The translations under genes were made by a program, and so were the position numbers. Below are positions 1 through 64,000 of a stretch of 64,000 nucleotides of DNA, piece after piece. Location of the stretch: NCBI GenBank assembly GCA_016787045.1, contig JAEUVA010000010.1, forward strand, positions 100,531 to 164,530, given 5' to 3'. This stretch comes from Chitinophagales bacterium. Its GTDB lineage: Bacteria > Bacteroidota > Bacteroidia > Chitinophagales > LD1. The notes under the pieces are model-generated. The model did no database searches. It saw only the letters and a list, made by a program, of their open reading frames with translations, and had not been told where the DNA came from. Positions within the stretch are counted from its first letter, which is position 1. Every line of letters begins with the position of its first letter.

Positions 1-1
1 A

Positions 2-307
2 TTGAAACTACCCTTTAAACTCCCTAAGAGCGGGAAATACATTAAGTTAGATAATGATTTGAACTTCCGCTTTGATTTTAGCTACCGCGATAATATTACC
101 ATCAATCACCGGATAGACGCACAGCCGCAGATAACGCAGGGAGCACGCACTATTACTATTCAACCCAGTATAGATTACATCATCAGCAAACGGTTAAACA
201 TCCGTTTGTTCTTTGACCAAACGCGCACCATACCTAAAATTTCTACGGGCTTCCCTACCACCAACACCCGCGGTGGTGTAACGCTTCGGTTTAGCTTGGC
301 CGATTGA
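2..307 (+). CDS. 3' end of a CDS truncated by the window edge (possible outer-membrane beta-barrel protein)
   Basis: The frame is open from the window start to TGA at 305-307. Alternating polar/hydrophobic strands (NFRFDFSY, ITIQPSIDYII, LNIRLFFD, GVTLRFSL). Family not identified. Confidence 0.4.
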   Translation: MKLPFKLPKSGKYIKLDNDLNFRFDFSYRDNITINHRIDAQPQITQGARTITIQPSIDYIISKRLNIRLFFDQTRTIPKISTGFPTTNTRGGVTLRFSLAD

Positions 308-353
308 TGATTAGATTTTTTTTAATACATAAAAGGACTCAGCGAAAGTAGAG

Positions 354-2150
354 TTAGATGGCATTCTTTTTACGCAGCGTAAACATAAACACGGTACCCT
401 CGGGCAGGTTGTCTTCTATCCATATTTTGCCATCCATGCTCTCCACAATTTTGCGGCAAATAGCCAAGCCCATACCGGTGCCCGATATATCGCGGTTGCT
501 CTCTAAGCGTTGAAAAATTTCAAATACTTTCTCTCGTTGGTTAGGTGGTATGCCCGGGCCATTATCGGCAATGCCGATTTGTACATGTGTACCGGCATCT
601 TTTACAATTACATGAATAATTGGGTTGGGCTTGCGGTTATACTTAATACCATTGGCCATCAGGTTTTGAAACAATTGCAGCATTTGCGTGCGGTCGGCAT
701 CAATCTCCGGCAGTTGGTCGTAAGTAATGGTGGCGTTGCGGTCTTTTAGCAAGGCATCTAAGTTCCACTTAATTTCTTCAGCAATCATATTCAGCTTAAG
801 CGGCCGATATTTTGGGTTACTGTTTACTTTAGCTAAATTTAATATGTCTTGTATCAGTACATCCAAGCGCTTGGCACCGTCAATAGCGTAAGAAATAAAC
901 TCTTGCTGCACCGGTGTAATAGATTGTGCCATGTTTTTTTGCAGCAGAGACATGTACGAATAAATCATCCTTAGCGGTTCGCGCATATCGTGCGAGGCCA
1001 CATGAGCAAATTGTTTTAGCTCATTGTTAGATACCTCTAACTTGCGTACATACATGCTGATTTCCTCATTTTTTTGCATGAGTATCAAGCGCTCCTTTTC
1101 TTGTTGTTCGTTTTCAAACTCCTTTTTTGCACGCGCCAATGCATTTGTTTTTTCGGCATCGTATAGTTTTTTTACACCATCTAAGTGCAGTTCCATGTGG
1201 TGCAGAGCCCGCTCATGATTACTAACTTGCTTATAGTATTGCGAAAGCACCAGATGAATTTTGGTCAACTCTTGCCGGTTGTCCATTTCTGCAAAAAGCG
1301 CTTCGGCCTCGTGCATGTACTTTAAGGCCTCGGTAATTTTATTAACCGAGCCAAGCGCTTCACCTATATTTACTTTTACTAAACCCACTTCATACAACTT
1401 GTTGTTAGAAGAAAAGTACTCCAACGCCTGCTCCAGATACTCATTCGCCTCTTCATACCGCTCTACACGGATGTATAAACTGCCTACATTGGCTTTAGAT
1501 ATGGCAATACTGTATGGTTCGTTTAGCTGCAAATCTATATCTAACGATTTTTGAATATTGGCAATGGCTTTATCGTACTCTCCACGTTTTTCTAACAACC
1601 AGGTATATGCACCATAGCTTTTCGATAACTTAAACAGGTTGCCAATTTCTTCGTACAGCGCAATTGCTTTTTGCAAATACTCTTCGGCATTAATGTTTAG
1701 CTGTGTGGTAACTAAGACCAACGATAAGTTATAGTAAAAAGATGCTAAGAAACCTTTCTCTCTATTGTTTAAGTTTTGTTTGTCTTCTAACTGTTTTAAT
1801 CCATTCAGGTAACTTTCCTGAGCAGAAAATACTTCGCCCTTAAACTGGTAAGCATTGCCCATGGTCATGTAAAAAAGGTAGGCCAAATCGGCTTGTCCTT
1901 CACGCTCTAAGTTGTGCATGGTGCCTTTACACAAACCGATGGCTTCATCGTAGTCATTTTCTACCAAACACTTGTAAAAAGCCATAATGTACTGAGCTAA
2001 AGCATAGTACTGTGGGTTATGGTGTTTTATGGCTAACTCATTGATTTTCTGCGCAATAGGCAGTGCTTCAGCACTACGCCTGTTCACTAAATGTTCGGCT
2101 TTTGAAACCAAATCGTTGATGTTCTCGTACTTATTGTCCTCTGTATTCAT
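354..2150 (-). CDS. cytoplasmic TPR-repeat sensor histidine kinase
   Basis: H-box FAHVASHDMREPLR, N-box NLMANGIKY, G-boxes IADNGPGI and GTGMGLAICRKIV. The N-terminal ~350 aa are TPR-like helical repeats with no TM segment. Start moved from TTG 2174 to ATG 2150. Confidence 0.85.
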   Translation of the reverse strand: MNTEDNKYENINDLVSKAEHLVNRRSAEALPIAQKINELAIKHHNPQYYALAQYIMAFYKCLVENDYDEAIGLCKGTMHNLEREGQADLAYLFYMTMGNAYQFKGEVFSAQESYLNGLKQLEDKQNLNNREKGFLASFYYNLSLVLVTTQLNINAEEYLQKAIALYEEIGNLFKLSKSYGAYTWLLEKRGEYDKAIANIQKSLDIDLQLNEPYSIAISKANVGSLYIRVERYEEANEYLEQALEYFSSNNKLYEVGLVKVNIGEALGSVNKITEALKYMHEAEALFAEMDNRQELTKIHLVLSQYYKQVSNHERALHHMELHLDGVKKLYDAEKTNALARAKKEFENEQQEKERLILMQKNEEISMYVRKLEVSNNELKQFAHVASHDMREPLRMIYSYMSLLQKNMAQSITPVQQEFISYAIDGAKRLDVLIQDILNLAKVNSNPKYRPLKLNMIAEEIKWNLDALLKDRNATITYDQLPEIDADRTQMLQLFQNLMANGIKYNRKPNPIIHVIVKDAGTHVQIGIADNGPGIPPNQREKVFEIFQRLESNRDISGTGMGLAICRKIVESMDGKIWIEDNLPEGTVFMFTLRKKNAI

Positions 2151-2222
2151 GAAACTATGGAGACCTATTGACAAAAATTGTACCTGACCTCATCTACACC
2201 TTTCTTCAAACGTAAATTAAAC

Positions 2223-3677
<1,455 letters not shown>

Positions 3678-3701
3678 TTTTAACCGCATCATATCAAAGT
3701 C

Positions 3702-3736
3702 AAGCCAGGCCCGAGAGGTACTTGGCTTTTGTTTTT
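3702..3736 (+). terminator. rho-independent terminator candidate after the collagen-like gene
   Basis: Stem AAGCCAGG / CTTGGCTT (one G-U pair) with a loop, followed by TTTTGTTTTT. Confidence 0.5.
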
Positions 3737-3769
3737 CAAATGTAGATACCTCGCTTATTTTTACTGCCA

Positions 3770-5209
3770 ATGAGGTTATTGCCATTTTTATTGTTTCTAC
3801 AGTTTTTTACAGCTACTGCTCAAATAGTAGATATTTCTAATCCGGGCAAGTTGCCCAACAAAGCCAGTAAGTTTAAAATTATAGGCCGCAATAACGATGG
3901 CATAGTAGTGCGGCTGTTTGGTGCCGAAGATGTAATAGAAATTTATGGCGATGATTTACGGTTGGTTTCTTCTAAAACCATACAGTTTAAAAATCAGGAT
4001 GGATTGTTACAGCACATCATGCTCAATAAAACCGGAGCAGTGTTTTTTTATTTGCAGCAAGACAAAAAATACAGCATACTATATGCTCAGCCGGTTAACG
4101 CCAAGTTAGTTGAAGTAGGCAAGCCCATAGCTATTGATACCATTTTAGACCGCAAAGATTTGGTATCGCAAAACCTGCGTTTCAAACAATCTATAGACCA
4201 AAACAATCTACTGATTTACTACCCCTTTTTTGCCGGCAGCGAGGTGCAAACCATGCGCTTGCTTACCTTAGATAATGCCCTAAATCGATTAAGCCATCAT
4301 ACCATTCCGTTTTCAAAAACTGAAAAAGAAATGGAAGACAGCAAAACACTGATAGATAACAATGGCAATGGATATTTGATGGTGAAGAGTAAAGATAAAG
4401 AAGGTGCAGCCGAAAAATTTGAAGTGTACACCACCAGCGCAAACGGTAGTTTTTCTACCTATAGTTTTACTTCATCAAAGAAAATTTTTGGCGAGCACAC
4501 TTTTGAGTTTGATAACCGCAATGGCAATTTAGTGTTGTGCGCGCTATTTGACGATTCCAATAAAAAAGGCGATGAGGCAGCCAACGGATTTTTATACATG
4601 GCTATTGACCCGGCCAACGGCACGGTTGTCAAAAACAGCGAAACCTATTTTCCTAAAACATTCATTAATGAACTTACCGGCCGCGAACCCAAAGACGGAG
4701 GCAAGTTATTTACCTTCAACATCCGCAAAGCAGTTTTGCGTAACGATGGCGGTGTAATGATTTTGGCAGAGTCTTTCATCAGGGATTTGCGCGAAACTGC
4801 TGTGCCCATTGGCTTTCAGCCGGGCATGAACAGCATGGTGCGCTCAACGGTGTATCAGTTTAATGATGTGATTGGGTTCTCTATTAACAATAAGGGCGAA
4901 TTGGAGTGGTACAACATCATGCGCAAAAAACAAGTAAGCGAAGACGATAATGGCTACTACTCTTCATTTTTGACCATAAACGAAAAAGAGCAACTCCGCT
5001 TATTGTATTTAGATGAAATATCATACGATGGTACTTGTAACCAATACATACTTAAAAGCACCGGTACCAGCGAACGCTTAGTCATGTTTAATCAAGGCGA
5101 AAAAGACATCATGCTGTTACCCAAACTTGGAAAACAAATTTCTCCACGCGAAACAGTAATTCCCAGTTACCGTGGTGGCACTTTTCGGTTGGTGAAAATT
5201 ACCTTTTGA
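3770..5209 (+). CDS. hypothetical secreted protein
   Basis: 479-aa ORF with signal peptide MRLLPFLLFLQFFTATAQ. No recognisable motif. Confidence 0.6.
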   Translation: MRLLPFLLFLQFFTATAQIVDISNPGKLPNKASKFKIIGRNNDGIVVRLFGAEDVIEIYGDDLRLVSSKTIQFKNQDGLLQHIMLNKTGAVFFYLQQDKKYSILYAQPVNAKLVEVGKPIAIDTILDRKDLVSQNLRFKQSIDQNNLLIYYPFFAGSEVQTMRLLTLDNALNRLSHHTIPFSKTEKEMEDSKTLIDNNGNGYLMVKSKDKEGAAEKFEVYTTSANGSFSTYSFTSSKKIFGEHTFEFDNRNGNLVLCALFDDSNKKGDEAANGFLYMAIDPANGTVVKNSETYFPKTFINELTGREPKDGGKLFTFNIRKAVLRNDGGVMILAESFIRDLRETAVPIGFQPGMNSMVRSTVYQFNDVIGFSINNKGELEWYNIMRKKQVSEDDNGYYSSFLTINEKEQLRLLYLDEISYDGTCNQYILKSTGTSERLVMFNQGEKDIMLLPKLGKQISPRETVIPSYRGGTFRLVKITF

Positions 5210-5285
5210 TTGTTAATGAATGTTACTGTTACTTATCCCAATGTTTCTTTTCCTTGCTAAAATTGTCAGCATTTAAAACAACGAA

Positions 5286-5642
5286 ATGAAAAAAATAATA
5301 AGTGCGCTTTGTATAGTTACTTTATGTGCCATATCTTTTGCTCAGGGCGATTTTGAGTGGGATAAAAAAATAGAGAATGTGAACGCAAAAATTGAGCTAA
5401 TGGCTGATGGAGAAACCGCACTCATCATACCGGATGCCGATCCTAATATACGGTACGTAGCACAGCAACTACCTGCCGAGTTCAAAAAGAATGGGTTAAG
5501 GATTAAATTCAGCGGCATGGAGGGTAAAATACCACCACACGTGCGGATGATGGGTAAACCACTAAAACTGTTTTGGATTAGCATAACAAAAAAGGAAAAG
5601 CGGAAAAACAAGATTAAAAAAGCGAAGTATGTTTTTGAATAA
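5286..5642 (+). CDS. small hypothetical secreted protein with a Lys-rich tail
   Basis: Signal peptide MKKIISALCIVTLCAISFAQ. C-terminus KKEKRKNKIKKAKYVFE. Confidence 0.5.
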   Translation: MKKIISALCIVTLCAISFAQGDFEWDKKIENVNAKIELMADGETALIIPDADPNIRYVAQQLPAEFKKNGLRIKFSGMEGKIPPHVRMMGKPLKLFWISITKKEKRKNKIKKAKYVFE

Positions 5643-5653
5643 TAAACACACTC

Positions 5654-6562
5654 ATGAGCATTAAGATATCATCACTCACTAAAGTGTACGGTACACAAAC
5701 TGCCGTAGATCACATAACATTTGAAGCCCGTAAGGGTGAAGTGCTTGGCTTTTTAGGTCCCAATGGAGCAGGCAAAAGCACCACTATGAAAATGATTACC
5801 TGTTTTATACCACCTACCAGTGGTAAAGCAGAGGTATGCGGATATGATACGGCCACAGCCCCTCTGGAAGTAACCAAACGTATCGGCTATCTGCCCGAAA
5901 ACAACCCCTTGTATTATGATATGTACGTGCGGGAGTATCTCACCTTTATGGCTGGGCTAAACAAATTAGGAAAAATCACTAATCAACGGATAGATGAAAT
6001 GATAGAGGTGACAGGCCTCACCAACGAGCGCAAAAAGAAAGTGGGGCAACTCTCAAAAGGATATAAGCAAAGAGTAGGTTTGGCACAAGCCATGCTCCAC
6101 AACCCGGAAGTATTAATATTAGACGAGCCAACATCTGGTTTAGATCCCAATCAGTTGGTAGAAATTCGCTCACTTATTAAACAATTGGGGAAAGATAAAA
6201 CGGTAGTTTTTTCTTCACACATCATGCAAGAGGTACAGGCCGTAGCCGATAGGGTTATCATTATCAACAAAGGAAAAATTGTAGCTGACGATAGCACCAC
6301 TAATCTGCAAAATCGTATAGCCAATGAAGTGATAGTAACCGCAGCGTTTAAGCAAAATGTGGATCGTAGTTTGCTGGGTCAACTCAAAGGCATCAAAAAC
6401 TTTGAGCTAATTAATGATGGCCGCTGGACGTTTACCAGCGATGGAAAAACAGATGTGCGCGAGACTATCTTCTATTTCGCCAAAGAAAAAAACCTTACAC
6501 TGCTTCATCTTAGCAAAGAAGAATACAGCTTAGAGGAAGTGTTTAAGCAATTAACTAAGTAG
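5654..6562 (+). CDS. gldA: ABC transporter ATP-binding protein, GldA-like (gliding-motility-associated ABC ATPase)
   Basis: Walker A GPNGAGKST, signature LSKGYKQRV, Walker B VLILDEPTSGLD. The ~300-aa length and N-terminus MSIKISSLTKVYG...GFLGPNGAGKSTTMK resemble GldA as I recall it. Confidence 0.55.
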   Translation: MSIKISSLTKVYGTQTAVDHITFEARKGEVLGFLGPNGAGKSTTMKMITCFIPPTSGKAEVCGYDTATAPLEVTKRIGYLPENNPLYYDMYVREYLTFMAGLNKLGKITNQRIDEMIEVTGLTNERKKKVGQLSKGYKQRVGLAQAMLHNPEVLILDEPTSGLDPNQLVEIRSLIKQLGKDKTVVFSSHIMQEVQAVADRVIIINKGKIVADDSTTNLQNRIANEVIVTAAFKQNVDRSLLGQLKGIKNFELINDGRWTFTSDGKTDVRETIFYFAKEKNLTLLHLSKEEYSLEEVFKQLTK

Positions 6563-6661
6563 ATTTGCTCAACAACCGAGTATTTTCCCTGCCATACATA
6601 GAATAGAGAGCACAATAATTCTTGCCATTGCTGCTCCACAATTCCTTGTTATTCTTGCAGC

Positions 6662-7174
6662 ATGGCACTTCTTCTCCCTGTTAATGGTGTATCACCAAAA
6701 TTCGGGCACAATTTTTTTGCAGCCGATAACGCCACCATTGTGGGCGATGCGCAGTTTGGTGATGATTGTAGCGTTTGGTTTCAGGCAGTAGTACGAGGAG
6801 ATGTACATTACATACGTATAGGAAATAAAGTAAATGTACAAGATGGAGCAATTTTGCATTGCACTTACCAGAAAGCTCCCTTAAACATTGGTAATAATGT
6901 GAGCATAGGCCATCGTGCTATTGTGCATGGGTGCACTATTCAAGATAATGTATTAATAGGCATGGGAGCTATAGTGATGGATCATGCAGTAATTGGTGAA
7001 AACAGCATCATTGCTGCGGGTGCAGTGGTATTAGAAAATACTATAGTAGAACCGGGCAGTATTTATGCCGGCACACCGGCTAGAAAGGTAAAAGAAGTGA
7101 ATCAAGAAAATTTTAAAAACCTGATTGAACGCATTGGTAATAATTATGTGATGTATGCGGGTTGGTTTAGATAA
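6662..7174 (+). CDS. gamma-carbonic-anhydrase-like / hexapeptide-repeat (left-handed beta-helix) protein
   Basis: 170 aa with imperfect hexapeptide repeats (IGNKVNVQDGAILH, IGNNVSIGHRAIVHG, IQDNVLIGMGAIVMD, IGENSIIAAGAVV). The size is typical of the YrdA/PaaY family. Confidence 0.75.
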   Translation: MALLLPVNGVSPKFGHNFFAADNATIVGDAQFGDDCSVWFQAVVRGDVHYIRIGNKVNVQDGAILHCTYQKAPLNIGNNVSIGHRAIVHGCTIQDNVLIGMGAIVMDHAVIGENSIIAAGAVVLENTIVEPGSIYAGTPARKVKEVNQENFKNLIERIGNNYVMYAGWFR

Positions 7175-7261
7175 TATCAAAATTCAAAGTACAAATATCA
7201 AAATGAATACTATCAACATTGCCGCAGTAACTTTGAACTTTGATTTTTGAACATTTACAAT

Positions 7262-7780
7262 ATGGAAGAAAAAGTAGTGCTCGTAAACGAGCAAAACGAA
7301 GAGCTGGGGTTGATGGGTAAGCTAGAGGCACATGAAAAGGGCTTGCTGCACCGTGCTATTAGTGTAATCATTTTTAATAGCAAAGGTGAACAGTTAGTGC
7401 AACAACGCGCTTTTACTAAGTATCATTGGGCGGGTATCTGGAGTAATACGTGTTGCTCGCACCCGCGAGCCGGTGAGTCGTTTCTTCAGGCAGCAGAGCG
7501 AAGATTATACGAGGAGTTAGGAATTCGCATTACGTTAACAGAGCAGTTTCATTTTATTTACAGAGCCAAGGACGAAGTAAGCGGGCTTACCGAGCATGAG
7601 TTAGACTATGTTTTTACCGGCACTTACGATGGCCTGGTTAAGTGGAATACAGATGAAGTAAACAACATCCGCTGGATGGGCACAGCGAAAGTTTTGAAAG
7701 AGATTGATGAAAAACCCAGCGACTATTCTTTCTGGTTCAAAATTATCCTTCGTGAAATGAAGAAGCGTAACCTTATTTGA
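7262..7780 (+). CDS. idi: isopentenyl-diphosphate delta-isomerase, type 1 (Nudix fold)
   Basis: GLLHRAISVIIFNSKGEQLVQQRA...WAGIWSNTCCSHPRAGE carries the catalytic Cys motif, and EHELDYVF follows. Start moved from TTG 7247 to ATG 7262. Confidence 0.8.
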   Translation: MEEKVVLVNEQNEELGLMGKLEAHEKGLLHRAISVIIFNSKGEQLVQQRAFTKYHWAGIWSNTCCSHPRAGESFLQAAERRLYEELGIRITLTEQFHFIYRAKDEVSGLTEHELDYVFTGTYDGLVKWNTDEVNNIRWMGTAKVLKEIDEKPSDYSFWFKIILREMKKRNLI

Positions 7781-7784
7781 CGAT

Positions 7785-8420
7785 ATGCAATTTTTACCAG
7801 ATATTATAGAACATTATATTGCCGAGCAATCATCGCCAGAAGACGATGTGTTGCGCTCACTTAGTAGAGAGACACATCTTAAAATTCAAATGCCGCAAAT
7901 GCTCAGCGGCCATTTGCAAGGTATGATGCTGGAAACATTTAGCCGCATGATGAGGCCAAAACGAATTTTAGAAATTGGCACTTTTACCGGTTATTCCGCC
8001 ATTTGCCTTAGCAAAGGATTAGCAGAGGGCGGGCTGCTACATACAATTGATGTAAACGAGGAGTTAAAGGATTTTTGTGCGAAATATTTTGAAAAAGCAG
8101 GAGTAGAGAAGCACATCAAGCACCATATTGGCAAAGCAGCCGACATTATTCCATCGCTCAACGAAACATTCGATTTGGTTTTTATAGATGCCGATAAGCA
8201 AAACTACTCCTTATACTACGATTTGGCTTTTGATAAAGTGCGCAAAGGCGGCTACATCATTGCCGACAATGTACTTTGGAGTGGCAAAGTAGTACAAGAA
8301 CAAAAAGATAAAGACACGGCTGCTATACATGCATACAACGAAAAGGTAAAAAATGATAGCCGCGTAAGCAATTTTATTTTGCCACTGCGCGATGGTTTGC
8401 ACATTGCTGTCAAGTTGTAA
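7785..8420 (+). CDS. class I SAM-dependent O-methyltransferase (caffeoyl-CoA O-methyltransferase family)
   Basis: SAM motif ILEIGTFTGYSAI, and FDLVFIDADKQNY, which is typical of the family. Confidence 0.75.
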   Translation: MQFLPDIIEHYIAEQSSPEDDVLRSLSRETHLKIQMPQMLSGHLQGMMLETFSRMMRPKRILEIGTFTGYSAICLSKGLAEGGLLHTIDVNEELKDFCAKYFEKAGVEKHIKHHIGKAADIIPSLNETFDLVFIDADKQNYSLYYDLAFDKVRKGGYIIADNVLWSGKVVQEQKDKDTAAIHAYNEKVKNDSRVSNFILPLRDGLHIAVKL

Positions 8421-8463
8421 TCTATCGGTACGGCACACATTCGGAACAATAAATCAAATACAC

Positions 8464-10518
8464 ATGAAGCACTTCCTCATTGTTGTACTCGTAGCTGCCA
8501 CCACACAAACCCTAATTGCACAACACCAAATGTGCGGTACAGATGAATTGTCATACAAGATGTATCGCGATTTTCCGGAGTTGCGCAGCGTTATGGAAAA
8601 CAACCGCGCATACTTGCACCAATTCACCAGCGAATATACAGCAGCAGCGAAACTACGCGGTGGTAACGATTCACTTTACAGCATCCCAGTGGTGTTTCAT
8701 GTCATACACATGTACGGTGCCGAAAATGTAAGCGATGAACAAATTATGAGCGGACTATATGTATTAAACCGCAATTTTGCACTACAACATCCCGATACCG
8801 GAAGTATAGTTGCTGACTTTAAGCCGATAGCGGCAAATTGCGATATAGAATTTCGGCTGGCACACAAAGACCCAGACGGAAATTGTACCAGTGGCATAAA
8901 TCGGATTGCCTCCACGCTAACTAAGGTTGGCGACCATACCGTAAAAAATTTAATCCATTGGGATCCTACAAAATACCTGAACGTATATGTAGTAAAGAGT
9001 ATTGCTAACCTTGCCGGTCATTGCCTAATGCCCGATCAGGCAGCTGCTAAGCCCGAGTGGGATGGAATAGTGATTGATGATAGTTATTTAGGCAACATTG
9101 GCACTAGTACAGAAAGTTCATCTGTAGTGATGGCTCACGAAGCCGGGCACTACTTAAATTTATTTCATATATGGGGCGGCAATAATGTGCCCGGATATTT
9201 CTATCAACCGGTAGGGCAGGCAGGTAACTGTGCCATAGGAGATGGCGTGCAAGACACCCCCGAAACCATTGGCTGGAGTAACTGTAACTTGAACAATACG
9301 TCTTGTGGTAACACCGTAGATAATGTGCAAAATGCTATGGATTACAGCTACTGCAACTGGATGTTTACGCAAGGTCAGCGCCAACGGATGAGAGCAGCAC
9401 TCAACTCTCCGGTTGCAGGTAGAAATAACCTGATAACTCTTGCCAATCACTCTGCCACGGGTATTAGCATGACATCTGTATGCAAAGCAGATTTTGTGAT
9501 GAACAAAAACATTGTTTGTGCATTTGACACGGTATGGTTTTCGGATAAATCTATTGGCCCCGCTACTACATGGCTTTGGAATTTTGGCGATGGACAAACC
9601 GCTACACAGCAAAATCCCTTTCATGTTTATGATGCAGCAGGCGATTATTTTGTAAACCTCACAGCCGGTAATGCCAATGGTTCACTAACAAGTGTTAGCC
9701 AAATGATACGGATAAATGGCGATGGGGTATATCCGTTTTTTGTGCAAGATTTTGAAAACATAAATAGTATGAGCAATTCCGGACTTGTTAGCACAAACGA
9801 CAATACGACTCTTAATTTTGAACTAAGTAATACAAATCAAGGGTATAACAGTAACCGATCTGCTGTATTACGCATGAACGATACCACAGCTGCATATAGC
9901 GGGAAAACTATTCTTGCTGCATCGGCTATTGACTTACAAGGCACCGGCCTGCCTAGTTTTAGTTTCAAATATGCTTGCAGTCAAAAGAAGTTGAATGTTG
10001 ATGATGTGCTGGAAGTATTTATCAGCACAGATTGCGGCAAAACCTGGCAAAGCAAAGGAAAGCGCACAGGAGCCAATTTACGCACAGCAAATGCAGCACA
10101 AGTTAGCAGCAGTTGGGCGCCTACCGATAGTACAGAGTGGAAAACCTATTCCTTTCAACTTACCACACAGCAAGCGGTGAGCAGGTTTATGTTTCGCATA
10201 GAGTACACCAACTACTATGGCAATACGTTATATATAGACAACATCAATTTGAATGAAAGTGCTTATACTGCATTAGAAGATGCCAAACAAGCGAGCAGCA
10301 TAGATGTAATTCCTAATCCTACACAAGAGAAAGTTTTAGTTAATGGCGTTAAGGGTATCACAAAATACACTCTAACAGATTGCAATGGAATATTTATTGC
10401 ACGAGGTCAATGTACTAATGACTTAGAGTTGGATTTTTCTCCGATGCCAGCAGGAGTTTACTTGCTGCACATGCAAACTGATTTCAGCAACCAAGTGCAC
10501 AAGATTGTGAAGTTTTAA
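8464..10518 (+). CDS. secreted zinc metalloprotease (M43 pappalysin/cytophagalysin-like) with a PKD-like domain and T9SS C-terminal sorting domain
   Basis: Signal peptide MKHFLIVVLVAATTQTLIAQ. Zinc motif HEAGHYLNLFH. PKD-like WLWNFGDGQTATQQNPFHVY. C-terminal IPNPTQEKVLV...GVYLLHMQTD...HKIVKF. Start moved to ATG 8464. Confidence 0.8.
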   Translation: MKHFLIVVLVAATTQTLIAQHQMCGTDELSYKMYRDFPELRSVMENNRAYLHQFTSEYTAAAKLRGGNDSLYSIPVVFHVIHMYGAENVSDEQIMSGLYVLNRNFALQHPDTGSIVADFKPIAANCDIEFRLAHKDPDGNCTSGINRIASTLTKVGDHTVKNLIHWDPTKYLNVYVVKSIANLAGHCLMPDQAAAKPEWDGIVIDDSYLGNIGTSTESSSVVMAHEAGHYLNLFHIWGGNNVPGYFYQPVGQAGNCAIGDGVQDTPETIGWSNCNLNNTSCGNTVDNVQNAMDYSYCNWMFTQGQRQRMRAALNSPVAGRNNLITLANHSATGISMTSVCKADFVMNKNIVCAFDTVWFSDKSIGPATTWLWNFGDGQTATQQNPFHVYDAAGDYFVNLTAGNANGSLTSVSQMIRINGDGVYPFFVQDFENINSMSNSGLVSTNDNTTLNFELSNTNQGYNSNRSAVLRMNDTTAAYSGKTILAASAIDLQGTGLPSFSFKYACSQKKLNVDDVLEVFISTDCGKTWQSKGKRTGANLRTANAAQVSSSWAPTDSTEWKTYSFQLTTQQAVSRFMFRIEYTNYYGNTLYIDNINLNESAYTALEDAKQASSIDVIPNPTQEKVLVNGVKGITKYTLTDCNGIFIARGQCTNDLELDFSPMPAGVYLLHMQTDFSNQVHKIVKF

Positions 10519-10551
10519 TGTATCTCAGGTAGATTTTTCTATCTGTTACAA

Positions 10552-10961
10552 TCAATTTTTTACTAGCCCAACTCCCGTTACAATCAACGCCACCGCCAGC
10601 ACTGCCACACCGATATAAAGTATGGCTATCAAAGAAGTTGGTTGTGTAATTCCTTTGCCTGCTGCAGCAGCAAAAAATCCGGCACTAATTAAAATAGCAG
10701 CTAACGGAAAACCAACGCGCGCTACCCATTTCATGGTTTCAGAAATGGCAGCATGGTCAATTAAAAGTTGAGCTATGAGCGCCAGCAACACCAACACACC
10801 TGCATGGGCATGACCGGCACGAAACATACTGCGTTGAAATTCGGTGAGTTCTAAATTGCGGGCATACCGCTTAGCAGTTGTAACAAAAAGTAACCCCCAT
10901 ACTGAATGGTAGGCACAGTGAGCAAAATAATGCCCGACATGAGTTTAGATGAAGCTGTCAT
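10552..10961 (-). pseudogene. small multi-pass membrane protein gene, possibly interrupted by a frameshift
   Basis: ATG 10961 opens a 36-codon frame (MTASSKLMSGIILLTVPTIQYGGYFLLQLLSGMPAI) that stops at 10851-10853. A second frame is open from about 10944 and continues ...ARNLELTEFQRSMFRAGHAHAGVLV... to 10552, with no start codon before ATG 10827. Confidence 0.35.
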
Positions 10962-11131
10962 GATGTTTGAATTGTAGTGTTGTGTAATTGTACATGTACT
11001 TGCGCTTTTTTTTTGATACAAAAGTGCTTGGTGAGCAGAGCTGAGTGTTATTGCAAATGCGCAAAAGATTTGCGGAAATGCGCAAAGTCAAACTTTCTGA
11101 AAAGATGAAATTCAATAACTATACGATTTTA

Positions 11132-11175
11132 AACTTGGCTATATCTATACTTTTTAACCCACTTATAGCCAAGTT
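11132..11175. repeat. 44-nt hairpin element 5 nt downstream of the ATPase stop codon (inverted copy of 12605-12648)
   Basis: 12-bp stem AACTTGGCTATA / TATAGCCAAGTT with a 20-nt loop TCTATACTTTTTAACCCACT. It matches the reverse complement of 12605-12648 at 39/44 positions. Confidence 0.85.
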
Positions 11176-11180
11176 GAAAG

Positions 11181-12596
11181 TTAGTCAAATAGATTATTCA
11201 TTGTAACACACTGCTGAATGTTGCCGGTGTGTGTATTCTCTTTTAGCCCGAAAGTGGTTACCAAAACAAGATGATATGTTTTGTTGATTGCCGATTCTGA
11301 TGCAAATGTGTTGACCTTTGTTTGTAACACTTTCTGATAACGCTTATCCACCACAAACTCACCTATAGAAAATTTCATTTCACATAAATTCACCACACCA
11401 TCTTTTCTGTCAATTACCAAATCAATTTGTGCGCCATCAATACTGCCGGAGCTTCGCCATGAAGAAACTTCGGTTTCAATGCCGCTGATTCCAAGTGCAT
11501 TTTTGATTTGCTCTACATGCCATAAGCACACTTGTTCAAAAGCATATCCGCTCCATGCGCGGTACTGTGGGGAGTTAAATTTCTTTAGCCAATAATTCTT
11601 TTCGTTTGTGGAATTCTTATCCATAAATTTCAAATGAAACAACGTGAACACATCGCATAACTGATATAAGCTATCGCGTTTTTTTTTGCCTATTTGCGCA
11701 TATCTTCTGACAAAGCCACTTTCTTCTAATTCTTCTAACAAGCGAGTTAAACCTCCACCATTTGCCAAACCGCTTATGTCGGCAATTTCCTGTCGTGTTA
11801 AACCCTTATCTTTTCTGGCTAAAGCAAAAACAATGGCTTCGTGCCTTTCGGCTTTGTAGAAAATAGATTGATACAACACCTGAAACTCATCCACCAACAA
11901 TCCATTTTTATCAAAGCATAAATGTTGTATGATTTGAGCTACACTCTTTCCTTTTGAAATTCCATTCCAGTAATAAGGAATGCCGCCTAATGTCATGTAT
12001 AGTTGCAGTAATTGATAGCGGTCAATTTTCAGCCCTTTGTATTTGGCATAATCTTCGCACTCAATTAGGGTGAACGGCTCCAACTTAATGCGCTGCGTAA
12101 CGCGGTTATGCAAGCCGCCTTTATTTTTAATCAGCTTATTGAGCATCCACGATGCAGCAGAACCGCAAACAATTAGCATCACATCTTTGCGTGCCGAAGC
12201 CCAACTGTTCCAAAAGTGCTCCAACTGTTGAACAAAACCGGAATGCAGGGTATCAAACCACGGTAATTCATCTATAAATATCACTTTCTTTTTCTGCTTA
12301 GATTTAGCAATAACTTTCTTCAGCAAGTCAAATGCTTCTGCCCAATTCCGTGCTTGTTTCCTTTTATAGCGTGGTTGTTGCGAAGCTAAAGAGCGATTAA
12401 ACGCCTCTAACTGGATTTGCAGATTGGCATTTGCCACACCGGTGAGTTGGAGCGTAAATTTCTTCTCAAATACCTGCCTTATCAGAAAGGTTTTCCCTAC
12501 TCTCCTTCTGCCATACACCGCCACAAACTCTGATTGGTTAGATGCAATTTTCTCTTCTAAAATTTTGATTTCCGCTTTTCTCCCGATGATTTCCAT
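11181..12596 (-). CDS. AAA-type ATPase with a wHTH and nuclease-like C-terminal region (archaeal-ATPase/DUF234-like architecture)
   Basis: Walker A YGRRRVGKTF, Walker B VIFIDELPW. C-terminal D..E.K-type motif (QIDLVIDRKDGVVNLCEMKF). Confidence 0.7.
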   Translation of the reverse strand: MEIIGRKAEIKILEEKIASNQSEFVAVYGRRRVGKTFLIRQVFEKKFTLQLTGVANANLQIQLEAFNRSLASQQPRYKRKQARNWAEAFDLLKKVIAKSKQKKKVIFIDELPWFDTLHSGFVQQLEHFWNSWASARKDVMLIVCGSAASWMLNKLIKNKGGLHNRVTQRIKLEPFTLIECEDYAKYKGLKIDRYQLLQLYMTLGGIPYYWNGISKGKSVAQIIQHLCFDKNGLLVDEFQVLYQSIFYKAERHEAIVFALARKDKGLTRQEIADISGLANGGGLTRLLEELEESGFVRRYAQIGKKKRDSLYQLCDVFTLFHLKFMDKNSTNEKNYWLKKFNSPQYRAWSGYAFEQVCLWHVEQIKNALGISGIETEVSSWRSSGSIDGAQIDLVIDRKDGVVNLCEMKFSIGEFVVDKRYQKVLQTKVNTFASESAINKTYHLVLVTTFGLKENTHTGNIQQCVTMNNLFD

Positions 12597-12604
12597 AAAA
12601 ATTA

Positions 12605-12648
12605 AACTTGGCTATAAGTGGGTTAAAAATACTACTTATAGCCAAGTT
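12605..12648. repeat. 44-nt hairpin element 8 nt upstream of the ATPase ATG (inverted copy of 11132-11175)
   Basis: Same 12-bp stem. The loop AGTGGGTTAAAAATACTACT contains the reverse complement of the TTTTTAACCCACT core. Confidence 0.85.
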
Positions 12649-12666
12649 GAGAAATTTATTTTTCAC

Positions 12667-13674
12667 TTACACGTATGCAGAAGGCGATTTGCCAGTCCAC
12701 TTTTTAAAGGCAGAAGAGAACGAACTGATTTCGCTAAAGCCCAACAAATACGCTATTTCACTAATGTTGAGTGCATGAGCTTTAAGGTGTGTGATGGCAA
12801 TATCTCTTCGCACCTCATCGGTAAGTTCACGAAAAGTTTTGTTTTCGTTTTTGAGTTTTAGTTGCAAGGTACGTGTGCTCATGTTTAGGGCAGCAGCTAC
12901 TTCTTCAATGGTAGGCAAATCGCCTTTTATGCGTTTGCTCAGTTCTTCTTTCACTTTTCGGCTGATGTTGTCTTCACCGGCTATTTGCTGCAAACTTTCA
13001 GTTGCCATTTTATCAAACATGGCATAGAGTTGTTCGTTGGCATTGAGCAGCGGTATGTGGGTTAATGCAGCATCATATACCATTTTATTTTGTAGCGCAT
13101 TGAAATAGAATTTTGTTCTTCCTTCAAACACTTCATCAAAACATTTCATGCTTTGGGGCTGAGCGTTTTCAAAGTGAACTTCCAATGGCAGTTGCTTGCC
13201 GGGCATTAGCTTTAATATGTTGTAAGTGAAGCCGAGTACATACATTTCCATATTAAACCTATCAGAGAAAGTGCGTGGCAGTGTTCTTTCAAAAATCAAA
13301 TTCACCTGATTGCCTGTTTCTAAATGGAAGTTGTAAACATTGGTATGCAACTTAGTGTAGCGCACAAAATTTTCAAATGCTTTAATAAAGTTTGGAGAAT
13401 TTAAAACCACATAACCGGCCACACCAAACACACCCATATTAAAGCGTTCCATAATGCGAAAAGCAATTTCATCTTCAGGAATATACTTTACCATCACCTT
13501 CCAGAATTTGTCGTTCCACTCGGCAGGGTTGAGCCGATACTCCGGTGGTAGTTTATCCAAATCCATTCCGGCTTCGGCATACATTTTTTGCTTATAGAAA
13601 CCAAAACTCGCCACCGTTTCAAAACTTTGGCGATACATGGCAGCGATGGTGTATGGTGGGCTATTCAAGGACAT
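12667..13674 (-). CDS. AraC/XylS family transcriptional regulator
   Basis: C-terminal double HTH: STRTLQLKLKNENKTFRELTDEVRRDIAITHL...ISEIAYLLGFSEISSFSSAFKKWTGKSPSAY. Confidence 0.85.
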   Translation of the reverse strand: MSLNSPPYTIAAMYRQSFETVASFGFYKQKMYAEAGMDLDKLPPEYRLNPAEWNDKFWKVMVKYIPEDEIAFRIMERFNMGVFGVAGYVVLNSPNFIKAFENFVRYTKLHTNVYNFHLETGNQVNLIFERTLPRTFSDRFNMEMYVLGFTYNILKLMPGKQLPLEVHFENAQPQSMKCFDEVFEGRTKFYFNALQNKMVYDAALTHIPLLNANEQLYAMFDKMATESLQQIAGEDNISRKVKEELSKRIKGDLPTIEEVAAALNMSTRTLQLKLKNENKTFRELTDEVRRDIAITHLKAHALNISEIAYLLGFSEISSFSSAFKKWTGKSPSAYV

Positions 13675-13766
13675 ATTAATTACTCAACAGTAAACTGCAC
13701 AATAATGTTTGTGGTGATTTTTATATCAACTGTAAGTTTTTTCCAAGATATGTTAGTAGCGCTGCA

Positions 13767-15374
13767 TTAAGCATCAGCCATTCTCTGTACCAAAGACTTT
13801 ATCTCCACTCCGGATTTTTTTGGAATATTATCCATAGCATATTCTGCAAAAGTAGTAATGGTAAGCGAGGGGTTTACGCCTAAATTGCAAGGCATTATAG
13901 AACCATCTAAGATGTACATATTCGGATAACCATGTGCGCGGAAATAATCATCTACTACACCATCATCTTTTGTTTTGCCCATAGGGCAGCCGCCAAGTAT
14001 GTGTGCTGTAGAGGCCAAACCCATGGTCACTTCTGTTAGCGCATTCATGGGTATGCCGTTTACTTTTTTGGCAAAGCGATACAGCGCTTCTTGGCCAATG
14101 GGGATAAAGGTGGGTACCGGTTGTTTGCTCTCGTTCACCATCGTCATTCGCGAACCAAAGAGGCCGCGTTTGAGTTTGAGCTGCATGCTGTTTTCCAGCG
14201 TTTGCATAATCAGAAAAATAATGCCTTTATCTGCTGGAGCTTTGGTGAAAAATAACTTGAAGAAGGTAATCGGCTTACTTAAAATTTGCCCCACTAATTT
14301 TGCAGTTCGTACGGCCGGAGTGCCGTTGCCTACAGCCAGTGTGCCGAGGTGCATCATTGCTCCGCTGCCATTGGCAAACTTGCAAACTTCTATGTTGGTG
14401 TTTTCGTCTGGCGAAAACACACGGCTGATGGATAATCCGTTATTGAGTTTACGATCGGCTCCGCCAACACCACTCAGCATCTCTGAATTAGTAAGTATGT
14501 TATCGCCAAGCTTATCGCTCAAATTGGGCAGTGTTTTATGGATGTACTTTTGTTTTAAAAGTAAGTCCATAGTACCCAACACTCCACCGGCCACAACTAA
14601 ACCGGATGATTTAAAAACACGTTCGTTTGTTTTTAAAAGGGAAGTAGAAGATTGTGTATGTACCCAATACTCGCCTTCTGAGTATTCTATTTTAGTTACC
14701 AGTGTTTCAGCTTCCACTTTTGCACCAAACATGTTTTCAGCAAACCACAGGTAGTTTTTATCTAAAGTGTTTTTTGCCCCGTGTCGGCAACCTGTCATGC
14801 AGGCCGCACATTCTGTACAGCCCTTGCGCAGCGGGCCAAGGCCCTTAAAATAAGGGTCGGTTTCTTTTTGTGTGTCACCCAAATATACGCCCACTCCATC
14901 TACACTTTTAAACGAATGGCCATGTCCCATTTCTTCGGCTACTTCGCGCAACACTATATCCTCTGCATTGTCTTTAGTGTACTGTGTGGAGCCGAGCATA
15001 AATTGCGCCCGCTTAAAGTAGGGTGCCAGTACCGTTTTCCAGTCTTTAAAATGCGACCAAAGTTTATTGGTGTAAAAATTTTCTTTCGGCAACATGTGAG
15101 TGTTGGCATAAACTAATGAACCACCGCCCACGCCCACGCCACTTATTACAAAAACTTCTTTAAAAAAGGTGAGTTTTTGAAAACCAAACCATTTCAACAG
15201 CGGCATCCAAAGGTACTTGGGCAGGTTCCAGTCGGTATGCGGAAAGTCTTTTTCTTTCCACCGCTTTCCTTTTTCGAGCACTAATACGCTATAACCCTTT
15301 TCTGCCAGTCGCATGGCGCTCACACTTCCGCCAAACCCGGAGCCAATTACGATGTAGTCATATTTCTGAGGCAT
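13767..15374 (-). CDS. GMC-family FAD-dependent oxidoreductase (cholesterol-oxidase-like)
   Basis: N-terminal YDYIVIGSGFGGSVSAMRLAEKGYSVLVLEKG is an FAD-binding GxGxxG motif. 535 aa. C-terminal ILDGSIMPCNLGVNPSLTI. Confidence 0.8.
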   Translation of the reverse strand: MPQKYDYIVIGSGFGGSVSAMRLAEKGYSVLVLEKGKRWKEKDFPHTDWNLPKYLWMPLLKWFGFQKLTFFKEVFVISGVGVGGGSLVYANTHMLPKENFYTNKLWSHFKDWKTVLAPYFKRAQFMLGSTQYTKDNAEDIVLREVAEEMGHGHSFKSVDGVGVYLGDTQKETDPYFKGLGPLRKGCTECAACMTGCRHGAKNTLDKNYLWFAENMFGAKVEAETLVTKIEYSEGEYWVHTQSSTSLLKTNERVFKSSGLVVAGGVLGTMDLLLKQKYIHKTLPNLSDKLGDNILTNSEMLSGVGGADRKLNNGLSISRVFSPDENTNIEVCKFANGSGAMMHLGTLAVGNGTPAVRTAKLVGQILSKPITFFKLFFTKAPADKGIIFLIMQTLENSMQLKLKRGLFGSRMTMVNESKQPVPTFIPIGQEALYRFAKKVNGIPMNALTEVTMGLASTAHILGGCPMGKTKDDGVVDDYFRAHGYPNMYILDGSIMPCNLGVNPSLTITTFAEYAMDNIPKKSGVEIKSLVQRMADA

Positions 15375-15378
15375 GTGA

Positions 15379-16035
15379 TTAATTTTTAAAATACGGAAAC
15401 CGCTTGGCAGTTTTCTTTAGCAGTAAGTCCATCAACGCATCGGCATCGGTAAAAGAGCCCCGCGAAATATCTTTTTTAAAACTCCAGATGAGCTCACCTT
15501 TTTGCCCTTCGTAGAGCATAAACGTACCGCTGCTTTCGTTGTTTGGGGCATTAACCCCTGCAAAATATACGAGCGCTAAACCAACCTCTTGCGAGAGTAT
15601 TTTATCTGTATGTATTTCGCCAAAAAGTACCGCATCTACCTCTAGCATTTTGGCAATTTCATCTTTGGTAAAATTGGCTAAAGTGTCTAAAGAAATGTTT
15701 TGTCTGCGCATCAGCAGGTTGGTTTTATCGGGGTCTTGCACGGTTACTGTCATTCCTGCCTTACCGCTTTCGCGCATCAAAAAATGATACATACTTCTTT
15801 GGCAAGTGAGCGCATCGCGTTTAGCATAAGTCGCCAAACTATCTTTAGGTATTTGTTCATCCTCTAATATCAAAGCGCTCTCATCATAACTTATTTTCAT
15901 GGGCAAAACGGCAATCATCTTGTGCGATGCCGTTAGTACTTTTACGTTGGGATGCTCAAACACTGTTGCCGGTTGAGCAAACAGTGGAGTGTTGCACATT
16001 GTATAGAAACAAATCAAAAATATAATCAAGCGCAT
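15379..16035 (-). CDS. hypothetical secreted protein
   Basis: Signal peptide MRLIIFLICFYTMCNTPLFAQ. 4 nt from the downstream GMC oxidoreductase start, so probably cotranscribed. Confidence 0.55.
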   Translation of the reverse strand: MRLIIFLICFYTMCNTPLFAQPATVFEHPNVKVLTASHKMIAVLPMKISYDESALILEDEQIPKDSLATYAKRDALTCQRSMYHFLMRESGKAGMTVTVQDPDKTNLLMRRQNISLDTLANFTKDEIAKMLEVDAVLFGEIHTDKILSQEVGLALVYFAGVNAPNNESSGTFMLYEGQKGELIWSFKKDISRGSFTDADALMDLLLKKTAKRFPYFKN

Positions 16036-16075
16036 AGGTCAAATACTTTTTTCCGAAAATAGAAAACAGGTTGGA

Positions 16076-17275
16076 TTATTCTTTTGTTTCAAATGTAACG
16101 CGCGCGGTGTATAGGTTTTCTACACTCATTGCCAAACGAAAATACCCTGAAAGAACTTGATTTTGTTCATCGTAGTTGATGTGGCTAAATGCGTATCTCA
16201 AACTCTCAGTTGTTAATGCAGTAGAGAAGTTAACTTCTATAATAATATGCTCAAATCCGTTAACCGTAAAACTACGGTCTTCTTTAGCAGAGTAACTGGT
16301 TTCAGTAATCGGCAACAAAGAAGAGTTACTCTCTACAAAACGGTCAAACACCAAATGTTCGGCTTTAATAACAAATGAAGTGCCGGCTTCGTTATCGCAT
16401 TTAAATGCAAATGGAATTTTGATACTGCCGGCCATGGGGTTTTGGCTCCAGTTTTTCATGCGGTTGCTGCTCTCGTGCATTAGCCCAATGAGCCATGTTT
16501 TAGTATTTGAAAAATCATTTTTGTTGGCCTTGAGCCACCACACCCACTCGTATGGGTGCAACTCCGGGTGGCAACTGTGGTTGCAGTCTAAACAGTAGGT
16601 GCCATAAAAGCCCATGGTGGGGTGGTTGGTTTCAAAATTTGGGTGCTGTGCCAAACTCTTAGTCTCCGGTAAGGTGGGATAAAACAGATAGTTTAACTGC
16701 GGCCTAAAAGCACGAGGAGGTGTAAGCTCACAATGCAAGCGATAATTGCGAATGTCTATCAAGGAAGTATCGCGCACAAACGGAATAGAGTCGTAGTTGC
16801 GGTGGTGCGATTTACGAATGTCTTGCCTTCCTATCTTTTTTTGCAAATCGTACGCATAAAATATTTTATCTAAGTATTTTTTTAAATGAAAGTTGAGGTC
16901 AAAGTTGATGTCGTACTCAGTGTATTCTTCTGTACTGCTTTTGCTATTGCGCACCACAGTGCCTACAAATTTTTGTTTTTGCATATCTATGGCTCGCCAG
17001 TTGTATCCGCCAAAAGCGTGTATCATCCAACCCACTAAAAACACTTTGTGGTGTTGCTTTCGTTTTTCAATCATTGAGTCCAGTAAAGCGGGTTCTGCCA
17101 AATCCGTAATCCACTCATGGATAGTATCGTTGGTGGCAATGGCATGGTTAGGTTGCAGCAAATAGTTAAAATCAGCAGGAGTACTGTGGCGCGTATCAAT
17201 CAATAAACTTGTTTGTGCGCAAAGTGTTTGCACTAATATTGCCGTGGCTAAAAGCCAACCGTATTTTACCTGCAT
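16076..17275 (-). CDS. hypothetical secreted protein (His/Cys-rich central region)
   Basis: Signal peptide MQVKYGWLLATAILVQTLCAQ after moving the start from TTG 17311 to ATG 17275. Contains CLDCNHSCHPELHPYEW. No family recognised. Confidence 0.55.
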   Translation of the reverse strand: MQVKYGWLLATAILVQTLCAQTSLLIDTRHSTPADFNYLLQPNHAIATNDTIHEWITDLAEPALLDSMIEKRKQHHKVFLVGWMIHAFGGYNWRAIDMQKQKFVGTVVRNSKSSTEEYTEYDINFDLNFHLKKYLDKIFYAYDLQKKIGRQDIRKSHHRNYDSIPFVRDTSLIDIRNYRLHCELTPPRAFRPQLNYLFYPTLPETKSLAQHPNFETNHPTMGFYGTYCLDCNHSCHPELHPYEWVWWLKANKNDFSNTKTWLIGLMHESSNRMKNWSQNPMAGSIKIPFAFKCDNEAGTSFVIKAEHLVFDRFVESNSSLLPITETSYSAKEDRSFTVNGFEHIIIEVNFSTALTTESLRYAFSHINYDEQNQVLSGYFRLAMSVENLYTARVTFETKE

Positions 17276-17316
17276 GGGAACAATTATCTTTAAACTTTTT
17301 GCAACACCCAATTAAC

Positions 17317-18408
17317 ATGCCCGATAAATTTCAGATACAACGTTTAAACGATTGGTTCCCATTAAACGATTGCCCATTAGTAATTGCCGGGCCTTGCAGT
17401 GCAGAAGGCGAGGAGCAGGTGATGAATACCGTTTTGCAAATTGTGGAGCACACACAAGGTAAAGTACAGATGATACGCGCAGGTATTTGGAAGCCCCGCA
17501 CTCGCCCCAATAGTTTTGAAGGCGTTGGCGAAATTGGTTTGCCCTGGGTGAAAAATGCAGGCCGCGCTGTGGGGCTACCTGTTACGGTAGAAGTGGCTAA
17601 CCCGGAGCATGTAGAGGCCGCGCTCAAAAATGAGATAGATGTGCTTTGGATAGGTGCACGCACCACAGTTTCGCCATTTGCCATACAAGAAATAGCGGAT
17701 GCTTTAAGAGGTGTAGATATTCCGGTATTAGTCAAAAACCCCATTAACCCTGATTTGGAGTTGTGGATTGGCGCCATGGAGCGGCTTAATCAGGCAGGAG
17801 TAAAAAAGTTGGGCGCCATACATCGTGGTTTTTCCTCGTACGAAAAAACAATTTACCGCAACCCACCTATGTGGGAAATACCTATTGAACTGCGCAGACG
17901 ATACCCGCAAATTCCCATCATACTTGACCCCAGCCACATGGGCGGCACTCGCGATTTGATAGCCACCCTGTCTCAACAAGGCATGGATATGGGTTTTGAT
18001 GGATTAATGATTGAAAGCCACATTAACCCCGATAAGGCGTGGAGCGATGCTAAGCAGCAGGTAACCCCACAGCGATTGGGCGAAATTTTGAACGCCCTGA
18101 TTGTACGCAAACCTACCATGGCAGATAGTGGTTTACAATCGCTACACGACCTGCGTGCCCGTATAGATAGAATAGATGATTATATTATTGAATTACTCGC
18201 AGAGCGAATGGGTATTTCTGAGCAGATAGGAGAGGTTAAAAAAGAAAATCAACTGGCTGTACACCAGAGTGCCCGCTGGGCTCAAATAGTAAAACGTGCT
18301 TTAGAAAAAGGCCAAACCGGTGGGCTTACCGAAGATTTTATTCTCAAGCTTTTTCAGCAAGTGCATAACGAAAGTATTCGCCACCAAAGTAAGGTGATGG
18401 GATTGTAG
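17317..18408 (+). CDS. bifunctional 3-deoxy-7-phosphoheptulonate (DAHP) synthase / chorismate mutase type II
   Basis: N-terminal type I-beta DAHPS/KDO8PS-like barrel (LVIAGPCSAE, ILDPSHMGG). C-terminal chorismate mutase helices (LRARIDRIDDYIIELLAERMGISEQIGEVK). Start moved to ATG 17317. Confidence 0.8.
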   Translation: MPDKFQIQRLNDWFPLNDCPLVIAGPCSAEGEEQVMNTVLQIVEHTQGKVQMIRAGIWKPRTRPNSFEGVGEIGLPWVKNAGRAVGLPVTVEVANPEHVEAALKNEIDVLWIGARTTVSPFAIQEIADALRGVDIPVLVKNPINPDLELWIGAMERLNQAGVKKLGAIHRGFSSYEKTIYRNPPMWEIPIELRRRYPQIPIILDPSHMGGTRDLIATLSQQGMDMGFDGLMIESHINPDKAWSDAKQQVTPQRLGEILNALIVRKPTMADSGLQSLHDLRARIDRIDDYIIELLAERMGISEQIGEVKKENQLAVHQSARWAQIVKRALEKGQTGGLTEDFILKLFQQVHNESIRHQSKVMGL

Positions 18409-18419
18409 GGGGAATGTTT

Positions 18420-19787
18420 TTACCCTAACCCTGCCTCTTTGATAGCGCTCACGTAATCAAATCGCTCTAACAGTCCGGTATCAAACTTGCCTGAGCGAAA
18501 CTCTTCGTTATCCATTAACACAATGTGAAAGGGAATAGTGGTTTTTACGCCTTCAATAATAAATTCATCCATAGCCCGCTTCATTTTTACAATACATTCT
18601 TCACGGGTTTTGGCGCGGCAAATTACTTTGGCCAACATACTATCGTAGTAAGGTGGAATGGTATAACCCGCATAAATGTGTGTATCCACCCGAACTCCAT
18701 AACCTTTTGGGGTGTGCAGGGCAGTAATTTTTCCGGGGCTGGGGGCAAAATTATTGAGCGGGTCTTCGGCATTTACGCGGCACTCTATGGCGTGCATTTT
18801 TTCAGGAAAATACAACATGCCTGAAATAGGCGTACCCGCTGCTATAGTAATTTGCTCTTTGATTAAGTCAAAATCCATCACCTCTTCGGTTACGGTATGC
18901 TCAACTTGTATGCGGGTGTTCATTTCCATAAAGTAGAAGTTCTTATCTCTATCTACCAGAAATTCTACAGTGCCCACACTTTCGTAATTAATGGCTTTCA
19001 CCGCTTTCACGGCTGCTGCTCCCATTTTTTTGCGCAGCGCTTCGTCCACAAATGGCGATGGGGCTTCTTCTACCAATTTTTGGTGCCTGCGCTGTACCGA
19101 GCAATCGCGCTCGCTCAAGTGGCAGGCCTCGCCATATTGGTCACCGGCTACTTGTATTTCTATATGGTGTGGCTCTACTATAAATTTCTCCATGTACACC
19201 CCATCGTTACCAAACGAAGCACCGGCTTCGGTCCGTGCCATGTTGTAGGCGTTTTCTAAGCCCTTTTCGTCCCACACTATGCGCATGCCTTTGCCACCGC
19301 CACCGGCAGTCGCTTTCAAAATAACCGGGTAGCCAATCCGCACCGCATCTTTTTTGGCATCTTCTATACTTTCCACCAAACCCTCGCTGCCGGGTATGCA
19401 GGGCACACCGGCTTTAAGCATGGTTTCTTTGGCAGTTATTTTATCGCCCATGGCGCGTATCATATCGCCTTTTGGGCCAATAAATTTGATTTTGTATTGT
19501 GCGCACAAATCACTGAACTCGGCATTTTCGGCCAAAAAGCCATAGCCCGGATGAATGGCATCGGCATTGGTCAACTCTGCCACGGCCATAATGTTTTTCA
19601 TGTTCAGGTAAGAATCTTTGCTTTTGGGTGGGCCTATGCACACGGCTTCATCGGCAAAACGCACGTGCAAGCTATCGCGATCGGCAGTAGAGTACACGGC
19701 CACGGTTTTAATGCCCATTTCTTTACAAGTGCGAATAATGCGCAGGGCAATTTCGCCCCGGTTGGCAATCAGTACTTTTTTAAACAT
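18420..19787 (-). CDS. accC: acetyl-CoA carboxylase biotin carboxylase subunit
   Basis: [26 protein letters not shown]..., ATP-grasp [24 protein letters not shown]. 455 aa. Confidence 0.9.
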
Positions 19788-19978
19788 GGCGCAAGTTTAG
19801 TATTTAGCCCGAAGTGTAGTATCACTTTACCCAAAAAACCATTTCATAATTTGCCCAAAGCGTATATATTTGCCGCCCGCTTGCCGAAAAGGCAGGCGCT
19901 TTTTTTCGCCAAGCCGTGTGGTTAGGGATAAAACAGTGGGGATAGAAAAGCCGAAGCGTTCATCTATAAATTTGCGCT

Positions 19979-20509
19979 GTGAAGGGACTAAGGGAGTTTG
20001 AAATACCATACATCGGGCTAAAAATCGGCATACACCGGTTTGAATACGATATAGATGGCCAATTTTTTCGCCACTTTGAAGATTCTCCCATTAAGGAGTG
20101 CAAAGTGAGGGTAAAAGTGGAGTTTGAAAAAAAGGAAACGTTCTTTATTATCAAGTTTTTTGTTGACGGCACAGTAAGTGTAGAGTGCGACCGCTGCCTG
20201 GTTCCGTTTGATAAAGAGATTTTTGGTGATTATACCTTATACGTAAAGTTTGCCGAAGACCCCAATGCTTTAGCACATGAAGATGAGGTGCTCTTTATTA
20301 GCCGCGATGAACCGATTATAGACTTGGCGCAGCCGGTTTACGAGTACATTAACCTTTGCCTGCCTATGCAGGTGGTGCACCCCAAAAAGCCCAATGGCGA
20401 AGAGGGCTGCGACCCGGAGGTGCTCAAAATCCTCAACAAAAAACCCGAAGCTAAACCTACCGATGAAATTGACCCTCGTTGGGCAGTGCTCAAAAACCTT
20501 AAAAATTAG
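19979..20509 (+). CDS. yceD: DUF177/YceD-family protein (large-subunit rRNA accumulation protein)
   Basis: Lies immediately upstream of rpmF, as is typical. Contains CDRCL...PF and a conserved acidic C-terminus. GTG start is uncertain. Confidence 0.7.
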   Translation: MKGLREFEIPYIGLKIGIHRFEYDIDGQFFRHFEDSPIKECKVRVKVEFEKKETFFIIKFFVDGTVSVECDRCLVPFDKEIFGDYTLYVKFAEDPNALAHEDEVLFISRDEPIIDLAQPVYEYINLCLPMQVVHPKKPNGEEGCDPEVLKILNKKPEAKPTDEIDPRWAVLKNLKN

Positions 20510-20544
20510 AAACAAATTATTTGACCATCACAAAAACGTAAGTC

Positions 20545-20730
20545 ATGCCAAATCCAAAACACAAAATCTCTAAACAAAGAAGAGACAAGCGCAGAACTCA
20601 CTACAAAGCAGAAGCACCCACTTTGGGAGTGGATCAAACCACTAACGAAACGCACTTGCTGCACAGAGCACACGAAAGCGAAGGCAAACTCTACTACCGC
20701 GGCAAAGTGGTCATGGAGTTGAAAAAATAA
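20545..20730 (+). CDS. rpmF: 50S ribosomal protein L32
   Basis: [21 protein letters not shown] is a typical L32 N-terminus. 61 aa. Confidence 0.9.
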
Positions 20731-20754
20731 CCCCCAAAGAGCTATTTTTTTTTG

Positions 20755-20783
20755 CCCGTTCGGTTCGCTGAACGGGTTTTTTT
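20755..20783 (+). terminator. rho-independent terminator after rpmF
   Basis: Stem CCCGTTC / GAACGGG with an 8-nt loop, followed by T7. Confidence 0.75.
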
Positions 20784-20833
20784 GTTTGTAGGTGGTACCT
20801 ACTGTTCAACTCATTAATTAATTGCAAGCAATC

Positions 20834-22186
20834 ATGTTTACCTCATACCAATCTAAAATTAAAGAAGCGCTGCTGCTGGCCTTACCCATTATTGCCGGGC
20901 AGTTGGGGCAGGTGCTTATGGGCTTTTTTGATACTGTACAAATTGGCGGCCTGGGGCATACTTACATTGCCGCCACGGGCTTTGCCAATGGCATTTATTG
21001 GGTGATAATACTGCTTGGCATGGGCGTGCTGTTTGCCGTATCGCCATTGGTGAGTGAGGCCTTTGGTGCCGAAAAAGAATACCGCGCCATAGGTGTGCTG
21101 CGCTCGGGTTTGCTGGTATCGGTAGTGTTATCGGTAGTGTTTGTGATAGTTACAGAAATTGTGCGCGCCAACTTAGATGTTTTTAGGCACCCCGAAACAG
21201 ACACTCTGTTAGGTGCGCGGTATTTGCGCGTGATTAATTACTCTACACCGTTTGTTTTCTTTTTTATGTGTGGCAAGCAGTTTTTAGATGGCATGGGCAA
21301 AACCCTGCCCGGTATGTACATTACATTGGGTGGCTTGGCGCTCAATTGTTTTTTGAACTGGGTGCTTATCTACGGCCACTTAGGCGCTCCGGCATGGGGC
21401 GTAGAGGGGGCTGCATTGGCCAGTGGTATTTCAAAATTGGCGATGACGGTGGCTTTGTTTGTGTACATTTTTCAAAGCCGAAAGGTGAAGGATTTGCAAA
21501 CGGCCTACCACAGCCAGACGGAAAATACTACTGCCGGATATACTACGCATGTTTGGCCTATACTTACCATAGGGGTACCTGCGGGCTTGCAGTTTTTTTG
21601 GGAGGTAGCGGCTTTTAGTGCCGGGCAGGTCATGAGCGGGTGGATAAGCATAGAAGCCGAAGCCGCGCACATGATTGCTATTGGTATGGCCAGCATTACG
21701 TTTATGGTCATTACCGGGTTTTCGGCTGCCGGCACTATACTCACCGGTTTTGCTTATGGCGAAAAAAATGCGGAGGAGGTGAGAAAAACAGGTGTAGCTA
21801 TTCTGCTGATGACATTAGCTACTGAAGTTGTTTTTGCGCTTGTATTTGTACTGCTGCACCGCCAGTTACCACTACTTTATACCAATGAAGTAGTGGTGAT
21901 AGAAATGGCTGCAGCCATGCTTTTGTTGGCGGCACTTTTTCAACTCAGCGATGGGTTACAAGGTGCAGCTGCGGGCTTGCTGCGCGGCATACAAGATGTA
22001 AAAGTACCTGCATTAATAGCGCTCATTTCGTACTGGGGCATTATGGTACCTGCCTGTTATTATTTGGCATTTGAAGCCCGCATGGGGCTTGCCGGCATTT
22101 GGCTGGGGTTTGTAATTGGATTGACCATTGCTGCTGTTGGCATGTGGGCACGTTTTGGGTATATGGCCAAGCGGTTGAGGTTTTAA
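20834..22186 (+). CDS. MATE family efflux transporter
   Basis: ~450 aa with 12 predicted hydrophobic helices. N-terminal LLLALPIIAGQLGQVLMGFFDTVQIG and central LLRGIQDVKVPA are typical of the MATE/NorM family. Start moved to ATG 20834. Confidence 0.8.
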   Translation: MFTSYQSKIKEALLLALPIIAGQLGQVLMGFFDTVQIGGLGHTYIAATGFANGIYWVIILLGMGVLFAVSPLVSEAFGAEKEYRAIGVLRSGLLVSVVLSVVFVIVTEIVRANLDVFRHPETDTLLGARYLRVINYSTPFVFFFMCGKQFLDGMGKTLPGMYITLGGLALNCFLNWVLIYGHLGAPAWGVEGAALASGISKLAMTVALFVYIFQSRKVKDLQTAYHSQTENTTAGYTTHVWPILTIGVPAGLQFFWEVAAFSAGQVMSGWISIEAEAAHMIAIGMASITFMVITGFSAAGTILTGFAYGEKNAEEVRKTGVAILLMTLATEVVFALVFVLLHRQLPLLYTNEVVVIEMAAAMLLLAALFQLSDGLQGAAAGLLRGIQDVKVPALIALISYWGIMVPACYYLAFEARMGLAGIWLGFVIGLTIAAVGMWARFGYMAKRLRF

Positions 22187-22246
22187 AAACTACCAACACA
22201 AACTTATACAAACAATGAGATTCGCAGTAGGATTGCATCAAATCTT

Positions 22247-22281
22247 TTTACAAATTGGGAATTTAATTCCCAATTTGTAAA
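22247..22281. repeat. 35-bp perfect palindrome ending 8 nt upstream of the ATPase ATG
   Basis: TTTACAAATTGGGAATT-T-AATTCCCAATTTGTAAA. It shares its 16-nt arm core with the palindrome at 23432-23480. Confidence 0.9.
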
Positions 22282-22289
22282 TTTGCAAC

Positions 22290-23435
22290 ATGATACCAAG
22301 AGCCATAGAACCCGTACTTAAAAAAGCACTGCGGCAATTTCCGGTAGTGGTACTTACCGGCCCTCGCCAATCGGGCAAAACAACCATAGTAGAGAACCTG
22401 GCAGGGTATAAATATGTGAATCTAGAACACCCCGATTTGCGGGAATATGCTCGTGAAGATTCCCGCGGATTTTTAAGTGAATACGGTAAAGGCAAGTTAG
22501 TTATAGACGAGGCACAATATGTACCTCAACTTTTTTCGTACATACAGGCAGAAAGCGACAAGCACAAAAAGCCGGGTAAATTTGTTCTTACCGGCTCACA
22601 AAACTTTCTGCTCCTACAAAATATTTCGCAAAGCTTAGCAGGGCGCACCGCCATTTTAGAGCTGCTGCCTTTATCAGTGGCTGAATTACAAGCAGCTGGT
22701 AAACTTCCGGCCACCTACGAGCAATTCATTTTCAAAGGCGGGTATCCACGATTATACGGAACAAAGGCCAACAAACAACTGATGATGAGCGGCTACATTC
22801 GCACTTACGTGGAGCGCGATGTGCGCCAAATCGTAAATGTGCAGAACCTTTCGTTGTTCAATAAATTTTTAAAAAGCTGTGCAGCGCGTGTTGGGCAATT
22901 ATTAAATTACAGTTCTATAGGTAATGAACTGGGTATAGACCATAAAACCATCATGAAATGGATGTCTATACTCCAAAGCAGTTATATCATTTACTTGCTA
23001 CAACCCTATCACCGCAATTTTAATAAGCGATTAGTTAAAACACCAAAGTTATACTTTTATGATACCGGCCTTGCCACCGAACTGTTGGGTTTGCAAGATG
23101 TAAAACATCTGTACACTTATCCGCAGCGAGGGGAATTGTATGAAAATCTTGTACTGACGGAGTTAATCAAGCGTAGATTAAACAACGGAACTCAGCCAAA
23201 CCTGTGCTTTTGGAGAGACAGTACGGGCAATGAGGTAGATTTTATAGAAGAAATAGGTTCAAATACCGAGGCGTATGAAGTGAAATCTGCAAAAACCATA
23301 ACTCCCACCTTGTTCAGAGGGTTAGAAACGCTCAAAGCGTTAAGTGGATCAAATATAGGGCTAAATTTAGTGTATGGTGGAGTTGAAAATACTCAGCGAA
23401 ACGGTATTGATGTTTTAAACTGGAAAGGGCTGTAG
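22290..23435 (+). CDS. AAA ATPase with a DUF4143-like C-terminal (PD-(D/E)xK-like) domain
   Basis: Walker A LTGPRQSGKTT, Walker B LVIDEAQY. C-terminal GNEVDFIEE...AYEVKSAK (D..E.K). 381 aa, which is typical of the COG1373-type architecture as I recall it. Confidence 0.7.
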   Translation: MIPRAIEPVLKKALRQFPVVVLTGPRQSGKTTIVENLAGYKYVNLEHPDLREYAREDSRGFLSEYGKGKLVIDEAQYVPQLFSYIQAESDKHKKPGKFVLTGSQNFLLLQNISQSLAGRTAILELLPLSVAELQAAGKLPATYEQFIFKGGYPRLYGTKANKQLMMSGYIRTYVERDVRQIVNVQNLSLFNKFLKSCAARVGQLLNYSSIGNELGIDHKTIMKWMSILQSSYIIYLLQPYHRNFNKRLVKTPKLYFYDTGLATELLGLQDVKHLYTYPQRGELYENLVLTELIKRRLNNGTQPNLCFWRDSTGNEVDFIEEIGSNTEAYEVKSAKTITPTLFRGLETLKALSGSNIGLNLVYGGVENTQRNGIDVLNWKGL

Positions 23436-23480
23436 TGTTTTACAAATTGGGAATCAGATTCCCAATTTGTAAAACACTAC
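23432..23480. repeat. 49-bp perfect palindrome overlapping the ATPase stop codon
   Basis: GTAGTGTTTTACAAATTGGGAATC-A-GATTCCCAATTTGTAAAACACTAC. It lies between convergent genes, so it could also act as a bidirectional terminator. Confidence 0.9.
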
Positions 23481-23506
23481 GCTCTCTTAAATCTAAAGAG
23501 CAATGG

Positions 23507-24724
23507 TCATTGCTTTATTAACTTAAAATTATACCGTTTTTCATTACTTACAATAGTTACAAAATAAATGCCTGCTCCGGTTTCTGATACATCCAGCGCG
23601 GCATCGGTTTGGTTGGCACTTAGTGTGCGGCTGAGTACAATTTGACCGTTGATATTGGTAATGCTTACTATGCTTTCGGTACCACTATATGGCAAGCGTG
23701 TGTGGAGTTGCTCGGTAAATGGGTTGGGGGAGATAATGGGATGTTCCGTTGATATTGTTTGACTGTTTGACAGCATAGATGTTTCGTCCGTTTTTGCTGA
23801 GTTTATTTCAGTTGTAAACCCACACATCGCACCTATCTTGGCCTCAAAAACAGACCCTGCATCTGCCACCTCAAACCCCGGGTTAAGTTCTATAAACTCA
23901 CCTGCCATAAATGTTACAATTCCGTGATTTCCATTAGCCGTGCCCGGAATGAGTGGCTGTATTTTAGTAGTTCCGGTTGTTTTAATTGATTTATCAGCAT
24001 ACCAGTTTTGCTCCAATTGCACTATAATTTTTGTGGTCATTAAAACCAAACCATTAAACGCCTTTACAATGTATAATCCTGAAGATAAGCCATTCAACGA
24101 TACAACGCGCGGTTCATGTGGCATTAGGTCATTTACATGCGTTTGCTTTGCTATTTTACCCTGTAAATCCAATACTACTAATTGTAGTTGCTGAACGAGT
24201 TCTGATATTTCAACATTGATAGTATTGCCCGAATGCAAAAGTGTTGGGTAAATCTTAATTGTAAGGTTGCTTGGTAAATTTTCATCGTCAAATTTTTGCT
24301 CATAAAATAAATCATCAGTTTTAGCCGCTATTGTTGTTCGAGTTATAGCACACGGATTTATTTCAGCTACAAAATCAGTTCCTGAATAGAACCCGTTATT
24401 TAACTCAATATAAGTGCCAGCGTGATAACCAACAGTAATACCATCATTTATACTTTGAGTAGAGACTATTGAGCCTGTTACCGAATAGCCATTTGAGAAA
24501 TTCAGAACCCCAAACAAATTCTCACTTGGCACACAATAATTCATTCTCACAGTAGCTGTGTTCGTTTCACTTCCATCTCTCAAATAACTAAGCAAGTTGG
24601 TGTAACTTGGAGTTAAGCAAACAAAGTAACTGGGTCCGTTGCCGCAGGTGGTCAGCCCCCTAACCCCCAAAGGGGGAATTTCTACGCAGTTGCGCTTTTC
24701 GGTGTTACTCCGGTAGTGGCACAT
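23507..24724 (-). CDS. T9SS-domain protein carrying two sorting-domain modules in tandem and no signal peptide (possible fused or decayed gene)
   Basis: An internal CTD-like block (IYPTLLHSGNT...GLYIVKAFNGLVLMTTKIIVQ) is followed by a second module that ends in a terminal CTD (ISPNPFTEQL...GIYFVTIVSNEKRYNFKLIKQ). Neither M1 nor M61 is followed by a signal peptide. Confidence 0.5.
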   Translation of the reverse strand: MCHYRSNTEKRNCVEIPPLGVRGLTTCGNGPSYFVCLTPSYTNLLSYLRDGSETNTATVRMNYCVPSENLFGVLNFSNGYSVTGSIVSTQSINDGITVGYHAGTYIELNNGFYSGTDFVAEINPCAITRTTIAAKTDDLFYEQKFDDENLPSNLTIKIYPTLLHSGNTINVEISELVQQLQLVVLDLQGKIAKQTHVNDLMPHEPRVVSLNGLSSGLYIVKAFNGLVLMTTKIIVQLEQNWYADKSIKTTGTTKIQPLIPGTANGNHGIVTFMAGEFIELNPGFEVADAGSVFEAKIGAMCGFTTEINSAKTDETSMLSNSQTISTEHPIISPNPFTEQLHTRLPYSGTESIVSITNINGQIVLSRTLSANQTDAALDVSETGAGIYFVTIVSNEKRYNFKLIKQ

Positions 24725-25181
24725 ACTTATACTTTACTTCTACTTGGTAATCGGGCGGGATGTTTTCTACAGCGCAGAACATGCTTCTTGTGCCAGGAAA
24801 CTGTAGTTGCGCAGTATCGCGTTGAATCATACTTACATCATAAATTAGCTTCTTTAGACAAGTATCTTTAGATAAACTTGCTTGAAAGGTATCTCCGTAG
24901 AAATAAGACATCTTCCCAATCATTATATACACAAAATCGGTTTCATCAATTGGGAAGGCAACCGGTGGCGAAAAGGTGCAGTCGGTTATTGAATCAATTT
25001 GAGATTTTCTTCGCATGATGTATTCATACTCGTATAGGTTGCCACCGCAAGTAAATGTATAGTACTTTTCTATAAAAGGATCAACATAGTAGGGAGCGGA
25101 GGCGCAATGCGCCTTGTCTTTACAACAGCTACCTAATAATGTAGCGACAGCTACAATTACTCCAATCGCTATTGGCTTCAT
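24705..25181 (-). CDS. hypothetical lipoprotein
   Basis: Lipobox MKPIAIGVIVAVATLLGSC followed by CKDKAHC. Its ATG overlaps the upstream TGA stop (ATGA). Confidence 0.6.
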   Translation of the reverse strand: MKPIAIGVIVAVATLLGSCCKDKAHCASAPYYVDPFIEKYYTFTCGGNLYEYEYIMRRKSQIDSITDCTFSPPVAFPIDETDFVYIMIGKMSYFYGDTFQASLSKDTCLKKLIYDVSMIQRDTAQLQFPGTRSMFCAVENIPPDYQVEVKYKYVPLPE

Positions 25182-25402
25182 TGTATAACAATTTTCTGTG
25201 TAAATGATGTTGTGGAAGTTTGCACCTTAACTATATACATGCCCTGAGCTAAATTTGCGGTGGGAACTTGTAACGGTGAGCCAAACTGAAGTTCTGCCGA
25301 CTCGGTTGAAATCACATTAACACCGTTTAAATCATAAAATTTTACTTGTTGGTGACGCATCGGCAGAGCCGAAGCTATAACACCAACAAGGGCGAAATAC
25401 AT
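25178..25402 (-). CDS. orphan T9SS C-terminal sorting domain (74 aa, likely a remnant of a cargo gene)
   Basis: VKFYDLNGVNVIS...LAQGMYIVKVQTSTTSFTQKIVIQ is a complete CTD-like block with no cargo domain and no signal peptide. Confidence 0.45.
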   Translation of the reverse strand: MYFALVGVIASALPMRHQQVKFYDLNGVNVISTESAELQFGSPLQVPTANLAQGMYIVKVQTSTTSFTQKIVIQ

Positions 25403-25512
25403 AGGGTGTTCTTTTGCTCTTCGGTGGGGTCTCTCGTGCCGAAAAACAACTCATGATGTGGCGGTTAGAACACCCACCAACAGGAAAATTACTACATATA
25501 TACCATAAAAAA

Positions 25513-25809
25513 CTACTTCAACTTTGGCATACATGTTATGCCCGGTTTTTGCTCCTGCTGCTGTTTGTCTTTTTCATTGCACACCACTTGGTGATAAGTG
25601 ATGTAGTTTGTAGGTTTTGAAATTAAATCATAGCGCATGCTGTCTATAAAAAAATTGTATGCAGCGTAGTTCGGAAACTGATCCGAGCAAATGAGTTCTC
25701 CCGTAGAAATTCTTTTCACACAATCATTCACACAGTCAAAGCACTTTTTACAGCCGGACCAAAACACCAGCAGCACACTACTTACTACAGTAATAGTTAT
25801 TCTTCTCAT
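25513..25809 (-). CDS. small Cys-rich lipoprotein (paralog of 25778-26065)
   Basis: MRRITITVVSSVLLVFWSGC lipobox, then KKCFDCVNDC...LICSD. The start could also be 25833 or 25842. The 5' end overlaps the upstream paralog. Confidence 0.55.
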   Translation of the reverse strand: MRRITITVVSSVLLVFWSGCKKCFDCVNDCVKRISTGELICSDQFPNYAAYNFFIDSMRYDLISKPTNYITYHQVVCNEKDKQQQEQKPGITCMPKLK

Positions 25810-26065
25810 ACAAATATTGAATATTTTTGACATTGTTATCACACAGCTTCACATTTTCGGTAGGAGCTACCAAGGTGCAGCCGCTATTTAGTAGGAATTG
25901 ACGAGAACCCTGCCAGTTTGCTTGCCCGGAGTAATCAGTGCTGCATATCAGGGTAGTAGCAGAGCCACATTGGTAACACTCATTTTTACAGGTAACGCAT
26001 TTAGTACAGGACTGGCTAAACAAGATTAACAAACAGGCAAAAATCAATAGTGTGGGAGATTTCAT
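25778..26065 (-). CDS. small Cys-rich lipoprotein
   Basis: MKSPTLLIFACLLILFSQSC lipobox, then TKCVTCKNECYQC...LICSTD. Its ATG overlaps the upstream TGA stop (ATGA). Confidence 0.6.
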   Translation of the reverse strand: MKSPTLLIFACLLILFSQSCTKCVTCKNECYQCGSATTLICSTDYSGQANWQGSRQFLLNSGCTLVAPTENVKLCDNNVKNIQYLYEKNNYYCSK

Positions 26066-27705
26066 TGCTTTAATATTTTAAATGATAGGTAATTTGTACA
26101 AGTAGTGAACAAGAAAACATAGTAAATGCCGCCCGGCAGTTCTTCAAGTGATATATCTCCGAATGTTTTACCGGCTGACACTAACGCTGAGTTGGCATTG
26201 TATATTTTATAATCTAAGCCGGATTTTATCTCTTCTGTAACCTCTCTTGATGAACCTAAAACTTCAATTTTTCCATCCGTTGGATTAGGCGCGACCAGCA
26301 CTTTGCACGGTTCTATACTGTTAGTAATCATTTCCTGCCAATCTGTTTTTGCATTTGGGCCGCATCCGCTTAAGTATTCATAAGTAACTGTAAATGTTTT
26401 GACTTGCATGCCCATACAATTATAAATTGCTAAATCTACAGTTGCTATATGTTGTGATTGTGTAAAATATGCAAACGGATAACCGTTCCAATATTGTGTG
26501 ATCGGACTATTGATAGATTGTATGTCTTCAAAAATAATAGCCCCTGAACTATTTTTTATCATGACATGGTACCAACCTGCACCATAGGAATAAAAAGCCA
26601 TGTTGGTGCCGAAGCAATTAGTGGGTGTAGGGGGGTAATATGGAGCACTACAGTTTAAAAATGCGCATTGATTGGCATAATCAATATTTAAACCAAAATC
26701 ATAAGCCGGATCGTCCACTGCCCCACACGGTGCAATTTCTGCTACAAAAACACCGCCCGGCTCTACAACAAACCCCGGTTGTATATCAATAAAACCCCCA
26801 GCCCTAAACTTTATTTTTCTGTTAGATTTAACTATGACAGGTCCTGTGCTCATGTTTGGGGCACCCACATCGCTGCCGGCTCTAATAAATAGCCGTCTTT
26901 GGGTATTGTTTGGTAGTTTGTCCGAAATATCTTGGTATAGCATATAGTCCCCACAACAATCTCTATAAAGTTCTACATCATCTAATTGCACGCCTATTGA
27001 TGCGCAGGGGATTTCAACATCAGATTGATCATAAACCACCAAATCTATTGCAATCCAATCGTAACCGAATTCAAAAATTTTAATAGGGTCTATGGTCACT
27101 TGCTGCCAGCTATCGGCATTTGCAGTTAAAATAGGCGCTAAATAGGTTATGGGTTTTGTGGCGTGTATCTTTCTATAGTTAGCAGCACAGCTAACAGCAT
27201 CAATGTCGCTATTCTCTGAATGATAGCTAACTTCTGTTTTAGATAATCTTACACGCAGGTAATACTTATAACTACTGTTGTATTCGTACAACCCAAAACT
27301 GCTTGACCCCGGTGCTGAAAATAACTTTACATTGGCTTTAAAGTAATATAATCCTTCATTCAAAGCGTTTTGTAAATCTTGTTGTATAAGCTCCTCTGGC
27401 GTAAAGTATACTAAAAAATTACCTGTTGTGGGTAATACGCTGTTCATAAAGGGGTCAAAATTTCTGCAGCCAGAAAGCGTTGATAGCCAATCCGGAGAGT
27501 GTATAGCGCTGGTTCCGCTTGAGGTAGACGAGGAAACGGTTTGAGTTCTTGATGTCCAATCTTTTACCTTTTCAAACTGAGCTAAGCCTGTAGGGCAATC
27601 ACCGGTTATGTTAGGTGTCTCAAAGGAGTGATTACGTATTAAGTTTTGGGATTGAGCCGTAGCCCAAATCGCAAACAACAGGGATATTGTAAGAGGAGTT
27701 TTCAT
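26062..27705 (-). CDS. secreted T9SS cargo protein of unknown function
   Basis: Signal peptide MKTPLTISLLFAIWATAQSQ. Motif GGFIDIQPGFVVEPGGVFVAEIAPCG. C-terminal CTD VAPNPTDGKIEV...GGIYYVFLFTTCTNYLSFKILKQ. Confidence 0.7.
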   Translation of the reverse strand: MKTPLTISLLFAIWATAQSQNLIRNHSFETPNITGDCPTGLAQFEKVKDWTSRTQTVSSSTSSGTSAIHSPDWLSTLSGCRNFDPFMNSVLPTTGNFLVYFTPEELIQQDLQNALNEGLYYFKANVKLFSAPGSSSFGLYEYNSSYKYYLRVRLSKTEVSYHSENSDIDAVSCAANYRKIHATKPITYLAPILTANADSWQQVTIDPIKIFEFGYDWIAIDLVVYDQSDVEIPCASIGVQLDDVELYRDCCGDYMLYQDISDKLPNNTQRRLFIRAGSDVGAPNMSTGPVIVKSNRKIKFRAGGFIDIQPGFVVEPGGVFVAEIAPCGAVDDPAYDFGLNIDYANQCAFLNCSAPYYPPTPTNCFGTNMAFYSYGAGWYHVMIKNSSGAIIFEDIQSINSPITQYWNGYPFAYFTQSQHIATVDLAIYNCMGMQVKTFTVTYEYLSGCGPNAKTDWQEMITNSIEPCKVLVAPNPTDGKIEVLGSSREVTEEIKSGLDYKIYNANSALVSAGKTFGDISLEELPGGIYYVFLFTTCTNYLSFKILKQ

Positions 27706-27707
27706 AT

Positions 27708-29273
27708 CTACTTACCTTTTTTTAGCTGCTTCTCTAAATTAATCAGATGTAATGTCAACTCCTCAATTTTAGCTAAGAGCATAGCGTTCATTTTAGCTAA
27801 ATCTATTCCTTGCTCTGTTACTTCTTGAGCGCTGGGTATTCCGGGCAGATGTTTGTTCTTTTTTACAAACTTTTCTACATCGCTCAATGGCATTAGCTTG
27901 TAATCTTTATCAAATACATAATCACTCCAATCTCCCGTAGTTTTTATAGCACACTTAAACCGCTCTGCCAGTATTCCTTTTTCTACATATAGCGAGTAGC
28001 AAGAGTTAGTGGTACAGGGTGTTGATACATTGCCTATCTGTACAGTTCCTGTAATTTCGGCATTCCCTGCAACCTTTAGTTTATCGTTCGCATTACCGTT
28101 GTGTCCTACATCTACCAACAGGTTCCCTTCCTCTTCGGTAATGATGTGCCTCGCATTCCCTGTATTGCCAACCCAACGTAGTTGAGCGTTCCAGTCAGGA
28201 GTTGCCTTGTTTTCAACTAAGTCCACATACACATCATCAGTACCATTTCTCCGCACTCCTAAACTGCCACTCACCACTAATTTATCATTCCCCCCTCCAT
28301 TGGCCACCCCCGGGTCTATTACAAAATCGCCATTGATTTCGGTAATGAGGTGGCGGGGTTGGCCGGTATTGGCCGGGTTCATAAACCGGATGGCACTGGT
28401 ACCGGTGGTGGGGCGGGTAATATCTAATGTAGTAGAGCCATCGGTATCATACAAAACCACGGTAGAGTTGGTGTTTGGGGCAATACCTATTCCAATGTTT
28501 CCATTGCTGCTAATGCGAAAATATGGGTTATCAGACGGGGTCATGGTTGGTGTTTGAGTTGGCGCAGGTTGGTCTATGTTCATCAACACCGAAAAATTTT
28601 GCGGCAATGCCCGCATGTCAAATTGTGCAAAGGTTTGCATGTCTATATCCATTGGGTAGCCGGTGGCAATGGCTCCATTGCCAAATATGCCAAAGTTAAT
28701 GCGCTCATCGGTACTGTTCACCACACCAAAGGCCGGTACAGATTTGGGGATGGTGGAATTGTTGGTGTTATCAAGAATATCATTGCGGCTGTTAATCAAC
28801 ATACATCCCCCGGGTTCGTTAGCATCTCCCACATTAGTAAATATCATTAGTATTCGCTCATCTTGGTCTTCTACACCATACACCAGATTCCCCAAAATGT
28901 CGCCACTATACAAGTCGTTATTGTACCCCTTGGTAGAAATGTGCAGGTCAATAGCCGGAGATATACCTATGCCCACTTGCCCTTTATGGTTAACTATAAA
29001 ATCGGAAACAGTGGTAGGCCCGGCTTCGGTGTGTGCTGCCTCAATGTAGTTTCCCGGAGTTTGGCAATCAAAATCCTGTTTAAGCAATAGGTTAGGTCCA
29101 CTACAGCCACCAAGCACATGCAACTTGCCCGATGGATATATAGTGCCAATGCCCACATTCGTACCATCGTCAAAAGCACTGCTGCCGGTTTGCCCGGTTT
29201 GGTAAAAGCCCTGTGTGTAAGCGGTGCTCATACATAGTGTTGCGAGCAGAAAGGTAAGTAATTTTTGTTTCAT
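27708..29273 (-). CDS. secreted tail-fibre-like protein with a conserved helical C-terminal domain
   Basis: Signal peptide MKQKLLTFLLATLCMSTAYTQ (start moved to ATG 29273). Repeated GIG motifs (NVGIGTIYPSGKLHV, QVGIGISPAIDLHI, NIGIGIAPNTNSTV). C-terminus DWSDYVFDKDYKLMPLSDVEKFVKKNKHLPGIPSAQEV...LLAKIEELTLHLINLEKQLKK. Confidence 0.65.
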   Translation of the reverse strand: MKQKLLTFLLATLCMSTAYTQGFYQTGQTGSSAFDDGTNVGIGTIYPSGKLHVLGGCSGPNLLLKQDFDCQTPGNYIEAAHTEAGPTTVSDFIVNHKGQVGIGISPAIDLHISTKGYNNDLYSGDILGNLVYGVEDQDERILMIFTNVGDANEPGGCMLINSRNDILDNTNNSTIPKSVPAFGVVNSTDERINFGIFGNGAIATGYPMDIDMQTFAQFDMRALPQNFSVLMNIDQPAPTQTPTMTPSDNPYFRISSNGNIGIGIAPNTNSTVVLYDTDGSTTLDITRPTTGTSAIRFMNPANTGQPRHLITEINGDFVIDPGVANGGGNDKLVVSGSLGVRRNGTDDVYVDLVENKATPDWNAQLRWVGNTGNARHIITEEEGNLLVDVGHNGNANDKLKVAGNAEITGTVQIGNVSTPCTTNSCYSLYVEKGILAERFKCAIKTTGDWSDYVFDKDYKLMPLSDVEKFVKKNKHLPGIPSAQEVTEQGIDLAKMNAMLLAKIEELTLHLINLEKQLKKGK

Positions 29274-29376
29274 AAGTAGAGGATATTTAAGGTGAGGAAA
29301 AAACAAGCTACTACCCACCGCACAGCATTGGTGATAAGTACCCATAAAAACAACCGGTAAATTACAGAGAAACTGC

Positions 29377-29390
29377 GGGGGGGGGGGGGG
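29377..29390. repeat. G14 homopolymer (C14 on the operon strand) ~100 nt upstream of the surface-protein operon start
   Basis: Fourteen consecutive G in an otherwise mixed, AT-leaning intergenic region. Candidate slipped-strand phase-variation tract. Confidence 0.9.
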
Positions 29391-29646
29391 CAGAGTTTAC
29401 ACCACCGAAATTTGCCAAACAAGTAAGGGGAGTAAAAAGCAGCATGGTGGTGTGTTTGTAGCTGCAAAGCAAAGCAGGTATTTTGTATATGTCAACAAAA
29501 ACGCATGGTTTTATTTCTGCACTTGTAGTGCAAAATTAAATTTGGATGGTATGTGTTTTTTGTTTTATTAGTGTGCGAGCAAACATGTAAGTAGCTCTGA
29601 GCTAACCTGATGTTGAATTGCGTCAAATAAACTCTTACTATCGGGA

Positions 29647-29693
29647 GCATGTTGGCGCAGTTTGTGTACATGGCCAAGCGGTTAAAGTTTTAA
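29647..29693 (+). pseudogene. remnant of a MATE transporter 3' end
   Basis: It translates as SMLAQFVYMAKRLKF*, compared with GMWARFGYMAKRLRF* at the end of the intact MATE gene. 39/47 nt are identical. An in-frame TAA lies 7 codons upstream, so no gene body remains. Confidence 0.7.
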
Positions 29694-29728
29694 TTACTCT
29701 TGCTTAATGCCATTGGCAAAAAAAATGG

Positions 29729-30541
29729 TTACTCCTGCTTGATGCCGTTAGCAAAAACGAGTATTTTCTCTTCGCCTTCTTTGCTGATAAAGGTGCCTTT
29801 GCCATTGCGTTTGTTATCGGTCCAGGTGCCGGTAAACATTTCTCCATCGGCCCAGGTAAAAATGCCTGTGCCATGCATTTTTCCGTCTTTAAACTCGCCT
29901 TCGTATTTATCGCCATTGGCAAATAAAAATATGCCTTTACCGGTGCGGTTGTTGGCTTTGAATTCGCCCATGTAGGTATCGCCATTGGCAAAAGTCATTT
30001 TGCCGAAACCCTCTTTTTGGTCTTTTAGAAAATAACCCTCGTAAACATTTCCATTCCGATAAAAATATTTGCCTTTACCGGTTTTCATGGCCTGCACAAA
30101 TGCACCTTCATATTTTTCGCCATTGGCATAAACCATGGTGCCGGTGCCGCTAATTATTCCATTGGTAAAATCTCCGGTGTATTTGTTGCCGTTGGCGTAG
30201 GTGTAAGTACCCCATCCGCTCATGACATCGGCATTAAACTGGCCTACATAGTTATCGCCATTCGGAAAGTCATAATTGCCACGGCCATGGCGTTTATCAT
30301 TTACCCAATCGCCAAAATAGCTGGAGCCATCTTTAAAAATGGCGCGGCCAACTCCGTGGCGCATATCGTTTTGCCATAGGCCGTCATACAAAGAGCCATC
30401 ATAATATATAGCGCGGCCTTTGCCGTGTTTTTTACCGTCTTTGTAGTCGCCTTCGTATTTGCCGTTAATGTATAGCTGCTCCTGCGCGGTGGCAGAGCTT
30501 ACGGTGAGTATTAGAGCAATCAGGGGTAGCCAGTTTTTCAC
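29729..30541 (-). CDS. secreted MORN-repeat protein
   Basis: Signal peptide MKNWLPLIALILTVSSATAQ. About 10 repeats of the Y.G.[WF]..[DG]K.HG.G type. GTG start. Confidence 0.8.
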   Translation of the reverse strand: MKNWLPLIALILTVSSATAQEQLYINGKYEGDYKDGKKHGKGRAIYYDGSLYDGLWQNDMRHGVGRAIFKDGSSYFGDWVNDKRHGRGNYDFPNGDNYVGQFNADVMSGWGTYTYANGNKYTGDFTNGIISGTGTMVYANGEKYEGAFVQAMKTGKGKYFYRNGNVYEGYFLKDQKEGFGKMTFANGDTYMGEFKANNRTGKGIFLFANGDKYEGEFKDGKMHGTGIFTWADGEMFTGTWTDNKRNGKGTFISKEGEEKILVFANGIKQE

Positions 30542-30705
30542 AATTGCAGGTTTTTTGTACTGCTGTGATACGGCATTGTGGGTGCCAAGGTTACATTAAG
30601 ACCTTATGTGATAGGGGTATTTAAGCATGAGGGCAAGGTTCTTTTTTTGACTTTGCCAGGTGTTTCGGGGCGATTAATGTCTGAAACAGGGGCTATTTCA
30701 GCCAA

Positions 30706-30915
30706 TCAGTTTTTTAGCATACTGCGCACAGCGCTATACAGGCCGGCTACTAAAAACACTATGGCCAATAGCATGGTCAGGTATGGTTTGGTATTGCCCA
30801 TCCACGCATCTAATTTATAGCCAATAAAAAAGCCCAACAGGGCAGCGGCTATAATCTGAAAGCCAATGCCCGAAAATTTTAGCGCGTTGGAATATTTTTT
30901 TTGAGGTTTTTCCAT
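30706..30915 (-). CDS. small two-helix membrane protein, AtpZ/AtpI-like
   Basis: 69 aa. KFSGIGFQIIAAALLGFFIGYKLDAWMG...LLAIVFLVAGLYSAV resembles the ATPase_gene1 family as I recall it. Confidence 0.5.
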   Translation of the reverse strand: MEKPQKKYSNALKFSGIGFQIIAAALLGFFIGYKLDAWMGNTKPYLTMLLAIVFLVAGLYSAVRSMLKN

Positions 30916-30938
30916 CGCCTAGGATTTGTGTGATGAAA

Positions 30939-31349
30939 CTACGCAGTAGCTACCTTATCGGCAGAAACTCGTTTGTCGGTAGCATTGGTGTGCGATACGC
31001 TCATGCCCATTACGCACTTGCCGGTAAACTTGGCACCCTCTTGCACAACTAGTTTTTTGATTTTTATATCGCCCACTATATTGGCAGTGGCGCTGAGTAT
31101 AAGCAGTTCGCTCACTTCAATGTTGCCTTCTACACGGCCATCAATGTAGGCGTTTTGGCAAAGTACATCTCCGGTTATTAAACCACTGGCGCCTACCACT
31201 ACTTTTGCTTTAGAGGTTACGTTGCCGTTTACTTTTCCATCTACACGAATATCGCCTTCTGTGCTTACATCACCGGTTATGGTGGTGCCTTGCCCAAACT
31301 GGTTCATCAGGTTGGGGCCGGCAGGTCTTTCTTCTTTTTTGCCGAACAT
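30939..31349 (-). CDS. bactofilin (polymer-forming cytoskeletal protein)
   Basis: Beta-helical repeats: TTITGDVSTEGDIRVDGKVNGNVTSKAKVVVGASGLITGDVLCQNAYIDGRVEGNIEVSELLILSATANIVGDIKIKKLVVQEGAKFTGKC. Confidence 0.85.
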   Translation of the reverse strand: MFGKKEERPAGPNLMNQFGQGTTITGDVSTEGDIRVDGKVNGNVTSKAKVVVGASGLITGDVLCQNAYIDGRVEGNIEVSELLILSATANIVGDIKIKKLVVQEGAKFTGKCVMGMSVSHTNATDKRVSADKVATA

Positions 31350-31374
31350 AGTTTTTGTTTATTGGGGTGAAGGG

Positions 31375-32262
31375 CTAAAATAAAATATAATCGCGGGGGT
31401 TCAAAGCCCGGCCTTCGTGCCAGAGCTCAAAATGTACATGTGGCCCGGTGCTGGTTTCTCCGGTATTGCCGGTAAAACCAATTACTTCTCCGGCTTTTAC
31501 CTCATCGCCCGGTTTTTTGAGCAACTTAGAATTGTGCTTGTACACCGATAGTAAATTGTTTTTGTGCTGAAGTGTAATTACGTAACCATCGTTTACCGAA
31601 AAAGTGGCGCTCACTACTTTGCCATCAAAAGTGGCCATAAGCGGCTCACCGGCTTTTACGGCTATATCTACCCCAAAATGTTCTTTAGATGAGCCAAACT
31701 CATCGGTAATGTACCCTTGTACAGGCGCTATCAGGTGCAGTTGTTTTACTTCATCAACCGCCTGGCTGCCTTGCTGCGCACCTACACTCAGCGAAAAGTT
31801 TTCTTCCTCTTCCATTTCCTTGCGCAGGTCTTTATCGGCTGCATTGGTTTGGGTGATGTCTATTTTTGATTTGTCTATATCGCTATTTCCGGTGTTGGGT
31901 TTTGGGCGGCTGGTGTCTATTGAATCTTCGGCTAAGCGTATTAGGTTTTCTAACCAAACTTCTCGGGCATCTAACTTTTCTTTCAGCGAATCGGCCTGAG
32001 ATTGCAGGCGGATAATTTCGCCCTTGTAGTTATAGTCGCCAAAGCCGGGAATAAAATATTTGAGCGGAGTATAGATAATAGCTACTGCTGTAAGAAAGAT
32101 AAGTGTAAAGGCGGTAATACCACCAAACAACAACACATTTGTACGGGTGAGCACCAACGAAAATTTTTCCTCAAATGTTTCATCGTTGAGGAGCACAAAC
32201 CTGTATTTGTTTTTTAGGTTTTTATTCTCGGTTGCTTTTATCCTTTTAGCCACAGCGGTCAA
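31375..32262 (-). CDS. M23 family metallopeptidase (peptidoglycan DD-endopeptidase-like) with an N-terminal TM anchor
   Basis: HFGVDIA...GNTGETSTGPHVHFELW is a LytM-type H.D / H.H motif set. Has a TM helix and a coiled coil. TTG start is uncertain. Confidence 0.8.
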   Translation of the reverse strand: MTAVAKRIKATENKNLKNKYRFVLLNDETFEEKFSLVLTRTNVLLFGGITAFTLIFLTAVAIIYTPLKYFIPGFGDYNYKGEIIRLQSQADSLKEKLDAREVWLENLIRLAEDSIDTSRPKPNTGNSDIDKSKIDITQTNAADKDLRKEMEEEENFSLSVGAQQGSQAVDEVKQLHLIAPVQGYITDEFGSSKEHFGVDIAVKAGEPLMATFDGKVVSATFSVNDGYVITLQHKNNLLSVYKHNSKLLKKPGDEVKAGEVIGFTGNTGETSTGPHVHFELWHEGRALNPRDYILF

Positions 32263-32700
32263 TAATGGGCGGCTAATATAGCCAATGAGTTAAGCCCTGC
32301 TATGCCCTTTTATTTGGCTATACTAGTAGAGGATAAAGATTTGCAATTGTTGCCCGCAAAACAGATAATTGCTTTTGGCAGTTGTTACGATGGTGCATCG
32401 TATAATTATTACATGTGTCACCCACATGGCTTTCAAGTTTCCAAAATGCCGCCCAATTTTTCGGACAAAATTTTTACCTGAAAAAATGTATTTGGAAGCA
32501 AATTTTTTATTGAAAATGTTTTTCCACATAGGGAAAACGCGCCACCACTGCGTTTCTTGTGGCTAATTCACGTTTGCACATTTCGTGTTAATAAATGACA
32601 TGGAATAGTGATTTTCTGAAAAATAAATTCGTTCAAGTTTTCGGAAAAACATCCAACCAACTACCTGAATATTATTTAAAATTTTTACAACCTTAACCCT

Positions 32701-35700
32701 ATGGCAAAGAAAAACGAGAAGAAAGGTCTCAAGGTAAATCGCCTCTATACCCAAGAAGGCGTGAGTGTATTTGACCAATTTGAATACGACCTGCGCAGCA
32801 GCGTCATCCGCAACCCGGCCGGAGATGCCGTATTTGAAATGCACAACGTAGAAGTGCCCAAAGGATGGAGCCAGGTAGCTACCGATATTTTGGCGCAAAA
32901 GTATTTCCGCAAAGCCGGAGTACCCCAACCCGATGGCACATTGGGTGGCGAGCGCTCCATTAAACAAGTGGCTCACCGTTTGGCCGATTGCTGGCGCGTG
33001 TGGGGCGATAAGTATGGATACTTTGCCTCTAAAAATGACGCTCAGGTGTTTTACGATGAGTTGGTTTACTCCTTGTTAGACCAAATGGCTGCGCCCAATT
33101 CTCCTCAGTGGTTCAATACCGGGTTGCATACTGCCTATGGCATTACCGGTAAACCGCAAGGGCATTACTTTGTAGATCCCATTACCGGAGAACTACAGAA
33201 ATCTACCTCAGCTTATGAGCGCCCACAACCGCATGCCTGCTTTATCTTATCTGTAGATGACGATTTGGTAAACGATGGCGGTATTATGGATTTGTGGACC
33301 CGCGAGGCACGTATCTTCAAGTATGGCTCAGGCGTGGGCACCAACTTTAGCAACGTACGTGGCGAAGGCGAAAAGCTTTCGGGCGGAGGCACTTCATCGG
33401 GCTTAATGAGCTTTTTGAAAATTGGCGATGCAGCCGCTGGAGCCATTAAGAGCGGAGGCACTACCCGCAGAGCGGCCAAAATGGTTTGCTTAGACCTAGA
33501 CCACCCCGAAATTTTGGACTTCATTGAGTGGAAAATGAAGGAAGAAGACAAAGTAGCTGCGCTGATTGCTGCCGGTTATGATAACCACTACGAAGGTGAG
33601 GCCTACCGCACCGTGAGCGGACAAAACAGCAACAACAGTGTGCGTGTGCCCAACACTTTTTTCCATGCTTTAGAAAAAAACGAGAACTGGAACCTTATTG
33701 CCCGTAGCGATCGCAACAAGGTAATGAAGAGCGTCAACGCCCGCGAACTTTGGGATAAAATAGCTATGGCAGCATGGCGCTGTGCCGACCCCGGTGTGCA
33801 GTTTGATACCACCATCAACGAGTGGCACACCTGCCCGGCCGATGGCCCAATTCGCGCCAGCAACCCTTGCAGCGAATACATGTTTTTGGATAACACCGCC
33901 TGCAACTTGGCTTCGTTTAACCTCCGCAAGTTTTTTAACGAAAACACACTAGAATTTAATGTAGAAGGTTTTGAGCACATGAGCCGCATTTGGACGGTGG
34001 TGCTGGAAATTTCTGTGCTTATGGCACAGTTCCCATCTAAAGAAGTGGCTCAACTATCGTACGATTTCCGCACACTTGGCCTTGGCTACGCCAACCTTGG
34101 CTCGGTGCTGATGGTGAGTGGCATCCCTTACGATAGCGACAAAGCCCGCGCCATTGGCGGAGCCATCACCGCTATCATGACCGGCATTTCTTACAAAACA
34201 TCGGCAGAGATGGCATCGGTATTGGGCACATTCCCCGGCTACGAAAAAAACAAGCAACACATGTTGCGCGTTATCCGCAACCATCGCCTGGCGGCCTACA
34301 ATGCCGAGCCAACAGCTTATGAAGGATTAGAAGTAAAACCCGTAGGTATAGACCCTAAATATTGCCCTGATTATTTGTTGAAAGCCGCTACCACAGCATG
34401 GGACGAAGCCCTTCAACTGGGTGAGCAGTACGGTTATCGCAATGCACAAACTACAGTAATTGCTCCTACCGGCACCATCGGCTTATTAATGGATTGCGAT
34501 ACCACCGGTGTGGAGCCCGACTTTGCTTTGGTGAAATTTAAAAAGCTATCCGGTGGCGGATATTTCAAAATTGTCAACGAATCGGTACCATACGCCCTGC
34601 GCAATTTGGGTTATACCGAAAGCGAAGTAGAGGCCATTGTGAAATATGCTAAAGGTAGCGCTACGTTAGAAGGTTGCCCGCATATCAATGCCGATTCGCT
34701 TCGCGCAAAAGGGTTCAATAATGCCGATGTAGAAAAAATTGAAGCTGCACTGCCTGCTGCATTTGATATTACGTTTGTATTTAATGCCTGGACACTCGGA
34801 GAAGATACTCTGCAACGGCTTGGATTTAGTGCCGAGCAATACGGAGCCAAAGGATTTAACCTACTCCGCGAGATGGGTTATAGCAAAGAAGAAATAGAAG
34901 CGGCCAACGAATTTGTGTGTGGTACCATGACCGTAGAGGGTGCGCCTTACCTTAAAGATGAGCACCTGCCTGTGTTTGATTGCGCCAACAAGTGTGGCGT
35001 TAAAGGCAAGCGTTTTATACATGCGCATGGTCACATACGGATGATGGCCGGTGTACAACCGTTTATTAGCGGTGCTATTTCTAAAACCATCAACTTACCT
35101 AATGAGGCCACCGTTGAAGAAATACAAAGTTGCTATGCACTATCTTGGCGATTGGGCTTAAAAGCCAATGCCTTGTACCGTGACGGATGCAAACTTTCAC
35201 AACCACTCGCCAACAAAAAAGACGAGGAAAAAGAAACCAAAAAAGAAACCGCGCAAACCGCACCGGGCGAAAATCAGGAACCACAGGATGTATTTAGTAA
35301 GCTAACTCCGGAGCAGGTGTTAGAAGCTGCTCGGGTGCTCATGCAAGAAAGTACAGACACTAATTTCATGCGTGAACTTTCGCGTATTGTAGAGCGTAAA
35401 AAACTGCCCAGCAAACGCAGGGGCTTTACACAAAAAGCAAAGATTGGCGGGCAAACCGTGTTTGTGCGCACCGGTGAATACAACGATGGTACCCTCGGAG
35501 AAATATTTGTGGACATGCACAAAGAAGGCGCTTCGTTCCGCTCGCTCATGAACTGCTTTGCCATTTCGGTATCTATTGGCTTGCAATACGGTGTACCGTT
35601 AGAAGAGTTTGTCAACAAATTCACCTTCACCCGCTTTGAGCCAAGTGGTATGGTAGATCATCCGAACATCAAAAATGCTTCCTCTATTGTAGATTACATT

Positions 35701-36063
35701 TTCCGCTTGCTGGCGTTTGAGTACCTCAACCGCAAAGACTTGGTACACGTTACACCAAGCGAACTAAGCATGCGCGAAAAATCCAGCTTAGATTTAACTA
35801 CCGATATACAAGACGAGCCGATTGAAGACCGCTCTGTACAACAGCAGCACCCCGAAATGCAGCCCGTACAAAAACCGGTAGCTAAAGAGCCAAAAATGAA
35901 GTTGATTGCACAACCTAAACAACAAGGGCTCAGCAACCTTAACGAGCACCTTAAAGATATGGGTGGCGATGCTCCGCCATGCAACGTATGCGGCAACATT
36001 ACCCTGCGCAGCGGTACCTGCTACAAGTGTATGAACTGCGGCAACAGCATGGGTTGCAGCTAA
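32701..36063 (+). CDS. nrdJ: adenosylcobalamin-dependent ribonucleotide reductase, class II
   Basis: 1120 aa. Active-site region [21 protein letters not shown]-terminal Cys-rich tail CNVCGN...[14 protein letters not shown]. Confidence 0.85.
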
Positions 36064-36106
36064 TGTTTAATCTAAAGTAGGGTGGGTTCACCCAAGTTCA
36101 CATACA

Positions 36107-36139
36107 CAGGCGGGTGATAACCACCCGCCTGTTTTTTTT
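36107..36139 (+). terminator. rho-independent terminator after nrdJ
   Basis: 10-bp stem CAGGCGGGTG / CACCCGCCTG with loop ATAAC, followed by T8. Confidence 0.8.
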
Positions 36140-36208
36140 CTTGCAACAAACCGATAAAAGCATCCGCATTTGAGCAGGGGTTTTTTGTTTTGCGCTTCAA
36201 ACTAATTC

Positions 36209-36796
36209 ATGAAAAACTTACAGCCCGAGTTGATAGACCTTTTGCAAATGGCCTATAGTGCCGAAAAAGCGGCCGCCTTTGCCTACCAGGGTCACGCAGC
36301 ATCGCTCAAAAATTCAGCAGAGGTACCCGCCATAAAGCAAATAGAGGAAGATGAATGGCAGCACCGCAAAGAAGTAATGACTATTATGCAGCAATACCAT
36401 ATTCCGGTTTCTAAATGGTATGAAGCCAAGTTTCACTTTATAGGAAGATTTATAGGGTTTAGTTGCCATGTGATTGGTTGGTTTATGCCCTTTTATTTTG
36501 CCGGCAGGTTAGAGAGCGGCAATGTGTGCGAGTACTATCGCATGCGCGATTATTTTAATGCTTTGGGCATACATGAGCACGATGAAGTGCTCAACCAAAT
36601 GGGAGTAAAAGAGAAGGAACATGAGATTTACTTTTTAAAAATAGTGCAGCATAGCAAGATCTTACCGTGGTTTGAAAAAGTTTTTTCGTGGGGTTTGCAA
36701 CAAAGCTTCAATACTATCAGCGAAGAGCAGATAAAGCCAAACCAAGACGGCAGTGTGCCGATAATACCATCGGCAGGATGTAAAACGGGTAAATAA
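36209..36796 (+). CDS. ferritin-like di-iron-type domain protein with a central hydrophobic segment
   Basis: Two E..H motifs (EEDEWQH, EKEHEIYF). Hydrophobic stretch FIGRFIGFSCHVIGWFMPFYFAG. Family not pinned down. Confidence 0.5.
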   Translation: MKNLQPELIDLLQMAYSAEKAAAFAYQGHAASLKNSAEVPAIKQIEEDEWQHRKEVMTIMQQYHIPVSKWYEAKFHFIGRFIGFSCHVIGWFMPFYFAGRLESGNVCEYYRMRDYFNALGIHEHDEVLNQMGVKEKEHEIYFLKIVQHSKILPWFEKVFSWGLQQSFNTISEEQIKPNQDGSVPIIPSAGCKTGK

Positions 36797-36819
36797 TGTC
36801 TAACAAATAGGAACTCAAA

Positions 36820-38322
<1,503 letters not shown>

Positions 38323-38440
38323 TCAGGGTTTTGTTTCAGGTACCGAATATATAAACAGTTTTATGCAGGCAACTTTTCTTCGCCCCAAAAATATTCTATA
38401 CCCACCCAGGTGAGTGATTTAGCGTAGTTTATAGAGATGC

Positions 38441-38480
38441 TAATATCGGATAAGATTGTTTAATTATTTTACCGATATTA
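38441..38480. promoter_or_regulatory. 9-bp inverted repeat (TAATATCGG N22 CCGATATTA) just upstream of the fic gene
   Basis: It ends 13 nt before ATG 38494. Possible operator; not otherwise supported. Confidence 0.3.
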
Positions 38481-38493
38481 TTAATTTTGTGGC

Positions 38494-39456
38494 ATGGTAA
38501 AGTATAATGTCAACGACTTTTTAGCATTACAACCCCATTTTGACCGAGTGCTGCATAAAAAGCAGCTCTTGGACGAAGCAAGGCCACTTACCCTGTACTC
38601 TTTACAAAAAGTAAAAGAGCAGTTGTTTATGGAGTGGACTTACAACAGCAATGCCATGGAGGGCAATACCATTACCCTTAATGAAACCAAATTGGTGCTG
38701 CAAGATGGCATGACGGTAAGAGGCAAATCGCTGCGCGAACATTTTGAGGTTACCAACCATCACGATGCCATTGCGTATTTAGAGCAACTGGTTGCCCCAA
38801 GCTATACTTTGCGCGAGCGCGATATATTGGATATTCATCAAATGGTGATGCAGCGTAATGATAGAGAGTTTGCCGGGCGTATCCGTAATGCCGGTGTACG
38901 TATTACGGGCGCCAATTTTGTGCCGCCCAATGCCTTGTGCGTGCCCGATTTTTTGAATGAATTGATTGGGTGGACCAACACTAACCCCGATGAGCTAAAT
39001 GCCTTGTGGTTAGCCACGGTGTTTCACCACCATATGGTTTGGATACACCCGTTTTTTGATGGCAATGGCCGCACGGTGCGTTTAGTTATGAATTTGCTGC
39101 TTATGCGCGAGGGTTTTCCTCCGGCCATTATTCTCAAAAACGACCGCAAAAAGTATTACGAGGCACTCAACCAGGCCAATGGCGGGCAGTACAGCAAGCT
39201 GGCGTTGCTTATGCTGCAAGCGCTGGAGCGTTCGTTAGATATTTACCTCTCGGCTGTACCGGGCCGGGAGGATGGGTATTTGCCCATATCGCAAATAGTA
39301 GAGGAAGAAAAAATACCTTACGGACAAGAGTATGTGAGCTTGTTGGCCCGGCAGGGCAAAATAGATGCCTACAAAGAAGGCCGAAACTGGTACACTACTA
39401 CTGCGGCACTAAGGGAGTATGTGAAGGGGAGGAGGAGGAGGAGGGCTACAAAGTAG
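38494..39456 (+). CDS. Fic family protein (AMPylase-type) with an internal inhibitory motif and a C-terminal DNA-binding-like domain
   Basis: Fic motif HPFFDGNGRTVR. N-terminal SNAMEG fits (S/T)xxxE(G/N). C-terminal basic tail from (AGG)5 at 39430-39444. Confidence 0.8.
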   Translation: MVKYNVNDFLALQPHFDRVLHKKQLLDEARPLTLYSLQKVKEQLFMEWTYNSNAMEGNTITLNETKLVLQDGMTVRGKSLREHFEVTNHHDAIAYLEQLVAPSYTLRERDILDIHQMVMQRNDREFAGRIRNAGVRITGANFVPPNALCVPDFLNELIGWTNTNPDELNALWLATVFHHHMVWIHPFFDGNGRTVRLVMNLLLMREGFPPAIILKNDRKKYYEALNQANGGQYSKLALLMLQALERSLDIYLSAVPGREDGYLPISQIVEEEKIPYGQEYVSLLARQGKIDAYKEGRNWYTTTAALREYVKGRRRRRATK

Positions 39457-39796
39457 CAATGAAAGTGCGGAGATAACCAAATAACCTCTACAATACTCAT
39501 TGCATTACTCACATTTTGTTGTACATTAGCCCTTGATTACAGAATATAGATGTGCTTTTTTCAACTTAAATTATTTACATTAACCCTAAATTAAACAATA
39601 ATAGTGAAAAGTGCTTAGTACAACGCTGTACAGTATTTGTAACAGTTAAAACAGATAAGAGCAAACAAATACACCGCTTTTTGGACGAAAAAGCAATAAA
39701 AACACACTAAAATCAGCCAAATCCGAATTGGCTTGGTAGTTGATGTAGTGTTTAGCAAAGTTTCATTTAAGTAAACAGATTTTTTATACAATTACT

Positions 39797-42700
39797 ATGA
39801 ATAAATTTTACACAACCGGTTTTAATACACAGAAGTGGATCAGCAAGCGATTGTTCGGTGCTTTCTTAGCTGTTTTAACTTGCTTCGTTCTTTTTGCACC
39901 ACAGGTGTCCATAGGGCAGTGTAATCATGGCTCGGCATTTGGTGCAGCAACTGCTGCATCATCCAATGGCACTGTTCTGATAGCTACCAACCAGTGGGCG
40001 GGGGAATACGCTACACTGAGCAACATTATTTGTGGTGCAACCTACCGTGTAACATCTTCTGCCACTGGCGACTGGGTAACTATCCGCAGAGGCACACCCG
40101 GTGGAACAGTCGTATCTCATGCCGTTCAAGGCACAAACTGGGTAGCCCCGGCTTCATCGTGTGGTGAGACATTTTATGCCCACATCAGTACAAATAGTGG
40201 CTGTGGAACTCAAAACACCAGTAGAACTACAAATATTGTTACAGTTACACAATGTACTGGGTCAATTGTCTCTTACGGTTATGCTATTGCAAGCGAAACT
40301 AACCCCCTTGTGGTTAAGCCACTGGGTTGTGCTGTAACTTCAGGTAGTGTTAGAGTAGGGTCTGGTGCACAAACCACCATTAATATTGCGCCAAATACTG
40401 TTTACAGTCTCTCTTGGGGGTCGTTGCCTGCAAATATAGATGAGGTGCGTGTTGTTTCAAATGGAACCGGGGGTACCGTTACAGGGAATAATGGCTCATG
40501 GAATTCCGGCTCTTCAACACAGATGACCGTACAAGCCAGGAGGAGTAGTTGTAGCTGGGTAGCCACCTCGGCAACTTTGACTTATAATTATGTCACGCCC
40601 TCTATCGCAGCTAACAACCCCACATCTGCTACCATTTGTACAGGAGGTTCGGTATCCATAGCAGGTGGTGCGCTATCCAACGGTACTGCTCGATATTGGC
40701 AAGGCACTACCAATGGTGGCACTTCGCTCGCTACGTCTGGCACCCCCAACTCTGCTAGTGCTACATCGTATTACAGACCATATAATGGTCCGATTGCAGC
40801 TGCTGCTGGTACACCTGCTTTGGTAGCAGGAGAGGGATGTTGGGGCACACAACAAGCTACAACTATTACAGTAGTTTCCGACCCTACCATACCCACATTA
40901 AATACCGGCAGTACGAGCCCTGCAACAGGCGGCACAGTGTGCAGGGGTGCCACTATAGCCGTACATCTTAACGATGGAGCAGGTGGTACGGGTACAATAA
41001 CCAACTATTACCGGTACAGCGTAGACAACGGTAGTAACTGGTTGCCAAGCGCTACCGGACAATCATGGTCTGCAGGTGGAGGTACTAACTTCAACATTGT
41101 TACCGATGCCCTTACCACTACAGTAATAGTACAAACGCAGCGCCAAGCAAGTGGCTTAGATTGCGGCACAGCCGGCTTTACACAGGTAGCAACCTGGAGC
41201 ACGGTAGCTCCTGTCAGCATCACTCAACACCCGGCCACCCAATCGGTATGTGAGGGATCTCCCACTGTAGTAACCCTTAATGGCAATGCCACAGGCGGCA
41301 CACCAACATTAGTGTTAGATTGGCAGTACTGGAATGGCAGCACATGGAGCAGTGTAGCAGCCAATGTACCTTATGCCGGAGTGAGCTACAGCGGGCAAGG
41401 CAGTACATCTTTACAGATTACGGGCTTGAACGGAGGCACCGGTTTTGCTTCGTATCAGTATCGCTTACAGGCCTCAGCAACGGGCAGTGGCTGTGGTACA
41501 GCAAACTCCAATCCGGCTACGATAACGGTGAACAAGATACCAAGCATTACGGGTACATATGGCAGCATGTGTTTTGGCGGTACCCCGGTTAACCTGACCA
41601 CCAACTTAGACGCTACATCCGGAGTAACGTGGGCCAATACACCATCGTGCTGCATTACTGGCGGCCCATCACCGGCAGCGTATGTGTTTACCGCCCCCAA
41701 TCCGGCACCATCGGCCAGCGCAACGTACAATTTTGTAGCCCGCAACGCCAACAATGTATCCTGCGCAAGCAGCCCGCCATTAAGCATTATTGTATATAGC
41801 AACGATGTGGCCGATGCGGGTCCCGATCAGGCACAATGTAACAGTGGTAATTTTACATTAGCTGCCTTAACTCCTGCATTTGGCACCGGCCAGTGGACGT
41901 GCATGAGCGGCTGTGGAGGGGTAAGTATAAACTCCCCTACCTCGCCTACCAGCACCGTAAGCGGAGTAGCAGCCAACAGCACCGCCCAATTAAGGTGGAG
42001 AGTAACCAACGGCTCATGCCAGTCAGATGCGTTTGTCAACCTCAAACACGATATACCCGCCACGTTTACCTCGTCTGCAGCAGACATGTGTGAGCTTGGC
42101 ACTCGTACGCTAAACGCCACCTTAGGAGGCGGAACGTTCTACGGCAGTTGCGGCCCATGTGTAAGTGGCAATACGTTTACAGCACCCAATGTGTCGGGCG
42201 TATCGCAAAACATATCGTTGGGGTACAATGTAAACACGTGTCCGGATGCCACGCAAACGATTACGGTTTTCAACACGCCACAACCCACAGTAGATGCCGG
42301 TCCGGATCAGAATGTGTGCGGTACCAGTGCCGACTTGGCAGCTACGCAACTTACCGTAGGTAGCGGAGTATGGACTGTACAGGCAGGTAGTGGTACGTTT
42401 AGTCCTGCTAATACGAACTACGATGCCACTGCTATCGGCTTAGCCAATGGCAACAACACCCTGCGCTGGACAGCCACCAACGGAGCGTGCAGCGGATTTG
42501 ATGAAGTAGTGATTAAGAGTAATCAAGTGCCTACTGCTATTCCACATGCTGTGGGTACGTTTACAGCTACACGCGAGTGTTTAGATGTAGCCAGCGGCTA
42601 TACGCATTACTTTGACAATGGAGCAGATGCTACCGCTAATACTGCTGATGACCGTAGAATTTTATCGCTTAAAAAGAATGGAAACAACATCGGCACAGTA

Positions 42701-43747
42701 GGTGTAGGAGGGTTTGATGTGAAAGTAACTCTGGATCCTAACTATGGCAGCAACGGGTACAAGATTGGCTTACCCGGAGCTACCTACGTGCAGAATAATG
42801 TAAACACTTGGGCAGTAATGGCTCGCTGGTGGGATGTAGTGCCAACCACCCAACCCGGCAGCGATGTAGAAGTACAGTTTTACTTTGATGAGACAGATTA
42901 TCAAGATGTGCTGAACATGGCCGCATCGCAAGGATGGGAACCAATACAAGTACCGTACTTAGACTTACAGTTTTACAAGATGATAGGTAACATCAATCCA
43001 TCACCGGCTACCGGCCACCCGGGAGTAACGCCAACCGATGTACAGATATACGATGTGAATGCCTACCATCCAAATGTAAAACAATGGTTCTACAGCCCGT
43101 TTGGCAGCGACCACATCGCCCGCTTTGCCGTCAACAGCTTTAGCGGTGGAGGAGGTGGATTTGGTGGAGGCGGTCAAGGGGCATTACCGGTAGAATTGCT
43201 GTACCTGACGGCTACTGCGATAGACAACAACTACATTAGTGTAGATTGGGCAACTGTGTTAGAAATCAACAATGCCGGCTTTGAAGTACAGCGCAGTACC
43301 GATGCACAAAACTGGAGCACCATCAGTTGGGTAGCTGGAAACAATAATAGCACGGTGCAGCACACCTACCAGTACAAAGACCAAAACGTACAAAAAGGCA
43401 TTGTTTACTACTACCGCCTCAAGCAGATAGACAACGACAGCCACTACGAGTACACCAAGATTGTGAGTGCGATATTGAATGGCAAAAATACGTTTACGGT
43501 ACTGGACTTTGTACCGAACCCCACGTTAGACCAAACAAGCTTATTGATTACAGCCAACGCAGGTACGGAGATTACAGTAGAGTTTTACAGTGGTATTGGT
43601 GAGAAGATGAGCAGTGGAAAATATGTATTAAATGTTGGAGTCAACACCATACCATTCGTTGTTCATCAATTAGCAGCAGGCACTTTTACCGCCATTGTAA
43701 CTAATGGCAACGAGGTGTACAGCAAAAAACTTATCGTTACAAGATAG
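39797..43747 (+). CDS. large secreted multi-Ig-like-domain surface protein with a T9SS C-terminal sorting domain
   Basis: Signal/anchor LFGAFLAVLTCFVLFAPQVSIGQ. Repeated DAGPDQ..C modules. Gly linker GGGGGFGGGGQG. C-terminus FVPNPTLDQTSLLI...GTFTAIVTNGNEVYSKKLIVTR. Confidence 0.75.
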   Translation: MNKFYTTGFNTQKWISKRLFGAFLAVLTCFVLFAPQVSIGQCNHGSAFGAATAASSNGTVLIATNQWAGEYATLSNIICGATYRVTSSATGDWVTIRRGTPGGTVVSHAVQGTNWVAPASSCGETFYAHISTNSGCGTQNTSRTTNIVTVTQCTGSIVSYGYAIASETNPLVVKPLGCAVTSGSVRVGSGAQTTINIAPNTVYSLSWGSLPANIDEVRVVSNGTGGTVTGNNGSWNSGSSTQMTVQARRSSCSWVATSATLTYNYVTPSIAANNPTSATICTGGSVSIAGGALSNGTARYWQGTTNGGTSLATSGTPNSASATSYYRPYNGPIAAAAGTPALVAGEGCWGTQQATTITVVSDPTIPTLNTGSTSPATGGTVCRGATIAVHLNDGAGGTGTITNYYRYSVDNGSNWLPSATGQSWSAGGGTNFNIVTDALTTTVIVQTQRQASGLDCGTAGFTQVATWSTVAPVSITQHPATQSVCEGSPTVVTLNGNATGGTPTLVLDWQYWNGSTWSSVAANVPYAGVSYSGQGSTSLQITGLNGGTGFASYQYRLQASATGSGCGTANSNPATITVNKIPSITGTYGSMCFGGTPVNLTTNLDATSGVTWANTPSCCITGGPSPAAYVFTAPNPAPSASATYNFVARNANNVSCASSPPLSIIVYSNDVADAGPDQAQCNSGNFTLAALTPAFGTGQWTCMSGCGGVSINSPTSPTSTVSGVAANSTAQLRWRVTNGSCQSDAFVNLKHDIPATFTSSAADMCELGTRTLNATLGGGTFYGSCGPCVSGNTFTAPNVSGVSQNISLGYNVNTCPDATQTITVFNTPQPTVDAGPDQNVCGTSADLAATQLTVGSGVWTVQAGSGTFSPANTNYDATAIGLANGNNTLRWTATNGACSGFDEVVIKSNQVPTAIPHAVGTFTATRECLDVASGYTHYFDNGADATANTADDRRILSLKKNGNNIGTVGVGGFDVKVTLDPNYGSNGYKIGLPGATYVQNNVNTWAVMARWWDVVPTTQPGSDVEVQFYFDETDYQDVLNMAASQGWEPIQVPYLDLQFYKMIGNINPSPATGHPGVTPTDVQIYDVNAYHPNVKQWFYSPFGSDHIARFAVNSFSGGGGGFGGGGQGALPVELLYLTATAIDNNYISVDWATVLEINNAGFEVQRSTDAQNWSTISWVAGNNNSTVQHTYQYKDQNVQKGIVYYYRLKQIDNDSHYEYTKIVSAILNGKNTFTVLDFVPNPTLDQTSLLITANAGTEITVEFYSGIGEKMSSGKYVLNVGVNTIPFVVHQLAAGTFTAIVTNGNEVYSKKLIVTR

Positions 43748-43766
43748 TTTATAGAAGCACAAGATT

Positions 43767-43802
43767 TGCAAAAGCCGCCAGAACTGGCGGCTTTTGCATT
43801 TT
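43767..43802 (+). terminator. rho-independent terminator after the large surface protein gene
   Basis: 14-bp perfect stem TGCAAAAGCCGCCA / TGGCGGCTTTTGCA with loop GAAC, followed by TTTT. Confidence 0.85.
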
Positions 43803-43952
43803 AATGCCGGAATAACTGCCAACCTTTCATCGTAGCTCTGCCCCAATTTCAGCCAAAAACTGACAAAAAATCATTTCAGGGGGTGTGGCACGAACTCTGC
43901 TATATTCGCACGCGCAAAATTCATTCATTAACCCAAAAAAATAGCATTTACT

Positions 43953-44231
43953 ATGGCAGACGTAAAGATTAAGCCCTTAGCAGACCGAGTGCTGGTAAAA
44001 CCGGCCGAGGCCGAAACCAAAACAGCCGGAGGAATTATTATACCCGATACGGCTAAAGAAAAACCACAACGTGGAACCGTAGTGGCAGCAGGACCCGGCA
44101 AAAAAGATGAGCCAACATCTGTAAAAACTGGCGACACCATTCTTTATGGCAAGTATTCAGGCACCGAAATTCAGGTGGATGGTGTGGACTACCTTATTAT
44201 GCGCGAGAGCGACATTTTTGCTATCCTTTAA
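43953..44231 (+). CDS. groES: co-chaperonin GroES
   Basis: [44 protein letters not shown]. 92 aa. Confidence 0.95.
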
Positions 44232-44257
44232 TTTATTCACCCAAACCAAAAAAGTAA

Positions 44258-45904
<1,647 letters not shown>

Positions 45905-45926
45905 TCATGTTTTTACTATGTTTTCA

Positions 45927-45960
45927 AACCTCGCAGGATTTAGTTCCTGCGAGGTTTTTT
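45927..45960 (+). terminator. rho-independent terminator after groEL
   Basis: 12-bp stem AACCTCGCAGGA / TCCTGCGAGGTT with a 6-nt loop, followed by a T-run. Confidence 0.85.
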
Positions 45961-45980
45961 ATTTGTAACATCGCACACTC

Positions 45981-46994
45981 ATGCATTTTTCTTTTTATCC
46001 GTACCAACTAAAATTCAGGTTTCCTTTTGTCATTGCACACGGTACCCGTACACATACCGAGGTGGTATATGTGAAAGTAGAGTACCAAGGGCTGACCGGA
46101 TGGGGTGAGGCCGCTTTGCCGCCTTATTTAAACGAAACACAAGAAACTGTATTGATGTTTCTGAATCGGTACGCCTCAGCAGTTACCGACATGAGTTTAG
46201 ATGAAGCAACAGCTTTCACACAACAGACAGCAGAGAAAAATTATCCGGCAATGGCTGCCTTAGATATGGCACTGTGGGATATTAAGTTGCTGCAAAATGG
46301 CACATCTATTCATGTTGGCTCCTCCGAAATTTTAAATAAACCACTCAATACTTACACCATAGGAGTATGTAATGCAAAAGAGATGAATTTGAAAGTGGAT
46401 GAAGCATTAGCCAATGGTTTTAAACTATTCAAGTTAAAATTGAATGGCATAGACGATGAGCGAATGGTGAACGATTTCCGGTTGATTACCTCTCTGCCGT
46501 TTGCTGTTGATGCCAACCAATCTTGGGCCGATGTGAGTGTGGCGAAAGAAAAAGCCCACTGGCTAAAAGAGAACGGCTGCATCTTTATTGAGCAGCCCTT
46601 TGCTCAAGAGGAGTTGGATAAAAGTGCAGTGCTTACGCAAGAAAACATATTGCCCGTTTATGCAGATGAGAGCTGTCAAACAATTAGTGATTTAGGTAAT
46701 CTGAAAGATGCTTTTAGTGGCATCAACATTAAACTAATGAAATGCGGAGGTATAACACCGGCATTAGAAATGATAACCAAAGCACGGCAGTTGAACCTTA
46801 AAATCTTGCTCGGCTGCATGAGCGAAAGTACTGTGGGTTGCCGAGCTGCGGCACATTTGGCTCCATTAGTAGATTACACCGATTTAGATGGCCCTTTTTT
46901 AATCAGCAATGATTGTTTCATTGGTTTAAAAATGGAAAACGGGAGTGTGAAAACAGATAAACTGCAGCAAAGAAACAATTTGCGCGCGTCCTGA
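45981..46994 (+). CDS. enolase-superfamily dipeptide epimerase (L-Ala-D/L-Glu epimerase-like)
   Basis: 337 aa. KLKLNG, DANQSW, IEQP and ADES follow the spacing of the MR/MLE-type catalytic and metal ligands. Confidence 0.7.
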   Translation: MHFSFYPYQLKFRFPFVIAHGTRTHTEVVYVKVEYQGLTGWGEAALPPYLNETQETVLMFLNRYASAVTDMSLDEATAFTQQTAEKNYPAMAALDMALWDIKLLQNGTSIHVGSSEILNKPLNTYTIGVCNAKEMNLKVDEALANGFKLFKLKLNGIDDERMVNDFRLITSLPFAVDANQSWADVSVAKEKAHWLKENGCIFIEQPFAQEELDKSAVLTQENILPVYADESCQTISDLGNLKDAFSGINIKLMKCGGITPALEMITKARQLNLKILLGCMSESTVGCRAAAHLAPLVDYTDLDGPFLISNDCFIGLKMENGSVKTDKLQQRNNLRAS

Positions 46995-47026
46995 AAATTG
47001 TGATTACCTGCGTTCTTGTATTTGTC

Positions 47027-47512
47027 CTAAACGGCCATCCTCAACTCATCATACACTTTCTCTATGTAATAGATGGAAAGTTTGTTGCGCTCTGTAATAG
47101 AGCGTTTTACAGAAACAAAAAAGTCTACCAACTTTTTGAAGTCGGCTGGCTTTTGCATGTAGCCATCAGCGCGCATGCGGTAGCAGTCAATCATATCTTT
47201 TTTGTAATCGCTGTTGGTGACCACAATTACCGGCATGGTTTCTAAATCAGGGTCGGTTTTTATTTTTTCCAGCACTTCCTTACCGGTTATTTTAGGCATA
47301 TTCAAATCCAGCAAAATGAGGTCGTAATGCTTGCCAATGATCTTTGCTGTGTCTAACGTTTCGCAGGCCTCTTCGCCATCATATGCATAGTCCAAAACAA
47401 CCAATTCGTCTAAATCGGCCTCCTTGATAGCTTCTTGCATCAAACGTACTTCGGCAGGGTTGTCTTCAATTACCAAAAGGTGATACGATTCTTGAGTGTT
47501 TACTTGCAACAT
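47027..47512 (-). CDS. stand-alone response regulator (receiver domain only)
   Basis: LLVIEDNPAE..., phospho-acceptor context LILLDLNMPK, and MQKP. No output domain. Confidence 0.8.
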   Translation of the reverse strand: MLQVNTQESYHLLVIEDNPAEVRLMQEAIKEADLDELVVLDYAYDGEEACETLDTAKIIGKHYDLILLDLNMPKITGKEVLEKIKTDPDLETMPVIVVTNSDYKKDMIDCYRMRADGYMQKPADFKKLVDFFVSVKRSITERNKLSIYYIEKVYDELRMAV

Positions 47513-47628
47513 ACTTGGGGCATATTTTTGCTACCGCTAATGTACGCTTCAAGCAACACGGGCAACTTTCACTTGCCACATTACTAATGTGGATAAAGTA
47601 TCAATTGCACAAAAACACTACAAGAGCG

Positions 47629-49104
47629 TTAGTCGGTGCCTTCTTGCTTATCGTTATCGTTCACTTTCAGCAGTGATTTGGGGCGGTAGGTAGGGTCTTC
47701 TAGGTGCAAGATGTAGTCTTCAATGTTATCAGCACCTATCCTACGGGCTTTGATGTTTTTTTGAGCATCTAAGATGTACACTTGTGGAGTGCTTTGTATG
47801 TCCCACTCCCAGCGGAAATTACTATGCCGCCTTACATCACACACATTTATCCAGTCCAGATTGTTTTTCTTGATAAACTCAATCCAGTCTTTGTAATTAT
47901 CCATATCCATAATGGTAGGAGAGTATACCTCTACACTGATACCTTTTTTCTTTAGGTTGTGATAGGCCTCTGCCAGAATAGGAATTTCTTTTTTGCAGTG
48001 TGAGCAATCCGGATCCCAAAAAGCAAGGATGGTCCATTTAGCTTTTACATCATATAGTGAGCGCCATTCGGTTTCGGTGCTATCGGTCCACAGAATGAGT
48101 CGTTGTGCTTTTTTATCGCAAAGTACCGGCTCAAGGCGTTTTACGCGGTCGCAAATTTTGAAACGCTTAGCGGTATCAATCCACGGGGTCATGCGGTCAT
48201 CGCAGAAATATTTTTTTCCGAAAAACACATACGCTCCATCAAAACACATGAGTTTGCTGTTGGCTGCTTCGTTAAAAATGTAGGTCAAAATATACCGATA
48301 CATATCACCTTTAAGGTCGGTTTTTTGTATCAAGTCATCACCGGCAACAATTACCGAGTCGGGGTTTTGCACCACCGTTTGGCTCATAAACGTTTTGAGT
48401 TTGTTGTGCAAAATAGGGCAGCGCAACAGGCGATCATCTCTTAAATCTACATTATCCCAATAGTGAGCTTTGTAGTAACGCCACTGCCAGGCAGAGTCTA
48501 TCACTTTGCCGTTAGCATCGCGTGGAAAGTCGGGTACATCCACCTCTTTCATACTCTTGAGCAACTTGGCATAAAAGAGCGATGGATACTGGGTCATAAT
48601 ACCATTGCGTTTTTCACGTACTTCTTTGTCAATGCCTTTTAGTAGCTCCATCAACCGGTCTTTTTCTTTTTGGTCGGTGGCTTTACGGTACAGTGTATTG
48701 AGCGAATCGCTCTTGGTGCGCATGGCGGCTAAGTATTTGGTATCGTCATAAAAAAGGGTGTTTTCTACAGAGCCGGTTACCTTCATTTTGCCCACAAAAT
48801 CGGTGCTGTCGGTTTCTAACGTAAAGGTGGGTTCAGCTATAATAAATTCAAAATATTTATTGCCCATTACCGGAAATACAGCCAGGTAAACACCGCCCGG
48901 CAATGAAGTATCGGCTTTGAAAGTGATGCTGCCTTTGGCGTCTAATTTGAAGGTGTCCTTCACGTACTGCTTATCGCCAAAGTAGTTGGCTAAAATCATT
49001 TCCTGATTTGCTAAACCCTTGATGGTAAGTTTAATATTCATGCCGGCTGCAAAACTGAGTTGACAGATAGCGGCTAAAAGAACAGGTGCGAAAAATTTCT
49101 TCAT
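47629..49104 (-). CDS. secreted thioredoxin-fold (TlpA/AhpC-like) protein with a large N-terminal domain
   Basis: Signal peptide MKKFFAPVLLAAICQLSFA (start moved to ATG 49104). CxxC site in ILAFWDPDCSHCKKEIP. Confidence 0.75.
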   Translation of the reverse strand: MKKFFAPVLLAAICQLSFAAGMNIKLTIKGLANQEMILANYFGDKQYVKDTFKLDAKGSITFKADTSLPGGVYLAVFPVMGNKYFEFIIAEPTFTLETDSTDFVGKMKVTGSVENTLFYDDTKYLAAMRTKSDSLNTLYRKATDQKEKDRLMELLKGIDKEVREKRNGIMTQYPSLFYAKLLKSMKEVDVPDFPRDANGKVIDSAWQWRYYKAHYWDNVDLRDDRLLRCPILHNKLKTFMSQTVVQNPDSVIVAGDDLIQKTDLKGDMYRYILTYIFNEAANSKLMCFDGAYVFFGKKYFCDDRMTPWIDTAKRFKICDRVKRLEPVLCDKKAQRLILWTDSTETEWRSLYDVKAKWTILAFWDPDCSHCKKEIPILAEAYHNLKKKGISVEVYSPTIMDMDNYKDWIEFIKKNNLDWINVCDVRRHSNFRWEWDIQSTPQVYILDAQKNIKARRIGADNIEDYILHLEDPTYRPKSLLKVNDNDKQEGTD

Positions 49105-49216
49105 ACAGATTTTTACTAAGATTGTTTTGGTCACGTCAAATGTATTTTAATTGACGATAAACAGCGGAAGCCGGATTGTTTGAGGGGGTTAAAAAATCTT
49201 AATCGGCAAGCGGTAG

Positions 49217-50452
49217 CTATTCGTAACGCAATGCCTCAACCGGGTCTAAGTCAGCGGCCTTAAGGGCCGGATAAAAACCGGCAGTTAAGCCAACTATAAA
49301 GGTGAAAATAAATCCACCTATTACCCAAACATAAGGGAACAGGAAACCGGTTTTGAGAAAATAGCCCACCAAGTTTCCGATACCAATGCCTAACACAATG
49401 CCCAGTATGCCGCCTATCTGGCAAATCACAATGGCCTCGGTGAGAAACTGTATGCGAATGGCCTTGCGGGTAGCCCCCAATGCTTTGCTGATACCTATTT
49501 CGCGGGTGCGCTCGTTAACGCTCACGAGCATAATGTTCATTAAACCAATACCAGCGCCAATCAATGTAAGTACTCCAATTACTATAGTAGCTACTTTTAC
49601 GTAAGTGAGTTGGTCTAAAATCTGCTCGGCCAATCGTTCGCTGCGGGCAATAGCAAAATCGTTTTCATCGCCCACACGCAACTGCCGGATGGCGCGCAAA
49701 AGCCCGGTTGCTTCATCTATGGCCATGTCTAACTCAGTGGCATTTTGTACCATCACATTTAGGATGTACGAAGGTGCTTCGCCCGGAAAAGCGTAGCGCG
49801 CATTAAGCACCGGCACTATGGCTTGGTTATCGGTAGCTATTTGGCTGGCGCCTTTGCTGCCCAGTATGCCTATCACTTTGTATTTGCGCGAGCCAACACT
49901 TACCAACTTGCCTACCACGGTGTCAAAGGGTTGAAAAATTTTAGCTACTACATCTTTACCCAGTACAATTACATCGCTGCCATTTTCTACTTCGGTCTTC
50001 GAAAAATTGCGCCCCAGGTCAATGTTTTGGCCGCTTACTTTAAGGTAGTTTTCATCGGCCCCAAACACCTTCACGTTGGGGTTAGTTTTTTGCGATTGAA
50101 ACTGAATGGTAGCAAACGTGCTGGCCACTACTGATACGGATATGGTAGAAGGGTAATTGTATGCTTTGATAAAACTATTGGCCTGTTGCAAGCTAATGGG
50201 TGGGTTTTCGGCTTTGCGCCTTCTGCGCGGCCCACCGCCTCTGCGGATGTTGCTTTCGTTTTTAATACCAAAGGTATTGGAGCCCATCTCTGTAAAGCTG
50301 GTCATCATTTTTACTTTGATGCCTTCGGTACTGGTGAGGATGCCGATGAGTGCCGTAATGCCAAACGTTATGATGAGTAGCGTAAGAATGGAGCGCAGCA
50401 GATTGGCTTTTATAGCACGCAGCGCAAGGCGAATGTTTTCGGTCAAATTCAC
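49217..50452 (-). CDS. ABC transporter permease, MacB/FtsX-like
   Basis: N-terminal IRLALRAIKANLLRS plus a TM helix, a periplasmic domain, and C-terminal FtsX helices with TREIGISKALGA. GTG start. Confidence 0.8.
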   Translation of the reverse strand: MNLTENIRLALRAIKANLLRSILTLLIITFGITALIGILTSTEGIKVKMMTSFTEMGSNTFGIKNESNIRRGGGPRRRRKAENPPISLQQANSFIKAYNYPSTISVSVVASTFATIQFQSQKTNPNVKVFGADENYLKVSGQNIDLGRNFSKTEVENGSDVIVLGKDVVAKIFQPFDTVVGKLVSVGSRKYKVIGILGSKGASQIATDNQAIVPVLNARYAFPGEAPSYILNVMVQNATELDMAIDEATGLLRAIRQLRVGDENDFAIARSERLAEQILDQLTYVKVATIVIGVLTLIGAGIGLMNIMLVSVNERTREIGISKALGATRKAIRIQFLTEAIVICQIGGILGIVLGIGIGNLVGYFLKTGFLFPYVWVIGGFIFTFIVGLTAGFYPALKAADLDPVEALRYE

Positions 50453-50566
50453 AACCGCAAATAGAACAATAGCGGGTTGATTTTAAAATCCTTTTTTGGA
50501 ACGCAGATTTTAAGGATGGTCAGGTTTAGTGCTGTGCAAAAAACGCATCAAACATGAACAAAAATG

Positions 50567-53500
50567 CTAATCATTCAACCTGCCGCCCAAAACCAACTGC
50601 TTTTTAAAGCGCTTTACTTTTCCTTGCAGATTAAAAACTTCTACATACGCAATGTATATACCTATGCGGGCTTTTTTGCCGTTGTTATCGGTGCCGTCCC
50701 ATTGATACTTGCCGCTGGCGGCTAAAAGCTCGTTGCGCACCAGCGTTTTTATTTCGCGGCCTATGGCATCAAATAAAGTGATGTTGCACATATAGCCCGG
50801 CTCGGTAAAACGGTATTCAATAAAAGTAAAATCTATATCGCCATCGTTATCGGGGGTAAATACTTCGGGGTTGATGGAAACGGCATCATCGGTTATGCCG
50901 CTGGCCGAAAACTGTGAGTTGAGATACGTAGGTGTGGCATAGCCAACTGTAGATGCCGCACTGTGCCAACTGGAGGGGTTTTGTGTAGGTAAATCAAAAG
51001 CAATGCGCTCTAAAGAAACACCGTTTTCATCGTCCAGCAAGGCAAAGTGCCAGTCGTCTTTGTAGGCCAATGAGTCTATGGTAGTGCTGTTTTTGAGCCG
51101 CAGTACACAAATGCTTTCGTTATCGTCATAGTTAGGTAACCCCGAAACTAAAAATACTGCAAAAGGATTTTCGCAATGGTAAAAGCTCTTGATGTTTTCG
51201 GTATTTTGAGTGAGCACTACATATTCTTGCGGGAACAGCAGATAACTTTCAGCAGATAAAAATGTCTTCTCCAAAATGCTTGATGGATTTTTGTAATCCA
51301 TTTCCAGTATTTCCAGGTCTTTGAGGTCTATTACTTTGTTGCTCAGGTTGTATAACTCAACAAAATCGTAACCGGCAGTGCGCGGGTTAAACAATATTTC
51401 ATTGATGATAACATCACCGGTGGCAGCCGTATCTGGTATGGCAAAGCGGGCAGTATTGTTCATGCCAATGGGGTTGCCATTGCAATCCGATAAATTGCTG
51501 ACGGTAACCGTATAAATAGTTCCTTTTACAAACGGTTGCAAAAACTCTAATTGCACAGTGTTGTAAGCATATGGTACGGGCAGTGCAAGTGCCGGATTAC
51601 CAATACTATTACTGATGGTGAAATTTGAAGGGGTAGAGGCAGAGCCATTATTCAACGGTTCTGAAAAGTATAAAAGCAAACTGGTAGGGCTAAGTAATGC
51701 CGCACGTACTAATTGCGGAAAAGTAGTGTCGGGGTTAAACGTAACTACTGAATTTTTTTTACCCGGTGTGCCACCGCTCGGGTGTGTGCTGGCTTGCCAG
51801 TTTTCTTTGCCATTGCAGGGGTTTTCGGGGTCTATCATTTCCAGTGTCCAGCCACCGTCTTTTTTATTGTTGTCGTTATACCAATCATCGGTATAGGGAA
51901 CATAATGAATTAACGAGCCAGTGTTGTTTTTTAATAATAAGTTATCTCCTGTGTTAGTGAGTGATGGGAATGATGATATGGCCAGTACATTAGCATAAGC
52001 GGCAAACAAAATGCCGTTGCTGTTGGAGGTTACAATTACCAGCGAATCGGGCATGAGTAAGTAGTTGGGCAATTTTGCGGTTGTAGAAGAGCCGGCTTTG
52101 CCTAATTCCCAATTTAGTAGATTGATGGCTTTGTTGCTGCGGTTGTACAATTCCACAAACTCCGCTTCGGGCAGTCCTACAACAGGGGTGGGATCCGGAA
52201 AAACTTCATTCATCAATATATCAAATTTATCGGCCGGCTGTGGTACTGCAAACTGAAATGAATTTTGAGTAGAGATGGTTTGTCCGGCACAATTTTGAAT
52301 AGAAGCCGTGGCTGTGTATATGGTGGAAATATTTAATGGATTAGAAAAGTATAAATGCACTTTTGAAAAATCTAAGGAGTCGAGAGCGCTGTTTAGCGGC
52401 TGACCTATTTGCTGGTTTATTGAAAAATTAGTGGCTTGGTTCGCATTTGTTGGCGATACATTTTGGTTGAATAGCAACACTATTTCGGTAGTAGAAATGA
52501 CATCTATACCGATTAGCGAAAAAGTAGAGTTAACAGAAATGTTGTAAACAGAATTACGCTTGCCCGGTGTACCACCCGATGGGTCAACAGAAGCCGTCCA
52601 GTTGTTGGTGCTTTGGCAAGGATTCTGCGGATTGATGAGTTCTAAAGTCCAGCCACCATCAGACTTTACGGGATGGTTATACCAACTGCTAGTGTAACTC
52701 ACTTTGTGAATGATTGTACCGGAGCTGTTTGTAAGCGTAAATTCATCTGAAGCATTGTTTAGAGAGGGTAATGACGATAACCCTAACTTTGCAACGTTAT
52801 TGGCCAAAGAATCAAAATTGCTATTAGCAAGCAACACCACAAAACTATCTGGCCCAATGGTATAAGCAGGCAAAGTAGCAGTTGACGAAGGGTCAGAAAT
52901 TTTCCACCCGCCTACATTGATAGCAAATGCAGTTCTGTTATGTAGTTCCACAAACTCTATGTTTGGTAGCCCAACTACAGGAGTGGGGTCGGCCATCAGT
53001 TCATTTATCAAAACATCATACGCACCGGGTTGATAGTAAGAAAATGGCAATGCTGCTGGGTTCATAGTGTTAGCGGCTACATCTTTTACATTATTTATGT
53101 TTATTATGTAGTTAATGCCGTTGTTCAATGCGTCAAACAACGATAAGCGGACTATACTAAAATCAGTTGCATCGCGTGTAGCACTCACCGGTGAGCCAAT
53201 GCCATTATTGATTTGGTAATGCAAGTTGTTTTCGGCAGTAGTTAAATCAACAGCTTCACTGAATTTTACATCTATATCGTTAGGTGAAACCACTGTAACG
53301 CCCAATGCTACCGGCTTAATCAAATCGGGAACTATTGTTTTAATCTCAACATCATCAAAGTAATACATGTTGTACCGACTGGCAGTATTATAGTCGCACA
53401 AGACACCAAAGTGCGAAGTTGTACTGAAGGTGTTATCAGTAAAACTGCCCTGAAATACAAAATTGTTTCCGCCAGTGTTATCGGCATAAGCAGACCAAAT

Positions 53501-53980
53501 GCCTCCGGCTTTGCGTTGTACTTTTATGCGCACAGTATTAGTTGTACTGCTGGTCATGAGCGCTTGAGAGCCACTAAATATTTTAGTAACTGTAGTGCCG
53601 GTTTGCTTGTAGATAAGCAGCGTATCTGTATTGCCGGTGCCACCAAAATATACATAGTATCCATTTAGTGAAGATTTGAGATCGGCAGAAGAACTGGCTA
53701 AAAATACTTTTACAAAGTTTGTACTGCTGGGGTTAAAATCTAATCGCATTAAAAAACTCCATTCGCACGAGTCCATTAAGGTATTTGGTGTGGACATATA
53801 TATTGTTGAACTGGCCTGTGGCCCTTGGCTGCGCAGCCAACCGTTGTCTATCACAAAGCTCGTATCGTTTCCGGCCCAAGTAGGGTCGGTGTAAAACTCG
53901 CCATCTGAAAAATCATCGGTAAACTGAGCACGGCCTATGGTGGCTATACAGCAAACCCAAATGAAAAGCATCCACTTCAT
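50567..53980 (-). CDS. large secreted protein with three lamin-tail-like domains and a type-B-like T9SS C-terminal domain
   Basis: Signal peptide MKWMLFIWVCCIATIGRAQ. Three copies of the LINE....DP......EFVEL.N motif. C-terminal VFTPDNDGDIDF...LVLGGRL. Confidence 0.7.
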   Translation of the reverse strand: MKWMLFIWVCCIATIGRAQFTDDFSDGEFYTDPTWAGNDTSFVIDNGWLRSQGPQASSTIYMSTPNTLMDSCEWSFLMRLDFNPSSTNFVKVFLASSSADLKSSLNGYYVYFGGTGNTDTLLIYKQTGTTVTKIFSGSQALMTSSTTNTVRIKVQRKAGGIWSAYADNTGGNNFVFQGSFTDNTFSTTSHFGVLCDYNTASRYNMYYFDDVEIKTIVPDLIKPVALGVTVVSPNDIDVKFSEAVDLTTAENNLHYQINNGIGSPVSATRDATDFSIVRLSLFDALNNGINYIININNVKDVAANTMNPAALPFSYYQPGAYDVLINELMADPTPVVGLPNIEFVELHNRTAFAINVGGWKISDPSSTATLPAYTIGPDSFVVLLANSNFDSLANNVAKLGLSSLPSLNNASDEFTLTNSSGTIIHKVSYTSSWYNHPVKSDGGWTLELINPQNPCQSTNNWTASVDPSGGTPGKRNSVYNISVNSTFSLIGIDVISTTEIVLLFNQNVSPTNANQATNFSINQQIGQPLNSALDSLDFSKVHLYFSNPLNISTIYTATASIQNCAGQTISTQNSFQFAVPQPADKFDILMNEVFPDPTPVVGLPEAEFVELYNRSNKAINLLNWELGKAGSSTTAKLPNYLLMPDSLVIVTSNSNGILFAAYANVLAISSFPSLTNTGDNLLLKNNTGSLIHYVPYTDDWYNDNNKKDGGWTLEMIDPENPCNGKENWQASTHPSGGTPGKKNSVVTFNPDTTFPQLVRAALLSPTSLLLYFSEPLNNGSASTPSNFTISNSIGNPALALPVPYAYNTVQLEFLQPFVKGTIYTVTVSNLSDCNGNPIGMNNTARFAIPDTAATGDVIINEILFNPRTAGYDFVELYNLSNKVIDLKDLEILEMDYKNPSSILEKTFLSAESYLLFPQEYVVLTQNTENIKSFYHCENPFAVFLVSGLPNYDDNESICVLRLKNSTTIDSLAYKDDWHFALLDDENGVSLERIAFDLPTQNPSSWHSAASTVGYATPTYLNSQFSASGITDDAVSINPEVFTPDNDGDIDFTFIEYRFTEPGYMCNITLFDAIGREIKTLVRNELLAASGKYQWDGTDNNGKKARIGIYIAYVEVFNLQGKVKRFKKQLVLGGRLND

Positions 53981-54144
53981 ACGCACTAAAATAGTAGATA
54001 AAACCATTTGGCGGCAATATGTAAACATGACGAAAAAGCCAAGCTAACATTATCAGCATCAAGGTTATACACCACCACCTGCGGAAAAATATTGTAACCT
54101 TTTTGAAACTGTACCGTAAACGCTACTTACCTAAAATAAAAACC

Positions 54145-54690
54145 ATGAGAAAGTACATTACCACTTTCGCCCTTTGTGCCACGTTTGTATTGGGCAACTC
54201 TTTTAAGCCGGCAGAAAACGCTGAAAATGCAGATTTGTGGAAAGGCCTTGCGCCCAACACTTTTTTGGCTCGTATAGATGGCTATCGCTTTGAAGCTGGA
54301 GTGGCCAACTATGTAGTGGCGGCTACTGAGCAAAAGACAAGCATTACTTTGCTGGGTAACCAGATTAAAGAGAGCAATGGCCGCATATACAAACAGTTTA
54401 TTACGGTAGAATATTCGGATGTACAAAGCATCAATCAGCCAAAAATTACCTTTGAGTTTAAAGGCAAAAAGTACAATCAAGTACCCGGTACGCTCCAAAT
54501 CAGTGTAGCTAAATTAGCGTGGAGCACCGATAAACTCAGCTATGAACTTACGGCAGATTTTGAATGCAAAGTACAAGGAAAAAACCCGTCAGATAACACC
54601 GATGTGATTATGACCATAAAAGGCAAAATGCAAGATTTGCAAGTAGAAATGCCTGTAGTGCAAAGCAATGCAGTGGCTTCAGCAAAATAG
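54145..54690 (+). CDS. hypothetical secreted protein
   Basis: Signal peptide MRKYITTFALCATFVLGNSF (start moved to ATG 54145). No motif recognised. Confidence 0.5.
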   Translation: MRKYITTFALCATFVLGNSFKPAENAENADLWKGLAPNTFLARIDGYRFEAGVANYVVAATEQKTSITLLGNQIKESNGRIYKQFITVEYSDVQSINQPKITFEFKGKKYNQVPGTLQISVAKLAWSTDKLSYELTADFECKVQGKNPSDNTDVIMTIKGKMQDLQVEMPVVQSNAVASAK

Positions 54691-54719
54691 TATTGTTTGA
54701 CTCTTTCACAGTGATAGAG

Positions 54720-54743
54720 ACCGCCCTAGTTGGCGGTTTTTTT
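54720..54743 (+). terminator. rho-independent terminator
   Basis: Stem ACCGCC / GGCGGT with a 6-nt loop, followed by T7. Confidence 0.7.
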
Positions 54744-54841
54744 GTTTGGGTGATATATAGAAAAACTGCAAAGTTTTTTGTTCCATTGGAATGTTTGTCT
54801 ATTTTTAAATAGCAACTACATTTTGCATATATCTGAGTAGT

Positions 54842-56629
54842 ATGAGTGATGCAGAGATAATTAGCCGTATAGAGAAGAACAGAGGCAGCATACATTCGGG
54901 CCGCCAGGATGCACAATCTGTACTTAATGAACTGATTGCGGAATATGCGAATAATCCATCAGAGTGTGTGCAGTTGGCATTGACCATTAACCGTGCCTTG
55001 GCCTTGCATCATCTGCAATCTAACAATGTACTAGCTATACAAATTTCACGCGATGCCTTGATTAAGCATGCCAACTCCGGTTGTCACATTCCACTGGCAC
55101 GGCTCATGTGGATATGCGGACATTGTTTAGCATTTACCGGAAACTATGCCGAGGCGCATGAATGGCTAACCCGCTGCATAGACGAGGCGGATAAAGAAAT
55201 TTCAGATGTAAAAAAAGTACAGCACATACATGCAGATGCACTACATGATTTGGCCATGCTTACTGCATTTTCGGGCGGGGCGCAAGAAAAAATACGGACA
55301 TACCTTACCGATGCCTCAGAAATATTTAAGCAGATAGATATGGTAGAGGGTATTGGCATTTGCGTAATGGGCATTGGCAATACATACTACGAAGAGGGGA
55401 GGGTGGACGAAGCATTAGAGAACTATACCCTTGCAGCTGCTATGTTTGAAAACTGTGAGGTGCCAAGTAACCTGGCATCGGCATACAGCAACATGGGAAA
55501 TTGTTTTGTAAGTACTAAACAATACGAAAAGGCCGAAGAGTATCTGGAAAAGGCATTGCAAATTCGTGAGCAAATAGGCAGTAAATCTGAAATGGCAATT
55601 TCTTATCATACACTTGCGGAGCTGCACAGAAGCAAAGGCGAACCGGAGATTGCCATTCAATGGTTTCTTAAATGCAAAGACATTTTTGAGGATAGCGATA
55701 GTCAATTGCATTTCCCCTCTACTTTGTATGCATTAGCCGATTTGTATGAGCAAACCGGTAATTGTGTTCAGGCAGCAGCGTATTACAAAAAATATATAGA
55801 TCTACAACGCAGCCAACACACTCGTGAAAAGGAAGATGCCATAGCACAAGCCGAGGCAAAATTTGAAGTTGCGCAAAAAGATAAAGAATCGGCCTTGCTA
55901 CGGGAAAAGAATAAACAAATAGAGCAATACGCTCATTTATTAGAGATCAGCAACAATGAGTTGCGCCAATTTGCTCACGTTGCTTCTCATGATCTTAAAG
56001 AGCCGCTACGCATGGTGAGCAGTTATATGGGTTTGTTAGAAAAACGGATTGCCACTAAACTGAGTGCAGAAGAGAATCAGTTTTTGCAATATGCACTGGA
56101 GGGTAGTTTACGAATGGAGAATTTGATTAATGATTTGCTTTCACTTTCGCGAATCAATGCCATTAACAAGAAGGAAAAGGTAAACCTCAATGTAGTGATG
56201 CAGGAAGTGCTGCTCAATTTTCAGGATAACACAACTGCACAGCGAGCAAGCATAGAGGTAAGTGCTTTGCCTACTATTTTAGCAGATAAAACACACATGC
56301 AGCAGTTGTTTCAAAACTTGATATCCAACGCTTTGAAGTACAATAGAAATGACGTGCCCGTTGTAAAAGTAACAGCAGAAAATGTAGATAATATGGTATG
56401 CATAAATGTAGCCGACAACGGCATTGGTATTTCAGAACGTTTTCATAAGCAGATATTTGAAATTTTTAAACGATTGCACACACGCGCAGAGTTTTCGGGT
56501 ACAGGCATTGGTCTGACTATTTGTAAAAAAATTGTTGACCAGCTCAATGGTCAAATACAGGTGCAAAGTGTAGAGGGTAAAGGCACTACTTTTACCATTC
56601 AGTTTCCGGTAGAGATAGTGATTGCCTAA
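54842..56629 (+). CDS. cytoplasmic TPR-repeat sensor histidine kinase (paralog of 354-2150)
   Basis: SNNELRQFAHVASHDLKEPLRMV compares with SNNELKQFAHVASHDMREPLRMI in the other copy. N-box NLISNALKY, G-boxes VADNGIGI and GTGIGLTICKKIV. No TM segment. Confidence 0.85.
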   Translation: MSDAEIISRIEKNRGSIHSGRQDAQSVLNELIAEYANNPSECVQLALTINRALALHHLQSNNVLAIQISRDALIKHANSGCHIPLARLMWICGHCLAFTGNYAEAHEWLTRCIDEADKEISDVKKVQHIHADALHDLAMLTAFSGGAQEKIRTYLTDASEIFKQIDMVEGIGICVMGIGNTYYEEGRVDEALENYTLAAAMFENCEVPSNLASAYSNMGNCFVSTKQYEKAEEYLEKALQIREQIGSKSEMAISYHTLAELHRSKGEPEIAIQWFLKCKDIFEDSDSQLHFPSTLYALADLYEQTGNCVQAAAYYKKYIDLQRSQHTREKEDAIAQAEAKFEVAQKDKESALLREKNKQIEQYAHLLEISNNELRQFAHVASHDLKEPLRMVSSYMGLLEKRIATKLSAEENQFLQYALEGSLRMENLINDLLSLSRINAINKKEKVNLNVVMQEVLLNFQDNTTAQRASIEVSALPTILADKTHMQQLFQNLISNALKYNRNDVPVVKVTAENVDNMVCINVADNGIGISERFHKQIFEIFKRLHTRAEFSGTGIGLTICKKIVDQLNGQIQVQSVEGKGTTFTIQFPVEIVIA

Positions 56630-57543
56630 GAAGGTGTTGCGCCAGATGCTAAATCCGCTTTCAGTTTTTTGGCGGTAAAGTTACGACCATCTGGATACCA
56701 GCCGGGTGGCATAAACATAATTTTTAACTTATTCCTGATTCCACTGGTTGTATTGATATCGTACCACAAATCCTTCCATGGTGTTAGTTGTACTTCCCAA
56801 AAACTATCTGGGTTAATGGGGCGCAAAATTCCATACTCCGGTTTTTCATCATATTCTTTATAGGTGCCAAAAAGTCGATCCCACACGGAGAGTATTTCGC
56901 TGTAGTTCATGTCTAAGTAGCGCACGTTTTTTCCGTGATGTACGCGGTGCACATCGGGGGTAATAAATAACTTGTTTAACCACGGATGATGCCCAACAAA
57001 TTTTTCGTTGATATGCTCCAAAATGCCCCACACTCTTGAAAACGTACGAACGGCAATAAACATGAGCGGGTGAAATCCCAGCCAGCACATCCACACAAAG
57101 TACCATGGGGTCATTACAAATTCAAACATAGGGCCGCGTACGGCACTGCTTAGCCGCATTTCTTGTGTGGTATGATGCACGGAATGAAAGCACCACAGCA
57201 AGCGCACTTCATGTTGCAACCTATGGCTCCAATAGAAAATAAAATCAAACAATACAAAACATGCCAGCCACACATACCACGCAAACCCAAATTCAAAGAG
57301 ACGATGCTGATATAGCCAATAGCTCAATGCCGCATAAAACAAAAAATCGGCCAATGCTTCCAGCCCAAACACAAACGCACCCGATAATAAACTAACCAAA
57401 CCCCCTTTATGGCTTACTTGCACATGCAGCATACGCAGTACAAACACTTCTAATAAGATGATGACAACAGTAAAAGCAAAAATGCCCGGTACAATGATTT
57501 GTACAATGTGGTCAATTTTTTCAATGTGTTGAGCGGTGGTCAT
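56626..57543 (-). CDS. fatty acid hydroxylase / sterol desaturase family membrane protein
   Basis: Histidine boxes HRLQHE, HSVHH and HRVHHG within a multi-helix membrane protein. Start moved to ATG 57543. Confidence 0.75.
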   Translation of the reverse strand: MTTAQHIEKIDHIVQIIVPGIFAFTVVIILLEVFVLRMLHVQVSHKGGLVSLLSGAFVFGLEALADFLFYAALSYWLYQHRLFEFGFAWYVWLACFVLFDFIFYWSHRLQHEVRLLWCFHSVHHTTQEMRLSSAVRGPMFEFVMTPWYFVWMCWLGFHPLMFIAVRTFSRVWGILEHINEKFVGHHPWLNKLFITPDVHRVHHGKNVRYLDMNYSEILSVWDRLFGTYKEYDEKPEYGILRPINPDSFWEVQLTPWKDLWYDINTTSGIRNKLKIMFMPPGWYPDGRNFTAKKLKADLASGATPS

Positions 57544-57575
57544 GTAATGCCACTGCAAGATAATATAGCAGATTA

Positions 57576-58811
57576 TTAGTACAACATGCGGAGTTTGATG
57601 GTGGCCTTCACTTCTTTGAGCAGTGCAAATGCATCTTTAGAAAGGCGGGTATCTATATCTAACACCACGTATCCAATTTCTTCGTTGGTTTTAAGGTACT
57701 GCCCCAGTATATTGATGCCGTGCGAAGAAAGTTTGGAGTTGATTTCCCCTAAAACCCCTGGTACGTTTTTATGAATGTGAAGTATGCGATGGGTTTTTTC
57801 TTGCATACTAAGATTAAGCGATGGCACAGAGTGTGAACCATTAGTGCTGCCTTTTTCTAAAAAGTTGAGCAGTTTAGAAGTTACATCTAATCCAATATTA
57901 TGTTGCGCTTCTTCGGTGCTACCGCCAATATGCGGAGTAAGAATAACGTTTGGAAGATTTTGTAAAACGGTATAAAAATTTGCACCATTTTTTTCGGGCT
58001 CCTCCGGAAAAACATCAATGGCAGCGCCACTTAACTGGCCGCTTAGCAAAGCAGTTTTTAATGCCGCTAAATCGACCACATCGCCACGGCTGTAGTTAAT
58101 GAGTATGCTGCCTCGCTTCATTAGTTCCAGCGTCTGGGCATTAATCATGTTGCGGGTGCTCGCTTCGCTGGGCACGTGCAGCGTTATAATATTGCTGCGT
58201 TTGAGTAAGTCTTTGAGTGAGCGCACCTGCTTGGCATTGCCGTGTGGCAGTTTGGGTTCCACATCATAGTAAATCACATCCATACCCATGGCTTCGGCCA
58301 TTACACTTACTTGTGAGCCGATGTTGCCGTACCCGATAATGCCTAACGTTTTGCCGCGAAGCTCATAGCTGCCTTTAGCATCTTTGAGCCAAGTACCCTC
58401 ATGTGCAGCTTTGTTTTTATCGGTAATTTTACGAATGAGCATAATGCTCAAGCCAATAACTAACTCTGCCACGCTACGCGTATTGGCGTGTGGAGCATTA
58501 AACACCGCCACCCCATTTTGTATGGCCGCTTTCATGCTTACCTGGTTTACTCCAATACAGTAGCAGCCAATACCCAATAGTTTGTTTGCCTTGGACAATA
58601 CTTTTTCGGTAATCTGTGTTTTACTACGAATGCCGAGTAGATGCACATCTCTCATTTCAGTGGCTAAGTTTTTTTCATCTAACGCGCCATTAAATCGTTT
58701 GATGTTAGAGTAGCCCGATTCAGTAAATTCTTGTACAGCAGCATCGCTGATGTTTTCGAGCAGCAGTATTTTGATTTTATCTTTTGGGTATGATGTAAAT
58801 GGTTTAGACAT
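57576..58811 (-). CDS. serA: D-3-phosphoglycerate dehydrogenase with a C-terminal ACT domain
   Basis: NAD motif GIIGYGNIGSQV, catalytic HIGGST, 411 aa, ACT-like tail. Confidence 0.85.
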   Translation of the reverse strand: MSKPFTSYPKDKIKILLLENISDAAVQEFTESGYSNIKRFNGALDEKNLATEMRDVHLLGIRSKTQITEKVLSKANKLLGIGCYCIGVNQVSMKAAIQNGVAVFNAPHANTRSVAELVIGLSIMLIRKITDKNKAAHEGTWLKDAKGSYELRGKTLGIIGYGNIGSQVSVMAEAMGMDVIYYDVEPKLPHGNAKQVRSLKDLLKRSNIITLHVPSEASTRNMINAQTLELMKRGSILINYSRGDVVDLAALKTALLSGQLSGAAIDVFPEEPEKNGANFYTVLQNLPNVILTPHIGGSTEEAQHNIGLDVTSKLLNFLEKGSTNGSHSVPSLNLSMQEKTHRILHIHKNVPGVLGEINSKLSSHGINILGQYLKTNEEIGYVVLDIDTRLSKDAFALLKEVKATIKLRMLY

Positions 58812-58826
58812 TTTTTAGTATATGTT

Positions 58827-59768
58827 TTATAGTGTACTTACCTTGCTCTTTGCCTTTTGGAATTCACTCCAAATTTCTTTTACAACTTCGCCAGCCGGTT
58901 TTATTGCATTTACAAAAGAAGCAATCTGACCTATCTCCAGTTCACCTTCCTGCATATCGCCTTCGTACATTCCTTTTTTGGCGCGGGCGCGGCCAAGTAT
59001 TTGTTCCAGTTCCTCTTTGGTTGCTCCGCGTTCCTCGGCCTCATGTATGCGTTGCTGAAAATCATTTTTAATCAAGCGCACGGGCACCACTTTTTTCATA
59101 GATAGCAGAGTGTCACCCTCTTGTAAGCTAATCACCCTTTGTTTAAAGTTATCGTGAGCCGATGATTCGTGCGTGGCCACAAAGCGAGTACCTATTTGCA
59201 CGCCTTCTGCACCTAACACCATGGCAGCCAACATCCCGTTACCGGTTGCAATTCCTCCGGCAGCTATCAGCGGTAAATTTGTTGCAGCGCGCACTTGAGG
59301 AATGAGCACAAAAGTGGTGGTTTCTTCGCGCCCGTTGTGGCCACCGGCTTCAAAGCCCTCACACACTACAGCATCGCACCCGGCATCTTCTACCTTTTTG
59401 GCAAACTTAGAGGAAGAAACTACATGTACCACTTTTATACCGTGTTGCTTTAAGTGAATGGTCCAAGTTTTTGGGTTGCCCGCGCTGGTAAATACGATGG
59501 GCACTTTCTCTTCAATAACAATTTGCATGTGTTGATCAATATCCGGGTATAGCAAAGGGACATTCACAGCAAATGGTTTTGTGGTGGCTTGTTTGCATTT
59601 TTGTATTTCATCACGCAAAATGTTTGGATACATGCTACCGCTGCCAATGATGCCCAACCCACCTGCATTGCTCACAGCACTAGCCAATTGCCATCCGCTG
59701 CACCAAATCATGCCTGCTTGTATGATAGGATAATCAATGCCAAAAAGTTTTGTAATGCGGTTTTCCAT
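58827..59768 (-). CDS. nitronate monooxygenase / FabK-like FMN oxidoreductase
   Basis: ITKLFGIDYPIIQAGM, EAGGH, IAAGGIATG. 313 aa. Confidence 0.75.
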   Translation of the reverse strand: MENRITKLFGIDYPIIQAGMIWCSGWQLASAVSNAGGLGIIGSGSMYPNILRDEIQKCKQATTKPFAVNVPLLYPDIDQHMQIVIEEKVPIVFTSAGNPKTWTIHLKQHGIKVVHVVSSSKFAKKVEDAGCDAVVCEGFEAGGHNGREETTTFVLIPQVRAATNLPLIAAGGIATGNGMLAAMVLGAEGVQIGTRFVATHESSAHDNFKQRVISLQEGDTLLSMKKVVPVRLIKNDFQQRIHEAEERGATKEELEQILGRARAKKGMYEGDMQEGELEIGQIASFVNAIKPAGEVVKEIWSEFQKAKSKVSTL

Positions 59769-59813
59769 GCTGCAAGGTTAATGCATTTTCAAAATGGTTT
59801 GTATCATTGATGT

Positions 59814-60830
59814 ATGCATCTTAATAACAATCAACTTAAGCAAGCTCTGTTTTTGCTGATACTGTTTGCCTTGGGCGGCTTTTTGTTTTGGATGCTCAAA
59901 GGTTTTGTGAGTGCCTTCTTGGGGGCTTTAGTTTTTTACGTTCTTCTGCGCCAACCTTACTTTTATGTAACCGAAAAAGTAAAACGCAAGTGGAACCGGT
60001 ATATAGCAGTTGCTGCGCTGCTATTGTTGTCGTTTGTGGTGATGGTTTTGCCGGTGTTATTAGTTACCGTAATGCTTTCCGGTAAGGTGAGTTATCTGAT
60101 AACGCATTACAAAGATATTTTACTTATTGCCGAGCAATGGAGTGGTTATGCAGAAAAGTATTTGGGTATAAATGTGATCTCTTCGGATACCGTAAGTAAA
60201 CTTACCACCCTCGCGGCAGATATACTGCCCGGGTTTTTAACGGCAACGGCAAATGTGTTGACCGATATTTTTGTGCTTTACTTTATACTCTATTTTATGC
60301 TCATCAACGCCCGTGAGTTTGAAAATACGGTGCGCAAAAACATGCCATTTAATGATGAAAACGATGCCCTGCTGCTTACCGAGTTGAAGTTGCAAACTGT
60401 TTCTAACAGTATTGGTATGGTTGTGTTAGCCATTTTGCAAGCATTTACAGCACTGATTGGCTATTGGATTTTTGGCGTAAACGAGCCCCTCTTTTGGGCA
60501 GTTATCACGGGTATTATGAGTGTGATACCGGTAGTAGGCACAACTATAGTGTGGTTGCCTATTGCGGTGTTTTTGTTTGTATCGGGCAACCACTGGCAAG
60601 CCGTTGCCGTATTGTTGTATGGGGCAATTGTTATTACAAACATTGATAATGTGTTTAGGTTTGTAGTGCAAAAGAAACTAGGAGATGTGCATCCACTCAT
60701 TACTTTTTTTGGAGTCATTCTTGGGTTAAATATTTTTGGCTTTGTAGGGTTAATATTTGGGCCGCTGCTCATTTCCTATTTTATTATATTAATAAAAATA
60801 TACATAAAAGAATATGTTAGAAACACATAA
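59814..60830 (+). CDS. AI-2E (PerM/YhhT) family transporter
   Basis: 338 aa with about 8 hydrophobic helices. SVIPVVGTTIVWLPIAVFL is typical of the family. Confidence 0.7.
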   Translation: MHLNNNQLKQALFLLILFALGGFLFWMLKGFVSAFLGALVFYVLLRQPYFYVTEKVKRKWNRYIAVAALLLLSFVVMVLPVLLVTVMLSGKVSYLITHYKDILLIAEQWSGYAEKYLGINVISSDTVSKLTTLAADILPGFLTATANVLTDIFVLYFILYFMLINAREFENTVRKNMPFNDENDALLLTELKLQTVSNSIGMVVLAILQAFTALIGYWIFGVNEPLFWAVITGIMSVIPVVGTTIVWLPIAVFLFVSGNHWQAVAVLLYGAIVITNIDNVFRFVVQKKLGDVHPLITFFGVILGLNIFGFVGLIFGPLLISYFIILIKIYIKEYVRNT

Positions 60831-60839
60831 TAGAAAGAT

Positions 60840-61769
60840 ATGATAGTACATGCACTTATTTTTTTGGCAGGTCTTGCAGTATTGCTGTTTAGTGCCCGTT
60901 ACTTTACCAAAGCAGCCGAAAAGTTGGGCACTCACTTTGGATTACCGCAGTTTGTAGTAGGTGTTTTTATAGTGGGTATAGGCACATCTTTACCGGAGTT
61001 GGTATCGGCCATTGTATCGGTAAGAAACGGAGTTTCTGAAATTGTACCCGGCAATGTATTTGGGTCAAACATTTCTAACTTATTGCTGCTGACCGGTGCA
61101 GTAGCTGTAATTAATCGGAACGATATACATCTGGGCAGCAAGTACATTTATATTGATTTACACTTTTTGTTGGGTGGCTTTTTTATGTTGGCCATTATTA
61201 CAATGGACGGCCAAGTGTGCTGGCACGAAGGGCTGTTTGGAGTAGCGGCATTTCTCATTTTTTCTTTTTATCTGCTTAAGCACCACGATACGGAGCAAGA
61301 GGGCGAATTAGCTCAGCGAACAAAATTGCCATGGATACAAGTAGGTATATTGATTTTGGGTGGCTTGGGTATTTACCTTGGTGCAGAGTATGCTGTAAAC
61401 AATCTCTCTTTATTGGCAATAGACTTTCAACTACCGGCTTCGGTGGTGGCGCTTACCGTATTGTCCTTAGGCACTACGCTGCCAGAGTTGGCGGTGAACA
61501 TCAGTGCCATACGCGAAGGTAAAGCCGAAATGGCCATAGGCAATGTATTGGGCTCATGTGTGTTTAACTCTATGGCAGTACCTGCAATAGCCGCATTTTT
61601 TGGCGATATAACTGTACCTCAAAACCTACTTGATTTTTCGTTGCCGGTAATGATGGGAGCCGGGTTGTTTTTCTATCTACTTACGCACGATAAAAAAATA
61701 TCTCCTTGGGAAGGAGCACTTTTTTTGGTGCTCTACGGGTTGTTTATCTTCAAAGTGGCGGTGGCGTAA
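60840..61769 (+). CDS. calcium/sodium antiporter (CaCA/YrbG family)
   Basis: Two alpha-repeats, GIGTSLPELVSAI and SLGTTLPELAVNI. Confidence 0.8.
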   Translation: MIVHALIFLAGLAVLLFSARYFTKAAEKLGTHFGLPQFVVGVFIVGIGTSLPELVSAIVSVRNGVSEIVPGNVFGSNISNLLLLTGAVAVINRNDIHLGSKYIYIDLHFLLGGFFMLAIITMDGQVCWHEGLFGVAAFLIFSFYLLKHHDTEQEGELAQRTKLPWIQVGILILGGLGIYLGAEYAVNNLSLLAIDFQLPASVVALTVLSLGTTLPELAVNISAIREGKAEMAIGNVLGSCVFNSMAVPAIAAFFGDITVPQNLLDFSLPVMMGAGLFFYLLTHDKKISPWEGALFLVLYGLFIFKVAVA

Positions 61770-61771
61770 AA

Positions 61772-62170
61772 CTACCACGGGTGTTGAATATCTTTGGCTG
61801 TATAGCGGTGATTACGCTCTGCGTAATACGAGCTAGATTGCCTGCTGAGTTGAATAGGACTTTTTGATTTGCGAAAAATACGGGCAAGCATGGCCATAGG
61901 CACAAGCAATAGAAAAAATAGTGCAGATAAAACTACTTTATTCATTACCCCACCCATCAGTTCCGCTAGCTTCATCCACCAAAAAGCGAGCCGGGCGGTT
62001 ACCGATTTCAAAAACAAACCGATAAGCCCAAGAAACAGAGAAACAGTGAGCAGCAATTTGGTAGAAGGTAAGTGTTTGCCTTCTTTAAACAGGAAAATAC
62101 CCAGCAGCACCATACAAATGGTGAGCACTACTTCTAACTCTTTTTCGCGGTTGAGTTTGATGGGTTTCAT
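61772..62170 (-). CDS. SxtJ-like small membrane protein
   Basis: ~130 aa with 3 hydrophobic helices. It sits directly downstream of a carbamoyltransferase and a DUF5989-like mini-gene, as in SxtI-J-K-type triads. Start moved to ATG 62170. Confidence 0.5.
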   Translation of the reverse strand: MKPIKLNREKELEVVLTICMVLLGIFLFKEGKHLPSTKLLLTVSLFLGLIGLFLKSVTARLAFWWMKLAELMGGVMNKVVLSALFFLLLVPMAMLARIFRKSKSPIQLSRQSSSYYAERNHRYTAKDIQHPW

Positions 62171-62176
62171 TATCAA

Positions 62177-62326
62177 TTAAAATAAAGTATAGACAAAAGG
62201 TGCCGCAGCGGAGCCACCGCCAATTACCACTAAAGCACCTACCAGCACCAATACAATGATCATGGGTAGCAACCACCAAATTTTACGTTCCCACATAAAC
62301 TCTGCAAGCTCTTTCAAAAATTCCAT
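62177..62326 (-). CDS. 49-aa single-pass membrane protein, DUF5989/SxtK-like (not in the supplied ORF track)
   Basis: My translation is MEFLKELAEFMWERKIWWLLPMIIVLVLVGALVVIGGGSAAAPFVYTLF*. It lies 10 nt after the carbamoyltransferase stop and 6 nt before the next ATG. Confidence 0.65.
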   Translation of the reverse strand: MEFLKELAEFMWERKIWWLLPMIIVLVLVGALVVIGGGSAAAPFVYTLF

Positions 62327-62336
62327 AGCTGTAATT

Positions 62337-64000
62337 TTAATCTAAAGTAAACTCTTTTTTCCAATCACTACTCTCTTGCCAATTGGGTTGTTCGCTTTTG
62401 GTCAGTACATAATTGCCCAGTACCAAATAATCCATTTCGGTACGCATAAAGCATTTGTACGCATCATCCGGTGTGCACACCGGTGGTTCGCCCCGCACAT
62501 TAAAACTGGTATTTACCAATAACCCATAGCCGGTTAGTTGCTTAAATGATTTCAGCAATTGATAATAACGGGGGTTGGTTTCTGGGTGTATAGTTTGCAC
62601 GCGTGCCGAAAAATCAACATGTGTAATGGCCGGTAAATCAGATCGCAGTGTGTAGAGCCGTTCCATCATGGGCAATTGGTGGTAACTATCGGGCACTGTT
62701 TTACGGTGCAATTTTTTTACCGGTGCTACTATCAGCATGTATGGAGAAGCGGCATCTAATTCAAAATACTCGTTTGCCTCTTCTGCTAAAACAGATGGCG
62801 CAAACGGGCGGAACCCCTCGCGGTATTTGATTTTTAAATTCAATTTTTTCTGCATTTCTGCATTGCGGGCATCGCCAAGTATAGAGCGGTTGCCCAGCGC
62901 ACGCGGGCCAAACTCCATGCGCCCCTGAAACCAGCCCACTACATTTCCATCGTTAAGAAGTAGTGCGGTGGCGGTAGTTAATGCGTCAACAGTTTCGTGT
63001 TTTTGCGCAACGGCTTTGTATTTGCGCAGTGTTTGCTCCACATCAACATCCGAAAACTCGGGGCCTAGGTAGGCACCTTGCATTTCGTCTTGCGCTGTAG
63101 TGGCTATTCGCTCTTTGCCAAAGTGAATAAAATATGCGGCCTGCGCTGCACCTACAGCGCCACCGGCATCACCGGCAGCGGGCTGAACAAACAAATTTTC
63201 AAAAATGCCTGAGCGTAATAGTTTTCCGTTGGCCACACAATTAAGCGCCACACCACCGGCCATGCACAAGTTGGCGCAGTTTGTAATTCGCTTGGCTTCG
63301 GCAGCCATCAGTAAGACTAGTTCTTCGGTAACAGCTTGTATGGCATACGCCATGTTGCAGTGATGTTGCAGTAATTCGTCTTCTTCATTTCTTCTTTTGA
63401 AGCCAAAAAGATTTTGCCACTTTTCATCATCGGCCATGCGGAGGCCTGTGGCGTAATTGAAATACTCCTGATTAAGCCACAAAGACCCATCGGGCTTGAG
63501 GTCTATCAATACTTCTTTAATACTTTGAATGTATTGCTTTGTTTGCGGGGAGTCGGCAATGCCGTAGGGAGCCAGCCCCATCATTTTATACTCACCGGAG
63601 TTGACTTTAAAACCTAAGTAATAAGTAAAAGCACTATACAACAAGCCGGGAGAATGCGGAAAGCGCAGTTCTTTCAAAATTTCTATGCTATTACCGCTAC
63701 CCTTGCTGATAGAAGCAGTAGCCCATTCACCCACGCCATCTAAAGTGAGTATGGCGGCTTCCTGAAAAGGAGAGGAGTAAAACGCGCTGGCAGCATGAGA
63801 GAGGTGATGCTCCGGAAATAAAAACTTCACCTTCTTTTTATCATAGCCGGGCAGTTGCTCCAACTCTTCGTGCATTACGCGCTTCAGAAACATTTTTTCG
63901 CGCAGCCATACCGGCATTGCTTGCAAATAAGAAATCAAACCTTTGGGCGCAAAACCGTAATAGGTTTCGAGCAATCGCTCAAATTTCAACAACGGCTTAT
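62337..64000 (-). CDS. NodU/CmcH-family carbamoyltransferase, 5'-truncated by the window edge
   Basis: LFPEHHLSHAASAFY, GGVALNCVANG, NTSFNVRGEP. The frame stays open to nt 64000. Confidence 0.85.
   Translation of the reverse strand, partial: KPLLKFERLLETYYGFAPKGLISYLQAMPVWLREKMFLKRVMHEELEQLPGYDKKKVKFLFPEHHLSHAASAFYSSPFQEAAILTLDGVGEWATASISKGSGNSIEILKELRFPHSPGLLYSAFTYYLGFKVNSGEYKMMGLAPYGIADSPQTKQYIQSIKEVLIDLKPDGSLWLNQEYFNYATGLRMADDEKWQNLFGFKRRNEEDELLQHHCNMAYAIQAVTEELVLLMAAEAKRITNCANLCMAGGVALNCVANGKLLRSGIFENLFVQPAAGDAGGAVGAAQAAYFIHFGKERIATTAQDEMQGAYLGPEFSDVDVEQTLRKYKAVAQKHETVDALTTATALLLNDGNVVGWFQGRMEFGPRALGNRSILGDARNAEMQKKLNLKIKYREGFRPFAPSVLAEEANEYFELDAASPYMLIVAPVKKLHRKTVPDSYHQLPMMERLYTLRSDLPAITHVDFSARVQTIHPETNPRYYQLLKSFKQLTGYGLLVNTSFNVRGEPPVCTPDDAYKCFMRTEMDYLVLGNYVLTKSEQPNWQESSDWKKEFTLD

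What the first reader, a model, noticed from the sequence alone, without database searches (positions are those of the whole stretch)
11132..12648. ATPase / nuclease-like gene enclosed by 44-nt terminal inverted hairpin repeats
A 44-nt element (12-bp stem AACTTGGCTATA/TATAGCCAAGTT, 20-nt loop) lies 5 nt after the stop codon (11132-11175). Its reverse complement lies exactly 8 nt upstream of the ATG (12605-12648). The two copies match at 39/44 positions, including the loop core TTTTTAACCCACT. Independent terminators would not share loop sequence, so the two copies look like the ends of a single-gene cassette. The enclosed protein has Walker A/B motifs and a C-terminal D..E.K block (IDLVID...CEMK), i.e. 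an NTPase fused to a possible PD-(D/E)xK nuclease. The gene looks AT-rich relative to its neighbours. The unrelated ATPase at 22290 has the same geometry, which suggests a shared but undescribed logic such as autoregulatory binding sites, mobility ends or RNA processing signals.
Basis: partly seen in the sequence, partly recalled or inferred. Interest (0 to 1): 0.72.

Follow-up and report, generated by a model that had tools for sequence, protein, structure and literature searches.

The report
Paired palindromic sites bracketing an ATPase-nuclease gene
A candidate anti-phage gene (an ATPase fused to a nuclease) is bracketed by two copies of a strongly conserved palindrome that is most likely the protein's own DNA-binding site for self-regulation, and a palindrome of this kind sits upstream of most genes of this very common but uncharacterised family.

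Summary
A 471-aa gene (11181-12596, minus strand) is bracketed by 44-nt hairpin palindromes 5 nt after its stop codon and 8 nt before its ATG. They match at 39/44 positions as inverted copies.

The gene is PADLOC candidate defence system PDC-S27 (ORC/Cdc6-like AAA+ ATPase, winged helix, PD-(D/E)xK nuclease). The gene at 22290 is PDC-S01, a distant homologue with the same architecture, not an unrelated ATPase.

- The palindrome is not a scattered REP or a terminator. Its stems occur in only one of about 185,000 species genomes, again flanking a homologue.
- 82% of 80 homologues carry a lineage-specific upstream palindrome, against 16% of control genes. It usually lies just before the promoter -7 box, often with extra solitary half-sites.
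- A matched downstream copy occurs in about 15-20% of loci, usually inside a longer direct repeat.
- In four orthologous lineages all 54 stem positions of both hairpins are invariant, while the loop flips precisely. The "terminal inverted repeat" geometry is therefore unstable.

Best reading: cognate operator sites, duplicated to the 3' end in this lineage. A mobile-cassette role is not excluded, because discrete single-gene modules occur in different contexts elsewhere. No published description of these palindromes turned up.

The parts
12605..12648 (.). Upstream palindrome of gene A. Arms AACTTGGCTATAAGT / ACTTATAGCCAAGTT, 14-nt loop, ending 8 nt before the ATG and about 20 nt after the AraC stop codon. 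The loop holds a -7-like box (TATTTTTA) in the sense direction.
   Evidence: The arms are invariant in four orthologous lineages. The loop is precisely inverted in L002 relative to L134.
11181..12596 (-). Gene A, 471 aa. It has an ORC/Cdc6/STAND-like AAA+ ATPase (Pfam ATPase_2), a winged helix (about residues 250-305) and a C-terminal PD-(D/E)xK nuclease (E354, D392, E406, K408). It is PADLOC candidate defence system PDC-S27.
   Evidence: Pfam. PADLOC PDLC04984, E 1e-201. Invariant catalytic residues. AlphaFold model and Foldseek hits to 2qen, ORC/Cdc6, STAND and Avs3.
11132..11175 (.). Downstream palindrome of gene A. Same 12-bp arms, 20-nt loop, 5 nt after the stop codon. The loop is inverted relative to the upstream copy in this genome.
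   Evidence: 38 of its 44 columns are invariant in four lineages, while the next 40 nt outward keep only 5/40.
22247..22281 (.). Upstream palindrome of gene B (TTTACAAATTGGGAATT-T-AATTCCCAATTTGTAAA), ending 8 nt before the ATG. An exact TAAATTTG -7 box spans its right edge.
   Evidence: The same palindrome type occurs upstream of 51-52%-identical homologues L113 and L115.
22290..23435 (+). Gene B, 381 aa. AAA_14 ATPase plus DUF4143 (PD-(D/E)xK). It is PADLOC candidate PDC-S01 and a distant homologue of gene A.
   Evidence: No orthologue above 54% identity was found.
23432..23480 (.). Downstream palindrome of gene B. A 24-bp perfect stem containing the same core, overlapping the TAG stop codon.
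   Evidence: A homologous arrangement occurs in L115.

Best explanation
The palindromes are the cognate double-stranded DNA-binding sites (operators) of the protein they bracket. That protein is an ORC/Cdc6-like AAA+ ATPase with a winged helix and a PD-(D/E)xK nuclease domain (PADLOC candidate defence gene PDC-S27; gene B is the homologous PDC-S01).

The proposed mechanism has three steps.
1. The protein binds the two half-sites of the upstream palindrome, which lies on or directly next to its own promoter and start codon. This keeps expression of a potentially toxic nuclease low (autorepression).
2. In this lineage, and in about 15-20% of family members, the site-containing segment was duplicated to the 3' end of the gene.
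3. The second site is itself under selection. It most plausibly acts as an auxiliary operator, either by looping between the two sites or by insulating the gene from transcription entering from outside.

Loop flipping and the very long perfect stems are by-products of hairpin-templated strand switching at any long inverted repeat.

Shown here:
- The family-wide association between gene and upstream palindrome.
- Its position relative to promoter signals.
- The solitary extra half-sites.
- Purifying selection on both copies.
- The fold of the protein.

Inferred, not shown:
- That the encoded protein, rather than another factor, binds the sites.
- That binding represses.
- That the 3' copy works by looping or insulation.
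For: 1. The upstream palindrome is a family feature. 82.5% of 80 PDC-S27 homologues have a stem of at least 10 bp within 160 nt upstream, against 16% of 222 control genes in the same loci and 6% of shuffles. With a loop of at least 9 nt the figures are 69% against 8.6%.
2. Position. In 32 of 65 loci an exact Bacteroidota -7 box (TAnnTTTG) lies between the palindrome and the ATG. It is most often within about 40 nt of the palindrome edge and typically 15-30 nt before the ATG. The palindrome therefore mostly lies upstream of the -7 box and is not transcribed there. In loci with Shine-Dalgarno motifs it abuts the ribosome-binding site.
3. By my count from the listing, 22 of 66 loci carry a third solitary half-site or a second palindrome nearer the ATG. 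My estimate of the chance expectation is about 0.002 per locus. This points to recognition of the half-site sequence on duplex DNA rather than of a hairpin shape.
4. Palindrome sequences are lineage-specific and track protein relatedness down to about 60-70% identity. Within each locus the arm 12-mers occur essentially only at the gene's own flanks.
5. The element is not dispersed. Exact stems occur in 1 of 185,579 species genomes (2 copies flanking a homologue), 0 viral contigs and only at the four arm positions of the two hairpins in the window.
6. Both copies are constrained. All 54 arm positions are invariant in four lineages whose genes are 80-83% identical. P is about 2e-8 at the whole-gene rate and about 1e-20 at the third-position rate. 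Only 5/40 positions just outside the downstream hairpin are conserved.
7. The protein has the fold of DNA-binding initiators. Best structural matches are archaeal ATPase 2qen, ORC/Cdc6 (including Orc1/Cdc6 bound to origin DNA, 2qby) and STAND/Avs. There are weak MarR/IclR winged-helix hits at residues 255-301.
8. The homologous PDC-S01 family shows the same logic. A palindrome lies 0-17 nt before the ATG in the window gene, L113, L115, L121-L125 and L097, with a conserved core TTACA...GGAAT.
Against: - No binding, transcript or reporter data exist.
- Pairs that share a palindrome despite about 50% protein identity (window clade versus L004; L015 versus L037) are not more similar in the winged-helix segment than elsewhere. 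The specificity determinant is therefore unidentified, and a host factor or exchange of sites is possible.
- Arms of 15-28 bp and loop lengths from 2 to 28 nt are unusual for a simple dimeric repressor.
- The operator model does not by itself explain three things. Matched downstream copies usually lie inside 50-130-nt direct repeats, which sometimes include the gene's own 3' end or host sequence. These genes occur as solitary insertions inside operons. A 1.47-kb PDC-S01 module has identical ends in three Agrobacterium plasmid contexts.
- In the window clade no consensus -7 box lies between palindrome and ATG, so the promoter layout there is uncertain.
Confidence: 0.5

Rival explanations
1. The palindromes are recombination or end-recognition sites of a single-gene mobile cassette. 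The AAA+/PD-(D/E)xK protein recognises and cuts or pairs them, moving the gene together with its site or sites between locations. Promoter overlap would then resemble an IS transposase promoter lying inside its terminal repeat.
For: - 14 of about 72 evaluable PDC-S27 loci have flanking repeats far above background (score over 40 against 15-29). Most are direct and 50-130 nt long.
- In L004 a 116-nt repeat includes the last 51 nt of the gene plus the hairpin, next to two tRNA genes.
- In L030 a lower-GC gene unit sits in a 69%-GC host, flanked by a 112-128-nt duplication of the 3' end of the upstream host ORF.
- PDC-S01 genes occur as lone insertions: antisense inside araD|araA-araB (L123) and between DUF2490 and fixS (L113).
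- A 1.47-kb PDC-S01 module is 95% identical in three different Agrobacterium plasmid contexts, with identical ends.
- L002 has 2.1 kb of extra genes inserted exactly at the outer edge of the downstream hairpin.
- PDC genes were originally defined as genes embedded inside other systems.
- The window-type arms are shared with a 50%-identical Muribaculaceae homologue whose closer relatives have other palindromes.
Against: - About 80% of homologues have no matched downstream copy.
- Gene A has stayed beside the same AraC gene with both hairpins through about 18-20% nucleotide divergence.
- The two copies are 85-94% identical rather than identical.
- Their relative orientation is not conserved.
- No short target-site duplication, multi-copy identical elements, empty site or circle junction was found.
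- The Agrobacterium module ends are not the palindrome type seen here, and no flanking repeat was seen there.
- Gene B lies inside a larger 7.46-kb island.
Confidence: 0.2
2. The elements act as RNA. A 5'-UTR hairpin directly before the start codon would control translation or stability, and the same hairpin at the 3' end would act as a terminator or stabiliser.
For: - In the window clade the hairpin is 7-8 nt from the ATG, and a -7-like box (TAAATTTC / TAGATTTT) lies just upstream of it. The hairpin may therefore be transcribed.
- The 3' copy sits 5 nt after the stop codon, the usual terminator position.
- The stems are stable.
- In the PDC-S01 family the palindrome abuts the ATG.
Against: - Loop orientation flips between close orthologues and between copies, which would change the RNA loop to its complement.
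- In half of the loci the -7 box lies downstream of the palindrome, so it is not in the mRNA.
- Solitary half-sites cannot form hairpins.
- The stems are AT-rich, the loops are 14-20 nt, and orthologues have no U-tract.
- No Rfam family matches.
Confidence: 0.1
3. The upstream hairpin is a miniature invertible promoter. The loop would carry the -7 box, and its inversion between the 15-bp arms would switch the gene on or off.
For: - L134 has an exact TATATTTG in the loop, 26 nt before the ATG, the family-typical distance.
- The window and L001 have TATTTTTA at the same place.
- L002, whose gene is 92% identical to that of L134 and whose flanks are identical, has exactly the reverse-complemented 14-nt loop.
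- L068 has an exact TATTTTTG in its loop, and its downstream copy is flipped.
Against: - Among 15 loci whose palindrome lies within 20 nt of the ATG, loop -7-like boxes are as frequent antisense (4) as sense (4).
- No recombinase is adjacent.
- 14 nt is far below the size of known invertible segments.
- Only fixed differences between lineages were seen, not mixed orientations within one sample.
Confidence: 0.07
4. The element is a generic REP/BIME-type dispersed repeat or an ordinary intrinsic terminator that happens to occur twice. Alternatively, the 3' copy is a functionless remnant of a lost tandem paralogue.
For: Tandem remnants do exist in the family. L076 has a second partial hit, and L004 has a 3'-end fragment plus hairpin upstream of the intact gene.
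Against: - No dispersed copies were found.
- Terminator features are absent.
- The 3' copy is as strongly conserved as the 5' copy, while the adjacent sequence is randomised.
Confidence: 0.04

Closest known systems
PADLOC phage-defence candidates PDC-S27 and PDC-S01 (COG1672 ATPase_2/DUF234-type and COG1373 AAA_14/DUF4143)
   Same: Gene A matches the PDC-S27 model full length (E 1e-201) and gene B the PDC-S01 model (E 2e-105). Both are an ATPase fused to a PD-(D/E)xK domain, as described in PMC12988326 and PMC3424549.
   Different: Those catalogues describe only the proteins. None of the papers found mentions conserved flanking or upstream palindromes. Defence activity itself is untested.
Archaeal Orc1/Cdc6 initiators with origin recognition boxes next to their own gene (own knowledge; structure 2qby)
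   Same: An AAA+ module plus winged helix of the same fold class. Inverted, repeated binding boxes cluster beside the gene that encodes the binder.
   Different: There is no evidence of an origin here. The protein carries a nuclease domain. The families have many copies per genome and a patchy distribution. Sites can bracket the gene.
Autoregulated defence or toxin genes with palindromic operators (e.g. BrxR/CapW-type regulators), and repressors using auxiliary downstream operators with DNA looping (lac O2, gal OI) (own knowledge)
   Same: A dyad-symmetric site overlaps the promoter of the regulated gene, and a second site lies downstream of it.
   Different: The regulator and the effector would be one polypeptide. 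The arms are much longer (12-28 bp) with 10-20-nt spacers. The second site lies beyond the stop codon.
RAYT genes flanked by REP/REPIN palindromes, and IS elements with terminal inverted repeats overlapping the transposase promoter (own knowledge)
   Same: A single gene is bracketed by two copies of a palindromic element, with a nuclease-type enzyme inside.
   Different: The element is not dispersed in the genome. The enzyme is not an HUH or DDE transposase. The relative orientation of the copies is unstable. No target duplication or multiple copies were found.
Minute inversions of hairpin loops between short inverted repeats in chloroplast non-coding DNA (PMC12371153 and related papers)
   Same: The loop is precisely reverse-complemented between otherwise identical arms (L002 versus L134; the two copies in the window and in L068).
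   Different: Here it occurs in bacterial chromosomes, at a site that is otherwise under strong purifying selection.

Membership tests
PADLOC PDC-S27 / PDC-S01 candidate defence genes | Full-length match to the family HMM | tested here: met
   PDLC04984, E 1e-201, residues 2-470 of gene A. PDLC04790, E 2e-105, residues 1-361 of gene B.
PADLOC PDC-S27 / PDC-S01 candidate defence genes | Architecture of P-loop ATPase plus C-terminal PD-(D/E)xK with catalytic residues | tested here: met
   Pfam ATPase_2, and AAA_14 plus DUF4143. D392, E406 and K408 are invariant. The two families align collinearly.
PADLOC PDC-S27 / PDC-S01 candidate defence genes | Protection against phage | not testable with these tools
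   The literature states that these candidates are untested.
REP/BIME dispersed palindromes (RAYT-associated) | Many copies scattered in intergenic regions of the genome | tested here: not met
   The stem occurs only at the four arm positions of the two hairpins in the 64-kb window. One of 185,579 species genomes has it, with 2 copies flanking a homologue. Arm 12-mers are confined to the gene flanks in 66 loci. The complete source genome could not be scanned.
REP/BIME dispersed palindromes (RAYT-associated) | Enclosed gene is a Y1 HUH transposase | tested here: not met
   The enclosed gene is AAA+ / winged helix / PD-(D/E)xK.
Insertion sequence / transposon with terminal inverted repeats | Two ends in fixed inverted orientation | tested here: not met
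   The copies are inverted in the window but direct in L002, L004, L005, L026 and L054. The difference lies only in the flippable loop.
Insertion sequence / transposon with terminal inverted repeats | Target-site duplication and multiple (near-)identical copies, or empty sites | tested here: inconclusive
   No short duplication is present at the window hairpins. No empty site could be obtained for gene A. Relatives lack gene B, but only as part of a 7.46-kb island. Long direct repeats occur at other loci.
Integron gene cassette (attC) | A 3' attC site with R''/L''-L'/R' cores, a promoterless ORF, an array next to intI | tested here: not met
   The conserved element is upstream and associated with a promoter. 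No arrays were seen. No integrase was found among the few neighbouring ORFs scanned.
Intrinsic transcription terminator | GC-rich stem, short loop, 3' U-tract | tested here: not met
   The 12-bp core stem is 42% GC (33% over the 15-bp extended stem). The loops are 14-20 nt. No U-tract is conserved in orthologues.
Autoregulatory operator | Dyad-symmetric site specific to the gene, overlapping its promoter or start, conserved | tested here: met
Autoregulatory operator | Bound by the gene's own product, with an effect on expression | not testable with these tools
   Only the fold analogy to ORC/Cdc6 is available. A co-variation test with the winged-helix segment was not informative.
Invertible promoter (inverton) | Promoter between inverted repeats, found in both orientations, with a recombinase | tested here: inconclusive
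   Both loop orientations exist among lineages, and L134 has an exact -7 box in the loop. There is no orientation bias across the family, no recombinase, and no within-sample heterogeneity data.

The most novel reading that the evidence does not exclude
AAA+/PD-(D/E)xK genes of the PDC-S01 and PDC-S27 families may be autonomous single-gene mobile elements rather than, or as well as, defence genes. They are among the commonest 'defence candidates' in prokaryotes. On this reading the conserved palindromes are the sites the encoded ATPase-nuclease recognises in order to excise or insert the cassette. The long flanking direct repeats, the insertions inside operons and the identical-ended modules in different plasmid contexts would be its footprints. 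A related variant is that the flipping loop acts as a 14-nt promoter switch.
Probability: 0.15. Interest if true: 0.85.

Novelty: new variant of a known kind. Interest (0 to 1): 0.5.

Why it matters
[quoted passage not shown] PDC-S01 ranks as the fourth most common system overall (PMC12988326). Neither has a demonstrated function or a known mode of regulation.

A conserved, lineage-specific palindromic site next to most of these genes gives three things:
- a concrete DNA ligand to test with the purified protein;
- a likely regulatory mechanism, namely self-repression of a nuclease by an ORC-like DNA-binding module;
- a marker for asking whether these solitary genes are moved as cassettes.

If the sites turn out to be recombination ends, a large share of what is annotated as defence would instead be a new class of selfish element.

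Tried and rejected
- REP/dispersed repeat: rejected. Scans of the window, the genome collection and the viral collection found no dispersed copies.
- Intrinsic terminator and known RNA families: rejected on anatomy and on Rfam.
- Fixed terminal inverted repeats: rejected because of loop flipping.
- Pseudogene remnant of a tandem paralogue downstream of gene A: nothing detectable by tblastn.
- Empty-site test for gene B through MatE orthologues. Relatives join the MatE stop codon to window position 29649, so only a 7.46-kb island polymorphism was recovered, not a single-gene one.
- Co-variation of palindrome type with the winged-helix segment: no signal.
- '-7 box in the loop' as a general rule: not supported, 4 sense against 4 antisense in 15 loci.
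- Sequence search of the PDB with single proteins and with profiles: no informative hits. The fold search was needed instead.
- Plasmid search for gene A relatives: only 8 records, too few for presence/absence analysis.
- One protein (P0071) was not on record for a context look-up.
Full report
**1. The observation**

Gene A is a 471-aa ORF on the minus strand (11181-12596). It is bracketed by two 44-nt hairpin palindromes.
- Hairpin 11132-11175 lies 5 nt after the stop codon. It has a 12-bp stem and a 20-nt loop.
- Hairpin 12605-12648 lies 8 nt before the ATG. It has the same stem, extended to 15 bp, and a 14-nt loop.

Read as inverted copies, the two elements match at 39/44 positions. The 12-nt stem occurs only at these four arm positions in the window, where 0.47 matches are expected by chance.

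A second gene, gene B (22290-23435), has the same layout. A 35-nt near-perfect palindrome ends 8 nt before its ATG, and a 49-nt perfect palindrome with the same core overlaps its stop codon. These four are the longest hairpins in the 64 kb. All fold far better than shuffled sequence.

The claimed AT-richness of gene A is marginal. It is 39.6% GC, the 8th percentile of same-size windows, and the neighbouring AraC gene is similar.

**2. The genes**

Gene A matches Pfam ATPase_2, with weak MarR/IclR winged-helix hits at residues 255-301. Its C-terminal E354...D392...E406-x-K408 motif is invariant in homologues.

An AlphaFold model of moderate confidence (pLDDT 71.5) was searched against the PDB. 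It is closest to the Pyrococcus Walker-type ATPase 2qen, to ORC/Cdc6 proteins including archaeal Orc1/Cdc6 on origin DNA, and to STAND/Avs NTPases.

Gene B is AAA_14 plus DUF4143. In PADLOC, gene A is candidate system PDC-S27 (E 1e-201) and gene B is PDC-S01 (E 2e-105). Both are described as ATPases fused to PD-(D/E)xK domains. They are very abundant in bacteria and archaea and have not been tested experimentally.

The two families are not unrelated. Their profiles align collinearly across Walker A, Walker B, the winged helix and the nuclease motif (91.5% probability, E 9e-7).

**3. Not a dispersed repeat or a terminator**

I scanned one genome for each of 185,579 species for the pattern AACTTGGCTATA-N10-30-TATAGCCAAGTT. 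A single contig matched, from a Muribaculaceae MAG. It has exactly two copies about 1.5 kb apart, flanking a 50%-identical homologue.

Viral contigs hold no copy of either palindrome. Across 66 homologous loci the arm 12-mers occur essentially only at the gene's own flanks.

The stems are AT-rich, the loops are long, orthologues have no U-tract, and Rfam finds nothing.

**4. A family-wide upstream palindrome**

Eighty metagenomic loci with 43-63%-identical homologues were fetched and analysed by script.

| Upstream 160 nt | Stem of at least 10 bp | Stem of at least 10 bp and loop of at least 9 nt |
|---|---|---|
| PDC-S27 homologues (n = 80) | 82.5% | 69% |
| Other genes in the same loci (n = 222) | 16% | 8.6% |
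| Shuffled sequence | 6% | 3.7% |

The sequences differ by lineage and follow protein relatedness down to about 60-70% identity.

In 32 of 65 loci an exact Bacteroidota -7 box (TAnnTTTG) lies between the palindrome and the ATG. It is most often within about 40 nt of the palindrome edge and typically 15-30 nt before the ATG. In those loci the palindrome lies upstream of the -7 box, mostly over or near the -33/spacer region, and is not transcribed. In loci with Shine-Dalgarno motifs it abuts the ribosome-binding site.

By my count from the listing, 22 of 66 loci also carry a solitary third half-site or a second palindrome nearer the ATG. This is the anatomy of an operator array recognised on duplex DNA.

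The PDC-S01 family behaves alike. A palindrome lies 0-17 nt before the ATG in the window gene, L113, L115, four Cytophagales plasmid genes, an Allochromatium plasmid gene and L097. The core TTACA...GGAAT recurs at about 50% protein identity.

**5. The downstream copy**

A matched copy after the stop codon is the exception. Fourteen of about 72 evaluable PDC-S27 loci exceed the background of the up-versus-down comparison. In the small PDC-S01 sample only the window and L115 have one.

In most such loci the flanking repeats are direct and longer than the hairpin, at 50-130 nt.
- L026 has two tandem hairpins on each side.
- L054 has a hairpin plus extra half-sites.
- L004 has the last 51 nt of the gene plus the hairpin, beside two tRNA genes.
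- L030 has a 112-128-nt duplication of the 3' end of the upstream host ORF around a lower-GC gene unit.

**6. Orthologues: conservation and loop flipping**

Besides a 99.8%-identical strain (L132/L133), three further lineages were recovered: L001, L002/L003 and L134. Their genes are 80-83% identical to the window gene. All keep the gene beside the same AraC regulator and keep both hairpins.

All 54 arm positions are invariant, although only 72% of gene columns and 43% of third codon positions are. The 40 nt just outside the downstream hairpin keep only 5/40 positions. Both copies are therefore under purifying selection. The 3' copy is not a decaying remnant.

The loop, however, flips. L002 and L134 have genes 92% identical and identical flanks. 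They differ by an exact reverse-complement of the 14-nt loop, GGGTCAAATATACC versus GGTATATTTGACCC. The same flip separates the two copies in the window and in L068, and in L068 the surrounding 104 nt are direct repeats.

So "inverted" versus "direct" is a property of the loop only, and it is not stable. Precise loop inversions between short inverted repeats are a known mutational behaviour of hairpins, for example in chloroplast DNA.

Synteny breaks right after the downstream hairpin. L002 carries 2.1 kb of extra genes inserted at its outer edge, and L001 has an extra adh_short gene about 85 nt further on.

**7. Interpretation**

The best-supported reading is that the palindromes are the cognate DNA sites of the encoded ORC/Cdc6-like ATPase-nuclease. 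The upstream site would serve autoregulation. In this lineage a duplicated, selected second site at the 3' end would act as an auxiliary operator, through looping or insulation. The very long perfect stems are plausibly self-perfected by template switching. One example is the 24-bp stem that incorporates gene B's stop codon.

Binding by the gene's own product is inferred, not shown. Two pairs share a palindrome despite about 50% protein identity: the window clade with L004, and L015 with L037 from one metagenome. Neither pair shows excess similarity in the winged-helix segment.

**8. The mobility alternative**

Several observations keep a cassette reading alive.
- The long flanking direct repeats.
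- Solitary PDC-S01 genes inside operons: antisense within araD|araA-araB on an Emticicia plasmid, and between DUF2490 and fixS.
- A 1.47-kb PDC-S01 module that is 95% identical in three different Agrobacterium plasmid contexts. It has identical ends, CCCATCAAGG...AACCACCAT, and in pAtA6 it lies at a junction of segments that are not adjacent elsewhere.
- PDC genes were defined in the first place as genes embedded within other systems.

Against this reading:
- Most genes have only one palindrome.
- Gene A has been stable in place.
- No short target duplication, identical multi-copy elements, empty site or circle junction was seen.
- Gene B lies at the proximal end of a 7.46-kb strain-specific island, not in a cassette of its own.

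I give this reading about 0.2 as the function of the window palindromes and 0.15 for the stronger claim that the genes are autonomous mobile elements.

**9. Other rivals**

An RNA-level role is disfavoured by loop flipping, by the promoter position in half of the loci and by the solitary half-sites.

A mini-inverton, with the -7 box in the loop, is suggested by the exact TATATTTG in L134 lying 26 nt before the ATG, and by its inversion in L002. Loop -7-like boxes show no orientation bias across the family, however.

**10. Novelty and verdict**

The proteins belong to catalogued but uncharacterised candidate defence families. I found no publication describing the palindromes.

I class the feature as a new variant of a known kind: a self-operator architecture with sites bracketing the gene. 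It is of moderate interest because it gives a testable handle on two of the most abundant uncharacterised "defence" families, and because there is a minority chance that it marks a new type of single-gene mobile element.

Noticed in passing
window 22187-29648 (repeats 22142-22186 and 29649-29693): This is a 7.46-kb strain-specific island holding gene B and several T9SS-tailed or unknown ORFs. It is inserted exactly after the MatE stop codon and bounded by a ~45-nt direct repeat of the MatE 3' end; the distal copy is about 84% identical. Relatives with 92%-identical MatE (L109/L110) join MatE directly to 29649. A strain with 98% identical DNA (L107/L108) has 663 nt of entirely different sequence at the same point. 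No Pfam family was found in most of the island ORFs scanned, and no integrase among them.
   Followed up: partly
window 29377-29390: A run of 14 G lies about 30 nt upstream of the start of the 545-aa minus-strand ORF 27708-29345, near the distal end of the island. It is a candidate slipped-strand phase-variation tract.
   Followed up: no
L107 6354-7016 (contig SRR30909894_29449): In the near-identical strain, the DNA after MatE consists of about 16 imperfect repeats, each ending in ...GCGCGA(A/G)..., with a period of roughly 27 nt. Their nature is unknown.
   Followed up: no
L002 versus L134 upstream hairpin; window 11144-11163 versus 12617-12636; L068 up/down copies: The hairpin loop is precisely reverse-complemented between otherwise identical arms and flanks. 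This is seen between close orthologues and between the two copies at one locus.
   Followed up: yes
L126 2275-3744; L127 and L128 2501-3974 (Agrobacterium plasmids pAt1 Kin001, pAtA6, pAtCG920): A 1.47-kb PDC-S01 module (196 nt upstream, the gene, and 20 nt downstream) is 95% identical in three different genomic contexts. Its boundaries are identical: CCCATCAAGG...AACCACCAT. In pAtA6 it lies at a junction of segments that are not adjacent in other plasmids, and it abuts a truncated dehydrogenase gene.
   Followed up: partly
L123 2495-3661 (Emticicia oligotrophica plasmid pEMTOL02): A PDC-S01 gene sits antisense between araD and araA-araB of an arabinose operon. The gaps are 58 nt and 39 nt, and an upstream palindrome abuts its ATG.
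   Followed up: partly
L030 313-440 and 2061-2187: A PDC-S27 gene unit (about 46-59% GC) lies in a 69%-GC host contig. It is flanked by a 112-128-nt direct repeat that is the 3' end of the upstream host ORF. This resembles the MatE-end duplication in the window.
   Followed up: partly
L004 2579-2672 and 2728-2821: Two tandem tRNA genes lie directly beside the upstream copy of the unit '3'-end fragment plus hairpin' of the Muribaculaceae homologue.
   Followed up: no
L085-L095 (contig starts 217-225 nt upstream of the PDC-S01 gene): Many independent assemblies of the same organism break at the same point about 220 nt upstream of the gene. This suggests a repeat or a structure that breaks assembly there.
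   Followed up: no
L122 3634-3690 (Runella plasmid pSP2_2): A 21-bp-stem palindrome (TTGTTTTAACCATAAGTGCAAAAC/TTGCACTTATGGTTAAAACAA) overlaps the stop codon of a PDC-S01 gene. It is unrelated to that gene's upstream palindrome, but it shares CCATAAGTG with PDC-S27-type palindromes such as the one in L047.
   Followed up: no
window 11045-11090: The motif AAATGCGCAAA is repeated twice, about 50-90 nt beyond the downstream hairpin. A related TTTGCGCATTTC is conserved at the equivalent place in L001 and L134.
   Followed up: no

Follow-up and report, generated by a model that had tools for sequence, protein, structure and literature searches.

Strain-variable DNA between the convergent MATE and MORN genes of an uncultured Bacteroidota carries a relic of the unoccupied junction

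We analysed a window of 64,000 nucleotides of a metagenome-assembled genome of a Chitinophagales bacterium (contig JAEUVA010000010.1), in which a 7.5-kb stretch separates two convergent housekeeping genes, coding for a MATE efflux transporter on the left and a MORN-repeat protein on the right (Table 1). The mechanical ORF of the MATE gene opens at TTG 20822 (454 aa); the true start lies farther downstream, and the orthologues P0001-P0003 have 449-450 aa. The gene order YceD-L32-MATE is kept in the relatives, and on the other side MORN, ATPase_gene1, bactofilin, M23 and RNR are syntenic across all lineages. An identical MORN protein is present in four Logan contigs, and the MORN homologue search gave distant matches only.

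Table 1. Features of the MATE-MORN interval (coordinates in the window)
Feature	Position	Strand	Remarks
MATE efflux transporter gene, conserved left flank	20834-22186	+	450 aa; Pfam MatE, E 1.8e-50
Copy A, final 47 nt of the intact MATE gene	22140-22186	+	GMWARFGYMAKRLRF, then stop; native-type end
Module 1	22187-24028	+	59-nt spacer, hairpin, ATPase gene, hairpin, 3' part of T9SS cargo gene
36-nt palindrome, one on either side of the ATPase gene	22246-22281 and 23438-23473		Hairpin 2 spans 23432-23480
AAA_14/DUF4143 ATPase gene	22290-23435	+	Pfam; PADLOC candidate defence gene PDC-S01, E 1.9e-105
T9SS-sorted surface protein gene(s)	23507-25181	-	Por_Secre_tail 1.5e-15; GCX_COOH 4.9e-20
405-aa ORF with Por_Secre_tail domain	23507-24724	-	
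158-aa ORF overlapping the 405-aa ORF	24705-25181	-	Lipoprotein-type signal
Truncated T9SS C-terminal sorting-domain fragment, 74 aa	25178-25402	-	Breakpoint 25396/25397
Module S	25397-29571	-	Missing in L051, L053, L054
Two small Cys-rich lipoprotein paralogues (module S)	25513-25842 and 25778-26065	-	
547-aa T9SS protein (module S)	26062-27705	-	
521-aa surface protein (module S)	27708-29273	-	Tail-fibre-like C-terminus
G14 tract	29377-29390		Region upstream of the 521-aa protein gene
Orphan spacer, 75 nt	29572-29646	.	L068 homology ends at 29571
Copy B, bare and diverged MATE 3' end	29647-29693	+	SMLAQFVYMAKRLKF, then stop
Copy C, relic of the MORN 3' end	29694-29722	-	Ends in FANGIKQE, then stop; adjoins copy B as in the empty site
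AAATGG, junction sequence before the real MORN stop	29723-29728	.	Divides the 76-nt fossil from the real MORN end
MORN-repeat protein gene, conserved right flank	29729-30541	-	270 aa; Pfam MORN 2.8e-59

The interval contains a hairpin-flanked ATPase gene and surface-protein genes, as the initial annotation had described. PDC-S01 is a candidate defence gene for which validation is pending (PMC12988326), and it is the only defence gene that PADLOC gave in the island, as a candidate. The 405-aa and 158-aa ORFs may be one frameshift-split gene; their exact proteins were seen in sample SRR12425364 only. The adjoining 74-aa fragment covers only positions 21-75 of the Por_Secre_tail profile. Module S has a homologue (86-91 % nucleotide identity) in L068 and L069, at another locus, beside an asparaginase-family gene, and the four-fold-site divergence between the two versions is 0.16, compared to 0.30-0.45 for the core genes of that lineage. 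For the 545-aa ORF the true start lies downstream of the mechanical one, and a close homologue of o545 was not found elsewhere. The cargo thus consists of a candidate anti-phage ATPase-nuclease and of T9SS-exported surface proteins.

No integrase, transposase or tRNA had been noticed on first inspection, and the scans, which covered 354-54028, gave the same result. Within this range Pfam detected no integrase, transposase or recombinase domain, either in ORFs from 120-130 aa upwards or in the smaller ORFs of the island, and the island ORFs contained no recombinase or transposase by Pfam, NCBIfam or PADLOC; the window had no tRNA or Rfam match. The stretch 22187-29646 lacks the marks of a transposon or IS, as it has no transposase and its ends are not inverted repeats, and the 47-nt imperfect repeat at its borders was ruled not to be a target-site duplication. 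Compared with plasmids and phages, the island showed no similarity beyond one weak 204-nt match.

The segment had also been described, by eye, as more AT-rich than its surroundings. Its GC content is indeed lower (41.0 versus 43.9 % in the rest), but the deviation is modest. The GC content stands at the 5th percentile among equal-sized windows, the tetranucleotide distance is about 2.1 sd over the mean with 8 % of windows equally deviant, and GC3 values are 0.33-0.46 for the segment and 0.44-0.51 for the genes that flank it.

The last 47 nt of the MATE gene (copy A) recur at the right-hand end of the interval (copy B), as first reported, with 39 of 47 nucleotides identical; both copies end with TAA in a shared frame and have the perfect 14-mer ATGGCCAAGCGGTT in common. 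By our own estimate the 14-mer alone is expected about 7 times per 64 kb, and the source is a metagenome-assembled genome; an origin of the repeat by chance or by faulty assembly is nevertheless refuted. The next-best ungapped match to the 47-mer across the whole window reaches 26-27/47, the top score in 100 block-shuffled windows is 29/47, and the binomial expectation for at least 39/47 on both strands is about 2e-10. A separate Logan assembly of SRR12425364 matches 25369-33837 at 100 %, and copy B corresponds to the MATE end of no co-occurring strain, so that a chimeric join between strains is impossible. Across the window and the loci fetched, the 14-nt core was present at MATE ends alone.

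The reading frame of copy B is closed by a TAA six codons ahead of its ATG. When the final 786 nt of the MATE gene are compared locally, with gaps allowed, to 29346-29703, only 47 nt align (52 with softer scoring), and extended or degenerate MATE homology was not found upstream of 29647. The homology is confined to the 47 nt, and copy B is therefore a bare gene end, in keeping with the first description. Between copy A and the MATE ends of a 99 % identical strain (L045) and of the empty-site lineage presented below (L047) there are only 3-4 differences in 47-48 positions. Copy B is unlike every host-type end on either side of the 14-nt core: to the right of the core it reads AAAGTTTTAA, compared to GAGGTTTT(A/G)A in all host types, it carries non-synonymous changes, and the family-conserved Arg of the RF motif is lost. 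The 75-nt spacer before it resembles neither the MATE gene nor the intergenic regions of sister strains at a significant level, and no similarity was found between the orphan spacers of the island and the intergenic regions of the 99 % and 87 % strains.

Directly after copy B lies a copy of the MORN end, copy C, which the initial annotation had overlooked. It agrees with the window's own MORN end (copy D, 29729-29757) at 25 of 29 positions, with a chance expectation of about 6e-6, and with the MORN end of the empty-site lineage L047 at 29 of 29, including two states derived on that branch. Copies B and C together recreate the empty junction, ...GTTTTAA/TTACTCTTGC... Since copy B is joined straight to copy C, the right-hand repeat preserves the whole unoccupied MATE-MORN junction as a fossil of 76 nt. 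At the position of the AAATGG that follows, GAATGG is present in L051, L053 and L054 and in the 87 % lineage (L065, L066), and the empty-site lineage has no such sequence. The GAATGG-MORN junction is common to L051 and to the outgroup-like L065 and is therefore older than the arrangement of module S with copies B and C.

The loci of relatives were retrieved via homologue and cluster searches and via contigs encoding bactofilin cluster members; about ten contigs from about five lineages cover the junction. The empty site that had been predicted was found in L047/L057, L048, L058, L059, L060 and L061, in which the MATE TAA is followed immediately by TTACTC..., the MORN end. This sister lineage, present in at least six metagenome samples, has a single copy of the repeat and lacks exactly 7,507 nt. 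The 7.5-kb stretch is thus confirmed as a real strain-specific insertion, and the window-type island occurs in one sample only, SRR12425364.

Five states were observed at the MATE/MORN junction of related genomes: nothing, a non-coding block of about 600 nt, the island of the window, the island minus 4.3 kb, and the ATPase module alone shared. L070 (DRR438507) is 97.2 % identical to 21880-24028 of the window and then continues with different cargo. In L051, L053 and L054, from three independent samples, the 4.3-kb module 25397-29723 is missing and 25367-25396 is joined straight to 29724, the homology shared at the joint being AA (2 nt) only. At least four breakpoints inside the segment (24028, 25396/7, 29571 and 29722/3) were seen in other strains. 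At the left border, divergence sets in no more than a few bases from the MATE stop in three lineages, and in one it sets in exactly where the core begins. In L045 the sequence changes at the stop or up to 2 nt from it, and in L049 at the first core base.

The flanks show patchy exchange between lineages, with some 200-nt bins in which the window has 2 mismatches to the empty-site lineage and 10-17 to the 99 % strain, plus a 37-nt patch in MATE (22003-22039). The patches in MATE and in both flanks do not adjoin the island boundary, and their polarity can be read either way. The patch 22003-22039, common to the window and L070, was rejected as an anchor tract, as the island is not contiguous with it and a conversion in the 99 % strain is equally possible. 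Between the genes of the 99 % and 87 % strains, candidate traces of a decayed MATE or MORN end did not reach significance (P 0.05-0.6), and Rfam gave no match on the relatives' intergenic DNA. A 417-nt block is inverted between L045 and L065, but it has no flanking inverted repeats of at least 11 nt, and a simple invertase switch was rejected. Among GTDB representatives the best MATE match is 66 % at the amino acid level; the YceD-MATE synteny is kept and the downstream genes are unrelated, which makes these genomes useless as empty-site controls. A scan of JGI metagenomes for the MATE end gave no match, the clade being present only in Logan/SRA assemblies. Separately, a metagenome scan for a 21-nt CGCGA periodicity returned mostly GC-rich matches with several ORFs across each, which we took as coding repeats.

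Copies B and C might be what is left of a second MATE-MORN junction, brought in by duplication or homologous recombination and then whittled down to 47 nt of MATE and 29 nt of MORN. The contiguity of B and C, exactly as in the native junction, agrees with such a decay, as do the non-synonymous changes and the lost Arg of copy B, which fit unconstrained decay, and the minimal-microhomology deletions that do happen at this locus. We consider it quite improbable: no degenerate MATE homology precedes 29647, a longer or full second MATE gene, which the initial annotation had named as the mark of decay, was seen neither in the window nor in any relative, and the sole other contig with the region of copies B and C is 100 % identical.

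A single integration of the attL/attR type had been proposed for this locus. The indel polymorphism with an empty site, the lack of a full-length second MATE gene and the lack of a mobility gene agreed with the proposal, whereas the structure of copies B and C, the mosaic content, the target use and the composition did not. The island could be a decayed or non-autonomous, CIME-like element, which a recombinase acting at the ATGGCCAAGCGGTT core would have put into the MATE 3' end, possibly in another host, later rearrangements having blurred the traces; the integrase would have been lost, or never owned and supplied in trans. Such an element is suggested by the imperfect direct repeats, in-frame copies of the target gene's 3' end around a perfect core, by the single-copy empty site, and by the new DNA that begins at the MATE stop or at the first base of the core in L045 and L049. 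Logan contigs also break at these junctions in several samples, which would point to population heterogeneity, and integrase-less att-flanked elements (CIMEs) are a known category (PMC5704250, PMC6323972).

We regard this site-specific element as unlikely, though as a serious candidate. An integrase is absent from the island and from the scanned ORFs. Copy B, diverged on both sides of the core, is without the attR layout of element arm, core and native host arm; its right arm and the adjoining MORN-end copy are of foreign type, and the real MORN end lies beyond AAATGG. A fusion of copy B to a MORN relic, followed by AAATGG and a second MORN end, is not predicted by a single att x att crossover. 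In addition, the island is a mosaic in which each module has its own history, and the core is found only at MATE ends. A MATE-end relic downstream of MATE occurred in related species at none of about 35 loci with at least 500 nt downstream (about 38 examined), and comparison of these loci does not support the MATE 3' end as a recurrent insertion target.

On balance, and with considerable reserve, we take the MATE-MORN gap for a recombination hotspot of this Chitinophagales lineage and the 7.5 kb for a probable multi-step patchwork, made via homologous and illegitimate recombination and not by one self-inserting element. As a patchwork of several recombination events, the locus would represent ordinary, though neatly documented, genome plasticity. 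DNA of related strains would enter by homologous recombination anchored in conserved sequence, such as the genes on either side or the conserved stretches of cargo genes that code for T9SS tails, and its far end would be joined illegitimately, that is, by homology-facilitated illegitimate recombination (HFIR). The old gene end would be pushed downstream, or the flank of the donor dragged along, leaving bare ends such as B and C. HFIR with orphaned 3' ends has a published precedent at rhs/T6SS loci, where it was put forward to explain 'C-terminal displacement' (PMC5361080). At the present locus, bare 3' fragments (B for MATE, C for MORN) do lie past the acquired DNA, the joint 25396/29724 has AA only, and the left boundary of copy B (29646/7) has no recognisable homology. 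In the most economical history, an L051-like genome (...truncated T9SS tail - GAATGG - MORN) would have gained module S with copies B and C; the donor would belong to the empty-site branch, and the 2-nt microhomology AA would have served for the right-hand join. Whether the window gained the 4.3 kb or L051 lost them, we infer by parsimony only.

Several observations go against the hotspot. The in-frame 47-nt repeat with its perfect 14-nt core and exact gene end has the look of the att sites of 3'-end-targeting islands, and the divergence points at the MATE stop could mean site specificity, beyond selection against the disruption of MATE. The postulated donor, island-bearing, on the empty-site branch and already with relic B, is hypothetical, none having been observed. 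Copy B has 6 private changes and copy C has 0 (P about 0.02-0.09 under equal decay, own calculation), which is mildly awkward for a common history, and the window-type island comes from a single sample.

The locus shares with genomic islands, IMEs and CIMEs at gene 3' ends a presence/absence polymorphism with an unoccupied single-copy site in relatives, core-sharing direct repeats made of the last codons of the target gene, and accessory cargo that includes a candidate defence gene. Unlike these elements, it has no internal recombinase in the scanned ORFs and no attR layout, the distal repeat being foreign on both sides of the core and fused to the gene-end relic of a neighbour; it does not behave as a single unit, its content being mosaic with separate module histories, and its target is not used in related species.

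With the C-terminal displacement of rhs/CDI/T6SS effector loci (PMC5361080) it has in common an intact gene followed by acquired DNA and then a bare displaced 3' end, homologous exchange in the flanks, and one resolved internal junction with only 2 nt of microhomology. In contrast to those loci, the genes concerned encode a MATE transporter and a MORN protein and not polymorphic toxins, there is one orphan per gene, with no array and no retained-immunity-gene logic, and the relics of two convergent genes stand side by side.

The fixed core flanks, the strain-variable content and the defence-type gene, with no mobile-element hallmarks found, resemble the defence hotspots of E. coli (hotspot #37) and the core defence hotspots of P. 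aeruginosa (PMC10121019, PMC10250203), and strain-variable cell-surface and defence genes are the typical collection of such hotspots. The present locus differs in that PDC-S01 is only a candidate, the cargo is mostly T9SS surface proteins, and sampling is limited to some ten contigs and five lineages. If the hotspot reading is right, the locus would be a compact and well-resolved example of accessory DNA building up between conserved genes of uncultured Bacteroidota without a resident mobility gene, and would indicate that ordinary and illegitimate recombination can leave bare gene-end relics. It would also call for caution where pipelines infer attL/attR sites, and with them 'integrative elements', from nothing more than duplicated gene ends.

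Additionally, both candidate defence ATPases of the window, PDC-S01 and PDC-S27 (11181-12596), are bracketed by paired long gene-specific hairpins, of which one ends 5-8 nt before the ATG and the other at or just past the stop. Each gene lies directly downstream of a co-directional host gene, the stop codon of which forms the boundary. The 1.58 kb of the PDC-S27 unit (11089-12670) are cleanly missing from a 97-98 % identical strain; no target sequence is duplicated, and the unit alters the final codon and the stop of the AraC-family gene. The ATPase-nuclease genes might themselves be insertable units, a new hairpin-bounded single-gene cassette landing at gene 3' ends, mobilised in trans or through their own PD-(D/E)XK nuclease. 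On this view, a cassette of this type would have opened the MATE junction. We consider this improbable. Paired hairpins were rejected as a general trait of PDC-S01 and PDC-S27: in 6/6 plasmid homologues of S01 a strong palindrome lies shortly before the ATG, with no matching copy downstream, and the S27 homologues have neither an upstream palindrome nor a matching downstream copy. The occurrence of paired hairpins round two different candidate defence ATPases, one of them a clean indel, may merit a systematic survey.

The repeat of the MATE gene end on which the initial annotation was based is real. The last 47 nt of the intact MATE gene (22140-22186, copy A) recur at 29647-29693 (copy B) with 39/47 identical nucleotides, including a perfect 14-mer, ATGGCCAAGCGGTT, and both copies terminate in TAA in the same frame. 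Elsewhere in the window the 47-mer is matched at no more than 27/47 positions and in block-shuffled windows at a maximum of 29/47; the binomial expectation is ~2e-10. This shuffled maximum, together with independent contigs that match the window at 100 %, rules out chance and an assembly artefact as sources of the repeat. When the final 786 nt of MATE were aligned, with gaps allowed, to 29346-29703, the homology did not extend past the 47 nt (52 under softer scoring), and an in-frame TAA stands six codons upstream of the ATG of copy B, which bears out its description as a bare gene end. It is improbable that copy B is what remains of a formerly longer, decayed second MATE gene; no intermediate was seen. 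Among ~38 loci of other species examined, the ~35 with at least 500 nt 3' of MATE carry no downstream MATE-end relic, the best match to the MATE end being 24/40, i.e. background.

Parts of the segment between the MATE and MORN genes, and genes in and next to it
Feature	Coordinates	Strand	Remark
Part common to L070	22187-24028
Part seen only in the window	24029-25396
Module S	25397-29571		Missing from L051/L053/L054
Orphan spacer	29572-29646
B-C relic	29647-29722
AAATGG	29723-29728
MatE transporter	20834-22186	+
AAA_14/DUF4143 ATPase	22290-23435	+	PADLOC candidate defence family PDC-S01, E 1.9e-105
T9SS-sorted protein	23507-24724	-
Truncated T9SS sorting-domain fragment	25178-25402	-
Two small Cys-rich paralogues	25513-25842, 25778-26065	-
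T9SS-sorted protein	26062-27705	-
521-aa surface protein	27708-29273	-
MORN-repeat protein	29729-30541	-

The GTDB species representatives retain the YceD-MATE synteny, with unrelated genes downstream, but their best MATE match is 66 % at the amino acid level and they are too distant to be informative. In Logan assemblies of public runs, four close lineages were grouped by MATE identity to the window. The predicted empty site, in which MATE is directly followed by the MORN gene, is present in the 92 % lineage (MATE orthologue P0002; contigs L047/L057, L048, L058, L059, L060 and L061), where the MATE stop TAA directly abuts TTACTCTTGC..., where the convergent MORN gene ends, and the genes past MORN (ATPase_gene1, bactofilin, M23 peptidase, ribonucleotide reductase) are those of the window. 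In BLAST, L047 1-4653 corresponds to window 17537-22186 and L047 4609-10953 to window 29649-36063, and the window holds exactly 7,507 nt more than the empty site. In the 99 % lineage (P0001; left side covered by L045/L046, right side by L051/L053/L054), MATE is followed, from 2 nt before its end, by different DNA, a non-coding block with strict 21-nt periodicity, and its stop is TGA. On the right side, window 25367-25396 is fused to 29724 (...GGGCGAA/TGG/TTACTCC), the 4.3 kb in between (25397-29723) being missing and the joint sharing AA only. The MATE gene of the 87 % lineage (P0003; L049/L050, L065/L066) departs exactly where the 14-nt core begins (...FAYM/CPFLK-stop), and ~600 nt of the non-coding block of the 99 % lineage precede GAATGG/MORN, with the 417-nt periodic part in the orientation opposite to L045 relative to the flanking genes. 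Contig L070 (DRR438507) is 97.2 % identical to window 21880-24028, a stretch comprising the MATE end, spacer, hairpins, ATPase and 3' part of the T9SS gene, and has different cargo beyond. SRR12425364 is the only run in which the window-type island was found, its contigs there matching the window at 100 %. As an insertion the segment is real and strain-specific, and its junction occurs in at least five different states.

The ~417-nt block (L045 11434-11850; L065 3960-4500) is made of 13-16 strictly phased 21-nt units, each terminating in CGCGA(G/A), with one reading frame open throughout the array, and is 88.7 % identical between L045 and L065. It has no long inverted repeats at its ends and no Rfam match, and is missing from the window. 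The replaced MATE C-terminus of the 87 % lineage (L049 11320-11362 / L065 4498-4522) contributes the left arm to a hairpin (stem ~22 nt), whose right arm opens the next contig of this lineage, both contigs breaking within the palindrome.

The distal repeat preserves an empty junction as a fossil. Immediately after copy B comes a relic overlooked in the initial annotation, the MORN 3' end TTACTCTTGCTTAATGCCATTGGCAAAAA at 29694-29722 (copy C), which is identical to the MORN end of the empty-site lineage at 29/29 positions and to the window's own (29729-29757) at 25/29 (chance ~6e-6). Copies B and C make up a full unoccupied junction (...GTTTTAA/TTACTC...), and AAATGG stands between them and the real MORN gene. 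Four sites distinguish window-type from empty-type MORN ends, and copy C is empty-type at 4/4; at two of the four the 87 % lineage has the window's base, which makes the empty-type states the derived ones. Since the MORN stop is preceded by GAATGG in the 99 % as well as the 87 % lineage, the GAATGG/MORN junction is older than the B-C relic.

The initial annotation had read the island as a site-specific insertion into the MATE 3' end, bounded by attL/attR-like repeats, and this reading is partly supported. The insertion and its empty site stand, but the right arm of copy B is foreign-type, the segment is composite and the distal repeat is a fossil junction. Copy A has the native-type end, with 3-4 differences over 47-48 positions to those of the 99 % and 92 % lineages, while copy B is unlike the MATE ends of all those lineages both left and right of the core: its left arm carries private changes, its right arm reads AAAGTTTTAA vs GAGGTTTT(A/G)A, and copy B has lost the Arg of the RF motif that the family conserves. 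After a crossover inside the core, attR should continue to the right with native sequence, which copy B lacks. A decayed or trans-mobilised att-bounded element is rather unlikely, though it would fit the in-frame repeat, whose core is perfect, and the breakpoints clustered at the MATE end. Selection alone would be enough to place junctions at stop codons, since insertions disrupting MATE or MORN would be lost.

The composite nature of the segment appears from the six parts into which comparison with other strains divides it. Module S has a homologue at another locus, beside an asparaginase-family gene in L068 and L069, two contigs whose samples also yielded the 87 % lineage. The two copies share 86-91 % nucleotide identity, and the four-fold-site divergence of module S is 0.16, compared to 0.30-0.45 for core genes of the 87 % lineage; this points to a transfer of module S between lineages or, alternatively, to L068 being from a closer, unsampled strain. 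In the island flanks homologous exchange has been patchy, the window and the empty-site lineage having 2 mismatches in some 200-nt bins where the 99 % strain has 10-17. When window 21943-22150 was compared with L045, L047 and L070, a 37-nt MATE patch with 12 differences (22003-22039) was found in which the window equals L070 and the 99 % strain equals the 92 % lineage; such short mosaic patches indicate that these lineages frequently exchange short homologous tracts.

On balance, the MATE-MORN locus is probably a recombination hotspot filled stepwise from related strains. DNA of a related strain would enter via homologous recombination anchored in conserved sequence, and its other end would be joined illegitimately, as has been proposed to explain the orphaned 3' ends of rhs/T6SS loci (PMC5361080). 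In the simplest history of the right half, a donor belonging to the empty-site branch would have passed module S, spacer, B and C to an L051-like genome, with the joint at AA/TGG. The feature belongs to a known kind, the island that varies between strains, occupies a hotspot between core genes and contains orphaned gene ends.

No mobility gene is present in what was scanned, in line with the initial annotation's statement that integrase, transposase and tRNA are absent: no integrase or transposase domain occurs in the ORFs scanned over 354-54028 (at least 120-130 aa, plus smaller island ORFs), and scans of the window gave no tRNA and no Rfam family. Apart from one weak 204-nt hit, nothing in known plasmids or phages resembles the island, and the largest module S protein has no homologue above 40 % identity elsewhere. 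The presumed AT-richness was confirmed in direction (GC 41.0 % vs 43.9 %; GC3 0.33-0.46 in the segment vs 0.44-0.51 in flanking genes), but the deviation is modest, with GC at the 5th percentile among stretches of equal size and a tetranucleotide distance ~2.1 sd above the mean. The largest tetranucleotide deviation of the whole sequence, exceeding that of the island, belongs to the 7.5-kb stretch from ~38.5 kb; a Fic-domain gene (38494-39456) is followed there by a 1316-aa ORF without Pfam match (region 38494-43747).

The defence role of PDC-S01 is still unvalidated (PMC12988326), and DUF4143 is counted among PD-(D/E)XK nucleases (PMC3424549). The same palindrome lies on both sides of the PDC-S01 ATPase gene (22246-22281 and 23438-23473). 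The second ATPase of the window (11181-12596, minus strand), a candidate defence gene of PDC-S27 (E 1e-201), is bracketed by hairpins of 52 nt at 11127-11178 and 12602-12653, mutually 85 % complementary. This 1.58-kb unit (11089-12670) is precisely missing from the 97-98 % identical L045, with no target duplication, and provides the AraC-family gene upstream of it (12667-13674) with a rewritten last codon and stop; its architecture is that of the PDC-S01 ATPase at 22246-23480. In 6/6 plasmid-borne PDC-S01 homologues (L191-L196; three Runella, Emticicia, Allochromatium and Wolbachia, from three phyla), a strong palindrome ends 0-10 nt before the ATG, and two of these resemble the window's TTTACAAATTG arms (Allochromatium TTTACAGATTGAA..., Runella rosea ...GGAATTTAATTCC...); a matching downstream copy was found in 0/6. 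PDC-S27 homologues have neither a start-proximal palindrome nor a downstream copy. As homologues of both families lack paired copies, the paired-hairpin layout is so far specific to this genome. The palindrome before the PDC-S01 ATG is possibly a conserved operator for autoregulation, and the paired hairpins could be either a mobile cassette or an operator plus terminator.

Two further observations concern the surface-protein genes. A 158-aa ORF with a lipoprotein-type signal and without a sorting domain overlaps by 20 nt (24705-24724) the start of a 405-aa ORF, in which the sorting domain is present and the signal peptide absent; the two are probably one frameshift-split T9SS cargo gene. A G14 tract on the plus strand (C14 on the coding strand) at 29377-29390, the sole long homopolymer in 64 kb, sits ~100 nt 5' of the 521-aa surface-protein gene and is a candidate tract for phase variation by strand slippage; in L068 the homologous copy carries G8.

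Follow-up and report, generated by a model that had tools for sequence, protein, structure and literature searches.

The question raised by this locus is why a single gene for a putative ATPase-nuclease should lie between two perfect palindromes built from the same arms, the first of which ends just before the start codon. In the window, i.e., the whole 64-kb stretch of DNA that was analysed, the elements concerned are the following:

22247..22281, no strand assigned: 5′ palindrome, perfect, 17+1+17; putative operator that overlaps the predicted core promoter
22278..22285, plus strand: predicted −7 box; TAAATTTG fits TAnnTTTG, the sigma-A box of Bacteroidota, and overlaps the end of the right palindrome arm
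22290..23435, plus strand: ATPase-nuclease gene, AAA_14 + winged helix + DUF4143 (PD-(D/E)xK), PADLOC candidate PDC-S01 (from Pfam, PADLOC, AF2 and Foldseek)
23432..23480, no strand assigned: 3′ palindrome, perfect, 24+1+24; overlaps the stop codon, with convergent genes on either side

Recomputation reproduced the two perfect palindromes, their coordinates and the 8-nt gap between the end of the upstream one (22247-22281) and ATG 22290, just as the sequence-only reading of this DNA had given them. The downstream palindrome (23432-23480) covers part of the TAG stop codon (23433-23435). The arm core that had been described as common to both copies is indeed present in both, but it proved to be slightly larger than noted, and the shared unit is TTTTACAAATTGGGAAT-N3-ATTCCCAATTTGTAAAA. 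The central three nucleotides are not shared (TTA in the 5′ copy vs. CAG in the 3′ copy), a 6-bp arm extension, GTAGTG/CACTAC, is found only in the 3′ copy (copy 2), and beyond the arms the two copies have no sequence in common. The 16-mer TTTACAAATTGGGAAT has exactly four perfect matches in the 64-kb window, and these are the four palindrome arms. Perfect arms of at least 17 nt, for which the chance expectation in 64 kb is about 1e-5 to 1e-4, are not expected by chance. Moreover, when the 34 non-overlapping window ORFs of at least 200 aa each were taken as a control set, a long dyad ending no more than 12 nt upstream of the start was found only at the two ATPase genes.

The gene had been read as encoding a Walker ATPase with a DUF4143 nuclease-like C-terminus, and both Pfam and the invariant motif residues agree with this. 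The two Pfam domains of the product exceed the gathering score (AAA_14: 1.3e-28, 100.1 bits, cut-off 27; DUF4143: 4.3e-49, 166.8 bits, cut-off 28.1), and the Walker A/B residues G24-T32 and D73/E74, along with the nuclease residues D317, E330 and K332, are invariant in 62 homologous sequences. The PADLOC PDC-S01 model PDLC04790 matches residues 1-361 (1.9e-105). According to the AF2 model (pLDDT 92), a winged helix comprising three helices and a beta-wing occupies approximately residues 185-257 between the AAA+ and PD-(D/E)xK domains, thereby providing a putative sequence-specific DNA-binding domain. Foldseek placed 2QEN first, followed by STAND (MalT) and ORC/Cdc6, with 2QBY among the matches, so that the best fold matches (2QEN, MalT, Orc1/Cdc6) are AAA+/winged-helix proteins. 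The PDB sequence searches gave P-loop matches only, and the exact-protein look-ups of P0001 and P0191 found no record.

The fusion of an ATPase to a PD-(D/E)xK domain is the architecture described for the PDC-S01 and PDC-S27 candidates, and a 2026 survey of prokaryotes ranked PDC-S01 (AAA_14+DUF4143, COG1373) fourth in frequency among the “defence” candidates (PMC12988326). One representative each of PDC-S01 and PDC-S27 gave no protection against T4, T5 and T7 in E. coli. No solved structure, known ligand or demonstrated activity is on record for PDC-S01, and the literature found on DUF4143, COG1373, PDC-S01 and guilt-by-embedding makes no mention of a cognate palindrome, promoter geometry or regulation.

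The motif TTACAA-N4-GGAAT-N3-ATTCC-N4-TTGTAA matched at least 120 metagenome loci, which, with 122 motif copies, formed our main sample. A position directly 5′ of a DUF4143 ORF was found for 76 of the 122 sampled copies, and this supports the earlier proposal that the palindrome is specific to the gene family, pointing to protein–palindrome binding; since the sample was ascertained by the motif itself, the 62% is no estimate of the share of DUF4143 genes that carry it. The commonest distance between the motif end and the ATG is 9 nt, seen in 34 unique loci of which the window is one, and in a second class of loci this distance is 19-24 nt. The sequence blocks TTACAA and GGAAT are conserved beyond pairing alone. 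At the four variable arm positions, 206 of 280 cells were complementary vs. 148.5 +/- 6.2 in permuted data, and the arm mismatches showed no excess of G:T over A:C (10 vs. 7). This co-variation of the arms could stem from template-switch “quasipalindrome correction” instead of selection.

The motif is also present at the protein-ascertained homologues L121 and L124. In plasmid homologues from Bacteroidota, Gamma- and Alphaproteobacteria, long dyads end 0-9 nt from the ATG in 6-7 of 8 cases; their sequences differ by clade, and the Moraxella dyad has 23-nt arms. A clear dyad is absent at the homologues L125 (Nitrospiraceae) and L265 (Ruminococcus), a search of viral contigs for the motif gave 0 matches, and among the neighbours of the homologous loci examined no regulator gene was conserved as a companion of the DUF4143 unit. 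Homologues at about 50% identity occur across phyla, and in divergent homologues the 5′ dyad keeps its place relative to the gene.

The promoter box brings the palindrome and the start codon into one register. In Flavobacterium, the TAnnTTTG box corresponds to positions −12 to −5, and leaderless mRNAs account for only 5.5% (PMC9723704). Among the DUF4143 genes, 36 of 66 unique loci have a TAnnTTTG separated from the start codon by exactly 4 nt, and the count rises to 46 of 66 if one mismatch is allowed. Because the box in the window ends 4 nt before the ATG, a leaderless mRNA is predicted for the DUF4143 gene, with the transcription start at the A of ATG 22290. The same promoter geometry would account for the 8-nt spacing between the palindrome and the ATG. 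Relative to the predicted start, the 5′ palindrome spans about −43 to −9, thus overlapping predicted core promoter elements and ending inside the TAnnTTTG box. In loci with the 9-nt spacing (class 1) it is the −7 box that the dyad covers, and in class 2 loci the −33 region.

For the copy at the stop codon, the picture differs. The bracket had been taken for a family architecture, and a comparison of DUF4143 genes with respect to matched flanking palindromes upheld this for the 5′ copy but not for the 3′ copy, for which just 2 of the 66 full-length genes, those of the window and of L223, have a counterpart; one further bracketed case is the distant homologue L214. The first reading is thus corrected: the promoter-embedded 5′ site is the rule, and the bracket is the exception. 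Being rare in the family, the 3′ copy has an uncertain role in the window. Both window copies share the half-site variant ATTG/CAAT, which is rare among 114 sampled copies, and this suggests that the 3′ copy is cognate for the same protein as the 5′ copy. It may be a relic, or it may serve as an additional operator or roadblock at a distance from the promoter.

The motif also occurs away from the gene. The sequence-only reading had named a wide occurrence independent of ATPase genes as an argument against its own proposal, which the data do not refute outright: 26 to 42 of the 122 copies have no ATPase gene (26 are solo), but some solo copies are demonstrable relics of ORF loss, since an ORF-precise presence/absence polymorphism with the palindrome retained is seen on comparing L206/L149 with L130/L243. 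Gene fragments adjoin 16 of the 122 copies, and tandem operators and tandem genes were seen as well (L242, L213, L214). When solo copies have ORFs on both sides, 11 of 18 sit between convergent genes, which the operator model alone would not predict. In a 16-mer search of a 596-Gb genome collection, the matches listed were mostly chance single half-sites; among them were also a near-palindrome (L106) and a full solo palindrome with the same half-site between housekeeping genes (L069). No relic DUF4143 ORF was found beside the window 3′ copy or beside L069. The palindrome may serve as a sequence tag by which intact units, their decayed forms and putative trans-acting sites could be located in genomes.

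The gene and its palindromes belong to a larger island, whose boundaries are as follows:

22142..22186, plus strand: left copy of an imperfect 45-bp direct repeat (MATE gene 3′ end), left island boundary, from blastn vs. L255
22187..29648, no strand assigned: variable island of 7.46 kb with the DUF4143 gene and several T9SS-tail proteins
29649..29693, plus strand: right copy of the 45-bp MATE-end repeat, right island boundary, from blastn vs. L255

The island context proposed earlier was confirmed: segment 22187-29648 is absent from L255/L256 (about 90-94% nucleotide identity, L255 ~93%), and by blastn, positions 4609-4653 of L255 align twice, with 22142-22186 and with 29649-29693. In L253/L254, the closest relative (98%), other DNA occupies the island position, and no integrase was seen in the island. 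The suggestion that the upstream copy doubles as the MATE terminator had to be dropped, as this palindrome is internal to the island and in L255 the MATE gene abuts the next gene with no palindrome after it. A terminator reading also failed the pattern scan.

The sequence-only reading had noted an identical architecture at the 11-12 kb locus, where the companion ATPase gene is located:

11128..11179, no strand assigned: 3′ palindrome of the PDC-S27 gene, at the stop, its spacer mirror-oriented relative to the 5′ copy
11181..12596, minus strand: ATPase_2 + MarR-like winged helix + C-terminal domain (Pfam), PADLOC PDC-S27 (1.1e-201)
12605..12648, no strand assigned: 5′ palindrome, 8 nt from the ATG of the PDC-S27 gene; the arms AACTTGGCTATAAGT are separated by a spacer of 14 nt

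Palindromes are present there both 5′ of the gene and at the stop, and the 5′ one is conserved in the orthologues L249-L251; its spacer in the window is flipped relative to L250. Three orthologues show no change in the arms of the 3′ copy (19/19 and 12/12), whereas the flanks decay. The equal 8-nt spacing at the two loci is probably a coincidence, because the palindrome–ATG gap is 6 nt in the PDC-S27 orthologues and 26-51 nt in plasmid homologues. The PDC-S27 gene follows the same palindrome logic as the DUF4143 gene, and from this parallel it seems that single-gene ATPase-nuclease modules moving between genomes share a principle of design.

Our answer to the question is that the upstream palindrome is probably a promoter-embedded DNA operator of the ATPase-nuclease gene, bound by the product of this very gene. 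The left arm would contain the −33 region of the promoter, and the TA of the −7 box would fall in the last positions of the right arm; the transcript, a leaderless mRNA, would start on the A of the ATG. We infer that the protein would bind the dyad via its winged helix, as a dimer or a higher oligomer, thereby occluding the promoter and keeping a potentially toxic nuclease tightly autorepressed. Horizontal transfer would then carry the site and the gene jointly, as one self-contained unit. The 3′ copy, lying between convergent genes, may act there by looping or insulation, as an auxiliary operator or a roadblock, or may be left over from an operator duplication. The conserved cognate site offers a concrete, testable candidate DNA ligand for the PDC-S01 protein, and autorepression of a leaderless transcript is the circuit predicted for it.

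Other explanations would assign the palindromes to RNA, to the host or to decay. Transcribed hairpins, with a 5′-UTR stem hiding the start codon (for translational control, or as an RNase III site) and the 3′ copy serving as a bidirectional terminator or stabiliser, could be expected from the RNA folds of the 5′ and 3′ palindromes (−18.7 and −39.3 kcal/mol, z = −5.5 and −10), from the G+C-richer stem of the 3′ copy with its extra 6 bp, and from the placement of this copy and many solo copies between convergent genes. We nevertheless regard such a role as quite unlikely. The terminator scan called neither palindrome, because no T-run follows the stem; the stems are A+T-rich with nominal loops of 1-3 nt, and neither copy fits a simple intrinsic-terminator pattern, so that the downstream bidirectional terminator suggested earlier finds no support. 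By the position of the −7 box, the 5′ palindrome lies upstream of the predicted start, the mismatches lack the G:U bias, TTACAA and GGAAT are kept as sequences and not by pairing alone, and no Rfam family matched at the gathering score (the best hit was a sub-threshold generic hairpin, mir-3202, 32.7 vs. a 90-bit cut-off). The sequence identity of the 5′ and 3′ copies would also be left unexplained. Binding of the dyad by a host-encoded global regulator instead of the ATPase is highly improbable: solo copies do adjoin housekeeping genes, but the motif accompanies the gene in different phyla and varies from clade to clade, within the window it occurs at the DUF4143 gene only, and no regulator is a conserved neighbour. 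With the 5′ copy as an operator, it is still rather unlikely that the window 3′ copy is a functionless relic, left by a duplicated operator or a lost DUF4143 neighbour and kept perfect by template-switch correction. The rarity of 3′ copies, the solo palindromes documented after ORF loss and the tandem operators and genes would agree with it; yet its two arms match those of the 5′ copy at 100% even though this half-site variant is rare in the family, the 3′ palindrome is the longer perfect one, no gene remnant lies beside it, and the analogous PDC-S27 3′ arms are invariant across three orthologues.

A role in recombination or mobility is unlikely as well. In this case, the palindrome would be a cut or recombination substrate, and palindrome–gene(–palindrome) a self-mobilising or self-excising cassette of the REPtron/attC kind, with the solo copies as footprints or landing sites. 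Such a cassette would be in line with the bracketed cases (the window, L223, L214 and the PDC-S27 orthologues), the solo copies such as L069, the ORF-precise losses that keep the palindrome, the 16 copies adjoining gene fragments, the spacer flip between the PDC-S27 orthologues and the spread of ~50%-identity homologues over phyla. However, most units have a single copy, neither target-site duplications nor common outer boundaries were found, the two window copies are alike in the arms only, the window unit lies within a larger island bearing its own 45-bp repeats, and the viral contigs gave no match. That the palindrome keeps a constant register with the ATG and the promoter box favours a primarily regulatory role. 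It is similarly doubtful that the palindrome is a cruciform-capable substrate recognised via the winged helix and then cut or recombined; PDC-S01 and PDC-S27 would then count as selfish DNA elements, either instead of or in addition to phage-defence genes. The selfish-element reading also draws on the negative assay with T4, T5 and T7.

The operator model has counterparts among known systems. Both window proteins match PADLOC models strongly (PDC-S01, 1.9e-105; PDC-S27, 1.1e-201), which are defence candidates only. In type II restriction-modification, C proteins and C-boxes provide for the autoregulation of a mobile, potentially toxic nuclease via palindromic boxes overlapping the promoter, and the transcript is often leaderless. 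The DUF4143 unit resembles them in having a mobile, potentially toxic nuclease and a palindromic site overlapping a promoter, here a predicted one; it differs in being a single gene with no methyltransferase, and the presumed regulator is not a small Xre-type HTH protein but the ATPase-nuclease itself via its internal winged helix. Archaeal Orc1/Cdc6 is an AAA+ and winged-helix protein with inverted origin recognition boxes beside its own gene. The likeness lies in the protein type and the inverted elements beside its own gene, whereas the window site is promoter-embedded, with neither an AT-rich unwinding element nor an origin context, and the protein has an added nuclease domain. In lac (O1/O2) and gal (OE/OI), auxiliary operators act by DNA looping, and here too a second identical, putative operator is found ~1.2 kb from the promoter-proximal one; unlike in lac and gal, the distal site is at the stop codon between convergent genes, and looping is hypothetical. 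As in REPtrons (RAYT/TnpA-REP), the gene is bracketed by a palindrome that is also found solo between genes, often at gene 3′ ends; unlike in REPtrons, bracketing is rare and the 5′ copy keeps a fixed register with the start codon. A REPtron, IS or MITE was rejected as a candidate, transposase and TSD both being absent: no HUH/Y1 transposase lies between the palindromes, where Pfam gives AAA_14 + DUF4143 only, and no repeat outside the two palindromes is common to the flanks, as in a TIR transposon or MITE. As to a REPtron-like dispersal, the 64-kb window holds two copies, and both flank the DUF4143 gene.

The sequence-only reading had proposed that two perfect palindromes bracket an ATPase/nuclease gene. 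Both palindromes and their coordinates were confirmed, as was the identity of the gene, given the Pfam matches to AAA_14 and DUF4143 in the ORF 22290-23435. The relevant features are:

22247-22281: 5′ palindrome, perfect, 17-nt arms and 1 central base, ending 8 nt before the ATG at 22290
23432-23480: 3′ palindrome, perfect, 24-nt arms and 1 central base, overlapping the TAG stop of ORF 22290-23435
12605-12648 and 11128-11179: 5′ and 3′ palindromes of the companion PDC-S27 gene (minus strand)
22187-29648: island, 7.46 kb, with the DUF4143 unit as its first gene and mostly T9SS-tail proteins in the rest

The 16-mer TTTACAAATTGGGAAT has four perfect matches in the window, which are exactly the four palindrome arms, and the unit common to both copies is TTTTACAAATTGGGAAT-N3-ATTCCCAATTTGTAAAA. 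The copies differ in the central triplet (TTA vs. CAG), the arm extension GTAGTG/CACTAC is present in copy 2 only, and outside the arms they have nothing in common. Both carry the half-site variant ATTG/CAAT, rare in the family, and would therefore be either cognate sites for the same protein or products of a recent duplication. Among the 34 non-overlapping window ORFs of at least 200 aa taken as a control set, a long dyad whose end lies within 12 nt of the start codon was found only at the DUF4143 and PDC-S27 genes. A separate perfect palindrome with 15-nt arms (TGCAAAAGCCGCCAG/CTGGCGGCTTTTGCA) lies at 43767-43798, just past the 1316-aa ORF 39797-43747; it has a G+C-rich sequence, resembles an ordinary terminator and has no relation to the ATPase dyads.

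The proposed location of the DUF4143 unit in an island was supported by a relative (L255, ~93% nt identity), which aligns with 17537-22186 and then with 29649-35762, the last 45 nt of its MATE gene matching both 22142-22186 and 29649-29693. This indicates that 22187-29648, missing from L255, is a 7.46-kb insertion with an imperfect 45-bp flanking repeat. The MATE stop of L255 directly adjoins the next, convergent gene, and no palindrome separates the two; the upstream palindrome is thus part of the island, and the suggestion that it doubles as the MATE terminator had to be discarded. Judged by these alignments, the MATE 3′ end is a hot spot of variation, at which at least three alternatives occur: the window island, the L253 sequence, or nothing (L255). 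The closest relatives, L253 and L254 (98% nt identity to window 14835-22187), carry other DNA directly past the MATE stop; L253 7355-8016 and L254 2768-3429 include a degenerate 21-nt tandem array with the consensus ACGCGAGCGAAATTGCTGCAC.

PADLOC models assign the window DUF4143 protein to PDC-S01 (1.9e-105) and the companion protein to PDC-S27 (1.1e-201), both being unvalidated single-gene ‘phage defence candidates’. By frequency, PDC-S01 comes fourth among prokaryotic defence candidates in a 2026 survey, which describes both families as ATPases fused to PD-(D/E)xK domains (PMC12988326). In a published assay, one representative of each family gave no protection of E. coli against T4, T5 and T7. 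Even the closest homologues of the window protein reach no more than ~50-54% identity, with phylum labels that include Bacteroidota, Nitrospiraceae, Planctomycetota, Pseudomonadota and Lokiarchaeota, and the Walker A/B motifs and D317/E330/K332 are invariant in 62 sequences. PDB sequence searches found no solved structure for the family. Along the chain, the AF2 model (pLDDT 92, pTM 0.91) runs from an AAA+ domain through a helical lid and a three-helix plus beta-wing unit (~residues 185-257) to a nuclease fold; the top Foldseek match was the archaeal Walker ATPase 2QEN, followed by STAND proteins (RPP1, MalT, Apaf-1, Avs4) and Orc1/Cdc6.

Three homologues picked by protein were inspected upstream of the ATG: L121 carries TTTCTTACAAATATGGAATCCAATTCCATATTTGTAAGAAA, L124 carries CTTTACAATCTGGGAATTAAATTCCCAAATTGTAAAG, and L125 has only a degenerate version. 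The pattern derived from them, TTACAA-N4-GGAAT-N3-ATTCC-N4-TTGTAA, matched at least 120 loci in metagenome contigs and none in viral contigs. The listed copies were classified by an HMM built from 62 homologues.

Positions of the 122 pattern copies among the matches listed
Directly 5′ of a DUF4143 ORF: 76
3′ of a DUF4143 ORF (L205, L223): 2
Beside a DUF4143 gene fragment: 16
Solo: 26
Not evaluable: 2

Being ascertained by motif, these counts show the associations of the motif and not the share of DUF4143 genes carrying it. In a complementary, protein-ascertained sample of eight DUF4143 genes from plasmids, 6-7 had a long dyad whose end lies 0-9 nt upstream of the ATG (Runella, Emticicia, Allochromatium, a Wolbachia plasmid, Moraxella). 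Some of these dyads are clearly variants of the same motif (Allochromatium, Runella rosea), and at the other extreme the Moraxella one is an unrelated palindrome with 23-nt arms; the Ruminococcus gene of this sample had no such dyad. A matching 3′ copy near the stop (17 or more of the 22 fixed motif bases) was found only in the window and L223 among 66 full-length genes. The expected family-specific flanking palindromes thus held for the 5′ side but not for the 3′ side and, on this sequence evidence, the palindrome is a PDC-S01 family feature at the 5′ end only. A distant homologue (L214, 451 aa) lies between two identical dyads (620-652, 2474-2506) beside another DUF4143 fragment; this looks like a tandem array, and arrays of units may be the source of apparent ‘brackets’. 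The dyad is also duplicated in tandem upstream of a single DUF4143 gene in L242 (470-555) and L213 (two copies, one gene). In L205, a dyad (1066-1098) sits between a DUF4143 stop, 12 nt away, and the ATG of a downstream gene, 6 nt away; that gene is unrelated, and the dyad may drive or control it.

A gap of 9 nt separates the pattern from the ATG in 34 unique loci, one of them in the window, with the flank TTGTAAATTTGYnnnATG, and TAAATTTG fits the Bacteroidota sigma-A -7 box TAnnTTTG. Of the 66 unique loci, 36 have an exact box ending 4 nt short of the start codon (46 with one mismatch allowed), counts that include a second spacing class with the dyad 19-24 nt upstream and its TTTG near -33. 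In Flavobacterium psychrophilum, the -7 box lies at -12 to -5, and leaderless mRNAs make up only 5.5% (PMC9723704). Given this distance of the box from the start codon, transcription of the DUF4143 gene is predicted to start at the A of the ATG; if so, the window dyad (~-43 to -9) would be the promoter region, Bacteroidota PDC-S01 genes would carry the dyad inside the predicted core promoter, and the 8-nt spacing would follow from promoter geometry. This spacing had been taken as an architecture common to both loci. The PDC-S27 gene, however, has no TAnnTTTG box in register, and the distance is 6 nt in its orthologues and 26-51 nt in plasmid homologues, so that the equal spacing is probably a coincidence.

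Several results favour recognition of the dyad as double-stranded DNA and not as RNA. At four variable arm positions, 206 of 280 cells are Watson–Crick complementary vs. 148.5 ± 6.2 when permuted (maximum 171), G:T and A:C mismatches are equally rare in gene-oriented copies (10 vs. 7), conservation extends beyond pairing alone to sequence blocks, and the half-site has its TTACAA and GGAAT blocks about one helical turn apart. Rfam gave no match above threshold. The co-variation could also come from template-switch correction of quasipalindromes, an established mutational process that could homogenise the arms without selection. As for the downstream copy acting as a bidirectional terminator, a simple pattern scan for intrinsic terminators picked up neither of the window copies, but the stems folded as RNA would be stable (-18.7 kcal/mol for the 5′ copy, -39.3 kcal/mol for the 3′ copy), so that the latter may still act as a terminator or roadblock.

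The best-supported reading, which we regard as rather probable, is that the 5′ dyad serves as an operator embedded in the promoter, to which the ATPase-nuclease itself binds through its winged helix. Such binding would tightly autorepress a leaderless transcript, and the autorepressed gene would be a single-gene unit moving horizontally; the PDC-S01 dyad is thereby likened to known autoregulatory operators. That the dyad is instead a nuclease substrate and the unit a self-mobilising cassette seems improbable, as target-site duplications, common boundaries and frequent bracketing are lacking. The window 3′ copy may be an auxiliary operator, a roadblock or terminator between convergent genes, or a relic; conservation in the PDC-S27 family favours, by analogy, a functional copy. 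The original observation thus stands, and its interpretation in part. More generally, PDC-S01 and PDC-S27, two very common uncharacterised ATPase-nuclease families, carry clade-specific dyads at their start codons, of which the searchable literature, as far as it shows, holds no earlier description; the dyad supplies these proteins with a testable candidate DNA ligand.

At least some solo copies are relics of a lost gene. L206/L149 and the orthologous loci L130/L243 have the left flank in common, then the palindrome and the next 16 bases, beyond which the former pair has a 1,156-nt DUF4143 ORF and the latter 25 nt and then an outer-membrane-protein gene; in L130 and L243, the ORF is gone, but the palindrome and promoter are kept directly in front of that gene. 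The fragments abutting 16 copies among the matches listed are internal or C-terminal pieces of the DUF4143 gene. Together, these cases show that the site outlives the gene. In L206 (7744-10410), a DUF4143 ORF without its last codons and stop runs in frame into an outer-membrane-protein signal peptide. Among the matches listed, 18 solo metagenome copies are flanked by ORFs on either side, and 11 of these lie between convergent genes. In L069, a Bacteroidetes MAG, the window half-site occurs solo between convergent pyrimidine-dimer glycosylase and PBP1A genes; no gene remnant was found near it.

The companion locus proved to be as described, with its palindromes and an ATPase gene (11181-12596, minus strand; Pfam ATPase_2 plus a MarR-like stretch). 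Its orthologues (86-87% identical, same AraC neighbour) retain both palindromes, and all three have identical 3′ arms (19/19 and 12/12 positions) next to decaying intergenic DNA, which argues for a functional 3′ copy in this family. In L252, a 63% homologue, another dyad, TCATTTCCGCCATAACT, occurs in two copies upstream and none downstream, and 4-5 of 7 plasmid homologues have split dyads, e.g., TTGGCGGAAT-N14-18-ATTCCGCCAA, 26-51 nt upstream. Between window 12605-12648 and L250 3947-3998, the upstream element has its 14-nt spacer in opposite orientations, with collinear flanks (11/14 positions matched reversed, 5/14 direct; best blastn match reversed, 90%), which suggests flipping by template switching or arm recombination. 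The AraC-family gene (window 12667-13674) stays beside PDC-S27 in three related genomes, including L249/L250, and the DNA past the 3′ palindrome varies, L250 having a 2.1-kb insertion from ~40 nt off the palindrome's outer edge.

Follow-up and report, generated by a model that had tools for sequence, protein, structure and literature searches.

Tracts in the regulatory regions of surface genes that vary by slipped-strand mispairing are familiar from Neisseria, Haemophilus and Helicobacter, among them the poly-G/C tracts of porA, opc and fetA, the TA repeats of hif, and the T-tract rheostat of sabA; these are placed between the -35 and -10 elements or a little upstream of them. The fim promoters of Bordetella pertussis and B. 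bronchiseptica, with their C-stretch, were reportedly the subject of work by Willems et al. In the promoters of fim2, fim3, fimX, and fimN a fim box is accompanied by a C-stretch of about 7–20 nt, which varies between paralogues and between strains (PMC1891110). A repeat in the 5'-UTR of hmw1A from H. influenzae is transcribed, pairs with a G-rich arm, is processed by RNase III and gives graded expression (PMC12721329). Reiterative transcription occurs at the homopolymeric starts of pyrBI, pyrG, and codBA (bioRxiv 10.1101/2021.05.08.443277 / PMC8812562; PMC12709180). For Bacteroides, a 2025 review of phase variation names only invertase systems (PMC11868660), in line with the remark in the initial annotation of this DNA that documented phase variation in Bacteroidota is mostly invertase-driven, and our literature searches found no report of slipped-strand variation in Bacteroidota.

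The tract described here lies in a window of 64,000 nt (contig C6:100531–164530) from the metagenome-assembled genome (MAG) of an uncultured environmental member of the Chitinophagales (3.62 Mb, 43% G+C, 51 contigs). The ribonucleotide reductase of this genome has no more than 84–86% identity to the enzymes of MAGs labelled Chitinophagales, Chitinophaga, or Bacteroidetes, on which the placement in the Chitinophagales rests. The kind of tract is well known in pathogens and hardly documented in Bacteroidota; the unusual feature is a reusable, strongly conserved module (module A) that ends in the tract. By analogy, the closest known system appears to be the C-stretch of Bordetella fim, and the tract would be a contingency locus. 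As in fim, a conserved upstream element common to paralogous surface genes is followed by poly-C, and the cargo is of adhesin or fibre type; the fim layout, in which a conserved box common to several promoters is in each case followed by a C-stretch, is also that of module A. Unlike fim, module A belongs to another phylum with the Bacteroidota -33/-7 type of promoter, the genes downstream of its copies are not all paralogues, and no -7 box follows the tract at a constant distance, a -7-like box instead abutting it on the upstream side.

The other systems are similar in part. With the hmw1A repeat the tract shares an intergenic position upstream of an adhesin-like gene and a downstream G-rich segment that can pair with it, but the repeat unit there is a heptamer and here a single base, and the pairing here is predicted, in two of three copies only. 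Like the tracts of porA, opc, fetA, hif, and sabA it is a homopolymer in the regulatory region of surface genes and a substrate for slipped-strand mispairing, but it is placed outside the predicted -33/-7 spacer. If the promoter candidate nearest to the tract (P2, below) is used, transcription would start inside a homopolymer, as at pyrBI, pyrG, and codBA, which is the condition for RNA slippage at initiation; the runs in those genes are 3–8 nt long and sense nucleotide pools rather than being length-variable DNA, and the link to reiterative transcription is drawn purely by inference. Promoter inversion in Bacteroides belongs to the same phylum and gives stochastic control of surface structures, as the tract would; in contrast to it, module A has one orientation and is without bracketing inverted repeats.

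The poly-C tract and its counterparts in the genome

Exactly 14 G stand at window positions 29377–29390, that is, C14 on the minus (coding) strand, with 103 nt between the tract and the ATG at 29273; the letters thus agree with the initial annotation, which had placed G14 about 104 nt from this start codon. The expectation for G/C runs was taken from a fit to shorter runs (lengths 3–7, about 5.7-fold drop per added base). Extrapolated within the same 3.62-Mb genome, the fit predicts 0.009 runs of at least 12 and 0.0003 runs of at least 14, against 5 (lengths 12, 13, 13, 14, and 14) and 2 observed, which upholds the earlier claim that the tract is very unlikely by chance.

The initial annotation had also raised the question of an artefact. 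Poly-G from two-colour chemistry, or a mis-assembly, would be conceivable in a MAG, and some assemblies of relatives do contain obviously artefactual G-runs of 20–60 nt. Against this, the tract is situated in the middle of a 178-kb contig with unique flanks, it recurs in two further (Logan) assemblies from different runs, SRR12425364 (C14) and DRR438507 (C15), and a tract is found at the same position in three paralogous modules. An artefact is effectively refuted by these observations, and we consider it extremely improbable. Counts of poly-C12 across the genus are unusable as a statistic because of overlapping matches and the artefactual 20–60-nt G-runs in some MAGs, and individual loci alone were considered.

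The genome contains 26 G/C runs of at least 8. Those within genes are nearly all in ORFs that begin with a signal peptide (13 of 14), for example a G13 on contig C47 that immediately follows the signal peptide in a protein of some 1200 residues; the lone exception is a C9 (C11:259400) at codon 6 of an 863-aa ORF (C11:256839–259427), which we take to be GyrA. Three intragenic tracts were checked for frame (C4:437, the one on contig C47, and C4:140305) and all three are in frame; therefore no OFF state is seen among these three. The unambiguous upstream tracts all have C on the sense strand (8 of 8, or about 6 independent loci with paralogues collapsed). This bias suggests that the tracts act in connection with transcription or RNA, and not as a symmetric DNA spacer.

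A second module, on contig C21, was found around two of the tracts, C21:34421 (C10) and C21:161189 (C8). Its two copies share 82% identity across about 150 nt, before as well as after the tract. The palindrome GTACAC/GTGTAC precedes the tract, and 7–8 nt after the tract comes a conserved box, AATATTTTG, an arrangement that looks like a classical promoter tract.

Module A

Printing all long tracts in the same orientation revealed a non-coding promoter/leader module upstream of the tract, module A, at 29391–29572 on the minus strand. It is about 180–190 nt long, the tract is its 3' edge, and it is present in three genome copies that each end in poly-C. The copy in the window is followed by C14, that at contig C10:32149–32334 by 13 C (32335–32347), and that at contig C35:5694–5880 by 10 C (5881–5890). 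The orientation is the same in all three copies and in all assemblies.

Pairwise identity between the copies is 67–77% over 180 columns. Similarity before the tract reaches z = 14–22 (alignment vs shuffles), and in the stretch from the tract to the ATG no significant similarity was detected in any pair of the three copies (z = 0.8–1.8); constraint, or homology, on module A stops at the tract. The proteins behind the copies on contigs C10 and C35 are paralogues with 49% amino acid identity, their coding sequences being 56% identical in nucleotides and 42% at third codon positions, and the gene behind the window copy is unrelated to them. Module A is therefore better conserved than the coding DNA downstream of it, which implies purifying selection or gene conversion.

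Module A had no match among Rfam families, where only chance hits were obtained (E = 7–9). BLAST against 60 relatives did not find it, nor did a covariance model run on 66 genomes of the family or an IUPAC pattern applied to about 185,000 species genomes and the JGI metagenomes, and the exact flanks of the tract were likewise not found in the JGI metagenomes. The best explanation is that the module is species-specific and is used three times before operons for secreted proteins.

An inverted repeat, GCACT-ACA-AGTGC, lies at 29519–29531 (minus strand), about 24 nt upstream of the TTGACA of promoter candidate P1. In the contig C10 copy its stem is kept through a change from G-C to A-T (ACAC...GTGT), and in the contig C35 copy it is weakened. 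This palindrome may be the site of a regulator. An invertible promoter of the Bacteroides type was rejected on account of the single orientation and the lack of bracketing inverted repeats around module A, for which the search gave nothing beyond 11-nt chance matches.

Candidate promoters and the leader

The motif TAnnTTTG is enriched on the sense strand 10–40 nt upstream of ATGs, and the genome uses promoters of this Bacteroidota type. No sigma-70 promoters and no intrinsic terminators were found at the locus. Two candidates of the -33/-7 type can be placed in module A. The distal one, P1 (29465–29495, minus strand), has TTGACA at 29490–29495 and TTGCTTTG at 29465–29472, with a 20-nt spacer counted from TTG. 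Its TTGACATA does not vary among the three copies of module A, and its -7-like box scores 5/6 on contigs C6 and C10 and is degenerate on contig C35. Transcription from P1 would give a leader of about 190 nt that contains a stem-loop and then the tract.

The proximal candidate, P2 (29392–29422, minus strand), consists of TTG (29420–29422), a spacer of exactly 20 nt and a -7-like box that ends 1–4 nt before the tract. Its TTG and TA are invariant and no indel separates them in any copy. The box reads TAAACTCT in the window copy, TAGCTTTC on contig C10 and TAGCTTTA on contig C35; it scores 5/6 in the latter two and 3–4/6 in the window copy, the weakest of the three. A 5/6 box that ends 0–1 nt before the C-run was also seen at two unrelated tracts, C15:103974 (TAGATTTC) and C22:39640 (TAATTTTA). 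Boxes of at least 5/6 that end 0–4 nt before the C-run occur at 3 of about 7 independent sense-C loci, to be read beside a background of 9.6% that refers to a wider window (box ending 0–10 nt upstream of a random position). With P2 in use, transcription would begin at the first few bases of the tract, and this would be the simplest account of why conservation stops there. A transcript that starts with C is unusual.

After the tract, -7-like boxes are present at 12 nt on contig C6 (4/6) and at 14 nt on contig C10 (5/6), with none on contig C35, and the -33 element belonging to such boxes would fall inside the C-run. Judged from these elements, the tract is outside any predicted -33/-7 spacer. 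A classic ON/OFF switch of the spacer type is therefore unlikely, and the sequence makes it more likely that the tract coincides with the start of transcription or belongs to the 5' leader. The initial annotation had found no convincing promoter in relation to the tract; a position within a -33/-7 spacer is still not indicated, but P1 and P2 can now be placed as candidates. A leader of at least 104 nt would be atypical for this genome, in which -7 boxes are usually 10–40 nt from the ATG.

Between P1 and the tract a stem-loop is predicted at 29399–29453 (minus strand; ACACCACC ... GGTGGTGT) and is part of the consensus fold. Read off the alignment, its arms are CACCACC/GGTGGTG on contig C6 and CACCACA/TGTGGTG on contig C10, a difference that we read as compensatory. 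The leader fold as a whole was not better than that of shuffled sequences (z = -1.1). The leader downstream of the tract (29274–29376, minus strand) is not conserved. It includes a G-rich patch, GCGGTGGG, at 29314–29321, which is predicted to pair with the tract; RNA folding predicts pairing of this kind on contigs C6 and C10, and neither on contig C35 nor at the tract of contig C15. An attenuator made of a C-tract/G-patch stem followed by a U-run was considered and dropped because 10–11 nt separate the stem from the U-run and the fold lacks significance.

Genes downstream of the tract and the accessory segment

The first gene, ORF1 (27708–29273, minus strand), encodes a protein of 521 residues with a typical signal peptide, MKQKLLTFLLATLCMSTAYTQ, when read from the ATG at 29273; its C-terminal domain is helical and conserved. 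Public assemblies list the 521-aa product, and a 545-aa version from the ATG at 29345 is not on record. No match for a domain assignment was obtained in Pfam, NCBIfam, PHROGs, or PDB sequences. Homologues number 374, mainly through the C-terminal 120 or so residues, and their hosts are mostly Chitinophagales, Chitinophagaceae, and Flavobacteriia, with Sphingobacteriales as well. Because some of them are named "trimeric autotransporter adhesin" or "TMF family", or have collagen or YadA-head repeats, we describe ORF1 as a secreted, fibre/adhesin-like protein. Three full-length orthologues (32–38% identity) have G7 or C7 upstream and no long tract; therefore the tract is not a conserved feature of the gene family. 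A distant ORF1-like gene from another family (G055) has a C11 about 47 nt before its ATG.

ORF1 is followed on the same strand by ORF2 (26062–27705, 547 aa), a T9SS cargo protein with a coathanger-stack domain, and by two small ORFs for Cys-rich lipoproteins (25778–26065 and 25513–25842). These four tightly packed ORFs (29273 to 25513) are separated by a REP-like palindromic element from the distal part of the gene row, ORF5 (24705–25181) and ORF6 (23507–24724), both on the minus strand. The element (57 nt, at about 25341–25397, minus strand, between ORF4 and ORF5) has four copies in the genome. Since it interrupts the row, there are probably two units and not one operon. T9SS sorting domains were found in ORF2 and ORF6 only, and both proteins also have coathanger-stack domains. 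The seven-ORF surface-protein operon of the initial annotation thus stands as far as the adhesin-like ORF1 and the T9SS cargo are concerned, but probably not as a single transcription unit, nor as a row of T9SS proteins throughout.

The tract and the gene row appear to belong to an accessory segment. The last 47 nt of the MATE gene (22140–22186) recur as a duplicate at 29647–29693 (BLAST, 83% over 47 nt); the two brackets enclose the segment 22187–29693, about 7.5 kb, which holds module A and the operon and has its right edge at 29647–29693. Three other samples have the REP-like element immediately after the MORN gene, in the place of module A, with flanks that are 99.8% identical. The tract-bearing cassette is therefore strain-variable.

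Length variation between samples

Independent assemblies were compared via exact-protein look-ups. For the tract itself, SRR12425364 gave C14 and is identical to the window over 6 kb, so that it is probably the same data; DRR438507 gave C15, differs by one synonymous SNP in 2,529 nt and has a contig that begins 4 nt before the tract. The comparison of tract length across isolates that the initial annotation had proposed thus yields C14 vs C15 with 1 SNP in about 2.5 kb, in two independent samples only and with a difference of one base, and assembled lengths of 14–15-mers are error-prone.

The variation is wider at a sister tract, C15:103974 on contig C15, a sense-strand C-run that precedes a gene for an aromatic ammonia-lyase by 78 nt. 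It is C12 in the MAG and in SRR12425364, C9 in SRR30909894 (on a 75-kb contig) and C8 in DRR438492, and the printed flanks of about 170 nt are identical in the MAG and these three samples. Length polymorphism between samples is thus shown for the tracts of this species, and to a minimal extent (two samples, one base) for the window tract at 29377–29390. Within the genome the paralogues of module A end in C14, C13, and C10.

Logan contigs also break at these tracts. At the contig C10 tract the left contig ends in ...GCGC and the right one opens with C12; another break lies 10 nt before the contig C35 tract, and in three DRR runs contigs break inside the tract of contig C47. Breaks of this kind at sister tracts are what heterogeneous length would produce, but they could also stem from sequencing error and are only suggestive.

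Together, C14 vs C15 between near-identical assemblies and C12, C9, and C8 at the sister tract speak for the proposal in the initial annotation that the tract is a substrate for slipped-strand mispairing, and on these sequence comparisons its hypermutability is well supported. Seen as a possible contingency locus, C14 falls in the range of G/C lengths (about 8 or more) at which slippage has a high rate, and is over-represented for the composition; its length differs between near-identical strains with the same flanks; the genes that it would control (ORF1, ORF2, ORF6) are surface or interaction determinants; and it is intergenic, at the edge of a conserved module, where the candidates P1 and P2 can be placed.

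Proposed mechanism and alternatives

The tract, the triplicated module and the change in length probably add up to a mutational dial of expression. We lean, by a little more than even chances, towards a slippage-prone C14 that gives the mRNA a poly-C run at its 5' end or close to it and whose length dials an accessory operon for an adhesin and T9SS proteins. Replication slippage would alter the length of the tract (14 vs 15 here; 10 and 13 in the paralogues). The tract would be either the initial transcribed region of P2, the box of which abuts it, or part of the 5' leader of P1, and a change in its length would alter promoter escape or the fate of the leader RNA. Several routes may lead there: G:C-rich DNA in the initial transcribed region could impede promoter escape and the extension of the bubble, a homopolymeric start could lead to reiterative initiation, or the leader could act through pairing with the G patch or through Rho loading. 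The outcome would be heritable, reversible and graded expression, dial-like and not the strict ON/OFF of a spacer. Here we infer where transcription starts, that length affects expression and that the change is reversible.

The same elements can be arranged in the manner of Bordetella fim, with module A binding an activator, the core promoter downstream of the tract, and tract length setting the distance and helical phase to RNA polymerase. The core promoter would then be the TAATTTAC/TATATTTT boxes 12–14 nt after the tract or a proximal promoter 20–45 nt before the ATG. A conserved upstream box followed by a C-stretch and common to paralogous promoters is exactly the layout of fim2, fim3, and fimX (PMC1891110), the boxes after the tract on contigs C6 (12 nt, 4/6) and C10 (14 nt, 5/6) would serve, most genes of this genome have short leaders, and the second module on contig C21 has its tract downstream of the GTACAC/GTGTAC palindrome and 7–8 nt upstream of AATATTTTG. 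A spacer of this sort is nevertheless unlikely in our judgement, for the three copies of module A have no box in common at a fixed distance after the tract (contig C35 has none), the sequence there is not conserved, the TTG at -33 would fall inside the tract, and a pure DNA spacer has no need of a strict sense-strand C bias. That bias of the upstream tracts would instead suit an RNA mechanism in the 5'-UTR, in which transcription starts at P1, the stem-loop and poly-C both lie in the leader of about 190 nt, and the C-run pairs with the G patch or loads Rho. P1 (TTGACA, N20 from TTG, TTGCTTTG) has the palindrome where an activator site would be, the arms of the stem-loop, as we read the alignment, differ between contigs C6 and C10 and stay complementary, folding predicts that on these two contigs the tract pairs with GCGGTGGG or GGGTGGG, and a transcribed simple-sequence repeat that pairs with a G-rich arm is a precedent (PMC12721329). 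We hold this mechanism to be improbable, given that the -7 box of P1 is not conserved on contig C35, that pairing is predicted neither there nor at the contig C15 tract, that the fold is not significant, and that no terminator-like site was found at the locus.

A tract that mutates fast and has no regulatory role would be a by-product, for instance a microhomology joint remaining where recombination or gene conversion spread module A, tolerated in an unconstrained leader. Homology between the copies does end exactly at the tract, its lengths (10, 13, 14, 15) vary freely with no obvious optimum, and there are ORF1 orthologues without it. Long tracts, on the other hand, decay quickly unless selected, and yet five runs of at least 12 persist in this genome; tracts cluster at the 5' ends of, or upstream of, genes for secreted proteins with a strand bias, and all three copies of the module keep a long one, so that the absence of any role seems very improbable to us. 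A bolder form of the regulatory proposal treats module A as a portable phase-variable promoter cassette in which the tract is both the start region (a G:C clamp or a site of reiterative initiation, with promoter escape dialled by its length) and the recombination joint to unrelated cargo operons; with the contig C21 module and the intragenic tracts it would constitute a small "phasome" in a free-living non-pathogen. We put this forward as a speculation that is improbable at present.

Implications

In summary, the 5' ends of surface-protein genes in an uncultured environmental member of the Chitinophagales carry G:C tracts that are polymorphic in length, and at least one set of them belongs to a promoter module which can be reused and is conserved better than the genes that it would drive. 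Of greater interest would be the mechanism, if the tract does act from the start site or the leader and not from a spacer position. If tract length tunes expression, MAG consensus sequences hide micro-heterogeneity that is functionally relevant, promoters of the Bacteroidota type gain a compact natural "dial", and the behaviour of contingency loci reaches a free-living member of an unexpected phylum.

Tracts upstream of genes

Elsewhere in the genome under study, outside the window, a poly-C tract on contig C15 (C15:103974-103985; loci L135, L136 and L137) precedes an aromatic ammonia-lyase gene (PF00221) by 78 nt, with an asparagine-synthase-like gene next in the row. Across three samples this tract was C12, C9 or C8 long within identical flanks. 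A -7-like box, TAGATTTC, lies upstream of the tract, ending 1 nt short of it.

Contig C21 carries a second shared upstream module in two copies, with C10 at C21:34421-34430 and C8 at C21:161189-161196. The copies are 82% identical across ~150 nt, both sides of the tract included, and have in common a GTACAC/GTGTAC palindrome 5' of the tract and, at 7-8 nt on its 3' side, the conserved box AATATTTTG. Large ORFs lie downstream of both, and judging by this layout the module looks like a classical promoter tract.

Module A, the promoter/leader module that ends in poly-C, is followed on contigs C10 and C35 by related genes in different condition. The C35 paralogue encodes 621 aa, whereas the C10 gene is broken relative to it (C10:32440-32850 vs C35:6093-6600): it is interrupted by an in-frame TAG, shifts frame, and meets a stop immediately before MTGNVFSTL. 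What follows the module on C10 is the head of a pseudogene or else a set of separate small ORFs. The 621-aa family lacks any known domain, and the gene that comes next carries LysM.

In a different family of the same order (L013, G055:C153), C11 at positions 376-386 stands ~47 nt before the signal-peptide ATG of a fibre gene similar to ORF1, the first gene of the surface-protein operon. As in the window, the sense strand bears the poly-C.

REP-like element and edge of the island

A REP-like palindromic element of 57 nt, TTTCGCCCTTGTTGGTG...CACCAACAAGTAAAA, occupies window positions 25341-25397 and recurs at C20:148753, C20:229025 and C49:217165, four copies in all. In three other samples the element stands immediately after the stop of the MORN-repeat gene, at the position taken in this genome by the island, the strain-variable segment that holds module A and the operon. 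At window 29696-29760 the final ~30 nt of the MORN-repeat gene recur just past its stop (TTACTCTTGCTTAATGCCATTGGCAAAAA vs TTACTCCTGCTTGATGCCGTTAGCAAAAA), adjoining the duplicated MATE 3' end (29647-29693). It looks as if the island edge carries a duplicate of the entire junction between the convergent genes.

Intragenic and other tracts in this genome and its relatives

Several MAGs of the genus contain G or C runs of 20-60 nt (L035, L036, L051 and L054), often clustered or terminal on contigs. Such runs probably arose as artefacts of sequencing, and they make any plain tally of poly-G across MAGs untrustworthy.

On contig C47, a sense-strand G13 (C47:72770-72782, codons ~30-34; loci L129, L133 and L134) comes directly after the signal peptide in a ~1200-aa secreted protein and is in frame in the MAG. 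Contig starts from three DRR runs fall inside this tract; in two other samples (L131 and L132) the contigs begin only 155 nt before the ferredoxin gene next to it, so that the tract region lies outside them. Another G13, at positions 3103-3115 of L010 (G021:C11), falls close to the 3' end of a gene for an XRE-type HTH regulator, which lies upstream of, and divergent to, an ORF1-like gene.

Four other species of the genus (L041, L047, L048 and L050) share a conserved start (ATGAATTTTTC), 60-80 nt and a G12-G14 tract, followed in some by a GC-rich hairpin and by tandem peptide repeats (e.g. PSNKLTE). The reading frame of L048 is unbroken through the tract; in L041 the ATG frame closes soon after it and a different frame remains open. 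It is possible that these tracts are intragenic switches conserved across species.
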